The position numbers and the translations under genes are program-made. A DNA stretch of 64,000 bases, from IMG/VR virus record IMGVR_UViG_3300047476_002078, positions 291,875-355,874 of that record. One strand, given 5' to 3'. The notes beneath the pieces were generated by a model. The model saw only the letters and a list, made by a program, of their open reading frames with translations, was not told the DNA's origin and searched no databases. Below, one piece after another: positions 1 to 64,000 of this stretch; position 1 is the first letter of the stretch; every line of letters starts with the position of its first letter.

Positions 1-2604
1 TTTACTGCAAATAGAGCGTCTGTAAGTCAGTATGCTTCACCGAATTTAATTACTGCTAAGTTTAGTGTAAGAACAGGAAGTTTCTCCGGAAACGCTGTCA
101 GCCTTGATGACGCACCTTCTTTTTCAATTAGACCTAATTGCTGGGTTCGTGTTGGTCAAGAGTTTAGAAGAATAACCAATATTTCTAGTCAAACAGAATT
201 TGAAGTTTCTTCAGATTTTTTAGGAGCTTCTTGGATTAACGAAAGTGATATAGAGCAGTTGCCTTGGGTAGATGTTGTATATGGGCAAAGTAAATTTTTT
301 GCGGTATCTACTACAGGTAAAATAGCTAACTCTGAAGATGGATTAAGCTGGACAGAAAAATATACATCCTCATATCATTTTAACAAAATAATTTATACAG
401 GCTCTATATTGGTTGCTGTTGCCAATGATGGAGTTATTGTTCACTCTAATGATGAGGGTGAAAATTGGAATGTGGTAACGACAGGATTAGAAGATTTTTA
501 TTCTGTTGTTTTTGATGGTACAAATTATATTATTGTTTCAAGCGGTAATGTTTATACTTATGATAGCGTATTTACTCTAAGTAATACTGTTTCAATACCT
601 CAAACTTTACTTCAAACTTCTGGAAATAATAAATACTATACCTCAAATCTAATTAAAAAAATTACTTATGGAAACGGTTTGTATGTAATTGTTACTGACG
701 AGTTCAAAGAATATGAAACAGTCGGTTCTACAACAGTAACAAACCTATATCTCAGCTATATATGGACTTCAAATGATGGTACAACTTGGAGTAGAATAAG
801 CACTCCTTGGAAAACCTCATTCAATTATTCAAGTTTTTATGTTAATTATGCAGATTACTTAAACGGTGTTTATCTTGTAGGTGGAAATTTTGGAACTTAC
901 AAGTCAAGTGATGGTTCAAGCTGGTCTTTTGCTTGTGCTGAAACTATGGGAGCCTCATACGGCTTAGGTATTTATCTTTTAATTAGTTCAAATATTTCAT
1001 ACTTCTCAGAAGACTTAATTACATTTTCAGAAACTACTCTTGCTCAAAATAATTGGAAAGCTAGTTCGTTTAACGGTCAAATTTTCTTAGCTGTTGGAAC
1101 GTCTGGAAATTACAGGTCAATGTTTGTTGATCTTAGCACAACAACTTTTGCCATCTACGAACCTATTCCTACTAAAGATTTGTATCAAAATGTAGGGGAT
1201 GAGTCTCAGGGAACAAGAGTCATAGATAATTTTAGTGAATTAGTTACAAGTTTGATTCTCGATTATGATGACAGTTCATCTGTAGATGACGGTCAGTATG
1301 ATTCAGGAAGCAATAATATTATTGCCTTAGTATCCACAGATGATGAAGACGATTTTGTAACATTTTTAAGACCTTTATCAAAAGCAGGAGAGCTTACTGA
1401 AATAGTAATGCCTAACCCTGCACAAAATTTAAAAATCACATTTTTACCATTTCACTATGTAGGTGATGGTCAAGTTAATCTACTTGGGTATAGCTGTTTC
1501 TTTATTAAAGACGTAGAACAATACAAAGGTGGAATATTTAATCAAGCTTTAGGATTCACTAACGAGTCTTCTGGATTAAATATGGATATAGGGTTGTTTA
1601 ACAACAGAACTTTAATCACATTCAAAGATGAATTTTCTTCGTATGTTACAGGAATAAATTCTTCCTCTCCTTATGGTGATCTAATTGTTCAAGAACAAGG
1701 TGCAGAGATACCTAGACGTTTAGTTGGAGTAACAGATGATACTCTTCCTTATTACGAAGAACTGTCTCCAAATCAAATTCTTTTATGGGATAATCTAAGC
1801 AATTCTGTAAAAAGAAGAATGATTTCTGTAGTAAGAAGATATGGAACAATTGATACAAACGACCAAAACTCTTCTTATATTCAATCCTTTAAAGCAAAAG
1901 GTTCCCCTGTACTGTACAGCGTAACTCAGGCTGGTTGTAATAATGGAGATGTTGTTTATTTTAATGGTACTCAATTCGTAAAAGCTTTAGCAGACGATAT
2001 TTCAAATGCCGACATTGTTGGAGTAATTTTTAACGTATCTGGCACATTAGGAGATGTTGCAATATCTGGGAAAATTGAAAACGTGTTCACAGGTCTTGTA
2101 GTAGGAAATCCGTATTTTTTAAGTCAGGTTGATGCAGGTCAAATAATTACACCAAAACCAAGTTCCGGATTAATTGTAAAAGTAGGATTCGCTACGTCAT
2201 CTAACACTTTAGTTCTTGATGTAAAAGAATTTTTTGATCTTCCTCAAGCCGATGCTATTGTAGGGTCTTCAACTCAGCTTGCTAATGGACAAGCAACTCA
2301 TACTTCTTTAACAACAGCTATTAGTGATATACCTGTTGATGGAAAGATTTTGATTTTAAGAGGAACTTTTACAGGAAATATAGATGTCAATAAAAGATGC
2401 TCAATAGAAGGTCAAGGATATGGTTCTAACTTCAGTGGAAACATAACTGTATCTACTGATTACGTTACTTTAAAAAATGTAAGATTTGGTGGAAATTTAA
2501 CTGTGTCTGGAAATAGCAATTTCATTCAACAATGTTTTGTTTCTTCTACCTCTACAATTTCTAACACAGGTACTAACAATCTGGTTCAGACAATTACAGG
2601 GTAA
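1..2604 (+). CDS. 5'-truncated large virion structural / tail-fibre-like protein (Asp-box beta-propeller, cement-like domain, C-terminal beta-helix)
   Basis: Frame 1 is open from base 1 (FTANRASVSQY...), so the gene starts upstream of the window, not at 259. Asp-box-like motifs SEDGLSW, SNDEGENW, SNDGTTW, SSDGSSW. GDVVYFNG...GL..G.PYFLS segment typical of phage cement-like domains. C-terminal TSLTTAI...ILRGTF..NI.V.K..SIEG pectin-lyase-like start. Confidence 0.7.
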   Translation, partial: FTANRASVSQYASPNLITAKFSVRTGSFSGNAVSLDDAPSFSIRPNCWVRVGQEFRRITNISSQTEFEVSSDFLGASWINESDIEQLPWVDVVYGQSKFFAVSTTGKIANSEDGLSWTEKYTSSYHFNKIIYTGSILVAVANDGVIVHSNDEGENWNVVTTGLEDFYSVVFDGTNYIIVSSGNVYTYDSVFTLSNTVSIPQTLLQTSGNNKYYTSNLIKKITYGNGLYVIVTDEFKEYETVGSTTVTNLYLSYIWTSNDGTTWSRISTPWKTSFNYSSFYVNYADYLNGVYLVGGNFGTYKSSDGSSWSFACAETMGASYGLGIYLLISSNISYFSEDLITFSETTLAQNNWKASSFNGQIFLAVGTSGNYRSMFVDLSTTTFAIYEPIPTKDLYQNVGDESQGTRVIDNFSELVTSLILDYDDSSSVDDGQYDSGSNNIIALVSTDDEDDFVTFLRPLSKAGELTEIVMPNPAQNLKITFLPFHYVGDGQVNLLGYSCFFIKDVEQYKGGIFNQALGFTNESSGLNMDIGLFNNRTLITFKDEFSSYVTGINSSSPYGDLIVQEQGAEIPRRLVGVTDDTLPYYEELSPNQILLWDNLSNSVKRRMISVVRRYGTIDTNDQNSSYIQSFKAKGSPVLYSVTQAGCNNGDVVYFNGTQFVKALADDISNADIVGVIFNVSGTLGDVAISGKIENVFTGLVVGNPYFLSQVDAGQIITPKPSSGLIVKVGFATSSNTLVLDVKEFFDLPQADAIVGSSTQLANGQATHTSLTTAISDIPVDGKILILRGTFTGNIDVNKRCSIEGQGYGSNFSGNITVSTDYVTLKNVRFGGNLTVSGNSNFIQQCFVSSTSTISNTGTNNLVQTITG

Positions 2605-2607
2605 CAA

Positions 2608-3243
2608 ATGAAAAAAGCAAATCAGAGTCAATCAGATACAGATATTGAAAAACGTCGTTACGAAACAACGCTAGAAAGACCTCCAAGACATGATTTGAGA
2701 AGAGATCATGCTCCAGTACGTGACCCTGATTTACAAAAAGAAAAAATACAAAGAAGAGACGATATGGGTGGAACTTCTGTTTACAAGAAAAAGAACGAAC
2801 AAAAATCCAAAGCCTCCAAAGAAGAATCTGGTTCAACTGGAAGATTAATGGATGGCTGGGAACCTAAAAAAGAAAATTTAGAACAACTATTAAAAGTTGA
2901 AGCAAAACTAGATGTTTGTATTAAGTTTTTATCTCAAGCCCTCTCTGATTTTGCTGGTTTAAAATCCATAGACATTTCCCCTGACGGAAAATTAGGTGGA
3001 AGAGGTTTCGTGATGGATATTTCTGAAATCCGATCTCGTTTATATAGCACGGTAGAAAACATCTCTTTAGTGATTGATACTTTGTATGATGAAACTAGAG
3101 GAAAACATTGGACTAGCAAATTTGAAGTAGCTGAAATGAAAGAAGAGGCGAAAGAAGATGCAAAAGACGATCATTTGGAAGAATCTGACTTAAATAAAGT
3201 ATCTTCAATTTACGAATTTGTAAAAAAGAAGGCTAATAAATGA
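2608..3243 (+). CDS. hypothetical protein (charged, head-region)
   Basis: 211-aa ORF tightly packed between neighbours; stop overlaps the next start; no recognisable family. Confidence 0.7.
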   Translation: MKKANQSQSDTDIEKRRYETTLERPPRHDLRRDHAPVRDPDLQKEKIQRRDDMGGTSVYKKKNEQKSKASKEESGSTGRLMDGWEPKKENLEQLLKVEAKLDVCIKFLSQALSDFAGLKSIDISPDGKLGGRGFVMDISEIRSRLYSTVENISLVIDTLYDETRGKHWTSKFEVAEMKEEAKEDAKDDHLEESDLNKVSSIYEFVKKKANK

Positions 3244-3761
3244 GCCAAAAGGCAGCATTAAAAATAGCCGCTCATTGGATGACTGTCGCACAACCTAATC
3301 TAAAGTGTGACGAGTTCTCATTACCTTACTATATTATATTTTCTCAACGCATTAATTCCTTATATAACAAGCTTCCATCAAAAGTGAAGAAAGTTATGTA
3401 TGGGTGCAATTTACATTTGTGCTCTCAAGAAACTTTGGAAGAGTGTGCTGATAGAGAAGGAATTCTTGGTTTATGCAGACCTAAAGAAAAGTGCATTTGG
3501 TATAACATTGAAAGATTTTTGGACGGTAAAGAAGTCAATTTTGAAAAAAATCGTTTTGACAGTCTTTTTTATCATGAAATTGGGCATTACTTGACCCATT
3601 TTATGACAGAAAGAGAAAAATCTTTCTATTATAAATTATTCAATATGGAGCCAAAAACTTCAGGAGAACCTGAAGCAGATGGGTTTTCAGCTTACATGAG
3701 AGGGGTAGCTCCTTATCATGTACAAGAATTTTGGTCTTGGTATATTTTAAACGAATTGTAA
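3240..3761 (+). CDS. putative zincin-type (HExxH) metallopeptidase-like protein
   Basis: FYHEIGHYL motif followed by EPEADGFSAY (candidate third ligand Glu); N-terminal ALKIAA leader. Confidence 0.5.
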   Translation: MSQKAALKIAAHWMTVAQPNLKCDEFSLPYYIIFSQRINSLYNKLPSKVKKVMYGCNLHLCSQETLEECADREGILGLCRPKEKCIWYNIERFLDGKEVNFEKNRFDSLFYHEIGHYLTHFMTEREKSFYYKLFNMEPKTSGEPEADGFSAYMRGVAPYHVQEFWSWYILNEL

Positions 3762-3797
3762 TTATTTAATGATTTTTTATGTTTAGAAGGTTTTATT

Positions 3798-4520
3798 ATG
3801 AAAAAAGATATTGCAGAAAAAATTTTTAAAAAAATGGCTTATGAAAGTGGTGCAGACTATTTTCATAAACATAAAATTTTAGACTCTGGTGACAAACGTG
3901 AAGAAAGAGAGCCTTACACAAACCCTTCTCACGTAAGCGATGATGATCTTTTAGTAATAGCAAAACACGCCTCTACTATATTGGATAAAGAGCTAATGAA
4001 TTATAATGTAGAGGTTGCCAAGCAATCTGCCGTAGAAGTGGCTATTAAAACATTAGCAGACGGTAAGTATGACGGTAAGATTAATTCGGTAAACTATTTT
4101 AAAATTTTAAATTTAATGAATCAGTCAAAAACTGGAGGAGTAAACATGAAACGTACTGCAAAGTATTATACTGACAGACTTGATAAGATTGCAAACGAAA
4201 TTCGCAATCTTGTAGCTGAAGGTAAACTGGAAGCAAAAGTAGGATTTAATCTTGAATATGCCCTAGACCAAGTGTCAGATGAGCTTGAAGTTCAAGCAAA
4301 ACAGGCAAAAGCCCTAGAGCACGACAAAGATGAAAAATACATGAAAGATTTCGGTCAAGACCCTGCAACTCATGAGCAAGATAAAGACGAAGACTATATG
4401 AAAGAATTTCATAACTTTGGTCAAAATGTAATGTCTGAAGCTCACGATAAAGGTGAGTTCGACCCAAATAAAAAAGCAAGCAGGCTTGACGCTAAAAAAC
4501 TTGCTGCAAGAAGAAAGTAA
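3798..4520 (+). CDS. hypothetical head-region protein with a probable nested in-frame start at 4146
   Basis: 240-aa ORF. Internal GGAGGAG (4134-4140), 5-nt spacer, then in-frame ATG at 4146. D/E/K-rich repeats (HDKDEKYMKDF / EQDKDEDYMKEF). Confidence 0.7.
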   Translation: MKKDIAEKIFKKMAYESGADYFHKHKILDSGDKREEREPYTNPSHVSDDDLLVIAKHASTILDKELMNYNVEVAKQSAVEVAIKTLADGKYDGKINSVNYFKILNLMNQSKTGGVNMKRTAKYYTDRLDKIANEIRNLVAEGKLEAKVGFNLEYALDQVSDELEVQAKQAKALEHDKDEKYMKDFGQDPATHEQDKDEDYMKEFHNFGQNVMSEAHDKGEFDPNKKASRLDAKKLAARRK

Positions 4521-4539
4521 TAATTTTAGGGAGAGTGCT

Positions 4540-5058
4540 GTGAGCAAATCTAAAAAATCTTCAGTAGCTCTTTTTCCTTTCCAGACTTCAGTTTTAGATT
4601 ATAAAATTGGAGATCATGTAAAGAAATTGACTCGAAACAACGAAAGTCAGATTGTTGGTATAGTGACTCACATTTTACCAAAATCTTGCAAAATTAGAGT
4701 TCAGTGGACTTACGGAAATGAATTAGAGTCGCCTGAAGAAATCTACAAAGTTTCGCCAACTCTTTATCCAACTAGCGTAGGATTTGATACTTCTTATGAC
4801 AGTTGGGAGAACAGAGACAGTGAAAAAAATTACGGCACTTCTCTCCCTAAAAGACCAAAAAAATATTTAGAGTCTTTAGCTGATAAGATAGCATCAAAAC
4901 ATGTCAACGCTACTTCAATTTTAGTTGAAAACATACTTAGTATGAAAAAAGCTAATCTGAACGAACTACAATGTTATTTAAAGATGAGTAGTAAGTATGC
5001 CAAGAGTGTTGGAGATAGCTTACTAAAAGAATTGGTTTTATCTGTTTATGAAGAATAA
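4540..5058 (+). CDS. hypothetical protein
   Basis: Start revised to GTG 4540 (GGGAGAG just upstream, after the previous stop); N-terminal part looks like a small SH3/KOW-like beta domain (YKIGDHVKK...GIVTHI...IRVQW). Confidence 0.65.
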   Translation: MSKSKKSSVALFPFQTSVLDYKIGDHVKKLTRNNESQIVGIVTHILPKSCKIRVQWTYGNELESPEEIYKVSPTLYPTSVGFDTSYDSWENRDSEKNYGTSLPKRPKKYLESLADKIASKHVNATSILVENILSMKKANLNELQCYLKMSSKYAKSVGDSLLKELVLSVYEE

Positions 5059-5818
5059 AATTGCTATTGATTTAAACAAAGTAACTAACTCTTTGGATGC
5101 TAGATTCAAGTGTGAATTATTAGAAGACAATCTTCTTTGTATCGAAAATAAATTTGGCTTACCAAAACATATTTATGTAAATGATAAGGGCGAGATTTGG
5201 ACAAGTAGTGCTGACGTACTGGTAGATTCAAAAAATGTTGGCGATGTTGTGAAAACAGTTCGTAACCTAGCTGCTTCTAAACAAGAATTGGTCTTCAAGG
5301 TAAGCGATTTATTCAAATTAGTCGTTCCTCCTGACTGTTCGCTACCTGAACCAGAACTATTAGAAGACGAAGTTTTTGAAGTCGGTAATGACCTTGCTTC
5401 TGACATTTTGAAAGAGCCTGAAATTTTAGCACTTAACCTACCTCAAGAAGATGAAAATGAAGTAGTAGTAATGGTTTTTGATTCTATTGCTGACGATAAA
5501 ATCCAATCTTTTGAGGAAATGGAAAGCTTCATAGCTCCAAAATTGGCTTCTTTTTTAAATGATACTTTTGAAAATATGAAATTTATTAATATTGGAAACG
5601 GTTTAGTTGAAATTGTTTTTGATTCTAAATTAGCTTCAAATGTATCAAAAGATCAATTTTGTGATTTTCTTAAAGTAGCTTTTCAAGATGTAGATTTTTT
5701 TAATTTTTACTCAAGTTGCGTAAAAGATTTTTCAAAAAAGATTTCTTCTGATTTACCTGATTATTTTAAAATAAGAAATGAAGTCATAAATGAAGTGCTG
5801 GAGCAAATAAATGGATAA
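5048..5818 (+). CDS. hypothetical protein
   Basis: 256-aa ORF overlapping both neighbours in the operon; no family recognised. Confidence 0.7.
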   Translation: MKNKIAIDLNKVTNSLDARFKCELLEDNLLCIENKFGLPKHIYVNDKGEIWTSSADVLVDSKNVGDVVKTVRNLAASKQELVFKVSDLFKLVVPPDCSLPEPELLEDEVFEVGNDLASDILKEPEILALNLPQEDENEVVVMVFDSIADDKIQSFEEMESFIAPKLASFLNDTFENMKFINIGNGLVEIVFDSKLASNVSKDQFCDFLKVAFQDVDFFNFYSSCVKDFSKKISSDLPDYFKIRNEVINEVLEQING

Positions 5819-6164
5819 GAAAAAAGCTCAAAAGATAGCTAATAATATCATGCAAAAGAAAGCTTACATGGTTCTTAAAGTACCTGTTGGCTACGCACTT
5901 CTCAAAAACTCTAAAGATGTTTTACAAAAAAAGATCGGAATTCAAGTTCAGGATGAGGATTTAGAAGAAATTTTTGCAAGATTTATAGATTTAGTTATTT
6001 TTGGTCTTATGAAAGATACAGAAAATGTAGGGACTTCTATGCCATCGGCAGATGCTTTTGTTCAAGTAGCAGAAGAAGTTTTACAAGATAATTATGACAG
6101 TGATGAAGATTTTGAAGATTCTGATTTTGACGATGATATTGAATCTGAAAACAATAGGTATTAA
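5811..6164 (+). CDS. hypothetical protein, basic N-terminus and acidic C-terminus
   Basis: Stop directly abuts the ATG of the protease gene (TAAATG); QKIANNI leader. Confidence 0.7.
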   Translation: MDKKKAQKIANNIMQKKAYMVLKVPVGYALLKNSKDVLQKKIGIQVQDEDLEEIFARFIDLVIFGLMKDTENVGTSMPSADAFVQVAEEVLQDNYDSDEDFEDSDFDDDIESENNRY

Positions 6165-7796
6165 ATGGCTTTTTTAAAATATGCAGATGCTATAGTAAGA
6201 AATCCTAATTTAGAGCCAAAAGCTTGGAACAATATGCGAGCCGCTGCAACGGCAGTCAGAGTTCCGGTTTCTTCCATACTTGAAGATTTTTCGCCAGACA
6301 AATATCTACTTACCCACGCTACAATTGTAGCTTCCGTAGATGTAGAAGATAATGATTATTATATAAAACCAGACTGCTCACAATACGTTAATCAAAATGG
6401 CGACTGTTGGGAAAGGCAGCTTTTGATGGCTTCTTATCCAACATTTATTGGAGCTTATAATTATTTAGAGCATGTTCAAATTCCAGCTTTGTCAAAAGGC
6501 AGAATTATTGACGCTGTTGCTAGAAGTGTTTCAAATAACAATTCAGTTTATATAGATATTCTTGTAGCTACTGAAAGAAAGCACAGAGAATTAGTTGCAT
6601 CAATTGAAGGTGGAAAAATTTCTACACTTTCTATGGGGTGCTCAATCAAATATTCAATATGTTCCGCCTGCGGTAACAAAGCAGCCGATGAAACTGAATT
6701 ATGTGACCATATAAGATATATGAAAAATTCTTATTTCGTTGATGAAAACGGAGTAAAGAGGATAATTGCAGAACTTTGCGGTCATCGTGAAGAAAAAGAT
6801 TCTAACGTGTTTATTGAAGCATCTTGGGTTGCTAATCCAGCCTTCAAGGGTGCTGTAATGAGAAATATTTTATTTCCAAAAGATTCTTTAGAAAGTGTAG
6901 AAGTAGCAAAGAAAATTGAAGCTTCTTACGTTCTTAAAAAAGTAGAAGAAAATAGTTTAGACGCTTATTTAAAAGCAGCTTCACTTCGTAAAGCAGTTGA
7001 AGACCCAATGGATTTCCCAAATAAAGACGAAGAAGATTTAGTTAAACCAGAGCAAGCTCAACCAGAGCAAGCTCAACCAGAACAAGCTCAACCAGAGCAA
7101 GCTCAACCAGAACAAGCTCAACCAGAGCAAGCTCAACCAGAGCAAGCTCAACCAGAGCAAGCTCAACCAGAGCAAGCTCAACCAGAGCAAGCTCAACCAG
7201 AACAAGCTCAACCAGAGCAAGCTCAACCAGAGCAAGCTCAACCAGAGCAAGCTCAACCAGAGCAAGCTCAACCAGAAGAAGATTCTTTTGATGGGGTTAT
7301 AAATAAAGTTAAAAAAGAAATTCGCCAGCAAGTTATTGACGAACTGCAAAAAGAGTTGTCTGACTCGGTAACAACAAAAACACCGGATTTCTCAGATTCA
7401 GACAAAATGAATCAAGGTTGGAATACTAACGATAATCTAGTGAAAGCTTTTATTGAGATATATCAACCCAAAACAGGATTTTCAAAAGCTAAATTAGCCT
7501 CAATTTTTAAAATGGTTGAAGCTTATGAAAATAAGAAAGATATTGTTAAATTGGCTCACAGTTCTCGTGACCTTATAGATTTTTTTGAATTTGTAGATAC
7601 TTTTCAATTAAATCCAAAAAGTCTCAAGAAAAGTCACTACAATATTCTTAGAAAAGCTTCTAGCGAAAATTTAAGTAGTTTTGATAGTTTTTTAAACTTT
7701 GTTGCAAGTAACGGTATTTCCGATAATGCAGTAATTAACAGTATTTTAGCAAGGGCTAAGTTTATTCGTGAAAAATTTAAGGACGATAATCGCTGA
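6165..7796 (+). CDS. prohead (capsid maturation) serine protease, HK97/assemblin-type, with Zn-knuckle and PEQAQ repeat tract
   Basis: Upstream of scaffold, decoration and capsid genes. Candidate catalytic His in YLEHVQIP and Ser in STLSMGC. Cys cluster CSACG...LCDH follows; EASWVANPAFKGA motif. Confidence 0.75.
   Translation: MAFLKYADAIVRNPNLEPKAWNNMRAAATAVRVPVSSILEDFSPDKYLLTHATIVASVDVEDNDYYIKPDCSQYVNQNGDCWERQLLMASYPTFIGAYNYLEHVQIPALSKGRIIDAVARSVSNNNSVYIDILVATERKHRELVASIEGGKISTLSMGCSIKYSICSACGNKAADETELCDHIRYMKNSYFVDENGVKRIIAELCGHREEKDSNVFIEASWVANPAFKGAVMRNILFPKDSLESVEVAKKIEASYVLKKVEENSLDAYLKAASLRKAVEDPMDFPNKDEEDLVKPEQAQPEQAQPEQAQPEQAQPEQAQPEQAQPEQAQPEQAQPEQAQPEQAQPEQAQPEQAQPEQAQPEQAQPEQAQPEEDSFDGVINKVKKEIRQQVIDELQKELSDSVTTKTPDFSDSDKMNQGWNTNDNLVKAFIEIYQPKTGFSKAKLASIFKMVEAYENKKDIVKLAHSSRDLIDFFEFVDTFQLNPKSLKKSHYNILRKASSENLSSFDSFLNFVASNGISDNAVINSILARAKFIREKFKDDNR
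7047..7271 (+). repeat. 15 tandem copies of a 15-bp unit (CCAGARCAAGCTCAA) encoding (PEQAQ)15
   Basis: Read directly: 225 bp, with only GAG/GAA variation between copies. Confidence 0.97.
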
Positions 7797-7998
7797 ATTA
7801 GAAGTCCGTTTAGAGCGGATAGCGTACAAACCTAGATTTAAAAGACAACGTAAATTACGTGGTCCTAGAAAAACTAAAAGCCGAAAGTATTATCGCAGAA
7901 ATAAGTCTGAGATAAAACGTAGAATGAAGCATTATAGGAAAAAGTTTAAGACTTTTTTGAAAAATAGAAGGAAGAAAATTCATCATAGAAGGCTATAA
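7768..7998 (+). CDS. small, extremely Arg/Lys-rich (protamine-like) protein
   Basis: After the leader MKNLRTIIAELEVRLERIA, roughly half the residues are K or R (KPRFKRQRKLRGPRKTKSRKYYRRNK...). Confidence 0.65.
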   Translation: MKNLRTIIAELEVRLERIAYKPRFKRQRKLRGPRKTKSRKYYRRNKSEIKRRMKHYRKKFKTFLKNRRKKIHHRRL

Positions 7999-8006
7999 GG
8001 AATATC

Positions 8007-8282
8007 TTGAAAAAGCTCAATAGTGATTACTTAAAAAGATTGGTTGGGAGTATAGAGGAAATAGCTGACGATTTTCTTGATTCTAATGATTTTTCTACAG
8101 GATTAAAACTTAGAAGAATTGCTTCAAATATTATGGGAAGTTTAGCGTCAACTGATCTTTTAGTAGAAAATTTAGACGTTGATGATGAAAGTAGAGAGCA
8201 CATTGCTACAATAATAAAAGAAGCTGTCGCTGCAAAAAGAGCTTCTAAGCAAACTAAGAAAAAAGTTAAGAATAAAGTATAA
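8007..8282 (+). CDS. hypothetical protein
   Basis: TTG start with AAGGA upstream; RRIASNI motif; basic tail. Confidence 0.65.
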   Translation: MKKLNSDYLKRLVGSIEEIADDFLDSNDFSTGLKLRRIASNIMGSLASTDLLVENLDVDDESREHIATIIKEAVAAKRASKQTKKKVKNKV

Positions 8283-8318
8283 ATAAATTTTTAAATTAAT
8301 CTCTTTGGAGGAAACAAA

Positions 8319-9626
8319 ATGAGAAACAGACTTACAAGATTAAAGAAAGCAGACCCTTTCACACTAGGACGTGAAAAAGAGAATCCACCTGTTGAAAAAT
8401 ATACTAACGGGGACCCTGATTCATGGGCTGAGACTCCTTACGACAAAAAACATTGGGAAGACGATAAGCGTGAAGAAACTAACCACGCTGCCGAATCAGA
8501 CCACAATTTCGGTGCTTCTGTAAAAGCTTCTGTAAAAGTTGCTCGTGAACTTCGTGAAAAAGCACTTAAATGCGTTCACATTGCTTCTGCTCTTTTCCCT
8601 ACAGCTTCAGAAGAAACTCTTGAAGCTCAAGGATTTGACCTTATGGAACTTTCTGATCGTTCAATCGAAGCAACACTTAAACGTATTGCTGAAATGGAAG
8701 AAATGAAAGAAGACGAAGCTCAAGAAGAAGAACAAGAAGAAGTAATGAAAGAAGCTCGTTCTCTTCTCGCAAAAGTTCGTTCTTTAATTGCTGAAGCTGA
8801 AGAAGGAGAAAAAGAAGAAGCTCTTGAAGAAGATGAAGCTTGTGAAGACGAAGAAGAAATGAATCAAGCTGAAAAAGCTGCATCTGTTCTTGTTAAAAAA
8901 GCTTCGGCTCTTGTAGCTGCCGCTGAGTATGAAGAAGAAATTGGTGCTGAAGAAGAAGCTGAAGCTAAAAAAGAAGAAGCAAAGCAAATCCTTGCTAAGG
9001 CTAAAAAAATTCTTGCAGGAGAGCTTCCACCAGCACTTAAAGAAAATGCAGAAAAGATGAAAAAACTTCATGAAGAAGGTGCAGAAGTTGATAATTCTAA
9101 ACTTAATACTGAAGGTCTTGAAGAAGCAGAAATGAGTCTTGAGGAAAAGAAAGAAGCTGCCCTTCGCCACTTAGCCGCTGCTAAAAAGCTTATGGCTGAA
9201 GTTGGAGTTGAAGATAAAGAAGAAGCTCACGAAGAAGAAGCACAATCTGAAGCTATGGAAGAAGAAGTAGAATCTGAAGAAGAAGCTATGGAAGAAGAAG
9301 TAGAATCTGAAGAAGAAGCTATGGAAGACGAAGAAGAACTTTCTATGGAAGAAGTTGACATGATTCCGTCTGAAAAAGACGAAGCTCTTGAAGACCTTTT
9401 CATGTCTCCTGATATGAAAGATGCTAAAGAAGCTTATGAAGACGCTTTCGGTGGGGAAGCTCACGAAGAGAAAGAAGAAAAACAAGCTTCTAAAACAGCT
9501 TCAAAGGCTCCTAAAAAAGGTGCTAAAACTCTGAAAGGTGGATTAAAAATTAGCTCTGTAAATAGTGCTGAAGATTTATCTAACTTGTGGGACTGCCCAC
9601 CAGATGTTTCTCACCTATTTAAGTAA
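8319..9626 (+). CDS. putative capsid scaffolding protein (Glu/Ala-rich, helical)
   Basis: GGAGG RBS; extreme E/A/K content; codon bias of a highly expressed gene (GCT, GAA, CGT, CTT); lies between protease and capsid genes; short conserved-looking C-terminus LSNLWDCPPDVSHLFK. Confidence 0.65.
   Translation: MRNRLTRLKKADPFTLGREKENPPVEKYTNGDPDSWAETPYDKKHWEDDKREETNHAAESDHNFGASVKASVKVARELREKALKCVHIASALFPTASEETLEAQGFDLMELSDRSIEATLKRIAEMEEMKEDEAQEEEQEEVMKEARSLLAKVRSLIAEAEEGEKEEALEEDEACEDEEEMNQAEKAASVLVKKASALVAAAEYEEEIGAEEEAEAKKEEAKQILAKAKKILAGELPPALKENAEKMKKLHEEGAEVDNSKLNTEGLEEAEMSLEEKKEAALRHLAAAKKLMAEVGVEDKEEAHEEEAQSEAMEEEVESEEEAMEEEVESEEEAMEDEEELSMEEVDMIPSEKDEALEDLFMSPDMKDAKEAYEDAFGGEAHEEKEEKQASKTASKAPKKGAKTLKGGLKISSVNSAEDLSNLWDCPPDVSHLFK
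9249..9328 (+). repeat. 33-bp tandem repeat (about 2.4 copies) encoding EAMEEEVESEE
   Basis: GAAGCTATGGAAGAAGAAGTAGAATCTGAAGAA repeated directly. Confidence 0.85.
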
Positions 9627-9651
9627 TTGATCTGATAAAGGGAGATAGCAG

Positions 9652-10182
9652 ATGCTAACATTATTGTACGTCGGTCATAGAGTAAGTTTAGGAAAGTTGA
9701 ATAACGCTGCTTTTACTAAAAGTAATGCAAGCGGAAATTTACAACTTGCCAACAACACTACTCTTCTCCCTTACAGAGACATTGCAGGAGTTCTAGGCGG
9801 TTCTGTGGCGGCAGCGGTTGGGTCAGATATTATCGGACCTGCGGGTGCTGCCGCATCCAACGATGCTGTCGTTGGTATTTTTATGAACAACGCTGCGGGA
9901 AATCCTTTTGAAAACTCTCCAGCCGCCGCTTCAGGAATTTGTCCTTATGTAAGCGGTATGGGTGTTTATGAAGTGGATATTTTTGAAACCTGTGATGTGA
10001 GTGGTAATCCAATAGCTTTGCCACAAGTAGGGGATAAACTTTATAGCTCACAAAATGGATTGTTGACGACCGCCGCTGGATTAGCAGGAGGAACGGTTCC
10101 AAATGGTGCAACACTAATTGGGATTGTAACAAGTGCTCCAACAGGTTCCAACATGATTATGAAATTTGAATTACGTATTTAA
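9652..10182 (+). CDS. putative head decoration / cement protein 1
   Basis: Gly/Ala-rich beta protein just upstream of the capsid gene; GDKLYSSQNGLLT...IGIVT pattern typical of decoration (DUF2190 / lambda gpD-like) proteins. Confidence 0.6.
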   Translation: MLTLLYVGHRVSLGKLNNAAFTKSNASGNLQLANNTTLLPYRDIAGVLGGSVAAAVGSDIIGPAGAAASNDAVVGIFMNNAAGNPFENSPAAASGICPYVSGMGVYEVDIFETCDVSGNPIALPQVGDKLYSSQNGLLTTAAGLAGGTVPNGATLIGIVTSAPTGSNMIMKFELRI

Positions 10183-10238
10183 TTTTTTAACAATAACAGA
10201 CTAATAAATTTTTAATTACAGTCTAGGAGGATTTAACA

Positions 10239-10688
10239 ATGGCTTTTGAACTTTTACACGCAGTAAAGCGTCCCACAGTTCTAAAACTTGGCTCTGGTGT
10301 TGACAAGACTCTTGTCGAAGCAGGGAAAGTGGCGGCTGTGAACACGTCAGGAGAATTAGTTATCGGTGCAGACAATGAAGCTGCTCCAGTAGGTATTTTC
10401 CAAGTACAGGGATACGTCCCATCTTATCAATCTACAGGATTACTTGATTCGCAAATCAACGGAGCCGTTGGTTCCGCTGGCGGTGGAGTAACTGTATCAC
10501 TTATCGCAGGTGCAGGTGCAGTTTTTAAAACTGACCAGTTCGTGTCACTTAGTTCAGCGGCTATCGGCTCTGAGCTTGTTTGTGGTGCAGGCGGTAAGTT
10601 AAAAGTTAAGGGAGTTTCTACAGCACCAGTTGTAGGGCTACTTATTGGTAAAGATGGCGATTTAGCAATCGTACAAATGAGACTTTAA
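10239..10688 (+). CDS. putative head decoration / cement protein 2
   Basis: AGGAGG RBS; same G.EL..GA.GKL...VVG pattern as the preceding gene; adjacent to the capsid gene. Confidence 0.6.
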   Translation: MAFELLHAVKRPTVLKLGSGVDKTLVEAGKVAAVNTSGELVIGADNEAAPVGIFQVQGYVPSYQSTGLLDSQINGAVGSAGGGVTVSLIAGAGAVFKTDQFVSLSSAAIGSELVCGAGGKLKVKGVSTAPVVGLLIGKDGDLAIVQMRL

Positions 10689-10762
10689 TTTTTTAACAAT
10701 TATTAAGTAGGTGCTAGTGGACGAAAATTCCACGAACGGTACTGAAAAAGGAGTTTTTAACA

Positions 10763-11632
10763 ATGAAACCAGCAGATAACGCAACAAAACAAAAAGTAAT
10801 CAGCGAACTGATTAAAACCGCCGCAGGCAGAGCAAAATTAGCTGCCTCTATGGTTCAACCTCTTCGCTTCCGTCGTGATTACACTTCAATTGGACGTAAA
10901 ACATTCCTAGTTGAAGCTTTACCAGATGGAGCACTTCCAATCTACGATAAAGACCCAAAGGCTACTGCCTACATTATCGGTGAAGAAGGTGAAAACATTC
11001 TTGCTATCCAAAAGCCTAAGCGTGTTATTTTCCCTCTTTTCGAGATTGCTTCTAACCCAGAAATTCCTCTAACGCAGATCAAAGAGCGTCGCTTCGACCT
11101 AATCGAACGTGCTCAAGACCTTGCTAAAGCTGAAATTCAAGCTGAAGAAGATGGTCGTGTATTTGAAATCATGAACGCAATCGCAGGTGCGGCTACTGAC
11201 GATGGTATCACTAACCCTGATATTCCAGTTGTAGCTCCTCTAACTGCTTCTGTTATGGCTGACTCTTTTGCAGACGTTGAGCGTCACGATCTTCGTGTTG
11301 CTAAAATTTTCGCAAACGCTAAAGACTATACAGATATTCGTAAATGGGGTCGCGACGTTCTCGACATCGAAACTCAGCAAACATTACTTAAAACAGGTCT
11401 TCTTGCATACCTTTGGGGTGCTCAAATTCTTGTTTCTCGTCGTGTTCCAGTAAACTACGTTTATACTTGCTGTGAAGCAGAAATGTTTGGACGTATTCCT
11501 GTAAGAACTGAACTTACTGTTCTTTCTGCGGATGATCCGAAAGCAAGAACTATCGGTTTCTCAATCTTTGAAAATATCGGAATTGGTGCTCATAACCCTG
11601 CCGGTCTTTCAAGACTTGTTCTTACTCGATAA
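10763..11632 (+). CDS. major capsid protein (HK97 fold)
   Basis: GRAKLAASMVQPL...LPDGALPIYD...FEIASNPEI...EEDGRV pattern, which from memory resembles capsids of Bxz1/E3-like myoviruses. AAGGAG RBS, strong high-expression codon bias, followed by a strong terminator. Confidence 0.85.
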   Translation: MKPADNATKQKVISELIKTAAGRAKLAASMVQPLRFRRDYTSIGRKTFLVEALPDGALPIYDKDPKATAYIIGEEGENILAIQKPKRVIFPLFEIASNPEIPLTQIKERRFDLIERAQDLAKAEIQAEEDGRVFEIMNAIAGAATDDGITNPDIPVVAPLTASVMADSFADVERHDLRVAKIFANAKDYTDIRKWGRDVLDIETQQTLLKTGLLAYLWGAQILVSRRVPVNYVYTCCEAEMFGRIPVRTELTVLSADDPKARTIGFSIFENIGIGAHNPAGLSRLVLTR

Positions 11633-11655
11633 TCAATTTTTTTGTGAATCTAGTG

Positions 11656-11690
11656 AAGGGCGACCAGAAATGGTCGCCCTTTTTATTTTG
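11656..11690 (+). terminator. intrinsic terminator after the major capsid gene
   Basis: Perfect 11-bp stem AAGGGCGACCA-GAAA-TGGTCGCCCTT followed by TTTATTTT. Confidence 0.9.
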
Positions 11691-13515
11691 TGATTTTAAA
11701 TTTCCAATTTCCAGAATTCCATATTGAATAAATTCCTTTAGACGATAGAATTTGATCTGCGGTTAAATTGCTATTAAATGATTCTGGAAAAAATGATTTA
11801 ATTTTATGTTTTTGAAATGCTTCTCTTGACCAACGTCTGCGAAAATTTGTGTAGAATAATCTCGGTCCTGTATCTTCTACTAACTCAAATCCGTTTTTAA
11901 AATACACTGTGTTTTCTGCTACTGGAGATAAGTCTCTATCGCAGTATGAAATTATTGTATGCCATTTAAGAGTCTTCATAGCGTGTTTTAAGAGCCTTGA
12001 AAAACCTCCTCTAACCGATGTTCCTAGTCGAGAAGAGAATCTACTGATCTCTAACCCTTCTGGATGATTACGAAAACTCATTGCACATTGTATTTCATCT
12101 TTTTCATCTACCAAAGCAAATTGAGCTATTGCTTGAGCCTTACCATAAACATGTGTTTCATCAAAAAACTTAGAACAATCTATTTCTTTTATTTTTAGTG
12201 ATCTAGCATTTTTCTTATCTAATATTCCTAGCTCTGACTTAATAACTGATTGTATTTTTAAAAGACTCCAATCTTCCCAAAGATGAATTAACCTTATCCC
12301 TTCTTTGGTTGCGGATTGTGTCTTATTTAAGTGATAATTTTTTTCAACGGGTTTACCCCATTGTAAAGAGTGGGTGCTGTGGTGATATAGGCTATCAATT
12401 TCAAAAGCTAATTTTTTACTTTCAATATAAATATCTATCTCAAACCATTTACCTGTTGATGTGTTTTTAATAACGTCTTTAGTATTACACTGAACATTGA
12501 ATCCGAGAGACTCTATATATGAAGCTAATGCTATTTCAAGTTGTCCTCTTTTATTACCTACAAGCGGAAAGCATTTTCGACACCGTGGGGTCAAATAAAG
12601 GTCATCATAAAATTCTAACCCACAATCTAAATGTTTTATTTTGTATTGTTTATATCCCTTAGTAAAACCGTCTTTGGTAAAGATTCCTTTGTATTCATCG
12701 AGTAGAGCATAATTAAAAAAATCAAGAGTTTTTAATACCTCTGCATATTTTTTATCAGTGATGGTAGCGACTCTTTTTTGTATAACTTCTTGATTTGAAA
12801 GAGGTGATTCACTTCCATACCGAACTTTATTAGTATTTTGAATTTTTGAACGAACTATATTTGAAGATGCTGCGTGAGCAGTTCCATATCTTTCAATATT
12901 TGTGTTTAATATTTTCTGTTTTACTTCAGGGTCTTGTTGAGCAAAATTAAAACCATAGCGACATAGGTTTGTCTCTTTTCTTTTTACAAGAGCCTCTTCA
13001 GATGTAGCAGAAACACTTTGAGAAATTTTAACTCTTGAATCTACGAATTGAGCGACATTATCGACACAGTATTTTTCTTTTACTGTTATCTGAGTAGCTT
13101 TTTTAATTTCATCTGATTGTTGAGCGTACTCAACTCCATACAATTTCTTTGTAGTAGATCGCATTTTTTCGATTGCTAACTTTCTATTTTCTGATTCTTT
13201 GCGTAGCTCTAGGTTAAAAAGATTAAATCTTTCTTTTATAGTATTAGGCTTGATACCAAGTTTAGAAGAAAGAGATTCAATACTTTCACCTGACTTATAA
13301 TCATTATGGATATTTTCCCAGTATTCTTTATCATTTTTTGGGACAAGAGGTTTAAAAGAATTTCGAGGAAAGTAGTGGCTTTCAGAACTAAATCCTAAAG
13401 AACGCATACGGGAGTTAAAGGTTGCTTTTTTGTAACCTAATACAATCATAGCTTCTTCTTTGGAAATCTTTCCATGTGCATAATTAAGTAAGATTTGTGT
13501 TTCTTCAGGAGACAT
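11683..13515 (-). CDS. Hef-like putative homing endonuclease (HTH, YG-x-x-N/Y-x-x-Q repeats, Zn finger, Vsr/PD-(D/E)xK-like nuclease, GNAT-like C-terminus)
   Basis: ATG 13515 with AGGAGG RBS. Repeats YGVEYAQQ, YCVDNVAQ, YGFNFAQQ, YGTAHAAS, YGSESPLS; HLDCG...CRKC; EIDIYIESKKLAFEIDSLYHHS; EISRFSS...GGFSRLLK...IISYCDRD. Confidence 0.7.
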   Translation of the reverse strand: MSPEETQILLNYAHGKISKEEAMIVLGYKKATFNSRMRSLGFSSESHYFPRNSFKPLVPKNDKEYWENIHNDYKSGESIESLSSKLGIKPNTIKERFNLFNLELRKESENRKLAIEKMRSTTKKLYGVEYAQQSDEIKKATQITVKEKYCVDNVAQFVDSRVKISQSVSATSEEALVKRKETNLCRYGFNFAQQDPEVKQKILNTNIERYGTAHAASSNIVRSKIQNTNKVRYGSESPLSNQEVIQKRVATITDKKYAEVLKTLDFFNYALLDEYKGIFTKDGFTKGYKQYKIKHLDCGLEFYDDLYLTPRCRKCFPLVGNKRGQLEIALASYIESLGFNVQCNTKDVIKNTSTGKWFEIDIYIESKKLAFEIDSLYHHSTHSLQWGKPVEKNYHLNKTQSATKEGIRLIHLWEDWSLLKIQSVIKSELGILDKKNARSLKIKEIDCSKFFDETHVYGKAQAIAQFALVDEKDEIQCAMSFRNHPEGLEISRFSSRLGTSVRGGFSRLLKHAMKTLKWHTIISYCDRDLSPVAENTVYFKNGFELVEDTGPRLFYTNFRRRWSREAFQKHKIKSFFPESFNSNLTADQILSSKGIYSIWNSGNWKFKITK

Positions 13516-13996
13516 CAAGTCCTCCTTTAAGCTTTAGTAGAACCTCTTCAACAGTTAAATTTGGGTAATATTTTTCTTGAACGTATTTAAGCTTTTTAAT
13601 ATTTATATTTGTGGGCTTATTCTTATAGTATGAATCATTTCTAAGTTGAGAAGACATACAACCACAGCTTTTAGTTGTTCCTTTAATAAGATACTGGCTC
13701 CTTACATCAACTACATTTCCGCAAAAACATAAGCACGTCCAATAACCTCTACGAGATATTTTTTGTGTAGTTAAAAAACCAAATTTTTGATTCTCTTGAA
13801 TTTTTCTTCGACCAGATAAAACTTTTTTTCTTAAACATCCGCAAGATTTTGTATTTTTTAACAAATATGTATTTTTTTCACAGATAGTTCCACAGTCACA
13901 CATAACAAGCCAGTTACGGTTTTTCTTATCGTTTTCTAATTGGTCTATCACGACCATTGATCCAAACCTTTCTCCGATTAAACTTTTTCTTTTCAT
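13505..13996 (-). CDS. Cys-repeat protein of the type found N-terminal in phage HNH/AP2 endonucleases, lacking a nuclease domain
   Basis: Two copies of G-x-(R/K)-FG...W.(C/V).C(D/F)CG...K-SCGC. Confidence 0.65.
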   Translation of the reverse strand: MKRKSLIGERFGSMVVIDQLENDKKNRNWLVMCDCGTICEKNTYLLKNTKSCGCLRKKVLSGRRKIQENQKFGFLTTQKISRRGYWTCLCFCGNVVDVRSQYLIKGTTKSCGCMSSQLRNDSYYKNKPTNINIKKLKYVQEKYYPNLTVEEVLLKLKGGLDVS

Positions 13997-14817
13997 GATC
14001 TTTTAGGATAAGGTAAAGGTGTATAATTTTTAAGGCTGTTTAATTTTAAAGACTCTTTTTTATTAGAGCCTAAAACAAGAATGTATTTTCCTTTAGGTGA
14101 GATTTGTATTTTTTCAGATTCTTTTACGATAGAATTAATCCAATTTTTCCATGCTTTATTTACATCTTGTGGTATTTTAGAAAGGTCTTTAAAACCGTTT
14201 TCTTTTATCCAACTCGGTTCTATTTTGACATTATTCTCTTTCGCCCATTTTTTTAAAGTGGATGTTCGATAAAGAGACTGCTTTGAAAAAGGAGCACCTT
14301 TTTTAAATTTAGGATGAGTCAACATGTTTTTTGTTCCAAAATTACATCCTAGATAATCAAAATTGCAAGCTTGGTATATTGTTCCTATTTCATTGGCGGA
14401 AGAATCAGCATAAGCTACGAAAGCTCTTTTAGGTGTGGTTTTAACCATTTCTTTACATGAGAACATGATTAACCTGCTTCCGAGATTTTTTGGAGTCCAT
14501 GAAGCACAAGCACCCCGCTGAATTAAGGCTTCATATTTTTTGGTATCTTTCCCCAAAACATTTGAATATGAGCTAGGTTCATTTATTAAAACCACTCCGC
14601 CGAGTAAATTGTTATACCTTGCTGTAAAAACCCATTTAGGTTTTGTTCCTATATTTCCTAACCATTCATAAGTTTTTATAAAATCTATAATTTCTGAATT
14701 TAATATTTCTTGCTTCAAAGAAAAGTCCGAAGCTTTTAAATTACTAGAGTCAAAATTTAGATTAACTAAATCAGCTTCTAACCTTTGCTCTCGGATAATT
14801 CTTTGATGGCATTTCAT
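13993..14817 (-). CDS. Mom-like (GNAT-fold) putative DNA adenine modification protein
   Basis: FIKTYEWLG, LIQRGACASWTPKNLGSRLIMFS, VAYADSSANEIGTIYQACNFDYLG match the pattern of Mu Mom-family proteins. Confidence 0.65.
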   Translation of the reverse strand: MKCHQRIIREQRLEADLVNLNFDSSNLKASDFSLKQEILNSEIIDFIKTYEWLGNIGTKPKWVFTARYNNLLGGVVLINEPSSYSNVLGKDTKKYEALIQRGACASWTPKNLGSRLIMFSCKEMVKTTPKRAFVAYADSSANEIGTIYQACNFDYLGCNFGTKNMLTHPKFKKGAPFSKQSLYRTSTLKKWAKENNVKIEPSWIKENGFKDLSKIPQDVNKAWKNWINSIVKESEKIQISPKGKYILVLGSNKKESLKLNSLKNYTPLPYPKRS

Positions 14818-15716
14818 AGTAATTTATATTTTAATGTTGGTATTATGTTTGGTTCAAGTATTTTACTAAGAATTAAGGCATTTATTCCTTGAAAATATAT
14901 TCTTTTATTTCGAGTATAAGATTCAATTTTCCACCGACTTTTGAACCACTTTATACAATTGTTTATATCTTCTTCAGAAAAACAATCTGTGCTTATTCCC
15001 AATAAATTTTCATTCTTGAAACCATCATCTTGAAACCAAAAAGCTAAACCTCTGTCATCAAGACTATTAAGAACTTCTTCTGATACTATTTTTAATTTGT
15101 TTTTATAAAAAAGGCTGTGAATGTCATTGAATATAGGATTTGTTTCTGTTCTAAAAGAAACACTTTGGTAGTTTTTGTTAGTTCTTTTGTCAAATCTTTC
15201 AAAAATTTTAGGAGGTTGTTGGACAAAGTTTTTAAGAATATTATATTTTAATTCCACATAGTCTTTTTGTTTTAAACCATGCTCTATTTTTAATCTACCT
15301 TTGTTTCTATGCAATTCAATACTAGCATCACCCAACAAAGACCCTTTTATAAGCTGTTCCTGAATAGGGCTAATCCAATTAAGTAGTTCATTTTTTGAGT
15401 CTGAGATAACATCGCTTACTATTCGGAATCTAACTAAAGCTTTTTTTATAGCGTCAACATTGGTGTTTTTATTTGAAGCTATCTCTTCAATAGATTTATT
15501 GTTTTCTAAAAATTCTTTTATCAGATAATGTTTTTGGAGAGACACTCCGTCTTGCCTTCTCAGAGTTATTTTTTCTTTTTTAAATATTTGATACAAAGTT
15601 GAAGTCGAAAGACCTACCTTGGAGGCTATTTCAGATACGGGAACGCCTTCAGAATACATTTTGATTATGGTTTCAAACATATTGAATTTACTAACATTAC
15701 TATATTTTTGTGTCAA
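14814..15716 (-). CDS. LAGLIDADG homing endonuclease with N-terminal HTH repeats
   Basis: IKGSLLGDASI (motif 1), GLAFWFQDDG (motif 2), IEHGLKQKDY. Confidence 0.85.
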   Translation of the reverse strand: MTQKYSNVSKFNMFETIIKMYSEGVPVSEIASKVGLSTSTLYQIFKKEKITLRRQDGVSLQKHYLIKEFLENNKSIEEIASNKNTNVDAIKKALVRFRIVSDVISDSKNELLNWISPIQEQLIKGSLLGDASIELHRNKGRLKIEHGLKQKDYVELKYNILKNFVQQPPKIFERFDKRTNKNYQSVSFRTETNPIFNDIHSLFYKNKLKIVSEEVLNSLDDRGLAFWFQDDGFKNENLLGISTDCFSEEDINNCIKWFKSRWKIESYTRNKRIYFQGINALILSKILEPNIIPTLKYKLL

Positions 15717-15769
15717 TTTAATTATTTTAGCAACTATTCACTGAATAAACCTTTATTTTTTCATAATAA

Positions 15770-16111
15770 GTGAATCTTTTACATAAGGTAATCATGGACG
15801 ATCTGCTTAAAGATTTTCAAGGAGGGGAATGGCGACCAAAGAATTTGGTTCAGCCTGCCTTGGCTAAAGCTTTGTTGTCGGAAATGTCAAAACTGAAAAA
15901 AACAGTAGATGTTTTAGAGAATCAAGACTTGCCGAGTATTAAAAAGATGTTAGCTCGTCTTAATATGTATTTGGCGAAAGCGAATCAAGTTAAGTCGATA
16001 AACCATGTAGATTACTTAGTATTTATTGCAAATGCGTTGATAGATATACAAGAAATTGTTGGATGGTATCAAAGAAATAAACAAATCCTTAAAGGGGGAA
16101 AAAATGGCTAA
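15770..16111 (+). CDS. hypothetical helical protein
   Basis: Resumes the plus-strand operon; overlaps the next gene; start may be the ATG about 24 nt downstream. Confidence 0.6.
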   Translation: MNLLHKVIMDDLLKDFQGGEWRPKNLVQPALAKALLSEMSKLKKTVDVLENQDLPSIKKMLARLNMYLAKANQVKSINHVDYLVFIANALIDIQEIVGWYQRNKQILKGGKNG

Positions 16112-16382
16112 GGTTTTAACACACACTGGAGAAGTTACAACTGCGAGTGGAGGATTTCAAGTAGGTCCTTTTACATCACCTATTTATCTTGGTTTTCTTG
16201 AAAAAAGAAACGGATTAGGTGGAGGTGTAGCAGTTGGTCAAGCAGGTCAAGATCAGTACCTTGCTTCAGGCAATTCTATTATCGTAGAAGAAACGTCTCA
16301 GTATCTTTTAGCAGTCGCTTCTGGCGGTGCTCTTGATAAGTTCGTTGTTATGGGACTTATTGAAATTTCTGATCCAGAATAA
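16104..16382 (+). CDS. small virion-type hypothetical protein
   Basis: Start revised to ATG 16104 (AAGGGGG RBS); Gly-rich beta character; followed by a hairpin. Confidence 0.65.
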   Translation: MAKVLTHTGEVTTASGGFQVGPFTSPIYLGFLEKRNGLGGGVAVGQAGQDQYLASGNSIIVEETSQYLLAVASGGALDKFVVMGLIEISDPE

Positions 16383-16392
16383 ATTTAATTAA

Positions 16393-16416
16393 GGGCGGAG
16401 AAATAAATCTCCGCCC
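16393..16416 (+). terminator. stem-loop (possible terminator or RNA-stabilising hairpin)
   Basis: GGGCGGAGA-AATAAA-TCTCCGCCC, 9-bp perfect stem, weak U-tract. Confidence 0.55.
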
Positions 16417-16436
16417 GAATTTAAAAGAGATTTAAA

Positions 16437-16673
16437 ATGAATGAATATAAAACATCTGATTTGTACTTCGCTGCTTATCTTCAAACGGCAGGATGTACTT
16501 TAAAAAGAACAGAAAAGACTGGAAACAGAGTATTTTTTATTTTTGAGTATCAGCCTTTACTAGATGATTTAAAGCTTCAATACTTTAATGGAGAGGCAAA
16601 AGTTAAGGCTCAACCTTACGCCGCTTCAATAAAAAATTTGAAGTCTCTCACACATCAAGTAATGTCTGCTTAA
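16437..16673 (+). CDS. DUF5659-like small protein
   Basis: YKTSDLYFAAYLQTAG...RVFFIFE pattern recalled from this small phage family. Confidence 0.55.
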   Translation: MNEYKTSDLYFAAYLQTAGCTLKRTEKTGNRVFFIFEYQPLLDDLKLQYFNGEAKVKAQPYAASIKNLKSLTHQVMSA

Positions 16674-16720
16674 TCCACAAATAATTTTCTTTTCTTGAGA
16701 AATTTTATTAAGGAAAGAAA

Positions 16721-17320
16721 ATGAAAATTTTTAATATAGGGGATTATGCAGATTTCGTTTTTGAATCTAATGAAATAGTAACCGCTATTCAAATTAAAAT
16801 ATTCAATATAGTTGAACCTAAGCCAGCGTATGTACTAAGTAATTTGGAGCCTTTTGCTGATTTAGAAAATACTTCAATCACTTTATCCGTTAGCGGAGGT
16901 AGTGAAGAAACAGTTGTGTTTGATAAAAATTATCAAACTGCTTCAGATGTCGCTAATTTTATTAATTCTGAAATATACCCAAATTTTGACTTCACGGCAG
17001 TAGAAGACAAAGGAAGAATTAAAATCCAAAGTCTTTTGGAAGGCAGTCAATCAAATTTAATTATTTCATCTAACACCTCTTTGGGGTTTTCTGAAGGTAT
17101 TTATTTTGGCGAAGATTTATCAAAAAATGATTACTTAGGTGGGATAGAATTTTCTTCGATATTCAGCGGTCTTTATGCAGTTTCACTATACCTAGATTCT
17201 GAATTTTTTGTACCTAATGAAACTTATTTTCTTTTAGTAGAACTTGAAAATTATAAGATAATAAAAGAATTTAAAGTAGTTAAAAAACAAACTTTTGCAT
17301 CTGTTAATTTCGTTAGCTAA
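16721..17320 (+). CDS. putative virion (neck/tail-associated) protein
   Basis: TASDVANFINS...GRIKIQS...SNLII...LGF module, seen in tail-sheath insertion domains. Confidence 0.55.
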   Translation: MKIFNIGDYADFVFESNEIVTAIQIKIFNIVEPKPAYVLSNLEPFADLENTSITLSVSGGSEETVVFDKNYQTASDVANFINSEIYPNFDFTAVEDKGRIKIQSLLEGSQSNLIISSNTSLGFSEGIYFGEDLSKNDYLGGIEFSSIFSGLYAVSLYLDSEFFVPNETYFLLVELENYKIIKEFKVVKKQTFASVNFVS

Positions 17321-17329
17321 GGAGATACT

Positions 17330-18562
17330 GTGGTAGTTTTTGAAAGAGGTCAACAACTTACTAAAAACGATCTAAATATTTTTGTTAGAGATAACGAAGG
17401 AAATTTAATTGACCCTTTTTCTATTACATACACTATTTACGATAGGACTGGTAGCAAGCCTGTTCTTGTAGGAGGTTCTTTAAATCAGATACCTAGTAGA
17501 GATTCTGTTGGTTACTATTGGGTAAATGTTAGAATGGATGAAGGGGAAAATCTCGGTGAATACGAAATCCAATGGGATATACGTTTAGTAGAAAACGGAA
17601 ACAGGGAGCAAGTAAATCAAAGGTTTTCTATTGTTAGAAAATCAACTCCTCTTCAGTTTCTTGCAAATACTGGAGGGGTAGCATATTACCCCGGACAAAT
17701 ACTTGGACCTCAAGAATTATACATTCAAGTTTTGAATGAACGTAATAACCCATTTGACCCAAAAGAAATTTATTATGCAGTATTCGACAGAACCACAGGA
17801 TTGGACATTCTAGTTGGCGGTTTAAAAAACCAACCTGTAAGGCTTTCTACTGGTAAATATTATGCAAATTATACTGTTCCTCAAAATGCTCCAGTAGGGG
17901 ATTATTCTATTCGATGGACTTTTATTGATGATGAAGGGAATCCTGCAAGAAACGTAGTGCAAGAATTTGCAGTAGTTAATCCATCAACTATTGTTAATAG
18001 CATTTACAATGAAAATGAAAGAACTATGGTAAGAAGATTAAGATTCTTACTTCGTGATAATAACCCTGACAGAAACTACAGATTTGTACCGCCTGAACAT
18101 GAAAAAGTTATTCAGAATTACACGGAAACTTTTGGGTTTATCTGGACTGACGAGGAATTATACGAATATTTATTGATGGCTGTTGATGCCGTCAATATGG
18201 CTCCACCTATAGAACAACACACATTAACAAGTTTACCAAATTTTCTTCAAACTATCGTAACGGTAAAAGCAGCTTCTTTAGCTTTATCTGCATTAAGTAT
18301 TAACTGGATTCACGACGAGTTTGATTACAGTATTGGGGGAGTTTCTTTACAGATTGATAAGTCTTCTAAATATCAAGGTATGTCTGACAAATTTGAACAA
18401 GAGTATCAAACTTCTGTGGAGCGTTACAAAGATTTTGGAGTCAAGATTGTTAAAGGTATCCAACAACCTAAATATGGAATTGGGGTATCGGCAGCACTTG
18501 GTCCCTTTTCTTCTCAGGGTGTTCAGAACAGAAGAAATTTTATTTCTTCCAATAGAGTTTAA
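17330..18562 (+). CDS. putative head-tail connector / head completion protein with two N-terminal Ig-like repeats
   Basis: GTG start with AAGGAG. Two repeats (DP..I.Y...DRTG...R.S.G.Y...G.Y.I.W). C-terminal RRLRFLLRD...WTDEELYEYL...DYSIGGVSL typical of adaptor proteins. Confidence 0.6.
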   Translation: MVVFERGQQLTKNDLNIFVRDNEGNLIDPFSITYTIYDRTGSKPVLVGGSLNQIPSRDSVGYYWVNVRMDEGENLGEYEIQWDIRLVENGNREQVNQRFSIVRKSTPLQFLANTGGVAYYPGQILGPQELYIQVLNERNNPFDPKEIYYAVFDRTTGLDILVGGLKNQPVRLSTGKYYANYTVPQNAPVGDYSIRWTFIDDEGNPARNVVQEFAVVNPSTIVNSIYNENERTMVRRLRFLLRDNNPDRNYRFVPPEHEKVIQNYTETFGFIWTDEELYEYLLMAVDAVNMAPPIEQHTLTSLPNFLQTIVTVKAASLALSALSINWIHDEFDYSIGGVSLQIDKSSKYQGMSDKFEQEYQTSVERYKDFGVKIVKGIQQPKYGIGVSAALGPFSSQGVQNRRNFISSNRV

Positions 18563-18611
18563 CCTTTTAAGTTTGACTATAATAAATCAAGACTTTTAAG
18601 GAGTTAATTTT

Positions 18612-19403
18612 ATGCGTGAATACATTGCCACAAAATCATTTTATTCAGGTGAGCTAGACCAGTATGTTCAGAAAGACGAGCGAATCAAATTTGACGGCGT
18701 AAAAGCTGAATTCAGGGGTGAAGATAAAAAAGCCCCTTCATTGATGTCTGCAATCCGAGCAGGGATACTAAGCCCTGCACAGGTAACATCTTTGGGTAAA
18801 TCAGAAGAAGACGCTTCAATTCCCCAAGAATCTGCTTCTGAAAGAGCAAAAAAAGCTAAAGAGGCTAGATTAATGCAAATTAGAGGTTCCGCTGGGAATG
18901 GTCAATTTCTTGAAGATACTGAAATGAAAAAAGTGGATAAAAGAATTGTTAAATCCACTGTAGATGAAAAAGAGACGGAAATTAAAAAAGACAAAAAAGT
19001 AGAAAGACCTATCGTTCAAGAAACAGAAGGGGTTGAGGTTGCTAAAGTAACTAAAAACGCTGTTGTGGAAGATGAACATCCTAAATCTTTTTATGAAAAT
19101 TTGATGGAAGGTCAAACTAAAAAATTAGAAGTAGCTAAAGATCAGTTTGTTCCAAAGGTAATCAAAAAAGACTCTCAAGACGACGCTATTGAAGTTAAAA
19201 GCTTAGTTGATTCAGAAATGACTGCTTCTAAAGACCCTTTAAAAAATTGGTCTAGCTTAAATGCGAAGAAAAAAGCGACATTTATCAAAAATGCTTCCGA
19301 TAGTGCAGTAATCAAACAGATTATTAGTAAAGAGTCTGGCTCTATTAAACGTAAAGCAGAAGAAAAATTGGCAGAGATAAATGGCGATAAAGGGTTACGA
19401 TAA
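18612..19403 (+). CDS. hypothetical protein (small N-terminal domain, low-complexity linker, helical C-terminus)
   Basis: 263-aa ORF with GGAG-like RBS; K/E-rich middle region. Confidence 0.7.
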   Translation: MREYIATKSFYSGELDQYVQKDERIKFDGVKAEFRGEDKKAPSLMSAIRAGILSPAQVTSLGKSEEDASIPQESASERAKKAKEARLMQIRGSAGNGQFLEDTEMKKVDKRIVKSTVDEKETEIKKDKKVERPIVQETEGVEVAKVTKNAVVEDEHPKSFYENLMEGQTKKLEVAKDQFVPKVIKKDSQDDAIEVKSLVDSEMTASKDPLKNWSSLNAKKKATFIKNASDSAVIKQIISKESGSIKRKAEEKLAEINGDKGLR

Positions 19404-20247
19404 TATTTATGATTTTAGAACTCCAGAAGAGATGGCAAAACCGGGCGACACGGTTTTGCAACCTTCTGAGAAACTTCTAGTTCCGTATTTTAATAAACCG
19501 AGTCTTTCAGATGTTCCGGGCGAATACGAGAAACTGTTAGAGCAAAAAAACCAAATCGACCCAGAGACAGAAGCTCAATTTCCTAATATGTCTTTAGATT
19601 CAGAAAAGCCAAATACTCCACCCAGAAAAGCCTATTTGAGTGATTTAACTCCTTCTTCTGAGCAGGATAAAGAAGAAATCAAAGAAGATGTTTTTTCAGG
19701 AAATTGGGATAGCGGTATTGAGGTTCAGACTACTCCCGACCCATACATTGAAAAAATAGCTAGATCAATACTTGCAGAGTACAGGCTTGAAAAAAATCCA
19801 GTAGAGCTAGATTTAAGTGAAAACATAAAGGTAGCTTGGACTTTAGATGAGTTGTTTGATGCCACTAGCAAATTTTCTTTAAAATATAAGGGAAGTTGTA
19901 GTGCCTCCCCTAAAAGGATAAGAAATAAAATTTTCAGATATGACTTTCATGTTATTTGTGGGGAATCTTGGTCTAACCCTACAGGTCACATAGTAAAACT
20001 TAAATTTTTGCCTAAAGGTAATCAGAAAAAAGCAGTTAGTTCAAAAGTTTTAATTTCTTGCTCATGCGAGTTTTGGCAATTTTATGGTTGTGATTGGAAT
20101 AGCTTAAAAAAAGACTATAACGAAAGGCAGATGAGTAATGGGGAAGCTCCTACAATAAGAGGAAAACGACATCTTATATGTAAACATGTGGCTAACTGTG
20201 TTCCTTTAATAAAAGAGATTTATTTAAAAACAAAAAGGCGTTCATGA
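19381..20247 (+). CDS. SWIM-type zinc-finger protein with disordered N-terminal half
   Basis: ISCSCEFW...LICKHV (CxC...CxH). Confidence 0.6.
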   Translation: MAIKGYDNIYDFRTPEEMAKPGDTVLQPSEKLLVPYFNKPSLSDVPGEYEKLLEQKNQIDPETEAQFPNMSLDSEKPNTPPRKAYLSDLTPSSEQDKEEIKEDVFSGNWDSGIEVQTTPDPYIEKIARSILAEYRLEKNPVELDLSENIKVAWTLDELFDATSKFSLKYKGSCSASPKRIRNKIFRYDFHVICGESWSNPTGHIVKLKFLPKGNQKKAVSSKVLISCSCEFWQFYGCDWNSLKKDYNERQMSNGEAPTIRGKRHLICKHVANCVPLIKEIYLKTKRRS

Positions 20248-20498
20248 AAGAGTTAGAAAACCTGTTGTTAGAAATATTGGAAAATCAACAAGAACTTATC
20301 AGTAATTATTATGATTTATTGTCAGAAGTAGAAGACGATGAATTAAAAATTTCTCTTGAGGAAAATGCCAATGAATTAGCCTTTTCTCACAAAGAGCTTA
20401 TCAAGTGTTTCAACGAAATTTTAGATTCAGATTATGAAGAAGATGAAGATTATGAGTCTGAAGACGAGGAAGAAAACGACGATTCAGATTACGAATAA
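20244..20498 (+). CDS. small acidic helical protein
   Basis: Very D/E-rich; start overlaps the previous stop (ATGA). Confidence 0.6.
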   Translation: MKELENLLLEILENQQELISNYYDLLSEVEDDELKISLEENANELAFSHKELIKCFNEILDSDYEEDEDYESEDEEENDDSDYE

Positions 20499-20521
20499 TT
20501 AAATAATTTAAGTAGGTTTAT

Positions 20522-21172
20522 ATGTTACCAGAAATAAATGTCTTTAATGTAAATTCTCAAGAAATCATGTTAAATTGGTTTGTCCAAGATAATGATTTTG
20601 TTAAATTTAACCTTTACGGTAGCCCTTCTTTTGATGGGGAATATTCTATTGTAGAATACAATATTCCGAATAAATCTCATCCGTTTACTCCGGGCAACGT
20701 GTTGGCAAAAGTATCTCGTACCTCCATATCATTAACAGGTTCTTCTGGGGCATCTGCTCCTTATTTTTTTAAAATTACTGGTATATATTCAAACGGTGAT
20801 GAAACAGACGTAGAAGAGTCTTTAGCAGTTTCAGTAGATTCTTTAGATGATGTTATAAATAACAGGCTTACTGATAACAACTCCCCTGTGTATAAAAATT
20901 TCACTTTAACTTTAGGTTCTTTAGAAGAAAAATCTTTAGATATTTCTAGGTTGTTAGGGAGAAATGCAAATTATATTAGAATATCTCCTACAGGTGCGGA
21001 TGTATCAATTAGATTTAATTCAATCGCTAACGATGCGACTACTGTAAAAGGTGGCTCTACTTTTGAATTGCCGAAACAATCTCTTTTAATAAGCAAACTT
21101 TTTATCACTGTTGGGGCTATACCCTCACCATTTACATCTATGACTATTGAAATATTTGTAACAGGAAATTAA
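20522..21172 (+). CDS. putative virion protein with FN3/Ig-like domain
   Basis: MLNWFV...FNLYGS...YFFKITGIYSNG.E pattern of FN3 domains, plus a second beta domain. Confidence 0.55.
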   Translation: MLPEINVFNVNSQEIMLNWFVQDNDFVKFNLYGSPSFDGEYSIVEYNIPNKSHPFTPGNVLAKVSRTSISLTGSSGASAPYFFKITGIYSNGDETDVEESLAVSVDSLDDVINNRLTDNNSPVYKNFTLTLGSLEEKSLDISRLLGRNANYIRISPTGADVSIRFNSIANDATTVKGGSTFELPKQSLLISKLFITVGAIPSPFTSMTIEIFVTGN

Positions 21173-21173
21173 A

Positions 21174-21407
21174 GTGTCGAAAAAATTAGCAAATAATATT
21201 CGTGAAATTGCAACTAAGCTAGATAAGTATTCATCCGCATCAAAACTGTATGAGTATGAAATAGATGGTTTTAAATTTTATAGTTCTGAAAAAATGCCTT
21301 CTGGTATTAGACTTCCTGTAGGAAAAGCAGAATTTACTAAAAACTTTTTTAATACTACTGGTGAATTATCAAAATCTTTAGAAGAAGACTCAATAAAGGA
21401 GAATTAA
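21174..21407 (+). CDS. small protein, paralog A of a tandem pair
   Basis: Shares ASKLYEYEIDGFKFY..EKMPSGIRLPVGKA..TKN.F.T.G.L.K.L.E with the next gene. Confidence 0.75.
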   Translation: MSKKLANNIREIATKLDKYSSASKLYEYEIDGFKFYSSEKMPSGIRLPVGKAEFTKNFFNTTGELSKSLEEDSIKEN

Positions 21408-21408
21408 A

Positions 21409-21675
21409 ATGAATAAATTTGAAAAACTTGCGAGTGAAATCCGTGAGCTTGCCTATGAACTAGAAGTTTTTGGAGTAGAGACAGATAAAGTTGCTGCCGC
21501 TTCAAAACTATATGAGTATGAAATTGACGGGTTTAAATTTTACACAGATGAAAAAATGCCTTCAGGTATCCGTCTCCCTGTAGGAAAAGCAAAATATACA
21601 AAAAACTACTTTTCTACCAGTGGTCAATTAGCAAAAGCTCTTGATGAAGAAAGAGACTATTCAAACGATCTTTAA
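21409..21675 (+). CDS. small protein, paralog B of a tandem pair
   Basis: AAGGAG RBS; near-identical core to the upstream paralog. Confidence 0.75.
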   Translation: MNKFEKLASEIRELAYELEVFGVETDKVAAASKLYEYEIDGFKFYTDEKMPSGIRLPVGKAKYTKNYFSTSGQLAKALDEERDYSNDL

Positions 21676-21684
21676 TTTTCAATA

Positions 21685-21709
21685 AAGCCTGTCGGTTCTC
21701 GGCAGGCTT
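21685..21709 (+). terminator. stem-loop after the paralog pair
   Basis: AAGCCTGTCG-GTTCT-CGGCAGGCTT, 10-bp stem with one G:U pair. Confidence 0.6.
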
Positions 21710-21727
21710 AAAATATTTGGAGTATTC

Positions 21728-22606
21728 TTGAAAAACATATTAATATTTATAGCATTTTCTTTTTTTATAACTTCAGTTAAAGCAGATTTACCAAAAAATG
21801 ATCTCTACATTCCAAGCCACGTTAAAACTTCCTCAACGATTACAGAAGAAGATTTTTTAAAAGCTATAGAAGATATGAAAAATATCTATTTGCCCATTTT
21901 TAAAAATAACTACGACGCTGAATTAGTAATTGAAGCTAAATGGCAAGACGGAACAGTAAATGCTTTTGCTCAACAGACAGGTAAAGTATGGAAAGTGAGC
22001 ATGTATGGAGGTCTTGCAAGACATAAAGAAACTACCCTTGATGGTTTTCGTGCTGTTATATGTCATGAAATTGGTCATCATATAGCAGGAGCACCAAGAA
22101 AGCCTAGCTTTGTCGGAATTTCATGGGCATCAAATGAAGGTCAGTCTGATTATTATGCTACGACAAAGTGCTTGAGAAAATTTTTATCTCAACCTGAACA
22201 AATTAAAGAAACTTACGCTTTATATAGAAAAGAAATAACTGACGAAGAGGATTTATTCGCAAAAAATCAATGTAAGCTAGTTCATAAAACCTTCAAAGAT
22301 AGAGCGATATGCTTTAGATCAGCGTTAGCTGGAAAATCATTGGCTCGCCTTCTAGGCTCTTTAGGCGGAAACGCTGAAGTGTTTTTTAGTAAAAAAGATA
22401 CACGAAAAGTAACAAAAACAAATCATAATCATCCTAATGCTCAATGTAGAATGGACACTTATTTCCAAGGAGCTTTGTGCATTAATGATATGGATGAACT
22501 GGCTGAAGCCGAAGATGTTAAAAAGGCATACTGCACAGCTATTGAAAATTTTGAGATAGGTATAAGACCTGACTGTTGGTACGCAGCATCCGAATACGAG
22601 AAATAA
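21728..22606 (+). CDS. exported zinc metallopeptidase-like protein (HExxH, M48-like) with signal peptide
   Basis: N-terminus MKNILIFIAFSFFITSVKA-DL (signal-peptide pattern); VNAFA; CHEIGHHIAG; SNEGQSDYYAT; several Cys. Confidence 0.7.
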   Translation: MKNILIFIAFSFFITSVKADLPKNDLYIPSHVKTSSTITEEDFLKAIEDMKNIYLPIFKNNYDAELVIEAKWQDGTVNAFAQQTGKVWKVSMYGGLARHKETTLDGFRAVICHEIGHHIAGAPRKPSFVGISWASNEGQSDYYATTKCLRKFLSQPEQIKETYALYRKEITDEEDLFAKNQCKLVHKTFKDRAICFRSALAGKSLARLLGSLGGNAEVFFSKKDTRKVTKTNHNHPNAQCRMDTYFQGALCINDMDELAEAEDVKKAYCTAIENFEIGIRPDCWYAASEYEK

Positions 22607-22825
22607 CTAACAAGAAGCCACGCTTACTTTTTTAGGGTACAGATTAATTACTTGTGCTTGAAACCCAGAAGTTGTTTCTAATGGGCAACTGGTAGTATTT
22701 TTTTTAGTACATCTATTGCACCATTTTTGAAGTTGCTTACCTTCTAACTCTTGGTAAATATTACATACTGCGAGTTTTCTTTTGTATTTATTTTTAGCAA
22801 AATTTGAAAAAGCTATTACTTCCAT
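22607..22825 (-). CDS. small Cys-containing hypothetical protein
   Basis: Start revised to ATG 22825 (GGAG RBS); CNIY...WCNRC...CP. Confidence 0.45.
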   Translation of the reverse strand: MEVIAFSNFAKNKYKRKLAVCNIYQELEGKQLQKWCNRCTKKNTTSCPLETTSGFQAQVINLYPKKVSVASC

Positions 22826-23008
22826 GTCTATCTCCAATCTCAGCAATCTCTTCTGAAAGATTACCAAAAAACTAAAAATTGTGTGGAAAAAGTGTAAGAA
22901 AAATAATCGCTTTAATCAACGGTTATAGTAAGTAATTAGTCTAACACCTTCTAACTTTTGAATTAAGGTCTGCGTCATATACAAGTAATTGCGTAATGTA
23001 AGAAAATG

Positions 23009-25249
23009 TCATTTCTTGAAAAATAGTTTAAAGCTCAGACATCCGTTTATTTTTTTATTGTTGAAAAACAAAGAACCGAAGTTGAATGAGTGGTTTACAA
23101 AATATGCTGTAATAGAATTACCAAAAGAGCCGTTTTTACATTCTATGTTTATAAATATCTTTCTACCTTGCACGTCGATAGGATTAAAATAAAAGCTAAA
23201 CCAATCGTTATCTTGAATATTATCACAACCTACTGAAGAGAATCTGAGTAAATCACCGTTTAAAGAATTTGTGATAGATAGAAATAAATTACAATAATTT
23301 TTTCTGGAAAAAGTTCCCAAAAATAAATCTATTCTACAAAGATTAGGAGAATCTATGAAAACTTCCTGAGATATTTTTTTATTGCCGAATATTTCTCCGA
23401 AATTGTGCGTATGAAAATTTTGTTGCATCCCAAGTATAACTTGATTGTCTTCTTTTTCAGTAACTTGAATTAACCATTCTTGATAAGAATTATTTCCGTT
23501 GTTATCTACAAAATTACAGGAGAGGCGGTATATTCCTTTATTCTTGCTTGAAAAAATGTAAAAATGTCCTGAATGAGATATTTTATCATCGTTTAAAAAC
23601 CAGACTATTGGATAATCTTTTCTATGATTTTTTATCTCGAATCGTTGAGTTGTATCAGCTTCTAAATTAATTGATTGTACTGGAGCTTTATTATTTGTTT
23701 GAGTTTCTTTTGTTTTTATAAAAGTATGCGTGTTACCTTTATGCCAATAACCTGTCGTTGTAATAACTGTTGGAAAAATATTTTTCCATTTTTCGTGTAC
23801 TTTCTTAAATTCTTGCCAGTATCTATCTAATCCGTTTTTAGTAGAGGATGTGCCATCACTTTTATGATAAGCTGGGCAATTAATAACGACATTGAACATT
23901 CCTTTATTTTTTGAAATTAAGGATATGTCTGGTCCGTAAAAATGAAAATCTGATAGAGTGTATTCATCAAAGTAAATTTCATTACTTTTTCTGATTATTA
24001 TGCAAAGCTCATCTACTACATCAACTATACCTTCTGAAAATTGACCATATTTGTGATCTTTTCCTTCGTAAGGGTATGTTATTTCTCCATAGCAATGAAC
24101 CCAAATCTTTTCTTTAGGCTCTACTGGAATACCTTTATGAACAGGGGTTCTAATCCACTTAACTCCAGCTAAACCTGCAACTCCAAAACCTTGATATTTT
24201 GCAATTTCACGCAGAAATTCTTTAGTCCAATTTTTATTATAAATAACATCGTGGTGCGTACAAATGACAAAATCTGTTTTGGATTCTCTAATTCCTTTGT
24301 TCAAGGCTTTTGCAGATGAATATCTATTATCAAAATTGTATATAATTCTGAGATCAAAATTTTGATTCACTTGCTTCAAAAGTGATGAGATCAAACATTC
24401 ATTTAAAAGTGCTATGTCATGCGTACACACAACAAAGGTCATTTCATAAATTTTAGAATTTTTAACATAGATGTTTATGTCATGTGAAAAATCAGATACG
24501 TCTGATTTTATAACATGCTTCCATCTAGTCTTAAAAAATTCAAAATTTTTAGGCAAATTAGGATTAGCTTTAGAATAACTTTCGTAATGTCTTAAATTGG
24601 ACTGTGAGCATCCAACGATTTTTTTTATCTTGTGGTATTTAATTTTTAAACACAAGTCAACATCTTCATAAGCCCAATTATAGTTAGCATCAAAACCCCA
24701 AACATCTTCAAAATCCTGTTTCCTAATTAATAGGCAAGCCCCTGTAACAGACTGGTATTCTCTAGTTTTTAAATGGGTTTGTTTGTTGAGAGTTTTGATA
24801 TTCTTATATAAAGGGTCACTTATATTCACAGGCGATAGATTTTTATCAATTAAAACTCCGCCGTGTTGAAGTTCCCCGTTTGGATAGAAAAGATTAGCCC
24901 CGACTACTCCAATCGAATCATCATTTTCAATAAGGTTTAACATCGGAGTTAAAAAATCGTCTGTGGCTTCAGTATCATTATTTAAAAATAACAAATATTT
25001 ACCACTAGCTTGCCCTGCTAGATAGTTGTTCATGCTACTGAAGTTACCTTCATTAGTTCTCTCAATAATTTTTATTCTTGAATCTTTGAGAGACTGTAAC
25101 CACTCTAAAGAGCCGTCAGATGAACTATTTTCTCCAATAATCCATTCCCAATCAATAGAACTTAAATGCGTCTGTATTGACTGAACACATGTTTTTAAAA
25201 CATTTAATCCGTTATAAGTTGGAGTTATTATTGATACTTTTTTCATCAC
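23009..25249 (-). CDS. multi-domain glycosyltransferase (two GT2/GT-A domains plus C-terminal beta-sandwich domains)
   Basis: VSIITPTYN, LFLNNDTE, GACLLIR...EDVDLC (GT2 no. 1); FVVCTHD, ICTHHDV, DELCII (GT2-like no. 2); C-terminal DNDWFSFYF beta-rich region. Confidence 0.85.
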   Translation of the reverse strand: MMKKVSIITPTYNGLNVLKTCVQSIQTHLSSIDWEWIIGENSSSDGSLEWLQSLKDSRIKIIERTNEGNFSSMNNYLAGQASGKYLLFLNNDTEATDDFLTPMLNLIENDDSIGVVGANLFYPNGELQHGGVLIDKNLSPVNISDPLYKNIKTLNKQTHLKTREYQSVTGACLLIRKQDFEDVWGFDANYNWAYEDVDLCLKIKYHKIKKIVGCSQSNLRHYESYSKANPNLPKNFEFFKTRWKHVIKSDVSDFSHDINIYVKNSKIYEMTFVVCTHDIALLNECLISSLLKQVNQNFDLRIIYNFDNRYSSAKALNKGIRESKTDFVICTHHDVIYNKNWTKEFLREIAKYQGFGVAGLAGVKWIRTPVHKGIPVEPKEKIWVHCYGEITYPYEGKDHKYGQFSEGIVDVVDELCIIIRKSNEIYFDEYTLSDFHFYGPDISLISKNKGMFNVVINCPAYHKSDGTSSTKNGLDRYWQEFKKVHEKWKNIFPTVITTTGYWHKGNTHTFIKTKETQTNNKAPVQSINLEADTTQRFEIKNHRKDYPIVWFLNDDKISHSGHFYIFSSKNKGIYRLSCNFVDNNGNNSYQEWLIQVTEKEDNQVILGMQQNFHTHNFGEIFGNKKISQEVFIDSPNLCRIDLFLGTFSRKNYCNLFLSITNSLNGDLLRFSSVGCDNIQDNDWFSFYFNPIDVQGRKIFINIECKNGSFGNSITAYFVNHSFNFGSLFFNNKKINGCLSFKLFFKK

Positions 25250-25835
25250 TTAACTGCTTAAACTCTTTGAAAATGTTTTTCATCCTAAAGTAAACTTTTG
25301 CGGTAGTTCTCGCATCCTCTAATGCTCCGTGAGCACAAGGATTTTCAATTTGAAAAAAATCGCTCAAATTTTTTAGGGATGGGCTTTTTGCCTGTACTAT
25401 ACCAGAATCTATTAGTTGATAACCTAGAACACATGTATCTACACGGTGATAGGAAAAGAGTTCGCTCCAGCCAAGAAAACCATGCTCACTCATAAATTCA
25501 TTTGTGAAACCTACATCAAAATTAATATTTTGTCCGACTAATACAGGGCTATATTTTTTTACAACTGAAACGCACCACTCAGCATAACCTCTAGCTACAG
25601 AAAGATTATCCTCATAAGACAAATCACCTTTTCTTGAAAAGCAATTATTAACTTTCAAAGCGTACATAGTGACTTTTTTATTTCCCTCAAGAGGGTTTAA
25701 AAATTTTTGAAAATGTTCTAATTCGTTACCGTCTTCATCATAGATAGCAGAACCTAGTTCCAGTAATTTATGTAATCCGTTGTCTAATCCACCTGTTTCA
25801 GTGTCATGGAAAAAGTAATATTTTTTGTTAAGCAT
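25212..25835 (-). CDS. DEDDh 3'-5' exonuclease (DnaQ-like)
   Basis: ExoI HDTETGGL, ExoII QNINFDVGF, ExoIII HGALEDA. Confidence 0.9.
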   Translation of the reverse strand: MLNKKYYFFHDTETGGLDNGLHKLLELGSAIYDEDGNELEHFQKFLNPLEGNKKVTMYALKVNNCFSRKGDLSYEDNLSVARGYAEWCVSVVKKYSPVLVGQNINFDVGFTNEFMSEHGFLGWSELFSYHRVDTCVLGYQLIDSGIVQAKSPSLKNLSDFFQIENPCAHGALEDARTTAKVYFRMKNIFKEFKQLSDEKSINNNSNL

Positions 25836-26283
25836 GAAAACCTCTATTTTTTGCAGTTGAAATTTCTTTAAACATAAAAGCTATTAATTCTGAAAATAAT
25901 GGAAGCCCGTTTAAAGTAAACGCTAATAAATCAAAATCAAATTTTGGATTATCTAAGTCAATCACCTTAATTAAATCTACTTTTTCAACAATTTTGAATT
26001 TGTATAAAATGTACTCAGGATTACTATTTTCATCAAAATTTTTCACATTGATTTGGAATGATTCCATGACACTAGCTGAAAGATTGTGAACAAATAATGG
26101 ATGTCCTGCTTTATACATGTTGTATGAAACAAATTCAAAATTATCTCCCACATTAAAAGGGTATCTTGTGTCAGAGGAAGGGTCAATTTTGACTAATAGG
26201 TTATTTTCTAATCTATATGCTTCCCAAGGCTGTAAGTGAGCTACGCCATACTTTTGAAACATCTCATATAAGTTAAAAGACAT
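25828..26283 (-). CDS. hypothetical protein
   Basis: 151-aa ORF in the same antisense operon, with overlapping stop/start. Confidence 0.65.
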   Translation of the reverse strand: MSFNLYEMFQKYGVAHLQPWEAYRLENNLLVKIDPSSDTRYPFNVGDNFEFVSYNMYKAGHPLFVHNLSASVMESFQINVKNFDENSNPEYILYKFKIVEKVDLIKVIDLDNPKFDFDLLAFTLNGLPLFSELIAFMFKEISTAKNRGFHA

Positions 26284-26292
26284 AAAAATACC

Positions 26293-26592
26293 TTAAAGTT
26301 GAAGCTTAGACTTGGAAGGCATGATAATGCCTGTGGATTTTTGAGTTCTATAAGCTTCATACTTTTCGACTACATCAATTTTTGGATTGGATATAGCTAC
26401 TACGTATTGCTTAGATACTGTTAATTCGTCTTCAAACAAGGGATTATTTTGCATAGCGATACCGTTTTGGCTTGGGCTTAAAAATAATGGGTTTGTGACA
26501 ATATACATGTCTTCTTTTACGGTAATATTTCCCATAACGATGCCGAGGTTATCTATGACCAAAACTTTAACTTCTTTGGTTAATTCTTGCAT
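26293..26592 (-). CDS. phage Sm-like small protein
   Basis: Start revised to ATG 26592 (AAGGAG RBS). Beta-rich core and C-terminal YEAY...STGIIMP, as recalled for phage Sm-like proteins. Confidence 0.5.
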   Translation of the reverse strand: MQELTKEVKVLVIDNLGIVMGNITVKEDMYIVTNPLFLSPSQNGIAMQNNPLFEDELTVSKQYVVAISNPKIDVVEKYEAYRTQKSTGIIMPSKSKLQL

Positions 26593-26626
26593 AATGACTC
26601 CTTTCAATAATTTACAACTACAATGT

Positions 26627-26656
26627 ATTATATGTAACTTTTCCCAAATGAGTTAA
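26627..26656 (-). promoter_or_regulatory. possible sigma70-type promoter for the antisense operon
   Basis: Minus strand TTAACT-N18-TATAAT, about 35 nt upstream of the 26592 start. Confidence 0.4.
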
Positions 26657-26658
26657 GA

Positions 26659-27483
26659 ATGGCACTATTTAAAGGTAATGTAAAACCCTACGTTGTAATT
26701 GATGGTTTAGGAATTAGGTTAAATTTCGGAGAAACCGTAAATTTAGCTGAATGGCAAACAGCTAATCCAAATTTTAAATTCGCTTTAAAAAATAAGTGGG
26801 TTATTTCCGCCGACAGAAAAGCTCTGCTTTACAACACTCTCGAATCCAAAAAAATGACGGAAAAAAACAATGTACAGCGTCATAATGAAATCGTTAGTCC
26901 TGCCAATAGAGAAATAGTAAAAGAAGTCTCTGGAATAGACCCTGCCGTTTTAAATCAGGTTTTAGAAAAACAGGCTATATTTTTACGAAGTGTTCAGCAA
27001 TCTTATGATTCATTAAAACAAGAAGTTAAGGAAAACAAAGAGATTAAAAAAGAAGATGTTAAGATTGACATGTCTCCATTTTATCAAGCTTTATCTGCGT
27101 TACAGGAACAACAAAAACAAATAGTTGAGCAGATTAACAAAACAGACAACTCTCATCTATTTACCGCTTTATTACATGAAATTAGAAATCTGAGTTTATC
27201 CCAACAGCCTCAAGAATCTCAAAAAACTGTGGAGCTTCTTTCACAAATTCAGAAGACTTTAGAAAATACAAAGACACAAGTTATCTATAATAATTCAGGA
27301 ACAGGAAGAATTGAAAATCAAAGTGAAGGTTTCAGAATCCAAGACTTTGAAGAAAAATACGTTCCTAAAGTGGAAGACTTGAATGTTAAAGATTCTAAAA
27401 TTGTAACTCAACAAACACAATCAGGAAGCGTGGATGATGCGTTAGCTGCATTGAAGAAATTAAAAAATCAAATGAAAAAATAG
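26659..27483 (+). CDS. coiled-coil protein, candidate partner/adaptor of the actin-like ATPase
   Basis: Small N-terminal beta domain, Q/E/K-rich heptads, terminal amphipathic helix SVDDALAALKKLK; 9 bp upstream of the actin gene. Confidence 0.65.
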   Translation: MALFKGNVKPYVVIDGLGIRLNFGETVNLAEWQTANPNFKFALKNKWVISADRKALLYNTLESKKMTEKNNVQRHNEIVSPANREIVKEVSGIDPAVLNQVLEKQAIFLRSVQQSYDSLKQEVKENKEIKKEDVKIDMSPFYQALSALQEQQKQIVEQINKTDNSHLFTALLHEIRNLSLSQQPQESQKTVELLSQIQKTLENTKTQVIYNNSGTGRIENQSEGFRIQDFEEKYVPKVEDLNVKDSKIVTQQTQSGSVDDALAALKKLKNQMKK

Positions 27484-27492
27484 GAGATGTAA

Positions 27493-28539
27493 ATGGAACA
27501 ATTAGAAAATCAAGAAATGCCAGCAAGCCCGAAACAAAAAGAACCCAAATATCTTTGTAAGGGTTTAGATATAGGAACAGGAACTATTATTGCTTCTCAT
27601 TTGGATGAGAATAATAATGAAGTTAAAAGTTTACGAGTCAGAGACGCTTTCGTGTCACTGGCTGTAGAGCAAAAACAAATGTTGAAGCTATCAAATATTT
27701 CATATATTGAAGAAGGCGACAGAGTTATTATTGTTGGAGACGATGCTGCAAATATCGCAAACATATTTAATCAGCCTTTAAGAAGACCTCTTAGTAAAGG
27801 AACAATTTCTCCGCAGGAAATTGAAGCTCAAAAAGTAATCAAGCATTTGTTTAGGCATGTTCTTGGTGAAGCTCCTGTGGCAGGAACACCTTGTTATTAT
27901 TCTGTGCCTGCGGCTCCTATTGATGCTGATATGGACGTTACTTACCACGAAATGATTATGGGTCAAATGGTTGAATCTTTAGGTTGGCAAGCGTGTCCTG
28001 CAAATGAAGCTCAAGCAATCGTATATTCAGAATGTGCTGACACTATGTTCAGCGGTTTTGCAATGTCCTTTGGTGCAGGGATGGTAAACGCATCTCTTTC
28101 ATATAAATCCATCCCTCTAATTACTATGGCTGTTGCTAGAAGCGGTGATTACGTTGATGAATCAGCCGCTAAAGCAACAGGTCTATCTCCTGCAAAAATT
28201 TGTGCCGTAAAAGAAAAAGGCGTTGATTTGTTAAACCCGAAAGGGCGAGAGCAAGAAGCAATCGCTATTTATTATAAAACCTTAATTCGTTACGCTTTAA
28301 CTAACTTTGTAGAAAAAATTAAAAGTCAAAACGTGATGGCTCAAATTGATCTTCCTGAATCTGTTCCTGTAGTTATTGGTGGAGGAACTTCTCTGCCGAT
28401 CAACTTTATGGAAGTTGTAAGACAGGAAGTTCAAAAGTTGAAAGGTTTTCCTTTCTCGGTAACAGATATAAGACACGCTAAGAATCCTCTATTCGCAGTT
28501 TCCAGAGGACTTTTAATCATGGCACAAAACCATGAGTAA
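27493..28539 (+). CDS. actin-superfamily ATPase (MreB/FtsA/ParM-like)
   Basis: Phosphate-1 GLDIGTG, connect-1 NEAQAI, phosphate-2 SFGAGMVN, adenosine VVIGGGTS, connect-2 PLFAVSRG; AGGAG RBS. Confidence 0.85.
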   Translation: MEQLENQEMPASPKQKEPKYLCKGLDIGTGTIIASHLDENNNEVKSLRVRDAFVSLAVEQKQMLKLSNISYIEEGDRVIIVGDDAANIANIFNQPLRRPLSKGTISPQEIEAQKVIKHLFRHVLGEAPVAGTPCYYSVPAAPIDADMDVTYHEMIMGQMVESLGWQACPANEAQAIVYSECADTMFSGFAMSFGAGMVNASLSYKSIPLITMAVARSGDYVDESAAKATGLSPAKICAVKEKGVDLLNPKGREQEAIAIYYKTLIRYALTNFVEKIKSQNVMAQIDLPESVPVVIGGGTSLPINFMEVVRQEVQKLKGFPFSVTDIRHAKNPLFAVSRGLLIMAQNHE

Positions 28540-28548
28540 GGAGTAAGG

Positions 28549-29889
28549 GTGTATTATTTTCTCTCAAGAGAAATTAAAAGACGTGTCGTCGAGGAACTGA
28601 AAGGTATTTTTTCAGAATACCCCGGACTTTCTAAATTTAAAGTTTCTGATAAATTCCCGTATGATGAAAGACCTCAGTATGGAGTTGTTGTGAAAAATGT
28701 TTCAGGCAACTCCATGCCAATCTCTTCAGATAACTTTATCGGTACGGTAGTAAGTCATTGTTTTACAGCCTCATTGAAAGGTAAAAAAAGTCTGATTTTT
28801 GATTGGGTTCGAGAAGACTCTGCAAACATAACAAAATATGAAATGGATGATTTATCTTCTCAAGTTGATGGCAGCAAAAGGATTTTTCAACTAAATTTTC
28901 AACCTACTTCAGGTGAGGGCAATCTTGCTTTAGCTACGAGTCCAAAACAGATTTTGGCTTATGCAAACGGCAACCCTATACCTGTAATTGACTTAAAAGA
29001 AAAACAAGTCGTGCTAAATTATGCCCCTGCTATAGGAAGCAAACTTGTTGTAGAGTATCATCGAAGAAATTTAGTTCCTGCGGGTCTTTATTATTTTGAA
29101 GTCATTGAACCAAACAAAGTTATGATTGATACTTTGTTAAATTTTGATGAAGTTATAATAAAAGAAGCTAGAGGTGATGAGGTTTCATATCAATTGCCTC
29201 ATTTTCCTATACGCCAAAAAACTTTTGAAATTTTTGAAAATGACAGAACTGTTTTACGAGAAGGTATCCATTATAATGTAAATTTGGATACAGGTTTGAT
29301 TACGTGGTTAATTAACCCTGACGATACTAATGGTACTACTTTAATCAAAGGTGCTAATTATCGAGTTTTTTATCGTTACCAAAGTAATTCTATCGGACCA
29401 GTTGATATACAAAAACAAACTTTGTGTCAGGCACTATCGGGAGTTGTTGTAGCTATAAGTAATTGGGTGGAAGTAGGGGATAAACAAGTAGTAATTGTAA
29501 CTGACAAAAGAGAAGACGCTGCCCAAGAATATGGGGGTCATTTTGAAACAAGTCTTTCGATGGATATATACAGTCGTGACCCTATTCAAAGAGAAATTAT
29601 TGCAGATTTGTTAGCCGTTAAGATTTTTGGGCATCTAAAACCTATATTTGATTCACAGGGTTTAATGATAACAAATGTATCTTTGAACGGAGAATCTGAA
29701 GATTTATATGATGAAAATACTGATACTGTGTATTACATGGCAGGCATAGATATTAATTTTAATAGTGATTGGAGATTTTATGCTCCTCTCCTTCCAAAAA
29801 TAAAATTTTTAGACATTCACATAGAATTATTGGAAAGTTTACAAAAATACCAAGTTGACTTTATACCTAAAACCGAAAGTTTGAGATGA
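28549..29889 (+). CDS. putative tail terminator / tail completion protein with inserted beta domains
   Basis: GTG start with AAGGAG; lies before the sheath gene; N- and C-terminal halves (SDKFPYDERPQYG; MDIYSRDP..REIIADL) flank DLSSQVDG..R.F.L modules. Confidence 0.5.
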   Translation: MYYFLSREIKRRVVEELKGIFSEYPGLSKFKVSDKFPYDERPQYGVVVKNVSGNSMPISSDNFIGTVVSHCFTASLKGKKSLIFDWVREDSANITKYEMDDLSSQVDGSKRIFQLNFQPTSGEGNLALATSPKQILAYANGNPIPVIDLKEKQVVLNYAPAIGSKLVVEYHRRNLVPAGLYYFEVIEPNKVMIDTLLNFDEVIIKEARGDEVSYQLPHFPIRQKTFEIFENDRTVLREGIHYNVNLDTGLITWLINPDDTNGTTLIKGANYRVFYRYQSNSIGPVDIQKQTLCQALSGVVVAISNWVEVGDKQVVIVTDKREDAAQEYGGHFETSLSMDIYSRDPIQREIIADLLAVKIFGHLKPIFDSQGLMITNVSLNGESEDLYDENTDTVYYMAGIDINFNSDWRFYAPLLPKIKFLDIHIELLESLQKYQVDFIPKTESLR

Positions 29890-29898
29890 GGATTAAAT

Positions 29899-30297
29899 AT
29901 GCCTACGTATGAATATTTCTGTGAAGATTGCAATTATCATTTTGAAGAATTTAAAAAAATGGATGAAGCGGGACCTCAAACAAACTGTCCAAAATGCTCA
30001 AAAATAGAGGCTACAAGAAGAGTTTTTAGCCCTGTAGGCATTATGAGAGCAGGTACTTCAAGAGACACTGTTGATAGACTTATAGGAGCAGAAGCAGAAA
30101 AAAGATGGGAAGACATCAATGATCGCAAAAAACAAAAAGACAAAATAAGAAAAGAATCAGGAAATCAAGCAATTAAGTCAGAGATCAAAAAAGATGATTC
30201 TGGAAAAATAAACTATGAATATAAATCAGTAAATAAAGAGAGAATTGAAGAACGAAAAACTCTCTATTCGGAATTCTCAAAGCAAGAAAAGCCTTAG
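29899..30297 (+). CDS. FmdB-family zinc-ribbon protein
   Basis: MPTYEYFCEDC...F...CPKC...RRVFS signature. Confidence 0.8.
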   Translation: MPTYEYFCEDCNYHFEEFKKMDEAGPQTNCPKCSKIEATRRVFSPVGIMRAGTSRDTVDRLIGAEAEKRWEDINDRKKQKDKIRKESGNQAIKSEIKKDDSGKINYEYKSVNKERIEERKTLYSEFSKQEKP

Positions 30298-30387
30298 AGA
30301 ATATTCCTCCCAAATTATTTATATTAATAATGTAGAATTTTTTTAGTGAAATATAGATAAAGTTAATTCTTTTTGGAGGATTTTTTC

Positions 30388-33141
30388 ATGGCAATTTTTA
30401 GCACTTACGCCCCTCCGGGCGTGTACGTTCAGACATTAACAGATACTTCAGTTCCAAGCATTATTGCAGGTTTGAGATTACCTGTTTTTATTGGAGTTGG
30501 AGCGGAAACTTTAAAATTAACCAATTTTGAAATTATCAGAGGTTCTTCTGCGACTTCTGATATTAGAATGGTTGGCGAAGACGTATCAAATCAATTTACA
30601 GGAACTAACAGAACTTTTAACGTGGTTCATTTTCCCGTTGTTGATGGAAACGGAAACGCTTTTGTAACAAATGACCCAAATGCTATTACTGTAACTGTAG
30701 ATGGGGAGCCTACTTCTATTATAAACCTTAACGGTGAGTTAGGGCAAGTAACTCTAGGAACTATACCTCCTCTCGGCTCAACTGTCAGGGTGTCCTATTT
30801 CTTTTCTCGAAAAGATACCAAAATCACAGACGATGATGTTAGTTCACAGGCGGACGGTTTAAATAAAACTTTCAAAGTTAATTTTCCTAGAATTGTTTCT
30901 GGGAATAATGGTGGAATTTCAACTACTGACCCTTCAAGATTGTCCGCTACTGTAAATGGTTCATCTGTAGTAATTTCTTCTGTTGACGGTGAGCTTGGAT
31001 TGGTAACTCTTTCAAGTGCTCCTGAAGAAGGAGATACAGTTCTTTTAACTTATTACACAAACACTTGGCAGGATACTTTTGACTTCCTTCCTCAAGATAT
31101 TACTTTAAGCAAAATAAATGCTGTAGGTAATACTCCAAATAAACAAGATTATTTTTTAGGTTCTGACTTCGTTATAGAATCTGGAAATAAAATTCAATGG
31201 GGAAGCTCAGTAAGTGTAGGAGTAGGTGAATTAGAATCAGGTGAAGCCTTCGATGACACTCAAATCCAAGGTATTTTAGTAGATAACCGTGCTTTCTTTA
31301 GACAGTGTTCTGGCTCATCTAACGGAAATAATAAAGTTTTTCAACTTGAATTTTTCCCTACAGATGGTACAGGTTTAGCGAAAGTAACAGATGATATTAC
31401 TAAAATTCAAGTATATGTTGGTAATTCTGTAGCTTCAGCCAAAGCTGCTGGACCTGTTTCTGTTGCACAACTTGTAGGAGGAACTAGAACAGTAACTCTT
31501 AAAAATGCACCTTCGGCAGGAATGAAAGTATATGCGTCTTTTTATTACAATAATTTAACAGACGACTCTTTCACAATCACAAATAAAGTAGCTTCTGTTG
31601 GAGCTTCCGCAGGAGATTACGAAATATCTTCAGATAATTTCGGGCAACTATTCGACGCTAATTTCGATATTACTGGTTCAATGGTAGCCGCTGCTAATTT
31701 TAGCATTGAAGGTATTAGTTTTCCGGGCGATGTAGAAGACACTTTAACAATACCAAGAGCGTCACTTGAAGAGACAGTGACTCTGACATTTACAGATAGT
31801 AACACTTATGTTGTTACCTCCTCTTTAGGTGCTTCTGGCTCAAACGGTACTGGATATTTAGACCAAACTTATATTGATTCAAAAACAGGGTTACGTTTTA
31901 CTGTTTTAAGCCCTTCGACATTTAGTTACCAATCTGGTGATTTTTTAATGATCGAATGTTCTCAAACATTTAAGACAGATTCAAACCCAACAAAGTCAAT
32001 ACCCGGAATCAATTTAATTGTTTCAAATTCTACTGGGGTAGGAGTAGGAAACACGGCTATTGTTAATACTTATAACAAAGGTGGAAGCGAGCCTGCTATC
32101 GGAGATTCTTATTACGTTTCTCTTGAGTACGCTAAAGCTGATTTCAAGCCAAATGTTTACTTAAATTTCAGAGATGTCGTAAGCAACTTTGGTGAACTAA
32201 ATGTTGAGAACAGACTAACTTTAGCAAGTAATTTAGCGTTCCTTAACGGTGCTCCTGCGGTAGCTCTAGTTCAAGTTAAAAAAGGTCCAGATGGATTACA
32301 GGCAAATGACTCTGATTATTTTGCAGCCATGGATTCATTAGAAAACCCTATGGATGGAGATGTAAGACCAAACATTATGGTTTGTTTAACAACAAGCAAA
32401 CCTGTAATTCAATACATGAAAAAGCATGTTGAGAAAGTTTCAAGTACAAGGTACGCACTTGAAAGAACTGGTGTTTTTGGTTACGCAATCGGAACAACTC
32501 CTGAATCTGCTCAAGATTTTTCAAAGGCTTTAAGAACCGAGCGTTTAATAGGAGTATATCCAGACGGAGCTATTGTAGCTCTAACTGACGCATTAGGTCG
32601 TGAAGTTGAAACCGCAGTTGATGGAAGCTTTTTAGCGGCAGCTTTAGCTGGATTAGCTTGTAATCCTTCTTTCGATGTTGCTACTCCGCTAACACGTAAG
32701 AGCATGGTAGGGTTTCGTCGCTTGTTTAGAAAACTTGACGCTGTTTCAGCCAATCAATCTGCAACCGCAGGTTTAACGGTTCTTACAGAAAATCAAGCGG
32801 CTATTCAAATTAGACAAGCTGTAACTACAGACATGAGTAACGTGCTTACTAGAGAGCCTTCTATAGTGTTTATTAAAGATTATGTTCAGCAACAAACAAG
32901 GGCAATTCTTGACCCATTTATTGCAGAAAAATTCTTACCTACTCGCATAACAGATATTGAAATATCTCTAGCGAATATGTTCAAAGCACTAATCCAAGGT
33001 GAGATTGTAACTGCATATACAGGAATTAAGGCTACTCCTAGAGCGAGTGACCCTACTGTAGCAGATGTCGTAGCTTTCTATTCTCCTGTTTTCCCGTTAA
33101 ATTGGATTCAGGTAAATTACACTATCAGAACTAGCCTTTAA
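30388..33141 (+). CDS. contractile tail sheath protein with large insertion domains
   Basis: Start revised to ATG 30388 (GGAGGA RBS). N-terminal YAPPGVYV and LPVFIGVG; C-terminal DGSFLAAALAG...PLTRK...VAFYSPVFPLNWI.V sheath signature. Confidence 0.9.
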   Translation: MAIFSTYAPPGVYVQTLTDTSVPSIIAGLRLPVFIGVGAETLKLTNFEIIRGSSATSDIRMVGEDVSNQFTGTNRTFNVVHFPVVDGNGNAFVTNDPNAITVTVDGEPTSIINLNGELGQVTLGTIPPLGSTVRVSYFFSRKDTKITDDDVSSQADGLNKTFKVNFPRIVSGNNGGISTTDPSRLSATVNGSSVVISSVDGELGLVTLSSAPEEGDTVLLTYYTNTWQDTFDFLPQDITLSKINAVGNTPNKQDYFLGSDFVIESGNKIQWGSSVSVGVGELESGEAFDDTQIQGILVDNRAFFRQCSGSSNGNNKVFQLEFFPTDGTGLAKVTDDITKIQVYVGNSVASAKAAGPVSVAQLVGGTRTVTLKNAPSAGMKVYASFYYNNLTDDSFTITNKVASVGASAGDYEISSDNFGQLFDANFDITGSMVAAANFSIEGISFPGDVEDTLTIPRASLEETVTLTFTDSNTYVVTSSLGASGSNGTGYLDQTYIDSKTGLRFTVLSPSTFSYQSGDFLMIECSQTFKTDSNPTKSIPGINLIVSNSTGVGVGNTAIVNTYNKGGSEPAIGDSYYVSLEYAKADFKPNVYLNFRDVVSNFGELNVENRLTLASNLAFLNGAPAVALVQVKKGPDGLQANDSDYFAAMDSLENPMDGDVRPNIMVCLTTSKPVIQYMKKHVEKVSSTRYALERTGVFGYAIGTTPESAQDFSKALRTERLIGVYPDGAIVALTDALGREVETAVDGSFLAAALAGLACNPSFDVATPLTRKSMVGFRRLFRKLDAVSANQSATAGLTVLTENQAAIQIRQAVTTDMSNVLTREPSIVFIKDYVQQQTRAILDPFIAEKFLPTRITDIEISLANMFKALIQGEIVTAYTGIKATPRASDPTVADVVAFYSPVFPLNWIQVNYTIRTSL

Positions 33142-33147
33142 AAAATT

Positions 33148-33181
33148 ATACGAGAGGGAAGATATAACTTCCCTCTCGTAT
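33148..33181. terminator. 14-bp perfect inverted repeat after the sheath gene
   Basis: ATACGAGAGGGAAG-ATATAA-CTTCCCTCTCGTAT; no canonical U-tract. Confidence 0.7.
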
Positions 33182-33221
33182 TCCTTAAAATTTCAGACTT
33201 ATTTTCTAATAATTTGTTGTA

Positions 33222-33704
33222 TTGATGCTAAAGGTTTATATCAAGCCCTTATTGAGTAAATCTGTCTTAAAAAAGAAATTGGACAGATTACTAACACGCC
33301 GTCTTAAATATAATTTAGGGAGGGCAGGTTTGAAAAAAATTCGAGAGCATCAAAAGAATTACGGTAAAAACGGTAATTCTATCAGAAAAAGTGTATCTTT
33401 TACGATAGGTAAAAGCAGTATAACTTTTCATTTAAACGCTATCGGCTCCTATCATAACTATGGGGTAAGAAAGCATAAAATGAAATACTTGCAAAAGGCA
33501 ACACGTCCTATTCCTATCAAAGATAAGAACACAGGAGAGATTGTTTTTAGATGGGCTAGTAAAAAGTCCATGAGGAAAAAAGGAAGTTGGACTCACCCCG
33601 GTCTTCCCAAAACAAAGTTTTTTGAAAAGGGTGTAGAAGATTTAAAAAAAGATTTTCGTAAAAAATTAAAAAGTGAATTCAAAAAATATATGAGTAAAAA
33701 ATAA
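33222..33704 (+). CDS. basic virion morphogenesis-type protein
   Basis: K/R-rich; WTHPG motif typical of neck/tail-completion proteins. Confidence 0.5.
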   Translation: MMLKVYIKPLLSKSVLKKKLDRLLTRRLKYNLGRAGLKKIREHQKNYGKNGNSIRKSVSFTIGKSSITFHLNAIGSYHNYGVRKHKMKYLQKATRPIPIKDKNTGEIVFRWASKKSMRKKGSWTHPGLPKTKFFEKGVEDLKKDFRKKLKSEFKKYMSKK

Positions 33705-34843
33705 TGGCTAATTTAAAAATACAGAATAGGCAAAATTCATCAAAAGTTGATACAAGATTTTTAGGTTATTCTGAAGGCTCTGTTTTTTATTTGCACCCTT
33801 CAAGATATGTTAAAAATTCAAGAATTGAATTTGGATACGTTGGAGACAATATATCTAAATTTCCAAGAAATACTCTAAATGAATATCAAGATTTAATAAC
33901 TTCATTAGATTTCAGTACAGGTGTAATTGACGGAGGGGATGAAATTTCTTCGGATTTTTTAGTACCTAATATGTCATCTGGAGAAGGAGTTGTAGCTGTT
34001 ATTTCAATAAACACGCAGGATTTATTAAGTGTTGTTTATGAAAATGTTAAAACTATAGAACTTGCTACAGTTGATTTTGATTCCATTAATTTTTCTAAAC
34101 CTTACAACATGCCTTTATACAGTGTCTTAATCGTTAATAGGGGTTCTGGTTACAAAATTGAGTCATTCCATGATTTAAGACCTGATTTTGTGCTTGGTTT
34201 AGATACTGAAACATTGCATTTTACAAATGATAATAATGAAGAATACCGCATACAATTTTTAGAATATTTGAGTGAGTCTTCTTTAGCCGGACAAAATCAG
34301 ATCAATATTAGAAATACAAATTTACAAGCAGGTGATTCAGTAACATTATTTTCTAAAATTAATTCAGAAAATTTAGTAGTTGAAAATATTCAAAAAAGAT
34401 CACCTCTACCTGACATAATTACATTTTCTTCTAATCTTCAAAATGCTTATGATTTGTCGGATTTGCCTAGAGTTAGAATGAATGAATATAGTAATTTAAG
34501 GCAGGCTTTGGAATCTAAAAGTAAAATTTTATATGATTCTGGATGGGTGGCTGCTTCAACATCTCAAACGGTCAATATTGTACATAATTTGAACCGAAAT
34601 ATTTTTACTTATCATTTTTTAATTTATTTCAATTCAGTCGAAAGTATGGAAGGTGCGAGACTATTGACTCAATATGCAGACACAAGTTTAAGTCAAACCT
34701 ATGGAGTAAATATAAAAATGAATTTTGATAACGTGACTCTAAAATTTGGAAATAACTCATTATACCATATTTTAGATTCCTCTGGAGACGTACTTAGTTC
34801 TGTCAGTAATGGATACTACAGAGCGGTAGCGGTTTTAAATTAA
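33704..34843 (+). CDS. tail-associated paralog 1 (379 aa)
   Basis: Starts MANLKIQN; SKFPRN; LYDSGW; ends NGYYRAV. Confidence 0.7.
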   Translation: MANLKIQNRQNSSKVDTRFLGYSEGSVFYLHPSRYVKNSRIEFGYVGDNISKFPRNTLNEYQDLITSLDFSTGVIDGGDEISSDFLVPNMSSGEGVVAVISINTQDLLSVVYENVKTIELATVDFDSINFSKPYNMPLYSVLIVNRGSGYKIESFHDLRPDFVLGLDTETLHFTNDNNEEYRIQFLEYLSESSLAGQNQINIRNTNLQAGDSVTLFSKINSENLVVENIQKRSPLPDIITFSSNLQNAYDLSDLPRVRMNEYSNLRQALESKSKILYDSGWVAASTSQTVNIVHNLNRNIFTYHFLIYFNSVESMEGARLLTQYADTSLSQTYGVNIKMNFDNVTLKFGNNSLYHILDSSGDVLSSVSNGYYRAVAVLN

Positions 34844-35982
34844 TGGCAAACATAAAATTACAGAATATTGAAAATAATTTTTCAGGTAAAGAAAAACCTA
34901 TTCATTGTTTTATAGAAAATAAAATAATTGATATTTATACCAATGAAAGAATATTTTATGAGAGTGCTGTTCAATCAAATTTTCCATCTTCTGTTAATTT
35001 TGAAAAAATAAAAATAACAATAGATTTTCAAAATGGGACAATCAATAACTCGTCTTTTATAAACGTAATACCGTCCAGTAATAATTTTAGACTGGCTCAA
35101 GTTTACTATACTAGAAACAAAAATATTGAAGTTAGATATAGTTTATTAGATTTTTTAACTAGAGAAGAAGTATTACAAGGTTTTATAGATAACGCACATG
35201 ATGTTTGTGGAAATAAAGTATATGGAGCGATAAAGATTTTTTCTGTAATAATCTCATCTACTGGCGGTATTTTAAATACTATTAATGAAAATGATTTGTT
35301 TGTAGAATCATCTGCCTTTAAATTTTTAAATTCTGTTAATGATATTTTTACTGAAACTGACATAGTTCATTTTGAAACATTACTTGTTGATGCTTTTGAC
35401 GGTGAAAGCTCGGTAAAAGTAGATAAAACAATATGTGAAATAGGTGATTTAATAAAAATTCAAAAGTTATTGAATGGAACCCAAGAGGAATTTCCCGTAG
35501 GTTCAGGAGAAGATGATTTCCTCCGAGTCACTAATGTAGTTAAAGGTGAACTCTTTGATGAAGTTTTTTTCACTCCTACAATTGTCGGAAATTTTACAGT
35601 TGGCGAAGCTGCGAGAATAATTAAATTAAATGTTACAGAATTTAAAACTTCTTTTTTATCATATTCAGAAAATCAACCATACGATACGGGATGGATTTTT
35701 GTTTCGGCAGGAACAAACGGAAGTTTTGCTCACCCTGAAAATAAATCTTTTAGTGGTGTTCCTATAGTTTACTATAGCCCTACAGGTTCAGATAGTGATG
35801 TAAGAACCATACCTCACGGCTATGCTTCAGGTTCTACACAAATCGGTATTTGGATTTACCCTGATACTGGAGGATTGGGAACATTTGCATACGAAATAGG
35901 AGCAGGTGGTATTTTTTTTGATTTTGAAACAAATAGTTTAAGAACAACTGGTTTTATAAGAATCGTATTAAGTAGAGCATAA
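34843..35982 (+). CDS. tail-associated paralog 2 (379 aa)
   Basis: Starts MANIKLQN; SNFPSS; YDTGW; ends TGFIRIV. Confidence 0.7.
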   Translation: MANIKLQNIENNFSGKEKPIHCFIENKIIDIYTNERIFYESAVQSNFPSSVNFEKIKITIDFQNGTINNSSFINVIPSSNNFRLAQVYYTRNKNIEVRYSLLDFLTREEVLQGFIDNAHDVCGNKVYGAIKIFSVIISSTGGILNTINENDLFVESSAFKFLNSVNDIFTETDIVHFETLLVDAFDGESSVKVDKTICEIGDLIKIQKLLNGTQEEFPVGSGEDDFLRVTNVVKGELFDEVFFTPTIVGNFTVGEAARIIKLNVTEFKTSFLSYSENQPYDTGWIFVSAGTNGSFAHPENKSFSGVPIVYYSPTGSDSDVRTIPHGYASGSTQIGIWIYPDTGGLGTFAYEIGAGGIFFDFETNSLRTTGFIRIVLSRA

Positions 35983-35985
35983 AAT

Positions 35986-38900
35986 ATGGCTAATTTAAAA
36001 ATATTGAACGGAAAAAATAACTCATTAGAAGACGCAAGACTATTGTTATTTAAAAATAGTCCAAAAACTGTCTGCTTACTTCCTAGTATTTGTAAGGTAG
36101 CTGGAACTACTAAATTTACTTATCTTAAAGGTAGTCAAATAGTTTCTAAATTTCCAAGAAACTCAAACGGTGAGGCGACTTTTGGAAGCACCTTTATAGA
36201 TTTAGAAAAGGGTAATATAAGTGGAGCGTATTCGTCATTCTCTAGTTTTGTTCCGAATATACCTAGCATTGGTAAATCCTTAGCTTGTCACATTTATTTG
36301 AACCTTGATGATGAAATTAGAATTAATTATGGGGTTGAAGGAACTTACAATGAAGTTTTAGATGCCATAAAGAATGGAAGAGAGGACAATCAAGCAGGCT
36401 CTTTAAAAATTTTAGATGAAAACTCTTTAATTTGGATAGTAATATTAAAATCTTCAAATGGTGTAGAAATTGATGAAATCTCAGAATCAGATTTATTTGA
36501 TTTTAGGGGTAAAGATAGTTATAGAAAAATTTCTACGAGAAAAGTTTTTAGTAAAAATAACTCAAGGTCTTTTAGAAATTATATTTTAGATAATGTTTTG
36601 GAAGGTCAAACAGAAATATTTGTTCCAACTAACGAGGTTAAATATTTAGTAGGAGAAAAATTAAAAATAAAAAGTTCCGCTGATATTTCAAGCGTCGTTG
36701 AAGAAGAATTATTTAGTTTAGGTCAAAATTCTTATTCGATAAGACCTACATCTGAGCCTTCTTCTGCTAAGGTATTAAAAAAATCAGATGGGACAAGTTG
36801 GGTTGAAAACACTGATTACTTGATAGGAGATGATTTAACCCAAACACCTTCTTTAGGTAATAAAATATACGGTAGTGCTGACGGAATAACTTTATATCAT
36901 GACAGTTTAGATTTTTTAGTTCATAAAAATTATACAAAATTTATAGCTAGAGATTTAACTGATCTGAGTTTTATACCTGAAAACAGAGAAGTTTCGATAG
37001 ACATTCAAAAAGGTATTTTAAAATTTGGAACAGATATTAATTTTGGTGACGGTCGCCACGGCAATTTAATATTAAATTCAGGAGAGTTTAATATTAATGA
37101 AGACATAAATGGTGTCATTTATAGTCGCAAAAGAAAAGTTTCAAATAATGTATTAAAAAATCAAACGGCAATAAATTACTTAGGGGGTGATATTGAAGTT
37201 CAAGAAGGCGATGTCATTCTAATTTTTACTGCTCAAGTAAATACATTATCAGATTCTTCTCAAATAGGTCAGTATGATTTTTTAAAAGTTAAATCTTCAG
37301 CCTCTAATTATATTGAAGTTGAAGAGAATCTTATATTGAATCGTTTTATAGGTGTAAGCAATTCTTTTTATGGTGAAAATAACCATGTTTTCATCATGAC
37401 TATACCACAATTTGAAAATGTAACTTTAAACAATGCGACTCTTACATGTAGTTCTTACAGTCCTGTGGATGGAGGAGGGATTTTATCTTTTCTTGCTAAA
37501 GGGGTAGTTGAATTTATAGGAGATTCAAAAATTGACGTAACTGGAAAAGGCTATCGAGGAGCCAGTCTAGCTGGCGGAAAAGGAGAAGGGTTTTTATTTG
37601 GTCAATTTAACCAAAAAACAAACACTACTCAAGATTGTGGAGGCGGTGGAGGTTTAGATGGAAGTAATGGTTTAGATTCTAGTGTACCTCAATCTTTTTC
37701 AAATAACGGATTTCAAGTTACGGGAGGAAGAGGCGGTGGCTCTGGTGCTATGGGTGGAGGAGCAGGAGGCGGCGGAGGATATGCTACCGTAGGTGATATT
37801 GGGAAAAGTGGTTCTGCTTCTGGAGCAGGAGGCGGTGGAGGCGGTGCAACATCTATAAATGGATTAACTCCTGTAGGCTCAAGTACAGACGGGGCGATAG
37901 GTGACTCCGCTACTTTAGTGTCAGATATTCCTACTAACGGTCAAAACGGAGGCTCCTTTGGATTTGGTTTAGGAGGAGGATTAAATGTTTCAGGTTCTTC
38001 AGGCTCTATAAACACTGGAACATCTTCTCTTTCAGGTGTTGGAGGTCAATCTATCGGCATACCTGAGCTATCTCAGTTATATTTTGGAGGCGGTGGAGGA
38101 GCCGCAGGCAAAGGTGGAAATGGAGGTTCAGGTCTTCTTTCTGGAGGGATTTCTAGTAATACTCCGGGGTCGGGAGGAAGCGGTGGAGGTGGATTTTTAT
38201 TAGGGCAGAACGGTAGTGATGGAAATGCTATCGGCGGAAATGGTGGGGGTATAGTTTTTCTTCAAGTTAATGCAATTAACAACCCTTTAATTTTGTCTAA
38301 TGGTCAAAATGGAGGAAACGGAGGAAACGGAGGAAATGGAGGTAACGGAGGAAATGGGTTTGTTTCGGGCAGTTCATCTCCTCTCACGGCACAATCTATC
38401 GGTGGAGCAGGAGCAGGTGGAGGCGGTGGAGCAGGTGGAGGCGGTGGAGCAGGAGCAGGTGGAACAATTTTTGTAAATTCTCGCTCAATAAGCACTCCTA
38501 TATTTGATTGTCTTGGAGGCAGTCGAGGCTCAGGAGGACTGTCAGGCAATGGAGGTTCTTCTGGAGTAGGTGCAATTAATAGTTTTGCTTCCGCTGGAGG
38601 TGGAGGGGCAGGTGGAAAAGGGGAATCTGCGGAAACTTTAGAAGGAATAATAGGAGGGGACGGAGCAGATGGAAGAATAAGAATAAACTATTATGCTTTC
38701 AATGGATTTCAGTACCCTGATTCTGGTTCTGGTCAACAAGCTTTAGCGTCAAATCCTTCAGGTTATTTAGGGCAAACTACAGTCTTAGATAATTTTTCAC
38801 CCATAGAGGCTACTTATAATTTTCAAGATTCAAATTCAGACTTTTCATTCCAAAGTGAAAAAATTGAAATCTTAGATATAGTTAATGAAACTTTTGACGT

Positions 38901-39366
38901 ATATGATGCTACAAAAATTATTTTGAAAAATCCTCTTCAAAAAAATTATTCAGTGGCTAATTGTGCTTATATTGAAAAATTGAATACAAATCAATCTCTA
39001 AAGCAGGTAATTTTTAATTCTAGTGGAAAAATTATATTTGATTCAGGAGTAATACCTGCCCAAAAAGGGACTCAGTTTTCTAATTTAAAACATGGTGTGA
39101 ACTTATCCCCATATCAATATAGAATAGTGGTTTTCATATATCCTGATTTGCCGATAAATTTTGGTAAAACTCCTGATTTTTATTTTACTGGACACTTAGC
39201 AAACATGGTTATCAAAAATGGAACAAGTGTCTATGGAGTTTTTGTAGATGTTGGAGAAGAAACATTTAGTTACACCATAGGAAAAGATGGAATTTTATTT
39301 TTTCCAGCGGATACGCTACTTGTTTTAGAAAATGGGTTTATAAGAATACTTTTTATAGAGAATTAA
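35986..39366 (+). CDS. tail-associated paralog 3 with large glycine-rich insertion (1126 aa)
   Basis: Starts MANLKILN; SKFPRN; FGDGRHG...GGILSF...IDVTGKGYRG glycine-rich domain with GGGG/GNG runs; IFDSGV; ends NGFIRIL. Confidence 0.75.
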   Translation: MANLKILNGKNNSLEDARLLLFKNSPKTVCLLPSICKVAGTTKFTYLKGSQIVSKFPRNSNGEATFGSTFIDLEKGNISGAYSSFSSFVPNIPSIGKSLACHIYLNLDDEIRINYGVEGTYNEVLDAIKNGREDNQAGSLKILDENSLIWIVILKSSNGVEIDEISESDLFDFRGKDSYRKISTRKVFSKNNSRSFRNYILDNVLEGQTEIFVPTNEVKYLVGEKLKIKSSADISSVVEEELFSLGQNSYSIRPTSEPSSAKVLKKSDGTSWVENTDYLIGDDLTQTPSLGNKIYGSADGITLYHDSLDFLVHKNYTKFIARDLTDLSFIPENREVSIDIQKGILKFGTDINFGDGRHGNLILNSGEFNINEDINGVIYSRKRKVSNNVLKNQTAINYLGGDIEVQEGDVILIFTAQVNTLSDSSQIGQYDFLKVKSSASNYIEVEENLILNRFIGVSNSFYGENNHVFIMTIPQFENVTLNNATLTCSSYSPVDGGGILSFLAKGVVEFIGDSKIDVTGKGYRGASLAGGKGEGFLFGQFNQKTNTTQDCGGGGGLDGSNGLDSSVPQSFSNNGFQVTGGRGGGSGAMGGGAGGGGGYATVGDIGKSGSASGAGGGGGGATSINGLTPVGSSTDGAIGDSATLVSDIPTNGQNGGSFGFGLGGGLNVSGSSGSINTGTSSLSGVGGQSIGIPELSQLYFGGGGGAAGKGGNGGSGLLSGGISSNTPGSGGSGGGGFLLGQNGSDGNAIGGNGGGIVFLQVNAINNPLILSNGQNGGNGGNGGNGGNGGNGFVSGSSSPLTAQSIGGAGAGGGGGAGGGGGAGAGGTIFVNSRSISTPIFDCLGGSRGSGGLSGNGGSSGVGAINSFASAGGGGAGGKGESAETLEGIIGGDGADGRIRINYYAFNGFQYPDSGSGQQALASNPSGYLGQTTVLDNFSPIEATYNFQDSNSDFSFQSEKIEILDIVNETFDVYDATKIILKNPLQKNYSVANCAYIEKLNTNQSLKQVIFNSSGKIIFDSGVIPAQKGTQFSNLKHGVNLSPYQYRIVVFIYPDLPINFGKTPDFYFTGHLANMVIKNGTSVYGVFVDVGEETFSYTIGKDGILFFPADTLLVLENGFIRILFIEN

Positions 39367-39368
39367 AT

Positions 39369-39542
39369 ATGAATGATGAAGAAAAAGAAAAAATTGAATG
39401 GAAAGAACAAAAACTTCCAAATATCTACAATAAATTAGAAGCTATTTTGTACCAAGCTTCATGGGTAATTCAAAAAGAATTAGAAAGACAAAAAGAAAAA
39501 GCAGAAAATATAAAAAATACGTTAGAAACAACAAGGAAGTAA
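39369..39542 (+). CDS. small coiled-coil protein (57 aa), not in the ORF track
   Basis: MNDEEKEKIEWKEQKLPNIYNKLEAILYQASWVIQKELERQKEKAENIKNTLETTRK; fills the gap exactly, with its TAA abutting the next ATG. Confidence 0.65.
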   Translation: MNDEEKEKIEWKEQKLPNIYNKLEAILYQASWVIQKELERQKEKAENIKNTLETTRK

Positions 39543-41936
39543 ATGGCAAATATTCAATGGGAAACCGGAATTCGGGGAACTTTATTTGAAAGCTATATTG
39601 AACCTTTGGAAAACGCTGCGAGCAGTATTGAAGCTACTCTTTCCCCACTACAAACAATTTTGTCCATAATACAAAGTATATTAAAAATTATTAGAGTTTT
39701 TATTGTAGATGCAAGTTCTTTACTTTTAGCAGTAACAAAAGCTCTAGTTGAAGAAATAACAGCGTTCATAAGAAGTTTGGCTAATGCTGGAATTCATATC
39801 CTTGTTGTCGGACCAGACACATCAAATGCACAAAATTTTGTAAACTCAGTCAGGGGAGGTTTTCAAGGTTTTTTAGATAAAGCTTATAATTCTTTTTTTG
39901 ATGCTTCTGACCCTCAAAGACCTATTTACAATTCAAACACTCCTGTAGGAGGAACAGTCTTAGTAGCTACTTCTGGTAATTTAATGGATTGTATTAATTT
40001 GTTAGCGTTGATAGCCAGAGGTTTCAAAAATATTTACCAGTCTTTATTTGTTCCTCCTGTAATTTATGGAGTTTCTGGAAATAACGTAAATTTAGTGATG
40101 TTTGAAACCGCAGATTTGCCCGGAAATTTATTCAGTTCTTTCAGATACGTTATTCAAAGATCGGAAGTATCTGGGGGTGTTCCTGTAAAAGAGTCTCCTT
40201 CTTCTAATCAAACAAGTAATCAACAAACATTGCCAGAATCTAAAAAAGACTCTTCCACTTATACAGAAGAAACAACTTATGAAACAATTTATGCAGAAAC
40301 ATTTAATGCTTTAGATGTTTTAGTTAGACCCAAACAACTAGCTATAATTGACAAATCTTTAGCTGAAAATATTCTCAGCCCTCAACTTGTTAAAATAGAT
40401 TTAAGTGAAAGAGCAAATGTTAGATTTGGTTCTGTAGTAAGCTCTGAATTTTTATTGGGAAACAATTTAGGTCCATCTCAATTCAATTTATATGACACTG
40501 AAGCAGCCAGATATTTTCTATTTTCTGGTAATTTGAGAACAAAATTTAGTACAGTAGATCAAATAAAAACGAGCGTATCAGATACTTCGGCTGGCTCTGA
40601 TTTTAAATCAAAATATATAGGAAATAATTGGATTGATTTTAGAATAAATGGAATATCAATACCTAATTCAGGAAATGAAAATGACTTATATGTTCAAAGG
40701 TTTGAAGAAGGGGTAGTAACTCTAAGTAAACCTGTTCCTCTAGGTTCAAGAGTCGAAGCATGGACTTATGTACAATCTACTGTCGAAGTTCAGCTTTTAG
40801 CCAATAACTTTAATGCTGGATTTCCTAGTTGGTACACTAAAAAAATAACACCAAATCCATCTACCAGAATAGAAAATGGAAAAACTTATTATTACAGAGT
40901 CCTTATAACAAGTGGAGACGGCGAAACTGTTTTTGCAAAATCTAATGAAATAAGATTAACTCCTAAACTAGACGTTGCTCCTAACTCACAGAGAGCTTAT
41001 TGCGTTAGTTCAAAAAGAGAACCGTTTTTCATAAGTTTAGATAATAATTTTTTAAATTTTAGTGTTGGTGAAGAAAACTTTCAAATAAATCTTAGACCTA
41101 ACAGAAAAAATTTAATAGCTGAGACTAATGAAATTTTTCAAAATTCTTACGGAACTCTACTCAGAAGAGACATAACTTCTTCAGCAAGTTTACCCAATTC
41201 TTCGGATGCTGTTATAGCTGATTTTGCCAATATTTTTTCAGGAAATTCAAATCAAGGTCTTCAGTTTGAATACTTCACTCAAGATGGAATAAGACAAATA
41301 ATTTTACCCGGCGGTCTAATACCTGTTAATGCTGAAAATATAATTTTAGATTTAGAAACTCAATGCAACAATCCTAATGTTAGATTTTCTGTCACAGATG
41401 GAAGAATAATGATTCAAGATGTTTCTGGAACACGTACATCTAAAATAATTTTTAATGAAGACAACACAGCTTTAGGATTTCAAAAAGGTGTTTGCATGTC
41501 AGTAATAGCCGCCGAACCTCCTAACTGGAATAGATATGCCGTTAAAGATTTCATTCCAGTTATTTACGATGTTGCGGAATTAATTGAAAGTTTAGCAAAC
41601 GGACTTATATCTTCACTAGAAACAGGCGTAAAAGCATTAGTAGATTTTATTGATTTGATTTCAATAAAAATAAAAGTTCTTCAAGACTTTTTAAAAAGAA
41701 TAGAAGATTTAACAAATCTTTTAAGAAGTTTTAGAGTCAATTTGCCTAACCTATATGCACTTAGAATACCTATAGTTATGGGTTCTACAGCTTTTGCAGA
41801 AACTATGTACAATGCCACTTTTCCAGAAGGTGCTGAAATCGTCAGTTCTCCTAATGACTTTGCGTGTGGTCTTGTATTTTTAGCAGGAGGAGCAGACGCT
41901 ACAGCGGTAACGCCGTTGCTTCATTCTATCTTATGA
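39543..41936 (+). CDS. putative baseplate/tail-associated protein (helical hydrophobic termini flanking FN3/Ig-like domains)
   Basis: Amphipathic N- and C-terminal helices; ENGKTYYYRV...SNEI FN3 motif; lies before the wedge genes. Confidence 0.55.
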   Translation: MANIQWETGIRGTLFESYIEPLENAASSIEATLSPLQTILSIIQSILKIIRVFIVDASSLLLAVTKALVEEITAFIRSLANAGIHILVVGPDTSNAQNFVNSVRGGFQGFLDKAYNSFFDASDPQRPIYNSNTPVGGTVLVATSGNLMDCINLLALIARGFKNIYQSLFVPPVIYGVSGNNVNLVMFETADLPGNLFSSFRYVIQRSEVSGGVPVKESPSSNQTSNQQTLPESKKDSSTYTEETTYETIYAETFNALDVLVRPKQLAIIDKSLAENILSPQLVKIDLSERANVRFGSVVSSEFLLGNNLGPSQFNLYDTEAARYFLFSGNLRTKFSTVDQIKTSVSDTSAGSDFKSKYIGNNWIDFRINGISIPNSGNENDLYVQRFEEGVVTLSKPVPLGSRVEAWTYVQSTVEVQLLANNFNAGFPSWYTKKITPNPSTRIENGKTYYYRVLITSGDGETVFAKSNEIRLTPKLDVAPNSQRAYCVSSKREPFFISLDNNFLNFSVGEENFQINLRPNRKNLIAETNEIFQNSYGTLLRRDITSSASLPNSSDAVIADFANIFSGNSNQGLQFEYFTQDGIRQIILPGGLIPVNAENIILDLETQCNNPNVRFSVTDGRIMIQDVSGTRTSKIIFNEDNTALGFQKGVCMSVIAAEPPNWNRYAVKDFIPVIYDVAELIESLANGLISSLETGVKALVDFIDLISIKIKVLQDFLKRIEDLTNLLRSFRVNLPNLYALRIPIVMGSTAFAETMYNATFPEGAEIVSSPNDFACGLVFLAGGADATAVTPLLHSIL

Positions 41937-42376
41937 GTTTTAAATTTTTAGGTCATCCCTCAGTTGGAGAAATAGATCAGTTAGAAAATTATCTTAATAT
42001 AAGATATAAAAATATTGATCTTCAAATTGATTCGCTGCAAACGGAAATAGACAATCTTAAAAGCTTTTTATCGAGATTGCAAAGAGCCGAAGGTATATTA
42101 GGCTCTATATATGGAAAAGCTGACGTGGACTATGCTTTATCAAAGTACATCAAGTCTCCTATTGTGAACGAAGACTTATCTTATTTTGAATCACATAAAT
42201 TCGATAGCACCAAAACAGCCTCGATTATTGATTCGCTTTTAAAACCTTGGCAGTCTCATTTAAGAAGGGATGAAAAATTAGAGTATAAAATAAAAAAGAC
42301 TTATTATTTAATAGAGCAAAAAAGTTTTCAATTAAGAGCTTTGAAAGAATTAAAGAATGATTTGAGGGATGTTTAA
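41933..42376 (+). CDS. hypothetical coiled-coil protein
   Basis: Start revised to ATG 41933 (ATGA overlap with the previous stop). Confidence 0.65.
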   Translation: MSFKFLGHPSVGEIDQLENYLNIRYKNIDLQIDSLQTEIDNLKSFLSRLQRAEGILGSIYGKADVDYALSKYIKSPIVNEDLSYFESHKFDSTKTASIIDSLLKPWQSHLRRDEKLEYKIKKTYYLIEQKSFQLRALKELKNDLRDV

Positions 42377-42843
42377 TGTCTTTTTTTAATACGACTGGTA
42401 AAATTACAAATAGTCTATGGGATAAATTAAAGTCTCAAGTATCGAATCAAGAAAATTTTCCAAATATATTGCAAGCTGAGTATCAGTCACTTCAAAGAGA
42501 ACTGCAAAAAATATATGATACTAATTTTGGGTTAAAGATTGAAGGCAGTAATTATTATTTTTTGGTTTTAGCTGTTCATGGTAAAAAAATAGAACCTAAT
42601 AAGATTAATGAAAATTCTAACACAAATAAAAACGCAATATTTTTGGCTAATTATTTTTGGAATTTTGATTCTGGTACAAAGTTAATTTTGAATACTAATA
42701 ATAATAGAAATGTATCAGTAACAATCACAGCATGTTTGGGTAATGGGGCATTTCAAGTAGCAGAAGATTTAGTTTTAGACGTTAAAAATATAAGCTCAGA
42801 AGCTCAAGCTTCTAAACCTTATTTACTATTTGTTAAAGGTTAA
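42376..42843 (+). CDS. hypothetical protein
   Basis: TAATG overlap with the previous gene; 155 aa. Confidence 0.65.
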   Translation: MSFFNTTGKITNSLWDKLKSQVSNQENFPNILQAEYQSLQRELQKIYDTNFGLKIEGSNYYFLVLAVHGKKIEPNKINENSNTNKNAIFLANYFWNFDSGTKLILNTNNNRNVSVTITACLGNGAFQVAEDLVLDVKNISSEAQASKPYLLFVKG

Positions 42844-42848
42844 AATTT

Positions 42849-43616
42849 ATGAGCAGAGAAATAAAAGTAGAAAGAATTTGCGATCATAAAGTAGTAGAAG
42901 ATATAGCTTTTATTGAAAGTGACAGAAGAACTATAAACATAATCAGAGATTTAGCTGTAAGTAAAAGTTTACAAATTAAAAGAAACGGTTTCGTTATTTC
43001 AGAAAATAGCCCTGAATTTGGGTTTAAGGTATTAGAAAATAAAAATTCTAGTCGGAAAAAAATTGAATTAAAGAAAAAACAAAAAAGTTCAGATGATTTT
43101 TTTGAATTAAGTTATACTACCTCTTTAACAGACTGCCCTAAATGCGAAGGTCTTTCTTATTATTTTGATTACGCTGTTGATGAATTAGGAAGGCTTGTTC
43201 TTATAAGCAATGAGGAAAAACTTCTCCAAGATGTTGTTAAGGGAACACTAACAATTAGAGGAACAAATACGTACTATCCTTGGTATGGAACAGTATTAGA
43301 CGCTTTAATTGGCGGTAAAATAACCAATATAGATAATTTAAAATTGTTAATGGCTCAAGACGTTGAAGCTTTATTACAAAATTTAAAAGACCTGCAAGAT
43401 CAACAAGCTTCGTTTCAAGAAGTTTCAGATGAAGAGAGGATAGAGCAATTAATAAGTATAGATGTAAGCCAGCCTGACTTTACCAATCCAACTCTCGTTG
43501 AAATATCAATAATTTTTCGTAATAGAGCCGGAAACATTAGAGATGTTAGAAGGGTTATTGATAAAAACAACCAGATGAAGCTGTATGCCCAAATTCAGGA
43601 TAAATTGAAAATATGA
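42849..43616 (+). CDS. baseplate wedge protein, gp25/GpW-like, with N-terminal extension
   Basis: EEKLLQDVVKGTLT.RG...YPWYGT.L..LIG pattern; directly before the J-like gene; CDH...CPKC. Confidence 0.7.
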   Translation: MSREIKVERICDHKVVEDIAFIESDRRTINIIRDLAVSKSLQIKRNGFVISENSPEFGFKVLENKNSSRKKIELKKKQKSSDDFFELSYTTSLTDCPKCEGLSYYFDYAVDELGRLVLISNEEKLLQDVVKGTLTIRGTNTYYPWYGTVLDALIGGKITNIDNLKLLMAQDVEALLQNLKDLQDQQASFQEVSDEERIEQLISIDVSQPDFTNPTLVEISIIFRNRAGNIRDVRRVIDKNNQMKLYAQIQDKLKI

Positions 43617-46600
43617 GTACACTAAATACACCAAATATAACATTCCCTACTTCTGAGCCTTCCTTCAGTACGAATATTCAGAATATAACAATTTCAGGAA
43701 CTTATGAAATAGGGATTGATTCAATTATTGTCAATCAATCAAGCGGTGGAGTTACTCTTAATGGATTTGGAGGGTGGAGCTATTCTGCCAATCTCTTAGA
43801 AGGTGAAAATAAGTTTGTTGTTCAAGCCGTAAAAGGTACTGCTTTTAGTGGAGCGGATTTTTTAGCTGTCATTTACGACCCTAATTTGATTACAGATTTT
43901 GAAGATATTGTCCCTAACGGGATAAAAATAAGACAACAAAGAGATAGCATCAAAATTAGCGTTCCTGCATCTCAAAACGCAGACTTTATAGGGTTCAATT
44001 TTTATGGGGCTGAAGACATAGGCGGTGGCTCTATAGGATTTACTCTTTTAAATCAATCTCCTGTTAATACTGTTGATTATTTTGAAGACAATAAAACCAC
44101 TCTAAATGAAGAAGTCACTCAAGTAGGAAACATTGTTACTACCGTCACACAACAAAAAGTAGAAAGAATAAGTTACATATCCTATACACATAATAGGCAA
44201 ACACAACCTTTAGGGATAAAACCGATAACTGAAAAAAATCATTACGTCGTTACAAGCGTTTTCTTTGACCCTATAAATAAACAGTTGGTTGAATCAGCTT
44301 ATAGTGAAGAATTAGCTGCTAAACCTGTTGTGATAGACACTCAGATAAAGCAAATAGATCAAAGGACTGAAGGGGATTTTAGAGTTTCTATAATTGACCA
44401 AATATTACAAGCTGATTCCACTTTAGATGTAAAACCGGGAACAGTTCTCAGGGACACTTTTGTTGACCCCGCATCTACACTTTTTTCTCGTATGTTTACA
44501 ATTTTAAGGTTCATGAATACGGCACAATCTTTTTCAACTTTGCTGTCTTTTGATGACCCAGATAGTACAGGTTCTTCGGCTCCTGTTTTAACAACTCCTG
44601 AAAAAAATTCTCTTAGACAAGCTATTTTAATTCCAGAAGATCAAGCATCTTTAGTTCAAGATTTAATTGATGCTGCTTTTGACAAATTAGCGAGCAATGT
44701 TAATAAAACTAGATTACCTGCGAGTCAAGCAACTGGAGAAATAACTGTTTACACCAAAAGAGTTCCAGAAAAAGATAGTATTGTTCAAGCTGGGGCAATA
44801 TGTGAAACATTACCAGATAATATAAATAGAGTTCCTTCAATACGTTTTGAAGTTCTTTCAGGATTTACGTTGAGGCTGTCTGAGTTATCAAGATACTATA
44901 ATCCTACGACTCAAAGGTATGAGTTCAAATTAAATATAAGAGCTTTAGATTCAGGAGATTTAGGTAATGTTGATGCAGGTAAAATAGTAACAGCCGTTAG
45001 TGGCTTCGATTCAATTTTTGGGATAATTAATTCTGTTCCTACTGAGTTCGGTCAAGACAGAGAATCTAACAGTTCGTTAGCAACCAGATCGTTACTAGCT
45101 TTTTTATCAGTTGATTCTGGAACCGAGGCTGGATATTTTTCAAACACTATAGGCATCAAAGGTGTTACAAGAGCCAAGATTATTAAGGCAAAAGACCCAT
45201 TAATGCAGAGAGATTTAGACCCTCTGAGAGAAATTCACACTTATGGAAAAGTGGATATTTATGTTCAAGGTATTCAAAATAGAACGGTAACAGAATCTTT
45301 TGGGTTTTCTTATAGAAAAATTCAAAATGAGCTATTTTACATTCAATCCAGACCTTTTATGCAGTTTAGAGCTACGAACTCTGACGTTTCACCCGAATAT
45401 CCTATTTTCCAAGTTATTGAAGTAAGAAATGTTACTAAAAACAATGTTTATGATTTAACAAATCTAACAATATCAAATGATGGTAATTTAATAGATTTAG
45501 ATGAATCTTTAGAAACAAATCAATTGATTGGTTTATCTATTACAGACGTGATTAGAGTAACGTACATCTACAGAAAATCAGATAATGTTAGATTTTTAAC
45601 ACAACCTGTAGAGAAAATTCTAAGCGTTACAGGTAGTAAATCAGGAGAACTATCTTCAGAAAATTACACCTTAATAAGACAAGATGACCCGTTATTACTT
45701 GGTAGATCGACTTCGGCTAGAGACGAAATAAGATTTAATTTTGCAAATGGTCTTCCTAACGCACAAAAAGAGGTGATCGCAGGAGAACCTTTAGTTTTGG
45801 TAGGTATTTTTCCTCAAGCGTTGAGTCAAGTAGATGTAGATTTAACAACTCTTGAAGTTAAAGACGTATCAAATGTTTTATACGTTTTGAACTTAGACTA
45901 TGAGATTATTCCGGGCGATAATAGAACCCCTCCTCAAATAAAAAGAACTAATAATGGAAATATTCCAGACGGTTCGATTGTTTATCTTTCTTATGAAGCT
46001 GGAGAAATCATGACTGTTGAATATCAAGTAAATGATATTTTAACAGAGGTTCAAGAAGTTATTGATGAGATGAGACATTTGACGGCAGATGTTGTTATAA
46101 AAGCTGCCCAACCTACATTCATAGATATGGATATTACTGTTGTTCTTGAAAGCGGTGCAGATACTATACGTGTAGATAGAAATATTAGAACTAATATTGG
46201 AAATTTTTTAGCAAACACTAAGTTAGGTCAAAACATTTATCAATCAGACATTATAAGTATTATGGAAAACACTAATGGCGTTGATTATGTCGTCGTTCCT
46301 GCTTCAAAAATGGTAAAAACTGACGGAACCCAAGTTATTAGAGAAGTTTTAGCTAATCCTCAATTTGAAATTTATCAAGTAGGTTCAGTAACTTCATATA
46401 GAAGTATCCAAAAATTAGCATCAAAGACGCTTGAGAACGGCGGACCTGAAAACGAATTTAGGGGAATTTTTGAAAACGACTTTTTATTAAATATGAAACA
46501 AACTGACGTAGAAGTTTCTAATGAAGCTGGTTCAGGTTACATTTCATCGGATGGGACTATCATAGTCTCTACTAGAAACGGAAATAACCCAAATCTCAAT

Positions 46601-46732
46601 AAATACACAGTAACATATCTGGCTATTGGTGAGACTGGAGCAAAAGACATTATTTTGTCTTCTGTAGAATACGGTCAAATAGGAACTTTAAATATAACTT
46701 ATGCTAATAACGGCTTAACAATTTCAGGGTAA
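43613..46732 (+). CDS. baseplate J-like (gp6/gp47) wedge protein, enlarged with Ig-like domains
   Basis: KPGTVLRD, R.PASQATG, GNVDAG.I, GQDRESNS.LA.R, GT..GY, GVDYV motifs. Confidence 0.85.
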   Translation: MSTLNTPNITFPTSEPSFSTNIQNITISGTYEIGIDSIIVNQSSGGVTLNGFGGWSYSANLLEGENKFVVQAVKGTAFSGADFLAVIYDPNLITDFEDIVPNGIKIRQQRDSIKISVPASQNADFIGFNFYGAEDIGGGSIGFTLLNQSPVNTVDYFEDNKTTLNEEVTQVGNIVTTVTQQKVERISYISYTHNRQTQPLGIKPITEKNHYVVTSVFFDPINKQLVESAYSEELAAKPVVIDTQIKQIDQRTEGDFRVSIIDQILQADSTLDVKPGTVLRDTFVDPASTLFSRMFTILRFMNTAQSFSTLLSFDDPDSTGSSAPVLTTPEKNSLRQAILIPEDQASLVQDLIDAAFDKLASNVNKTRLPASQATGEITVYTKRVPEKDSIVQAGAICETLPDNINRVPSIRFEVLSGFTLRLSELSRYYNPTTQRYEFKLNIRALDSGDLGNVDAGKIVTAVSGFDSIFGIINSVPTEFGQDRESNSSLATRSLLAFLSVDSGTEAGYFSNTIGIKGVTRAKIIKAKDPLMQRDLDPLREIHTYGKVDIYVQGIQNRTVTESFGFSYRKIQNELFYIQSRPFMQFRATNSDVSPEYPIFQVIEVRNVTKNNVYDLTNLTISNDGNLIDLDESLETNQLIGLSITDVIRVTYIYRKSDNVRFLTQPVEKILSVTGSKSGELSSENYTLIRQDDPLLLGRSTSARDEIRFNFANGLPNAQKEVIAGEPLVLVGIFPQALSQVDVDLTTLEVKDVSNVLYVLNLDYEIIPGDNRTPPQIKRTNNGNIPDGSIVYLSYEAGEIMTVEYQVNDILTEVQEVIDEMRHLTADVVIKAAQPTFIDMDITVVLESGADTIRVDRNIRTNIGNFLANTKLGQNIYQSDIISIMENTNGVDYVVVPASKMVKTDGTQVIREVLANPQFEIYQVGSVTSYRSIQKLASKTLENGGPENEFRGIFENDFLLNMKQTDVEVSNEAGSGYISSDGTIIVSTRNGNNPNLNKYTVTYLAIGETGAKDIILSSVEYGQIGTLNITYANNGLTISG

Positions 46733-46735
46733 GTA

Positions 46736-49700
46736 ATGGGTTTTTACAATAATAAAGGTGTCGAAGATTCAAAGCTTACTAGACAAATAATTGTTGAAAA
46801 AGCTAATTTAATGTTAAACTCATTGTTATCTACAATGGGTTCAACTTATGTTTCATCGAACTCCTTTTCTGTTTTTGCAGTTCAATTAAAATCACTTTGC
46901 TTTGAGGCTGCTAGAGTTATTACTAATGCCGAAGACGTTTACAATGATTTAATTTTTACAACGACTCGTCCAGAATTTTTATATCAAAATTTAGAATCTT
47001 ATTTATTTTTTAATCAAGCGTTTCCTTTTGCAAATAAAGATGACGTAGCAGTTAAAAATTTCTTGTTAGCTTTAATTAAAGCTTATTTTAATGGAGCTAC
47101 TAAGCGTTCTATTATTGCTGCCTTAGAGTTAGCCTCAGAAAATCAAGCAAGAGTAGAATTAGAAGAATTATTCCTTGGTGGAAGAGAAGCAGAAGGGATA
47201 ACGGATACAATTCCTTTGTCTCATACATTTTTAGTATCTATTTTTGTTGAAAATTCGAGCCTAGATGTAGTCCAACTTCAGTCATCTATAAATTTTTTAA
47301 CTGATTTAATTAAACCTGCTCACACCGCTTTGAATACAAGATTTGTGTTTCAAGAAGATTCTCAAGGATGGGGTGGAGCTTGTATATTTGTAATAGACCC
47401 TGTTACAAATTTGCCTTTGATTACTCCAGATGGTTTTGAAGTAACTCAAAAGACAAAAGATACTCAAATCTGTGACGTTTTCAATATAAAAATATTTAAT
47501 TACGGTTACGAAGATTTGAGGGACAATTGTTTTTCTTCTACAGAGAAAAATATTGTAAATGAGCCTGCCTTTATAGTAGATCAAAACACCTTACATACTA
47601 GATTTGGTCCACTTGGAAACGGTTCAAATGGACTTTTAGAAAGTGTAAATCAAGTAACTGTTCTAATTAACGGTTCCCCTGTTATTGTGGAATCTGTTAA
47701 TGCTTTGAAGGGTATAATAAAAACATTAGACTCTATTCCTGAAGGTGCTTCAGTTTCAGTATCTTATACATATTTAAGAAGACACTTTGAATATTTTACC
47801 CTTAACAATCCAAATACTGTTTTATCTCAATTTGACCCATATAACGATACTCTTCCGACATTCAGATATTCTTCTGTTATATGGTCGCCTACAATTGAAA
47901 TTCCGGACAAAACTCCAGTAAATTGCGACTACAGATATTCTGGCTATGATGGATTAAATTCATCTCTTCTAAACGACATTTCAACTTTAGCTTTTAATAG
48001 ATTGGGGACAGCACGGGATAAACTAAACGATTACACTGTTTTTAAATCTGACAAATATGATGAACAACCTATTTATAATTTGAACTACGGTGTTCCTATA
48101 TTTGTTTTAAAACAAGAAAAGACTTTAATTAACCCAGACGATAGTAGATCAGTTTTTAAATTAAATGACCCTTTCAGTAAACTTAATAGTTTAATTTACA
48201 ATATTGTTGGTGGAACAACGGCTCACCAAGTATCAAGTAACGGAACTCGTAAAATTTATGCTGATTTAGAAATAGAAGCTACTTGCTATGGAACTGTTAC
48301 AGATAGGTTGAAACCTATGTGTGAAGACGGGCTGGATTTATTTTTTGATTTTGCTAATAATTCTAGTCAAGAATCATATTCGGGAATCAAGCCAAGCGTT
48401 GATGAAATATTATCGACAAACAACACAGGTTTTGTACTTAATAGATTCGTTCTTTATGTTCCCAGAACTGGTTTTGATGTAAGTTATTCGAGAATAGATT
48501 TGCATGATACGCAAGTGGAAGAACCTGTAGAAAAATTCGTAGAAACTCCATCTGGTTTTCACCAAATGATAAATTGGTTGGAGCTTGATTATCAAACTAA
48601 AGTAGATAGATATTTTCACACAAATGAAAATGTTCTGAATGAAAATTCTCCAGAATCGTATTTACCTCCATTTCCGAAATTTGAGGTAGAGGACGAATAC
48701 CGACTTGATTACACATTAAATGATTTTGATGATTTTTTCGTTGCTAGATTTTGTTTAAATGACAAAAGATCAAATTTGAATTCTACAAACGGTCATAGCA
48801 TTATAAGAAGCCGCCCCGGAACAACATGTGATTCATACATATCAGATTACTTAGCTTATTTTGAATACATTAGAGATTTTGAACAAACTTTATTTGAAGT
48901 TTTTGACCCTCCTGAAGAAAGCCTCGTTCAGTTAGGTTATGGTCTTTTTGCATTAGAAGAACCTGTAAGTGCTTTCAATGATATTTTATCTTTTAATATT
49001 AATATTCTGGATAATAAAGAACTTTTTCCTGTAAGTGGCGTACTAGATCAACTTAATGTAGGTCTTAATGATTTAGATAATTATAACACTACTGGAAATA
49101 TAACTGACACAACAAGCACGGCTATTTCGGGAAGATTTGCAGACGGTTTTATACACGGGCATGTGGTATTATTCCCTTACTTCCTAGCAAGTTTCGCACC
49201 TATTTACGATATGATCGCCCCATCTGGATACAGTATCGCAATGGGTCAGAGCGGAGGATTCAATGAAAATGTACCACAGCCTGACGAAGACTACGTAAAA
49301 GAAGATTTGATAACAACAATTGTAAATTTTGAAGACGGGTTTATTCGAGGGGATGTAGTTCTTTATCCTTACTTCCTAGCAAGTTTCGCACCGATTTTTG
49401 CCATGATTGCCCCTTCTGGTTACGGAATAAACATGGGTCAAGGTGGAGGATTATCAGAAGTATTCCCTCCAATCCAAGATTTATATTTAAACAATTTAAA
49501 CCCTGTATTCTTAGAGAAAATACCTAAAATAATTGAAGACTTAAAACAAATGAAAATGGGCGATGGGGAAATTACAACAACTTATAATACTTCGGACGCT
49601 GAACTGAATACTTTAGACTACTTAGCCACTAAATTTGATTTAACTAATTCTGGATACAATTTTGCTGAAATATCAGAAAAGTTAAGAGAATTTGATGAAA

Positions 49701-49771
49701 ATGGAAATGATTTCGATGAGTGGTTTGAGCCGAGCGGAAATTTAAGTGATAATTTTTCGCTCATTAGTTAA
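46736..49771 (+). CDS. baseplate/tail protein I-like (gp7/gp48-like), enlarged
   Basis: RPEFLYQNL...YFNGATKRSI...LIKPAHT motif characteristic of GpI-like proteins following J. Confidence 0.7.
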   Translation: MGFYNNKGVEDSKLTRQIIVEKANLMLNSLLSTMGSTYVSSNSFSVFAVQLKSLCFEAARVITNAEDVYNDLIFTTTRPEFLYQNLESYLFFNQAFPFANKDDVAVKNFLLALIKAYFNGATKRSIIAALELASENQARVELEELFLGGREAEGITDTIPLSHTFLVSIFVENSSLDVVQLQSSINFLTDLIKPAHTALNTRFVFQEDSQGWGGACIFVIDPVTNLPLITPDGFEVTQKTKDTQICDVFNIKIFNYGYEDLRDNCFSSTEKNIVNEPAFIVDQNTLHTRFGPLGNGSNGLLESVNQVTVLINGSPVIVESVNALKGIIKTLDSIPEGASVSVSYTYLRRHFEYFTLNNPNTVLSQFDPYNDTLPTFRYSSVIWSPTIEIPDKTPVNCDYRYSGYDGLNSSLLNDISTLAFNRLGTARDKLNDYTVFKSDKYDEQPIYNLNYGVPIFVLKQEKTLINPDDSRSVFKLNDPFSKLNSLIYNIVGGTTAHQVSSNGTRKIYADLEIEATCYGTVTDRLKPMCEDGLDLFFDFANNSSQESYSGIKPSVDEILSTNNTGFVLNRFVLYVPRTGFDVSYSRIDLHDTQVEEPVEKFVETPSGFHQMINWLELDYQTKVDRYFHTNENVLNENSPESYLPPFPKFEVEDEYRLDYTLNDFDDFFVARFCLNDKRSNLNSTNGHSIIRSRPGTTCDSYISDYLAYFEYIRDFEQTLFEVFDPPEESLVQLGYGLFALEEPVSAFNDILSFNINILDNKELFPVSGVLDQLNVGLNDLDNYNTTGNITDTTSTAISGRFADGFIHGHVVLFPYFLASFAPIYDMIAPSGYSIAMGQSGGFNENVPQPDEDYVKEDLITTIVNFEDGFIRGDVVLYPYFLASFAPIFAMIAPSGYGINMGQGGGLSEVFPPIQDLYLNNLNPVFLEKIPKIIEDLKQMKMGDGEITTTYNTSDAELNTLDYLATKFDLTNSGYNFAEISEKLREFDENGNDFDEWFEPSGNLSDNFSLIS
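49136..49459 (+). repeat. internal duplication, two copies at 192-bp spacing (about 44 aa)
   Basis: F.DGFI.G.VVL.PYFLASFAPI..MIAPSGY.I.MGQ.GG twice; identical 26-nt core CCTTACTTCCTAGCAAGTTTCGCACC. Confidence 0.9.
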
Positions 49772-49808
49772 TACTTTAATATAATTACCTAAATGGGAGA
49801 GTTTTAAT

Positions 49809-50387
49809 ATGAAACCTATGGAACAAAAATTTAATTTACCGACTGAATCTAGTCAAACAGGATTTGGAATGAAAGAAGTAGAAAAAGCCAGATTTGGTCT
49901 TGAAGGTCACTTATTTGCGACTTTAAATTACAATGATGGGCGAGTTGAGCAAAGAGACTTAGGAAAAAATATCATTACAAACGCTGCTTCTGTTCTGTTA
50001 GCTCGTTTGATGAAAGACAACACTGAACCAGCACACGGAGCTTTTGCTCTTGCAGTTGGATTAGGTGGAGGCGGTTGGGACGTATTAAATCCACCTCCTG
50101 CAACAGCCGCTCAAACTCAGCTTAACAATGAATTGACTAGAAAAACTTTCCAAAGTGTAAATTTCATTAGTGGTTTAAATGTTTCAGCTACTCCTACCAA
50201 TGTTATTGATCTTACTACCTTCTTCAACGAGTCTGAAGCTGTAGGTTCTCTTCTTGAGATGGGTCTAGTTGGAGGAGATGCGACACTTACTCCTAATACA
50301 GGAACTTTGATTAACTACCGAACATTCCCTGTAATCAATAAGCCAAACACGGCAACACTCACAATTACTTGGCGATTAACTTTCTAA
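49809..50387 (+). CDS. tail-fibre attachment / collar-type protein (DUF3751-like)
   Basis: NIITNAASVLLARL...AVGLG...TQLNNEL.RK...EMGLVGG...INYRTFPVINK...ITWRLTF; follows the J- and I-like genes; high-expression codon bias. Confidence 0.7.
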   Translation: MKPMEQKFNLPTESSQTGFGMKEVEKARFGLEGHLFATLNYNDGRVEQRDLGKNIITNAASVLLARLMKDNTEPAHGAFALAVGLGGGGWDVLNPPPATAAQTQLNNELTRKTFQSVNFISGLNVSATPTNVIDLTTFFNESEAVGSLLEMGLVGGDATLTPNTGTLINYRTFPVINKPNTATLTITWRLTF

Positions 50388-50395
50388 TTTAAAAC

Positions 50396-50426
50396 AGTAC
50401 GCATCGAAATATCTTTGATGCGTACT
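50396..50426 (+). terminator. stem-loop after the fibre-attachment gene
   Basis: AGTACGCATC(GAA)-ATATC-(TTT)GATGCGTACT followed by TTAT. Confidence 0.65.
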
Positions 50427-50437
50427 TTATAAACATT

Positions 50438-51031
50438 ATGCAAAATTTAAAAGAACAAATCATTCACCTTCAACACAAGTTAGCCAGCATATCTCGTGGG
50501 GAGAGTGTTGAAGTAGGCTCAATAAGAATTCACCGTTATGATAGAGACGTTGCTGTTTGGGATTTAACAAACGCAGGCAAACGTGGAAAGATGGTAGATA
50601 GCTTCGTGCTTTATGATCTAAACAGATCAAATAATGAATTAGATTTGATGGAAGAATTAGAAAAAGCTAACTCTTTTGAGTCTGCGTTAAAAATTGCAAA
50701 AAAATACTTAGAGAAAGATGACAACATTAAGCTTTATGAAAGAAAGCATAAAGGTATTGAAATTTCACCGGCAGGTTTCAAACCAATCTCTATTCAAGGT
50801 AAAGATGTTTTTATTCAAGCTGATTACGACTCTTTCAGAGTGAGAGATCGTTCTGATATAAATGAAGAAACTTGTATTCCTGCCATTAAGGGTGGAAAAG
50901 CTGACATTAAAGTTTTTTATCGCTGGGTTAAAGACAATCAAGCAAAAATAAAAAATATGAACTTTAATGAAATTGTATCTGCAATGAGAGACGAAGGGAT
51001 TAAATATCACCGTTATTGTGCATTGGATTAA
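50438..51031 (+). CDS. hypothetical protein with N-terminal helical leader
   Basis: MQNLKEQIIHLQHKLAS leader; 197 aa. Confidence 0.7.
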   Translation: MQNLKEQIIHLQHKLASISRGESVEVGSIRIHRYDRDVAVWDLTNAGKRGKMVDSFVLYDLNRSNNELDLMEELEKANSFESALKIAKKYLEKDDNIKLYERKHKGIEISPAGFKPISIQGKDVFIQADYDSFRVRDRSDINEETCIPAIKGGKADIKVFYRWVKDNQAKIKNMNFNEIVSAMRDEGIKYHRYCALD

Positions 51032-51034
51032 ATT

Positions 51035-51421
51035 ATGAAAAAGATCAAAGAAAAAATAGCAGAGTTAGAGAAAAAATTAGCCATTTCTTATGAAGAATAT
51101 AAGAAAGAGCACCCTAAGACAAAGAAGACAAAAAGCGACCCTATGTTCCAAGGTCATAATAAAAAAATGACTCTTAACGATGATTCAAATGTTTATAGTC
51201 TAAAAAAGTGGTTTTCTAAGGGCTTCAATGAAGGCTTTGGAGATGGTAAATTTCACTTCATGGGCGAGCCTAAAAAGAATCCTTCAGATGGTTCTTTAGA
51301 AGTTGCTATTGATTTGGGTGGCTCCAGTAAGATTAAAGCTTTAAATTCTTTAAAAAAAGAAGTCGGAAATAATTACGAAGTTTCCTATGACAACCAAAAA
51401 ATTAAAATTACCAAAAAGTGA
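51035..51421 (+). CDS. hypothetical protein with N-terminal helical leader
   Basis: MKKIKEKIAELEKKLAIS leader; basic segment YKKEHPKTKKTKSDPMF. Confidence 0.7.
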   Translation: MKKIKEKIAELEKKLAISYEEYKKEHPKTKKTKSDPMFQGHNKKMTLNDDSNVYSLKKWFSKGFNEGFGDGKFHFMGEPKKNPSDGSLEVAIDLGGSSKIKALNSLKKEVGNNYEVSYDNQKIKITKK

Positions 51422-51582
51422 TTATTTGGATTCTTTACTTCGTTATTGAGAATAATAATACCATAGATTACCCATATCATTTTGCTTTCAGAGAAACTTG
51501 CGAAAAATTCGGCAAAGATAATAAAAAAATTTTTAAAGCTGCAAAATATAGATGTGTTAAAGAGATCATTGAATCTCAGTAA
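51418..51582 (+). CDS. possible small protein (54 aa) with hydrophobic N-terminus, not in the ORF track
   Basis: GTG overlapping the previous TGA; VIIWILYFVIE...ETCEKF...YRCVKEIIESQ; fills an otherwise unexplained gap. Confidence 0.4.
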   Translation: MIIWILYFVIENNNTIDYPYHFAFRETCEKFGKDNKKIFKAAKYRCVKEIIESQ

Positions 51583-53902
51583 ACACGCCTTCTTGGAACA
51601 TTCTATGCCATTGTAAAGCGACAGCTTTCCACGTAAATCTCTTCATTCTTTCTTTAGCCATATCGCCCCAATCTCTATTTTTCTTTTTATTAACAAGCAT
51701 ATCAACGCACTCATTGATAAATCTTTCTCTGTATTCTTTCGAGTAAGCGTCACCTTCCAAAAGCAATCCGCCGTCTTTTACGGTAGAAATAATTCCTGCG
51801 TGTTTAGAGGCGATAATAGGATTACCGCTCCATCCTGCTTCAGTAGCGGTTATACAAAAAGTTTCATGGAATTTTGTAGGGTAAAACCACCCACTACTTT
51901 GAAGTTGAATTTCAGCAAGTTTTTTTTGATCTACTCTTCCTACATATTCGACATAAGGTTTTTGTAGCTGTTTTTTTAAATTTTCCATCGCTTCAACTTC
52001 AGAAGGGTTATTTCTGAACCTGACAGCTTTTTCCCAATTATTAAATCCGTAGGCTACAACGACTTTAAAATTTGGAACATACTCTTTAATGAAATCAGCA
52101 CAATAAAGAAGAGTATCCAATCCTCTATCAGGACTAGAGGAATAAAATATCTGAGATGGATTACGCTCAATATCTTTTTGATAGCGTGTTTCATCTATAC
52201 CGTTAGCCGTTATGTATATTTTTTCAAGAGGTATGCTATGGTGATAGTTTAAATAATTTTTATGCCATTCTGACAGGCACAAGTAATTTGTAACGTCGTT
52301 TACAAATACATTGTGGTTTCTATCAGGATTAATAAATACATCATGAACCCAAACGTATTTCTTATAAGCGTGAATTAAATTGTGAAAAGGTGCAACAGTT
52401 CTTGATGATATTAAGAAATCAATGAAGGTAGTTTTAGCAAAATTTTCCCACTTGCTCCAATGGATATATTCTACGTCGTCTCCGCTAGAATCCATGTGTT
52501 CTGTTTTTGGGTCTGCAAAAAGTTTAACTTGGTATCCAAACTTAGAAAGTTCTCTAGCCATCCAAATAGCCGCTGTTTCAGAGCCTCCTATTCCACCTTC
52601 AATTAAATTAGTTTCATCCCATTTCTCCCATCCTGCTCCAAGGTAAAAAGCTAAAACAGACTTACCTAACTTCTTTTTTAATCTTGTGTTGTTAAAAACA
52701 TCCTCTTCATGATGCCTGTTGTAATTTTCATTTTCATTAACTTTTCGAGTTTTTCCACCAAAATGAAATACAAAAGATTGGTGAATTGTATAAAAAGACC
52801 AACCTGCTTTTTTAGCTCGGTAGCAATAATCGAAGTCTTCTCCCCCATTTACATATTCTGGGTCTAGGATTCCGATTTTGCTAACAAGTTTACGGTTAAA
52901 CATTGTGCAATAAAAAGCTAACTTTTCTCGTTGTACCCTTTCATCTTTTTTAAAGTTGTTTTGAGAAAAATAAAAGTCATCAATATCAAAGTCATCAACC
53001 GAATGTATTCCGGGTTCAAGACTTAAACCTTTATTGGTAATAAGGTTATGATTATGTAGCCAATACTTGTCACAGTTAGATAAAGGTCCAACCATTGCAT
53101 TAGGGTTATCTTTTAAAAAAGAAACTAAAGGTTCATCCCAATTTTTAGTAAAAAGCAAATCATTGTTTCCGATTAAAATTAAGCTATTGCTTGAATTTTC
53201 GATTCCCCAATTGACCTGTTTGCTAAAGCAAGTTCTTTCATTAAATTTTTTGAAGCTGTATCTCATACCTGAAGAGGCTAGGTAATTTGAAATTTCGGAA
53301 ATATCTTCTGTGCTAGAATCTACAACGTGAACGACAAAACTGTTTTTGGTATTTTCTTTTAAAGACTCTAAAGTTTTTAAAAGATATTTTTTGTTGTTGT
53401 AATTTGGAATAATAATATCAATAGTGTTTTCTACTTCTTTAAAACATTCATACATTTTTTCAGACAAAAAAGATGGAGAGAATTTATGTTTTACAGTTTC
53501 AAAAGCTTTTTCACCAATCGAATTTCTTAAATCTGGGTTGTCTCGTAAAAGTGTTAGATATTTAAACCAATCTTCCATTTTATCAGCAATAAAACCATTC
53601 TCTCCGTTTATAACAATTTCTTTGTAACTTTGTAGAGGGGAGGCTATAACAGGCTTTTTCAAGTACATATATTGAGAAAGTTTGTTGTTTCCTTTGTATG
53701 GGAATTTATAATGGTCGATAGGGCAAATGAGAATATCAAATTTGGCAAGCTCTTGGAGATAGGTATCTTTATTCCAAGGAATGTCTGCTTCATCCCATTC
53801 AGTAATTATGAACAATCTCATCCCTAATGATTCAATTAAAGGTCTTAATTGTTTAGCAGCGTAAATTCCGCCACCCATTGCACAATATCCTACTGTTACC
53901 AT
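51566..53902 (-). CDS. multi-domain glycosyltransferase (GT-B C-lobe + GT2 + GT4-like GT-B)
   Basis: Start likely ATG 53902 (GAAGGA RBS). KPVIASP..Y.EIVINGENGF; IDIIIPNYN, IGNNDLL, GEDFDYC; SSPDRGLD, HETFCITATEA. Confidence 0.85.
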   Translation of the reverse strand: MVTVGYCAMGGGIYAAKQLRPLIESLGMRLFIITEWDEADIPWNKDTYLQELAKFDILICPIDHYKFPYKGNNKLSQYMYLKKPVIASPLQSYKEIVINGENGFIADKMEDWFKYLTLLRDNPDLRNSIGEKAFETVKHKFSPSFLSEKMYECFKEVENTIDIIIPNYNNKKYLLKTLESLKENTKNSFVVHVVDSSTEDISEISNYLASSGMRYSFKKFNERTCFSKQVNWGIENSSNSLILIGNNDLLFTKNWDEPLVSFLKDNPNAMVGPLSNCDKYWLHNHNLITNKGLSLEPGIHSVDDFDIDDFYFSQNNFKKDERVQREKLAFYCTMFNRKLVSKIGILDPEYVNGGEDFDYCYRAKKAGWSFYTIHQSFVFHFGGKTRKVNENENYNRHHEEDVFNNTRLKKKLGKSVLAFYLGAGWEKWDETNLIEGGIGGSETAAIWMARELSKFGYQVKLFADPKTEHMDSSGDDVEYIHWSKWENFAKTTFIDFLISSRTVAPFHNLIHAYKKYVWVHDVFINPDRNHNVFVNDVTNYLCLSEWHKNYLNYHHSIPLEKIYITANGIDETRYQKDIERNPSQIFYSSSPDRGLDTLLYCADFIKEYVPNFKVVVAYGFNNWEKAVRFRNNPSEVEAMENLKKQLQKPYVEYVGRVDQKKLAEIQLQSSGWFYPTKFHETFCITATEAGWSGNPIIASKHAGIISTVKDGGLLLEGDAYSKEYRERFINECVDMLVNKKKNRDWGDMAKERMKRFTWKAVALQWHRMFQEGVFTEIQ

Positions 53903-53903
53903 T

Positions 53904-55382
53904 TTAATTTCCTTCAAAACTATCTGATAGATGAATAGAGTTCAGATTATAATTTTTAGCCACGTTTTGCAATTTTGAACTTGAACAAAAAACTAAATTA
54001 TATTCTTTCAATGATTTTAGAAAATTTTCGTCAAAAATGCCTTCAGCCATATCAATAGCGATTATTTTTCCGTTTGACTTTAACTTTCTCAGTTCTTGGT
54101 TTGAAAACGGGGAGTGTGAAAAAACATAATCAAAATAGTCAAGCTTATCAAAATTTGTAACAATTTCAGAATCGAACCCATTTTTCTTTAATGCTTTTTG
54201 AATGTTAATTTTTCTAAGTCTAATGTTCGGATTGTTTTCATCATAGGCGAAGGGTATATATACAGCCACTTTTTTAGGTTTTTTAGTCGGAGGGTATAAG
54301 TTATTTTGTATAACTTCTTTGTTAAAGAGTGCGTTTTTGTCTGAAGGTCTAAATTTTAAAGCTTCTTCTATATGCTCAAGGGCTTTTTTCCAATCTTTTA
54401 ACATCGAGTAAACATAACTTAGTTGAAAATGTGGAGTGAATGTATGATAAGTCATATTAAAAAAGCCTAAACTATCTGTTGGATAGGGCATAATCAAAGC
54501 GGTACTATACCAAAATTTAGCTAAATCCCATCTTTGTTTATTAATGTAGATTAAACCCAAAAAACAAAATAAATCCGCACGTCTTTGATCTAACTTCAAA
54601 GCATCAAAGCAATAATGTGCAGCTTTGTCGTAATCTTTTTTGTTAAATTCTATTTCTGCTAATTTATATGTAGCAAAATAAGCGTCTTCATAATAATCCC
54701 AATGGTCTAGGTAATATTTTAACCATTTTGTCGCCTCGTCCCATTTTCCGTGATCTGCTAATTCTTTTCCGTAATAGAACTCATATCTTGAACATCTTGT
54801 AGTTGGATTTTCGCAACATTCTTTTAAAATCTTTAAATTTCTACCTTCCGCTCTAACTATTTGCTTTTGAGTTTTGTAATGATGCACTTCAAAGTCAATA
54901 TTTTCTATTTTTTTGAATCCTGAAAGTGGAACACATTCATGAATTCTATACATCCAAACAGGGTTCGCTGATCTCTTAAAAATTCTCTCTCTGGATAAAG
55001 ATACCGTAACATTATCGAAATCATCATGAGCATACTGATATTTAGCGATGTAGCAATCAGGTAATTCGTTAATACTTTTCTCTTTTATAGAATTTAATAT
55101 TTTTAAATCTTTTGATTTAATAACATCGTCTGCGTCTAACCATAGTATTAAATCTTTGGTAGCATGTCTGAACGAAAAATTTCTAGCGGCAGAAAAGTCA
55201 TCAATCCAGTTAAAGTGAACTATTTTTACTTTAGGATACCTACTCACAATTTCTAATGTTTTGTCAGTAGAGCCTGTATCTGCAATAATGATTTCATCAC
55301 ATAAACTTTCAATAGAATTTAAACAACGCTCGATAACTTCTTCTTCATTTTTTACAATCATGCAAAGTGTTAGCGTTGTCAT
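53904..55382 (-). CDS. GT2 glycosyltransferase with TPR repeats and a C-terminal GT-B N-lobe
   Basis: LTLCMIVKNEE..IERCL.S, DTGSTD, DFSAARNF, WLDADD, YRIHE; TPR helices; C-terminal VFCSSSKL...LSDSFE. Confidence 0.88.
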   Translation of the reverse strand: MTTLTLCMIVKNEEEVIERCLNSIESLCDEIIIADTGSTDKTLEIVSRYPKVKIVHFNWIDDFSAARNFSFRHATKDLILWLDADDVIKSKDLKILNSIKEKSINELPDCYIAKYQYAHDDFDNVTVSLSRERIFKRSANPVWMYRIHECVPLSGFKKIENIDFEVHHYKTQKQIVRAEGRNLKILKECCENPTTRCSRYEFYYGKELADHGKWDEATKWLKYYLDHWDYYEDAYFATYKLAEIEFNKKDYDKAAHYCFDALKLDQRRADLFCFLGLIYINKQRWDLAKFWYSTALIMPYPTDSLGFFNMTYHTFTPHFQLSYVYSMLKDWKKALEHIEEALKFRPSDKNALFNKEVIQNNLYPPTKKPKKVAVYIPFAYDENNPNIRLRKINIQKALKKNGFDSEIVTNFDKLDYFDYVFSHSPFSNQELRKLKSNGKIIAIDMAEGIFDENFLKSLKEYNLVFCSSSKLQNVAKNYNLNSIHLSDSFEGN

Positions 55383-55463
55383 AAGGGTAATCCTTTTATA
55401 TTATTTTTAAAGAGTGATGTTGAATTTTTGATTTGTTTTTTAAAAAACATTGTGATTAAATTT

Positions 55464-55493
55464 TCGACAATTACCGTAAAATGTCAATATAAT
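55464..55493 (+). promoter_or_regulatory. possible sigma70-type promoter for the collagen gene, overlapping a minus-strand TTGACA
   Basis: TCGACA-N18-TATAAT on plus; TTGACA on minus at 55487-55482; lies in the 174-bp divergent intergenic region. Confidence 0.45.
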
Positions 55494-55556
55494 TAAAAGA
55501 TGGATATTTAATACATAAAATATAACCTTTAAACCTGAATTGATTAGGAAGAATAA

Positions 55557-64000
<8,444 letters not shown>

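What the first reader, a model, noticed from the sequence alone, without database searches (positions are those of the whole stretch)
2608..8282. Recurring K-(I/L)-A-(N/S)-x-I and K/R-x-A leaders: a candidate capsid-targeting / maturation-cleavage code
Otherwise unrelated small proteins share a short basic-amphipathic motif: LKIAAHW (3240), DKIANEI (3798), DKIASKH (4540), NKIAIDL (5048), QKIANNI (5811), ERIAYK (7768), RRIASNI (8007), EKIARSI and IKVAWT (19381), KKLANNI (21174), EKLASEI and DKVAAA (21409), HKLASI (50438), KKLAIS (51035). The scaffold has KKAD, VKVAR, KTASK. Three genes also share a leader M-x-x-(L/I)-(K/R)-x-x-I-x-x-L-x-x-(K/R)-L (7768, 50438, 51035). T4 internal proteins carry a conserved N-terminal capsid-targeting sequence removed by gp21, and phiKZ-type proteases process many head proteins at one motif. 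By inference this phage uses an Ala-P1 equivalent to load a set of cargo proteins scattered across the genome, which would identify the ejected proteome from sequence alone.
Basis: partly seen in the sequence, partly recalled or inferred. Interest (0 to 1): 0.72.

Follow-up and report, generated by a model that had tools for sequence, protein, structure and literature searches.

The report
Likely head-protease cleavage motif K-x-A-S
It is best read as a local form of a Lys/Arg-x-Ala-Ser signal that recurs in the head-assembly proteins of phage-G-like giant phages, most likely where the head protease cuts them, much as herpesvirus proteases cut at Ala-Ser, but no cut has been shown yet.

Summary
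The window is the head/tail module of a 356-kb jumbo phage related to Bacillus phage G. The listed strings exist and exceed chance: K[IL]A[NS] occurs 12 times against 1.7 expected. In 19 non-redundant relatives (27-68% GC), an unbiased scan of head-module ORFs recovers K-x-A-S, 70 observed against 17 expected. The 23 other arrangements of K, A and S give 8-35. Flanking positions carry no information.

Sites lie on both sides of the catalytic domain of the assemblin-fold protease, several times in the scaffold including just before its conserved C-terminal tail, at the portal N-terminus, and in clusters in internal proteins. In the Tunturi clade, protease and scaffold share the same tail after x-A-S. 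In Myrna and E3 the protease is fused to a long scaffold-like extension.

Best reading (0.6): [K/R]-x-A|S is the maturation protease's cleavage motif, with herpesvirus-like release and maturation sites. The capsid-targeting leader and the claim that it identifies the ejected proteome are weakly supported. Similar N-terminal leaders exist but partly reflect paralogy, and single motif hits are not predictive. There are no proteolysis data, and complex prediction gave no answer. The decisive test is mass spectrometry of phage G virions.

The parts
6165..7796 (+). Head maturation protease, 543 aa. Catalytic domain is about residues 40-245, followed by a linker with 15 PEQAQ repeats and a C-terminal helical domain.
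   Evidence: phrog_18299. AF2 model pLDDT 73.5. The best PDB matches are herpesvirus assemblins and T4 gp21, Z up to 10.2. H103, H140 and S156 are invariant in 14 homologues.
6972..6983 (+). K-A-A-S at protease residues 270-273, just after the catalytic domain; candidate release site.
   Evidence: Same position holds KAAS in L007. Relatives carry K-x-A-S after the domain: KIAS/KVAS/KTAS/KAAS in the Tunturi clade and KVAS plus KIAS in phage G gp19.
7491..7502 (+). K-L-A-S at protease residue 443, in the C-terminal domain.
   Evidence: Kept in the L007 orthologue.
7650..7661 (+). R-K-A-S at protease residue 496, followed by an N-L-S-S-F stretch that loosely resembles the scaffold tail.
   Evidence: Kept as RRAS in L007. 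The resemblance to the scaffold tail is by eye only.
8319..9626 (+). Acidic scaffold-like protein, 435 aa, with four K-x-A-S sites and a conserved C-terminal tail.
   Evidence: Sits between protease and decoration/MCP genes. Orthologues in 21 loci. Sites are listed.
8874..8906 (+). K-A-A-S (residue 186) and K-K-A-S (residue 193) inside the scaffold.
   Evidence: The first is kept as KKAS in L007.
9480..9503 (+). Tandem K-Q-A-S and K-T-A-S (residues 388-395) before the G-A-K-x-L-x-G element.
   Evidence: A [KR]-[KT]-A-S at this position recurs in L001, L007, L016, L031, L047 and L052.
9546..9557 (+). K-I-S-S (residue 410), at the position where relatives carry K-[VQKT]-A-S, just before the tail; candidate maturation site, with Ser in place of Ala here.
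   Evidence: Alignment by eye of scaffold C-termini from about 15 loci.
9573..9623 (+). Scaffold C-terminal tail (D-L-S-N-L-W ... P-D-V-S-x-x-F); presumed capsid-protein-binding tail.
   Evidence: The most conserved part of the scaffold across loci. It is the only ORF in the own genome with this tail. The binding role is inferred.
3963..3974 (+). K-H-A-S, residue 56 of ORF 3798-4520.
   Evidence: Not kept in L007.
4185..4196 (+). K-I-A-N, residue 130 of ORF 3798-4520. In relatives this lies near the N-terminus of a separate small protein.
   Evidence: Residues 117-240 match separate 106-135-aa proteins in L007, L010, L016 and L018. L-D-K-I-A is kept; position 4 varies among N, E, G and Q.
4470..4481 (+). 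K-K-A-S, residue 225 of ORF 3798-4520, 15 residues from the C-terminus.
   Evidence: KSAS in L007 and KKAS in L010 at the same place.
4885..4896 (+). K-I-A-S in ORF 4453/4540-5058.
   Evidence: The orthologous column reads KIAL, RVAY, RVAS, RLAS and KEAS in distant relatives.
5540..5638 (+). Two K-L-A-S sites (residues 165 and 194) in ORF 5048-5818.
   Evidence: The second is kept in L007.
5832..5843 (+). K-I-A-N at residue 8 of ORF 5811-6164.
   Evidence: RIAN in L007.
7768..7998 (+). 76-aa very basic protein. An amphipathic leader ends in R-I-A (nt 7816-7824) and is followed by Y-K-P-R and a Lys/Arg-rich body.
   Evidence: The leader/body junction is kept in L007 (K-V-A-Y-K-P-R, unannotated) and partly in L023.
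8115..8126 (+). R-I-A-S, residue 37 of ORF 8007-8282.
   Evidence: Identical R-R-I-A-S-N-I in the unannotated L007 orthologue.
8235..8246 (+). K-R-A-S, residue 77 of ORF 8007-8282, 15 residues from the C-terminus.
   Evidence: Not kept in L007.
10763..11632 (+). Major capsid protein, HK97 type, no delta domain.
   Evidence: 38% identical to phage G gp27, PDB 6WKK, E 4e-64.
50438..51421 (+). ORFs 50438 and 51035, with N-terminal leaders M-x-x-[LI]-K-x-x-I-x-x-L-x-x-K-L-A.
   Evidence: 51035 shares about 40-90 N-terminal residues with genome ORFs 120680 and 89276.

Best explanation
[K/R]-x-A-S is the recognition motif of the phage's assemblin-fold head maturation protease (6165-7796), cut between Ala (P1) and Ser (P1'), with Lys/Arg at P3.

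Proposed sequence of events:
1. Protease, scaffold, portal and several small internal proteins co-assemble inside the procapsid.
2. The scaffold is held by its conserved C-terminal tail. In the Tunturi clade the protease is held by the same tail.
3. The activated protease frees its own catalytic domain at sites on either side of it (K-A-A-S at residue 270 here).
4. It chops the scaffold at internal sites and severs it from the tail at the last site, so that the scaffold can leave.
5. It trims the portal N-terminus and processes the internal proteins.

Shown: enrichment of the motif, its specificity, its conservation in position, its placement, and the protease fold. Inferred: that it is cut, where the bond lies, and that the tail binds the capsid protein.
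For: Enrichment in 19 non-redundant relatives (27-68% GC), ORFs within 8.5 kb upstream of the capsid gene:
- K.AS is 70 observed against 17 expected, z about 13; downstream ORFs give 22 against 12.
- In an unbiased scan of all residue triples in five spacings, it is the top pattern not explained by single-copy protease-domain motifs or by poly-Glu low-complexity runs.
- The 23 other orders and spacings of K, A and S give 8-35. Shuffles within 10-30-residue blocks give 17 +/- 4.
- Specificity: position 1 K 4.2x, R 3.2x; position 3 clearly only A; position 4 S 4.2x; flanks carry no information. This P3-x-P1 shape matches A-X-E of SPN3US gp245 (PMC10052503) and the Ala-Ser or Ala-Thr sites of herpesvirus proteases (PMC4498786).
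- The enrichment holds separately in proteases (20 against 5.2), scaffolds (25 against 4.0) and other head-module proteins (25 against 7.3).

Placement:
- Sites flank the catalytic domain of the protease.
- Two sites bracket a conserved element just before the scaffold tail.
- A site lies at the portal N-terminus in 5 of 6 portals, including phage G gp14.
- Internal proteins carry several sites: five in Tunturi_5 gp328, annotated 'DNA ejection protein', and six in a 488-aa protein next to the terminase in the own genome, P 2.6e-5.
- 30 of 70 sites lie in the last fifth of their protein.

Conservation and fold:
- 10 of 14 aligned sites are kept between the window and L007, whose proteins are 55% identical overall.
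- Tunturi-clade protease and scaffold tails share x-A-S followed by D-L-G-[DE]-A-L-[MF]; hhalign P 2.4e-4.
- Myrna gp97 has the protease domain followed by a long extension up to the decoration and capsid genes, read here as a protease-scaffold fusion. It ends with KVAS and RTAS before a short tail.
- Protease fold: assemblins and T4 gp21, Z 7.4-10.2; unrelated folds score at most 6.2.
Against: - No proteolysis or N-terminal data exist for any member. The phage G proteomics paper gives no processing information and its supplements are not held.
- Complex prediction of the protease with a scaffold peptide gave no answer.
- In this window the last scaffold site is K-I-S-S and the protease N-terminal site is degenerate (V-S-S), so Ala is not strict here.
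- The phage G scaffold candidates gp20 and gp21 carry no K.AS.
- Some window sites, such as K-I-A-N-E-I-R, lie in stretches that look helical rather than linker-like. Flanks of sites are no more hydrophilic than the rest of the same proteins.
- Sites in orthologues are not independent observations.
- The conserved K-L-A-A-S in the capsid protein is probably not cut: phage G lacks it and its capsid protein is essentially full length in PDB 6WKK.
Confidence: 0.6

Rival explanations
1. K-x-A-S is a docking motif, not a cut site. It would be a short linear motif by which scaffold, protease, portal and cargo bind a common partner inside the procapsid (capsid protein interior or scaffold) without being cleaved there.
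For: The same enrichment and conservation data fit this reading. The motif sits next to conserved C-terminal tails. Several small head proteins have it 10-15 residues from the C-terminus, like cargo-loading peptides.
Against: Flanks carry no information and position 2 is free; this is typical of protease subsites and unusual for a binding helix or strand. Up to five or six copies occur in one protein. Its place at both borders of the protease catalytic domain and before the scaffold tail fits release better than binding. The conserved tails themselves are better binding candidates.
Confidence: 0.2
2. One reading: an N-terminal amphipathic leader ending in K-(I/L)-A-(S/N) is a T4-like capsid-targeting sequence. 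It would load a set of cargo proteins encoded all over the genome, so that the ejected proteome can be read from sequence.
For: Three strict leaders lie at N-termini only in 7768, 50438 and 51035. An unbiased comparison of all N-termini gives 21 pairs scoring 36 or more against 0 in shuffles. These include two clusters of about 12 small proteins, M-x-x-[IV]-x-x-L-x-K-[IV]-[AS]-x-x-L-E-K and M-x-[IL]-K-E-x-I-x-x-L-E-x-K-[IL]-[AS]-S. In 7768 the junction of leader and basic body is kept in L007. Ten of 32 [KR][IL]A[NS] hits lie within 25 residues of a start (counted by hand).
Against: Many leader-bearing proteins are tandem paralogues whose similarity runs 40-90 residues, so the shared N-terminus partly reflects common descent. 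In relatives' head modules only about 5 of 70 sites lie in the first 35 residues. Nothing shows that these proteins are in the virion. No diverged orthologue of 50438 was found to test conservation. The three-residue core occurs 60 times outside the head module, near chance.
Confidence: 0.12
3. Chance or composition: the motif reflects Lys/Ala/Ser-rich helical or disordered sequence in an AT-rich genome.
For: Outside head modules the motif is still 1.3-1.9 times over the shuffle expectation. [KR].A alone is barely enriched.
Against: The permutation control, local shuffles, independence from GC content (27-68%), synonymous codon variation and conservation in position all argue against it.
Confidence: 0.03

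Closest known systems
Herpesvirus assemblin with its release (R) and maturational (M) sites (UL26/UL26.5)
   Same: Same protease fold. A candidate cut at Ala followed by Ser. One site lies just after the catalytic domain. Another lies shortly before the scaffold's C-terminal tail, which in herpesviruses binds the capsid protein and is cut off at the M site (PMC4498786). Protease and scaffold share the C-terminal tail in the Tunturi clade. In Myrna and E3 the protease domain is followed in one polypeptide by a long extension up to the decoration and capsid genes, which I read as a fused scaffold.
   Different: The presumed P3 residue is Lys/Arg rather than Val/Leu/Ile. In this window protease and scaffold are separate genes, not nested in frame, and the window's protease lacks the scaffold tail. 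There are many more sites per protein and further substrates (portal, internal proteins). Cleavage is not demonstrated.
T4 gp21 prohead protease and the capsid-targeting sequence of internal proteins
   Same: Same fold (5JBL, Z 9.9). Two-determinant P3-x-P1 motif (L/I-x-E in T4, from established knowledge). The T4 protease processes itself, the scaffold and internal proteins. N-terminal leaders ending in the motif exist in this genome.
   Different: P1 would be Ala, not Glu. The capsid protein is probably not cut. Family-wide the sites are skewed to C-termini. The leaders are not shown to target anything.
phiKZ gp175 / SPN3US gp245 processing of head and ejection proteins at A/S/G-X-E
   Same: One short motif is reused many times in many head proteins of a jumbo phage, including portal, protease and ejection proteins, with several motifs per propeptide (PMC10052503).
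   Different: A different motif (P1 Ala followed by Ser, against P1 Glu). A different capsid protein lineage (small HK97-type protein with a separate scaffold). That system is mapped by mass spectrometry; this one is only predicted.
HK97 protease C-terminal targeting tail and encapsulin cargo-loading peptides
   Same: A short C-terminal tail that would dock a protein to the inside of an HK97-fold shell. Here the tail is shared by scaffold and protease.
   Different: There is no sequence similarity. Here the tail is preceded by a candidate cut site. Binding is untested.

Membership tests
Assemblin-fold prohead proteases (herpesvirus assemblin, T4 gp21, HK97 gp4 lineage) | The assemblin/gp21 fold | tested here: met
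   The top 20 PDB entries are all herpesvirus proteases or T4 gp21, Z 10.2 down to 6.5; unrelated folds score 6.2 or less. Foldseek ranks KSHV protease first, E 9e-3.
Assemblin-fold prohead proteases (herpesvirus assemblin, T4 gp21, HK97 gp4 lineage) | Catalytic Ser and His conserved, in the order His ... Ser ... third residue | tested here: inconclusive
   H103 and S156 (in L-S-M-G-C) are invariant in 22 homologues. They, H140 and others are invariant in 14; D175 and H182 are nearly invariant. The His-Ser spacing of 53 is close to the 55 I recall for T4 gp21. Their position in the active site of the model was not inspected.
Assemblin-fold prohead proteases (herpesvirus assemblin, T4 gp21, HK97 gp4 lineage) | Gene lies beside the scaffold and major capsid genes | tested here: met
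   Order protease, scaffold, decoration, capsid protein in the window and in the relatives examined.
Herpesvirus-type R/M-site maturation logic | Cleavage between Ala and Ser | not testable with these tools
   Only the motif is seen. Complex prediction gave no answer.
Herpesvirus-type R/M-site maturation logic | A site immediately C-terminal to the catalytic domain | tested here: met
   The motif is present there in the window (KAAS at 270), L007, L013, L026, L042, the Tunturi clade and phage G gp19. Met for presence of the motif only.
Herpesvirus-type R/M-site maturation logic | A site a short distance before the scaffold's C-terminal capsid-binding tail | tested here: met
   K-[VQKT]-A-S lies 4-8 residues before the conserved tail in most loci; it is K-I-S-S in the window and in L007. 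Binding by the tail is inferred.
Herpesvirus-type R/M-site maturation logic | Protease precursor and scaffold share the same C-terminus | tested here: inconclusive
   Met in the Tunturi clade. In Myrna and E3 the protease domain is followed by a long extension read as a fused scaffold. Not met in the window, whose protease ends in a different domain.
T4-type capsid-targeting sequence | A short N-terminal leader shared by unrelated internal proteins and ending at a protease site | tested here: inconclusive
   Leader clusters are found, but they are partly explained by paralogy and are not seen in relatives' head modules.
T4-type capsid-targeting sequence | The leader is sufficient to load a foreign protein into the head | not testable with these tools
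   Needs a packaging assay.
phiKZ/SPN3US-type multi-substrate processing | One motif present many times in many head, portal and ejection proteins | tested here: met
   Met for presence of the motif only.

The most novel reading that the evidence does not exclude
Phage-G-like jumbo phages and their actinophage cousins keep the whole herpesvirus maturation logic. That logic is an assemblin-fold protease that cuts at Ala|Ser, one site that releases it from its attachment, and one site that severs a capsid-binding C-terminal tail shared by protease and scaffold. If so, the specificity and wiring, not just the folds, predate the split between tailed phages and herpesviruses. In addition, this lineage would use N-terminal leaders ending in the same site to load scattered small proteins, including a protamine-like basic peptide (7768).
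Probability: 0.25. Interest if true: 0.8.

Novelty: new variant of a known kind. Interest (0 to 1): 0.6.

Why it matters
Prohead-protease cleavage codes have been mapped for very few phage lineages (T4, phiKZ/SPN3US, HK97). None is known for the phage G / 'megaphage' lineage, which includes the largest cultivated phage and many uncultured 300-500-kb genomes.

A sequence-readable code would have three uses:
- It would allow annotation of scaffold, protease borders and internal or ejected proteins, which now carry no annotation at all; Pfam and PHROGs are blank for seven of the window's head ORFs.
- It would predict the mature forms of these proteins for cryo-EM model building.
- It would give a handle for loading foreign proteins into very large capsids.

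The Ala|Ser specificity and the tail shared by protease and scaffold would also be a new functional link between tailed phages and herpesviruses. Phage G can be grown, so the prediction can be tested directly.

Tried and rejected
- Pfam and PHROGs on the small head ORFs gave no hits.
- BLAST among the window's small proteins showed no paralogy except 21174/21409, so shared descent does not explain the head-module motif.
- Complex prediction of the protease domain with a scaffold peptide scored 0.01, no answer; I do not use it either way.
- Flank hydrophobicity and content of disorder-promoting residues around sites did not differ from the rest of the same proteins, so I cannot argue from accessibility.
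- I looked for experimental processing data. The phage G multi-omics paper has no cleavage, N-terminus or leader information and no held supplements. The Jug-phage and Tunturi papers gave nothing on this. Literature searches for an Ala-Ser or KXAS phage protease motif found nothing.
- A search for diverged orthologues of 50438 to test leader conservation found only near-identical copies.
- A DNA-level motif is rejected because the codons vary.
- Cleavage of the capsid protein at K-L-A-A-S is rejected.
- M-K-R-L-[IV]-K N-termini in phage G: 6 matches against 0 in the control. This is too few to build on.

Full report
WHAT THE WINDOW IS

The window (34% GC) is the last 64 kb of a single 355,874-bp contig. 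The ORF at 10763-11632 is an HK97-type major capsid protein. It is 75% identical to that of an uncultured 485-kb phage (LR745208.1), 52% to Tunturiibacter phage Tunturi_5, 38% to Bacillus phage G gp27 (PDB 6WKK), and about 27% to cluster C mycobacteriophages and to Gordonia and Rhodococcus phages.

Upstream lie, all on the + strand:
- small ORFs 2608, 3240, 3798, 4453/4540, 5048 and 5811, with no Pfam or PHROG match;
- a 543-aa protease (6165-7796; phrog_18299);
- two tiny ORFs (7768, 8007);
- an acidic scaffold-like protein (8319-9626);
- two decoration-like proteins.

An AF2 model of protease residues 1-275 (pLDDT 73.5) matches herpesvirus assemblins and T4 gp21 and nothing else comparably: Z is 10.2 to 6.5 for the top 20 entries, and unrelated folds score 6.2 or less. 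H103, H140 and S156 (in L-S-M-G-C) are invariant. Portal and terminase lie about 100 kb away in this genome. In relatives the portal sits 6-8 kb upstream of the protease.

Yes, in part. All the strings are there.
- Against within-protein shuffles, K[IL]A[NS] is 12 against 1.7 and [KR][IL]A[NS].I is 5 against 0.1. The loose [KR].A is only 133 against 115. These patterns were chosen after seeing the data.
- Independent checks hold. Thirteen of the genome's 32 [KR][IL]A[NS] hits are in the window.
- The small proteins are not paralogues, except 21174/21409.
- All six head-module instances (3798, 4453, 5048, 5811, 7768, 8007) are kept in the orthologues of relative L007, whose proteins are only 40-60% identical. 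Two of those orthologues are unannotated small ORFs.
- Codons at the sites differ synonymously.

WHAT THE MOTIF REALLY IS

I fetched 80 related loci by capsid-protein homology and reduced them, together with three GenBank records, to 19 non-redundant loci spanning 27-68% GC.
- In ORFs within 8.5 kb upstream of the capsid gene, K.AS occurs 70 times against 17 expected (z about 13). Downstream ORFs give 22 against 12.
- A scan of every residue triple in five spacings ranks K.AS highest among patterns not explained by single-copy conserved protease-domain motifs or by poly-Glu low-complexity runs.
- Positions on either side carry no information, and position 2 takes at least 16 different residues.
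- Single substitutions show K (4.2x) or R (3.2x) at position 1, clearly only A at position 3, and S (4.2x) at position 4. N at position 4 is no more enriched than in controls.
- The 23 other orders and spacings of K, A and S give 8-35 hits. Shuffling within 10-30-residue blocks gives 17 +/- 4. Local Lys/Ala/Ser-rich composition is therefore not the cause.
- The enrichment holds separately in proteases (20 against 5.2), scaffolds (25 against 4.0) and the remaining head-module proteins (25 against 7.3).
- In the window's own head module, [KR].AS is 14 against 2.0. Against the rest of the genome the odds ratio is 10.9, p 5e-10.

WHERE THE SITES SIT

1. Protease. A site follows the catalytic domain directly. 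It is K-A-A-S at residue 270 here and in L007; KIAS, KVAS, KTAS or KAAS in the Tunturi clade; KVAS and KIAS in phage G gp19. Many relatives also have x-A-S about ten residues before the first strand of the domain, in a stretch that the model leaves disordered.
2. Scaffold. The C-terminal region has a conserved plan: [KR]-[KT]-A-S, then G-A-K-x-L-x-G, then K-[VQKT]-A-S, then 4-8 residues, then the most conserved part of the protein, D-L-S-x-L-W ... P-D-V-S-x-x-F. The window has K-Q-A-S and K-T-A-S in tandem, and K-I-S-S at the last position.
3. Portal. A [KR]-x-A-[SN] lies at the end of the variable N-terminal leader in 5 of 6 portals, including phage G gp14.
4. Internal proteins. Tunturi_5 gp328, annotated 'DNA ejection protein', has five sites. 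A 488-aa protein beside the terminase in the own genome has six (P 2.6e-5).
5. Position within the protein. Thirty of 70 sites lie in the last fifth of their protein, several of them 10-15 residues from the end of small head proteins.

A SHARED TAIL, AND PROTEASES WITH A LONG EXTENSION

In nine Tunturi-clade loci the protease and the scaffold both end with x-A-S, a short spacer, and [DN]-[LI]-G-[DE]-A-L-[MFL]. A regular expression for this tail hits only protease, scaffold and one extra small protein among all ORFs of those loci. Profile comparison of the two tails gives P 2.4e-4 over 11 columns.

In Myrna gp97 (annotated as tape measure) and Rhodococcus phage E3 gp77, the homologous protease domain (E 9e-18 and 5e-22) is followed by a 650-950-residue extension that runs up to the decoration and capsid genes. 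I read this as a protease fused to the scaffold. Myrna's extension ends with KVAS and RTAS before a short tail.

MOST LIKELY MECHANISM

The motif has the P3-x-P1 shape known for this protease fold: A-X-E for SPN3US gp245 (PMC10052503), L/I-x-E for T4 gp21 (established knowledge), and Ala-Ser or Ala-Thr at the herpesvirus release and maturational sites (PMC4498786). Its placement mirrors the herpesvirus scheme. One site frees the catalytic domain. Another severs the scaffold from the C-terminal tail that, in herpesviruses, holds the capsid protein.

I therefore propose that [K/R]-x-A|S is the cleavage motif of the 6165 protease, with these substrates:
- the protease itself;
- the scaffold, both fragmented and released from its tail;
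- the portal N-terminus;
- several internal proteins.

Shown: enrichment, specificity, conservation, placement and fold. Inferred: that cleavage happens, that the scissile bond is Ala|Ser, and that the tail binds the capsid protein. Confidence is 0.6.

Points against:
- There are no experimental data on processing.
- The window itself has Ser instead of Ala at two expected sites.
- Phage G gp20 and gp21 lack the motif.
- Some sites look helical.
- Complex prediction gave no answer.

The conserved K-L-A-A-S in the capsid protein is probably structural, because phage G lacks it and its capsid protein is essentially full length in 6WKK.

THE N-TERMINAL LEADER

The three-gene leader is real as strings and is found only at those three N-termini. 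An unbiased all-against-all comparison of N-termini gives 21 pairs above a score that no shuffled pair reaches. Besides obvious enzyme paralogues, it reveals two clusters of about a dozen small proteins whose first 14-17 residues form an amphipathic helix ending in K-[IVL]-[AS]-[SN]. That is what a T4-like targeting sequence followed by a cut site would look like.

However:
- many of these genes are tandem paralogues whose similarity extends 40-90 residues;
- nothing places them in the virion;
- relatives' head modules show no N-terminal skew of sites;
- no diverged orthologue of 50438 was available.

I rate this reading at about 0.12. Because the three-residue core occurs 60 times outside the head module, near chance, single hits cannot define an ejected proteome. 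Only proteins with several sites, or sites conserved in position, are informative.

COMPARISON AND NOVELTY

The thing works like the herpesvirus R/M-site system and like T4 and phiKZ multi-substrate processing. It differs from all of them in specificity (Lys/Arg at P3 with Ala|Ser) and from herpesviruses in gene organisation. I found no description of it. It is a new variant of a known kind, and it is directly testable in phage G.

Noticed in passing
window 55557-64000 (+), running off the contig end: One open frame of at least 2,814 aa is made almost entirely of collagen-like G-x-y triplets (18-nt period, about 250 copies in the largest array). It has 50-53% GC in a 33% GC genome. The minus-strand ORFs listed there are shadows of it. 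The contig, and probably the assembly, ends inside the repeats. Large multi-domain glycosyltransferase genes lie just upstream on the minus strand (51566-53917, 53904-55382), and another lies at 23009-25249.
   Followed up: partly
window 7768-7998 (+): A 76-aa protein overlaps the 3' end of the protease gene. After a 19-residue amphipathic leader ending in R-I-A, the rest is about half Lys/Arg (Y-K-P-R-F-K-R-Q-R-K ...). The junction is kept in L007 and L023. It could be a protamine-like DNA-condensing head peptide released from its leader.
   Followed up: partly
window 7047-7271 (+), inside the protease gene: Fifteen tandem P-E-Q-A-Q repeats form the linker between the catalytic and C-terminal domains. 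The near-identical contig L006 has a 613-aa protease against 543 aa here, so the repeat number probably varies between strains.
   Followed up: no
L012, L018, L022, L042, L052 (protease genes): Protease genes of several relatives are 760-1,474 aa long. An intein-like insert appears to follow the catalytic L-S-M-G-C directly: the alignment breaks after the Cys and continues with F-L-P-G-T-Q-V.
   Followed up: no
window 11683-15716 (-): A minus-strand cassette is wedged between the capsid gene and the next structural genes. It holds a LAGLIDADG endonuclease with an HTH domain (14814-15716), a Mom-family protein (13993-14817), a 163-aa ORF, and a 611-aa DUF7487 protein. It is probably mobile or modification-related.
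   Followed up: partly
window 3798-4520 (+): This ORF looks like a fusion. Residues 117-240, starting at an internal Met, match separate 106-135-aa proteins in L007, L010, L016 and L018, and L007 has both forms. The family carries a twice-repeated, well-conserved D-x-D-E-x-Y-M motif of unknown role.
   Followed up: partly
own genome about 64-121 kb and 168-170 kb (outside the window): Tandem arrays of small paralogous genes have N-termini reading M-K-K-[IV]-...-L-E-K-K-[IL]-[AS]-S. One subgroup (genome ORFs 89276 and 120680, and window ORF 51035) also shares Y-x-E-Y-K-K-x-H-P-x-T-K-K-T-x-S-D-P-M-F.
   Followed up: partly
L085 7650-11285 (Mycobacterium phage Myrna gp97): It is annotated as tape measure, but its N-terminus is homologous to the head protease (E 9e-18) and it sits directly before the decoration and capsid genes. 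It is more likely a protease-scaffold fusion.
   Followed up: yes
own genome 190089-197050 (locus L084): Terminase and portal lie about 100 kb from the protease, scaffold and capsid module, whereas in relatives the portal is 6-8 kb upstream of the protease. A 488-aa protein of no known family with six [KR]-x-A-S sites sits just before the terminase.
   Followed up: partly
L003 (phage G) and record NC_023719.1: Several phage G proteins start with M-K-R-L-[IV]-K (6 exact DNA matches against 0 in the control). One of them continues K-K-A-S. This may be a leader dialect of that phage.
   Followed up: partly

Follow-up and report, generated by a model that had tools for sequence, protein, structure and literature searches.

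A huge freshwater phage encodes a volactin-family actin next to a putative adaptor whose terminal motif recurs in archaea and bacteria

An actin-family gene and its upstream partner in the neck and tail gene block

We analysed a 64,000-nucleotide stretch of DNA (the window; positions 291,875 to 355,874 of IMG/VR record IMGVR_UViG_3300047476_002078) from a freshwater phage genome of 355,874 bp. An earlier note, made from the sequence alone, had described an actin-family ATPase with a coupled coiled-coil partner embedded in the tail operon. Both ORFs lie on the + strand exactly where the note had placed them, and its observation is confirmed. The features discussed below are the following, in window coordinates:

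26659-27483 (+), putative adaptor gene (274 aa): small N-terminal domain (aa 1-58), disordered and helical middle, conserved C-terminal module (aa ~226-274)
27430-27477 (+), predicted terminal amphipathic helix of the adaptor (aa 258-273, ...VDDALAALKKLK...), the proposed volactin-binding peptide
27484-27492 (+), 9-nt spacer with a GGAG Shine-Dalgarno sequence before the actin ATG
27493-28539 (+), volactin-family actin (348 aa)
27562-27585 (+), phosphate-1 motif GLDIGTGT (aa 24-31)
28003-28017 (+), connect-1 motif NEAQA, with E172 as the presumed catalytic Glu
28066-28089 (+), phosphate-2 motif SFGAGMVN (aa 192-199), with Ser in place of the usual Asp
28375-28392 (+), adenosine motif IGGGTS (aa 295-300)
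28549-29889 (+), conserved virion protein (446 aa, p446), tail-terminator-like by lead only
29899-30297 (+), Zn-ribbon protein (FmdB-type)
30373-33141 (+), tail sheath; the likely true start is the ATG at 30388, after a GGAGG
33148-33181 (no strand), hairpin with a 14-bp stem just after the sheath stop, probable end of the transcription unit
33222-33704 (+), HK97-gp10-like neck/tail-completion protein (lead)

The 348-aa product is an actin-fold protein beyond reasonable doubt. It matches the Pfam family Volactin (PF25216) at E 3.3e-70 and 237.6 bits, against a gathering cut-off of 35 bits, over positions 3-321 of the 321 in the profile, and a search of the whole genome gave the same result. 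Its AlphaFold2 model has a pLDDT of 92.2 and a pTM of 0.90, and the top Foldseek matches in the PDB are all filament-forming actins (MreB, MamK, BeeR and actin), at E about 1e-13 and TM 0.6-0.67. It is 36-41% identical to chromosomal genes of Halobacteria and Planctomycetota, and specifically 36-39% identical over residues ~20-348, with no large indels, to genes of about 35 Halobacteria species. In a tree of the family, three clean clades were recovered, Halobacteria (support 100), Planctomycetota (99) and phage (92), and the phage sequences, among which our protein falls, form their own, much more divergent clade. Rooting this tree with planctomycete MreB gave very long outgroup branches and an unresolved base, and we claim no direction of transfer.

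To assess the conservation of the nucleotide-binding motifs we examined 120 relatives. G24, D26, G28 and T29 are nearly invariant, as is T299, while E172, S192, G194, G196, N199, G297 and G298 are invariant; the role of E172 is inferred from the general actin/MreB/ParM motif pattern. The note had singled out phosphate-2 as non-canonical. The motif is real, but Ser in place of Asp is the signature of the whole family, including the haloarchaeal and planctomycete chromosomal genes, and not a phage-specific anomaly. The same holds for a second signature, ARGGDW(I/V)D, in which R216, G218, D219 and D222 are conserved and which is also found in the cellular members. The phosphate-2 motif lies in a predicted strand-loop-strand at residues 188-204. 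An hhalign comparison of the family with a single MreB aligned only the RPLxxGVI region, so the equivalence of S192 to the canonical Asp rests on the motif pattern and on this predicted structure. In relatives, inteins have invaded both the phosphate-2 and the ARGGDW motifs.

The upstream gene belongs to no Pfam or PHROG family, and its 12 homologues, 35-88% identical, were found only in close relatives. AlphaFold2 gave a confident N-domain (residues 1-58, pLDDT about 95), disorder at 59-94, four helices of moderate confidence between 95 and 203, disorder at 204-257 and a terminal helix at 258-273 (pLDDT about 83), in which A261, L265, L268 and K269 are invariant. The small N-domain and the terminal amphipathic helix described in the note were thus recovered, but a single long coiled coil is not shown.

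Gene order and constraint in related phages

The spacing of these genes is tight, with 9-nt spacers and a GGAG before both the actin ATG and the GTG of the next gene. That next gene, p446, is 35-50% identical across loci, with 59 invariant columns, and immediately follows the actin gene in most relatives, yet its assignment as a tail terminator, made in the note, is only a lead, resting on a weak PHROG "virion structural protein" hit and on atlas leads to terminator families. The Zn-ribbon gene between it and the sheath gene (Pfam PF09723, E 1.5e-12) is present in 56 of 70 relatives with room. The tail sheath (PHROG 2839, E 1.1e-35) begins 1.8 kb downstream of the actin and lies within 5 kb downstream of it in 56 of 70 viral loci. 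The gp10-like protein (atlas score 0.95 to HK97-gp10-like clusters) lies 0.6-2.7 kb upstream of the actin in distant relatives. The order actin, p446, Zn-ribbon, sheath is conserved at about 45% actin identity. Absence of conserved linkage in relatives had been named beforehand as a result that would refute the note's reading, and the linkage proved to be conserved.

The actin is the slowest-evolving gene of the block. As an example, in the loci labelled L002 and L003 the actin is 78-82% identical, against 34-36% for the partner, 44-49% for p446, 44-58% for the Zn-ribbon protein and 53-58% for the sheath. At least 560 IMG/VR contigs encode a relative, from genomes up to about 620 kb and with GC from 32 to 68%, so the note's statement that phage actins are rare does not hold for this clade. 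None of 50,697 GenBank phage records from isolates carries the gene.

We sought to elucidate whether these genes could be transcribed together. The hairpin after the sheath gene (14 pairs, 7 of them GC) is terminator-like, and lake metatranscriptome contigs cover all five genes and both junctions. This RNA evidence is thin, since depth is 2-5, the contigs were assembled from strain variants, DNA carry-over is not excluded and there was no silent stretch to serve as a control. A scan for sigma-70 promoters was no better than shuffles (38 sites found against 40 expected), and the sheath may have its own promoter in the 90-nt AT-rich spacer that precedes it.

A terminal motif shared with the genes upstream of cellular volactins

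To assess whether the partner has counterparts elsewhere, we examined the genes upstream of volactin in cellular genomes. A same-strand upstream gene is present in 33-35 of 35 haloarchaeal loci, where it encodes a four-TM, CdpA-like protein (DUF7139), and in 34 of 37 planctomycete loci, where it encodes a coiled-coil protein. All of these end in a motif related to that of the phage partner, [VL]-[SD]-[DE]-A-x-x-A-L-[KR]-x-[LM]-[KR] or a close variant. An HMM built from the last 52 aa of the phage partner alone gave 49 hits among 13,790 frames of the cellular loci (best E 4e-7), of which 43 are the ORF directly upstream of volactin and most of the rest are the same gene with a miscalled actin start. 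The reverse HMM, built from cellular motifs only, found the phage partner as the best hit of 2,696 frames in the phage genome (E 0.003, against 1.8 for the next). Comparisons with hhalign gave E 4.7e-4 and 7.6e-3, yet the shared motif is short, with 22 aligned columns and probabilities of only 5-33%.

Among distant phages, 64 of 76 loci have a motif-bearing ORF within 3.5 kb upstream of the actin, as judged with a second-round HMM that was partly trained on its own hits, and no partner was detected in the other 12. At first the gene upstream of the actin in these phages was taken as the equivalent of the partner. It encodes a 218-263-aa protein with the motif HWxxxGxxFYxDHLL and is in fact a ferritin/Dps-like (DUF5856) insertion, whose homologue in our phage genome lies 117 kb away; the motif-bearing partner lies just upstream of it. 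A MAFFT alignment had also suggested homology of the N-domain across the phage clade, but this failed reciprocal HMM tests, so that the N-domain is not detectably homologous between close and distant phage partners and a common cargo across the clade is not shown. A complex prediction of the actin with the full-length partner scored 0.01 with a partner pLDDT below 50, an outcome that, by the method's own terms, is not evidence either way and that we do not use.

A filament-plus-adaptor reading and its alternatives

The earlier note's interpretation is partly supported. An actin-family protein, its genetic coupling to an upstream partner with a terminal amphipathic helix and its place in the neck/tail block all hold, and the adaptor idea gains independent comparative support from the recurrence of the motif in two cellular phyla. 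However, the family is volactin and not ParM/AlpC-like, and the partner is not demonstrably ParR-like. That a filament positions virion assembly or traffics particles, as the note proposed, remains a hypothesis.

With middling confidence, we favour a filament-plus-adaptor module of the volactin type, kept by a large clade of huge contractile-tailed phages and expressed with the neck/tail genes. In this view, the actin would bind nucleotide through the motif set of its family (D26 in phosphate-1, E172, and S-x-G-x-G-M-x-N in phosphate-2) and polymerise into dynamic filaments, as Haloferax volactin does, while the partner would be a bipartite adaptor whose C-terminal helix (...VDDALAALKKLK) docks on the filament and whose lineage-specific N-terminal domain holds a cargo or anchor. 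The conserved position beside the terminator-like, gp10-like and sheath genes makes a virion-assembly intermediate or assembly site the most likely cargo. What our data establish is the fold, the family membership, the conservation of motifs and of gene order, and a terminal motif shared by three lineages, whereas polymerisation, ATP use, binding of the helix to the filament, late co-expression and the nature of the cargo are inferred, without direct evidence. Within the family, dynamic filaments in vivo are known only for Haloferax volactin, and the Foldseek matches of the phage protein to filament formers are suggestive only.

The closest known system is volactin (VolA, HVO_2015) of Haloferax volcanii, which forms dynamic filaments that touch the membrane by their tips and whose binding factors are unknown (PMC10869688), together with its four-TM, CdpA-like neighbour HVO_2016 (PMC12126565). 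The Pfam family, the phosphate-2 motif and an upstream same-strand gene with a related amphipathic ending are shared, but the phage adaptor carries a small soluble N-domain instead of a membrane-spanning one, the phage pair sits among neck/tail genes and not in a cellular chromosome, and the rod-to-disk shape change in which volactin acts has no obvious counterpart in a phage. MreB and MamK (with MamJ) are the closest solved structures by fold, and the RP(L/M)xxGvI motif is shared with MreB, yet sequence similarity is marginal (a phmmer search of the PDB found only MamK, at E 0.15), the phage protein has no MreB_Mbl (PF06723) hit at E up to 0.1, and planctomycetes carry a true MreB as well as the volactin-like gene. 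The PhuZ tubulin spindle of Chimalliviridae jumbo phages is also a phage-encoded cytoskeletal polymer in a huge phage, and it traffics capsids and positions the replication compartment (PMC13282480), which is the kind of role proposed here; but its fold is that of tubulin, it is not linked to tail genes and has no known dedicated adaptor gene, and no tubulin homologue (PF00091) was found in our phage genome.

Among the alternatives, the one that survives best, although unlikely, is DNA positioning of the ParMRC or AlpAC type, in which the N-domain would bind phage DNA and the filament would move or anchor replicating or incoming genomes, or maintain a plasmid-like pseudolysogen. The logic of an actin gene adjacent to that of an adaptor, whose short peptide is thought to engage the filament, matches ParM/ParR of plasmid R1 and AlpC/AlpA of corynephage CGP3 (PMC4446434, PMC5539076), the N-domain is small and could bind nucleic acid, and there are weak structural leads to AbrB-like and L9-N-like folds. 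Fold searches with its confident model returned only weak matches (L9 N-domain, YqbF, Mu FluMu N-domain and one AbrB-like fold, with E above 7e-4) and no ribbon-helix-helix. Against this reading, Volactin is the only Pfam hit of the actin, with none to ParM/StbA; the adaptor lies upstream and not downstream; only two-copy short matches were found in 25800-28800, with no iteron or centromere-like array within 26-29 kb, as the note had also stated; the pair sits inside the structural block in the great majority of relatives, not near replication genes; and the homologous adaptors in cells are a membrane protein and a coiled-coil protein, not DNA binders.

Less likely still is host remodelling, in which the filament would alter host cell shape, size or division to make room for very large virions, and its place among tail genes would reflect only late timing. 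The one studied role of volactin is in a cell-shape transition (PMC10869688), and, on general reasoning, huge phages benefit from larger cells. Yet the phage adaptor has no transmembrane segment, unlike the haloarchaeal one, the tight and conserved linkage to terminator-like, gp10-like and sheath genes is not explained, and there are no host data to support it. Least likely is a non-polymerising ASKHA ATPase acting as a neck/tail assembly chaperone, or a virion-packaged protein injected with the DNA, since, although the gene is embedded among structural genes and its best matches in BFVD (viral structures) are Hsp70-like proteins, the protein is only 348 aa and has no substrate-binding domain, its PDB matches are filament formers and not Hsp70, the studied member of its family, Haloferax volactin, polymerises in vivo, and the BFVD ranking probably reflects what that library holds.

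Phage cytoskeletons are known almost only from the PhuZ tubulin of nucleus-forming jumbo phages and a few ParM-like prophage or plasmid systems. Our literature searches for phage volactin or for actin in huge phages found nothing relevant, and a 2026 review of jumbo-phage biology mentions no phage actin at all. An actin family described only in 2024, in one archaeon, turns out to be a core, slowly evolving gene of a very large clade of uncultured huge phages, fixed next to the neck and sheath genes. A bolder reading, doubtful on present evidence but not excluded, is that volactin plus a C-terminal-helix adaptor is an ancient, portable cytomotive cassette shared by archaea, bacteria and viruses, whose adaptor front end is swapped to suit the cargo, and which in these phages has been built into the neck/tail morphogenesis module to gather, position or transport virion assembly intermediates, as an actin counterpart of the PhuZ spindle; the same motif would also identify HVO_2016 as the missing membrane anchor of Haloferax volactin. 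The adaptor motif makes the C-terminal peptides of HVO_2016, which has two C-terminal motifs, a concrete candidate for the unknown volactin-binding factors of Haloferax, and gives a handle for finding cargo in phages and planctomycetes. If confirmed, virion assembly in the largest phages would be spatially organised by actin, and volactin systems would follow the same adaptor logic as ParMRC while having arisen separately.

Genomic setting of the actin gene and its upstream partner

The window is the last 64 kb of a 355,874-bp IMG/VR virus record, with a GC content of about 33%, and the DNA and RNA runs that contain it come from freshwater and lake metagenomes. It carries a head module and a tail module, while searches of the window for tRNA genes and Rfam families gave no match, and no tubulin homologue was found in the genome. 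The features of the window relevant to this work are the following:

6165-7796: prohead protease-like gene of the head module
10763-11632: major head protein gene
11683-13518 (-): large HNH/homing-endonuclease gene (PHROG E 3e-79), on the opposite strand immediately after the major head protein gene
21728-22606 (+): 292-aa protein with a hydrophobic N-terminal leader and a weak zinc-metallopeptidase match (M48-like, HEIGH)
23009-25249 (-), 51566-53917 (-) and 53904-55382 (-): three large glycosyltransferase genes flanking the tail module, one of which (746 aa) has two GT2-type domains; they may act in virion or host-surface glycosylation
26659-27483 (+): partner gene (274 aa)
27493-28539 (+): actin gene (348 aa)
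28549: GTG start of the next gene, encoding a 446-aa protein
29899-30297 (+): FmdB-type Zn-ribbon protein with a Lys/Glu-rich tail
30298-30387: 90-nt AT-rich spacer before the sheath gene
30373-33141: tail sheath gene
43613-46732: baseplate wedge gene
55557-64000 (+): giant collagen-like Gly-X-Y gene

The last of these (GVQGET..., with an 18-nt period, a GC content of about 50% and a strongly purine-rich strand) is at least 2,814 aa long, runs off the end of the window and resumes at position 1 of the genome record. The 'direct terminal repeat' of the record is only an 87-nt identical prefix and suffix inside this array, and therefore looks like a circular-assembly overlap in a repeat rather than a true DTR. 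The length of the array may also be mis-assembled.

The earlier note had reported an actin-family gene preceded by a partner gene, and this observation held: both + strand ORFs lie exactly at the coordinates it had given. They are separated by 9 nt containing GGAG, and another 9-nt GGAG spacer leads into the GTG start at 28549.

A volactin-family actin in a conserved block of structural genes

The 348-aa protein matched Pfam PF25216 (Volactin) end to end (E 3.3e-70), and nothing else. Using 120 relatives as alignment, AlphaFold2 gave a model with pLDDT 92 and pTM 0.90, and the 50 best PDB matches listed by Foldseek for this model are filament-forming actins (MreB, MamK, BeeR and eukaryotic actin, at TM 0.6-0.67). 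By sequence alone, solved structures were barely detectable, MamK scoring E 0.15. The nucleotide-site residues G24, D26, G28, T29, E172, S192, G194, G196, N199, G297, G298 and T299 are invariant or nearly so across the 120 relatives.

The note had also pointed to a non-canonical phosphate-2 motif, SFGAG, and this motif is real. A scan of species-representative genomes found 321 relatives. After four probable mis-binned phage contigs, the best of them are chromosomal genes of Halobacteria (36-39% identity) and Planctomycetota (38-41%), all carrying the same S-F-G-x-G-M-x-N. Haloferax volactin forms dynamic filaments in vivo (PMC10869688), and Ser for Asp is invariant in the family to which it belongs (as read from sequences that did not include the Haloferax one itself), and is not a sign of a dead or odd enzyme. 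Equating S192 with the canonical Asp is an inference, based on the motif pattern and on the predicted strand-loop-strand at 188-204.

A tree of 92 family members plus two planctomycete MreB sequences gave three clean groups: Halobacteria (support 100), Planctomycetota (99) and a phage group (92), with an unresolved order at the base and far longer branches among the phages. Planctomycetes carrying the volactin-like gene and its coiled-coil upstream partner (genomes L067/L042, loci L089 and L090) also have a bona fide MreB (439 bits), so that the two actins coexist there. The family comprises 302 clusters at 50% identity with E of 1e-30 or better. At least 560 IMG/VR contigs encode a relative, some of them contigs of 350-620 kb, while among 50,697 GenBank phage records only two hold it, both uncultured huge phages of 485 and 595 kb.

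The architecture of the gene is not always homogeneous in the family. About 20 of the 150 best family representatives are ~700 aa long with two matched stretches, and in relatives such as P0137, P0139, P0146 and P0219 inteins with LAGLIDADG or HNH endonucleases interrupt the actin at three or more sites: one inside phosphate-2 (S|C-GAGM), one just after it (MVNS|C) and one in the ARGGDW motif. The gene in the window has none. Among other representatives, P0133 is a tandem double-actin fusion whose first copy is degenerate, while P0140/P0144/P0148 and P0211 have long acidic or coiled-coil N-terminal extensions fused to the actin domain.

We then examined the conservation of the genomic context. 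Close relatives (78-87% actin identity) keep the order partner, actin, 446-aa protein, Zn-ribbon, sheath and 160-aa protein, and relatives at only about 45% actin identity still keep actin, 446-aa homologue, Zn-ribbon and sheath. Among 79 IMG/VR loci, the sheath lies within 5 kb downstream in 56 of the 70 with room, the Zn-ribbon is present in 56 of 70, and the 446-aa homologue is directly adjacent in at least 49 of 78. None of these neighbours occurs beside the cellular genes. The 446-aa protein has leads to tail-terminator families and the 160-aa protein to HK97-gp10-like tail-completion proteins, although both are leads and not findings; the Zn-ribbon protein, of unknown role, is conserved between the terminator-like gene and the sheath gene across the whole phage clade. 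In two close relatives (L002 and L003) the actin is the most conserved gene of the block, with 78-82% identity, against 34-36% for the partner, 44-49% for the 446-aa protein, 44-58% for the Zn-ribbon and 53-58% for the sheath.

A C-terminal motif shared with genes upstream of cellular volactins

The partner has no Pfam or PHROG family. Only 12 homologues were detectable, all in the close group, and they diverge fast. AlphaFold2 with 42 sequences gave a confident N-domain at residues 1-58, disorder at 59-94, four helices between 95 and 203 at moderate confidence, disorder at 204-257, and a terminal helix at 258-273. The most conserved part is the last ~50 residues, ending ...SGSVDDALAALKKLK. 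Fold searches of the model gave only weak matches, to the L9 N-domain, YqbF, the Mu FluMu N-domain and DUF2635.

The main new result of this analysis concerns the cellular volactin genes, which also have a conserved same-strand gene directly upstream. In 33-35 of 35 haloarchaeal loci it is a ~300-aa DUF7139 protein (Pfam E 6e-44) with hydrophobic N-terminal segments, and in 34 of 37 planctomycete loci it is a ~250-aa helical protein. Their C-termini resemble the tail of the phage partner: haloarchaea have ...SSGVDxQVAGLKGLKGG and ...STVDDQTAKLKELRE, while planctomycetes have ...GGIAANLERLKKLKGG or ...SDVTDALARMKSLRGG.

To test this resemblance, we built an HMM only from the last 52 residues of the 14 phage partners and searched it against all 13,790 stop-to-stop frames of 76 cellular loci. 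This gave 49 hits at E of 10 or better (best E 4e-7), of which 43 were flagged as the ORF immediately upstream of volactin, and most of the other six are the same gene with a miscalled actin start. Conversely, an HMM built only from the cellular motifs found the partner as the best of 2,696 frames in the whole phage genome, at E 0.003 against 1.8 for the next hit. Profile-profile comparison aligned just these 22 columns, at E 4.7e-4 for haloarchaea and 7.6e-3 for planctomycetes.

In the distant phage clade, 64 of 76 loci have a + strand ORF of 190-460 aa within 3.5 kb upstream of the actin that ends in the motif, with only two other hits among 16,793 frames. The second-pass HMM used for this count is partly circular, although the first-pass HMM had already found about 25 of these ORFs. 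The gene seen directly upstream of the actin in many distant loci is not the partner, but a ferritin/Dps-like gene (DUF5856, sub-threshold) inserted between partner and actin in about a third of distant phage loci, for example L004:7305-7961, L005:7178-7957 and L007:7170-7961. The phage of the window keeps a 141-aa homologue of it elsewhere in its own genome (G000:C1:201919-202323). The N-domains of close and distant phage partners are not detectably homologous.

Expression and interpretation

No convincing terminator was found between 26659 and 33141, and a 14-bp-stem hairpin follows the sheath gene. Contigs from four lake metatranscriptomes cover pieces of all five genes, with one contig crossing the partner-actin junction (27350-27582) and one crossing the junction between the actin and the next gene (28432-28582). 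This evidence is weak, since depth is 2-5, the contigs are partly from strain variants, DNA carry-over is not excluded and there is no control stretch for comparison. Depth is greatest over the sheath and rises from about 30246, so the sheath may have its own promoter. The TTG start called for the sheath at 30373 is probably wrong, as an ATG at 30388 follows a GGAGG. A complex prediction gave no answer, and we do not count it either way.

The best-supported reading is a volactin filament plus an adaptor whose terminal helix would engage the filament and whose N-domain would hold a phage-specific cargo or anchor, expressed with the neck/tail genes. That the protein is an actin of the volactin family is settled, whereas the role of the upstream gene as a functionally coupled adaptor is supported by comparative evidence only. 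Polymerisation is inferred from family membership, and a virion intermediate as cargo, rather than DNA or the host envelope, is a conjecture from gene position. The interpretation offered by the note is supported in part: a phage actin coupled to an upstream partner with a terminal amphipathic helix, in conserved linkage with the neck/tail genes, is borne out, whereas the partner is not demonstrably ParR-like, and a role of the filament in virion assembly or traffic is conjecture. The pair does not belong to the ParMRC/AlpAC kind, since the actin family differs, there are no centromere repeats beside the genes (25800-28800) and no ParR-like fold was detected, but it may still work in a comparable way.

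The finding is real and of more interest than a lone phage actin, its proposed function being an inference from comparison and gene position alone. Actin-plus-adaptor systems are already known; what is new is one of a family not described in phages, with an adaptor motif that we did not find described in the literature searched, in which no paper mentions volactin-family genes in phages. Schiller et al. reported that volactin filaments touch the membrane only by their tips and invoked unknown volactin-binding factors (PMC10869688), while Liao et al. noted that the four-TM CdpA-like HVO_2016 lies next to volactin and suggested a cytoskeleton-linked role (PMC12126565). The shared motif offers a specific candidate for the contact.
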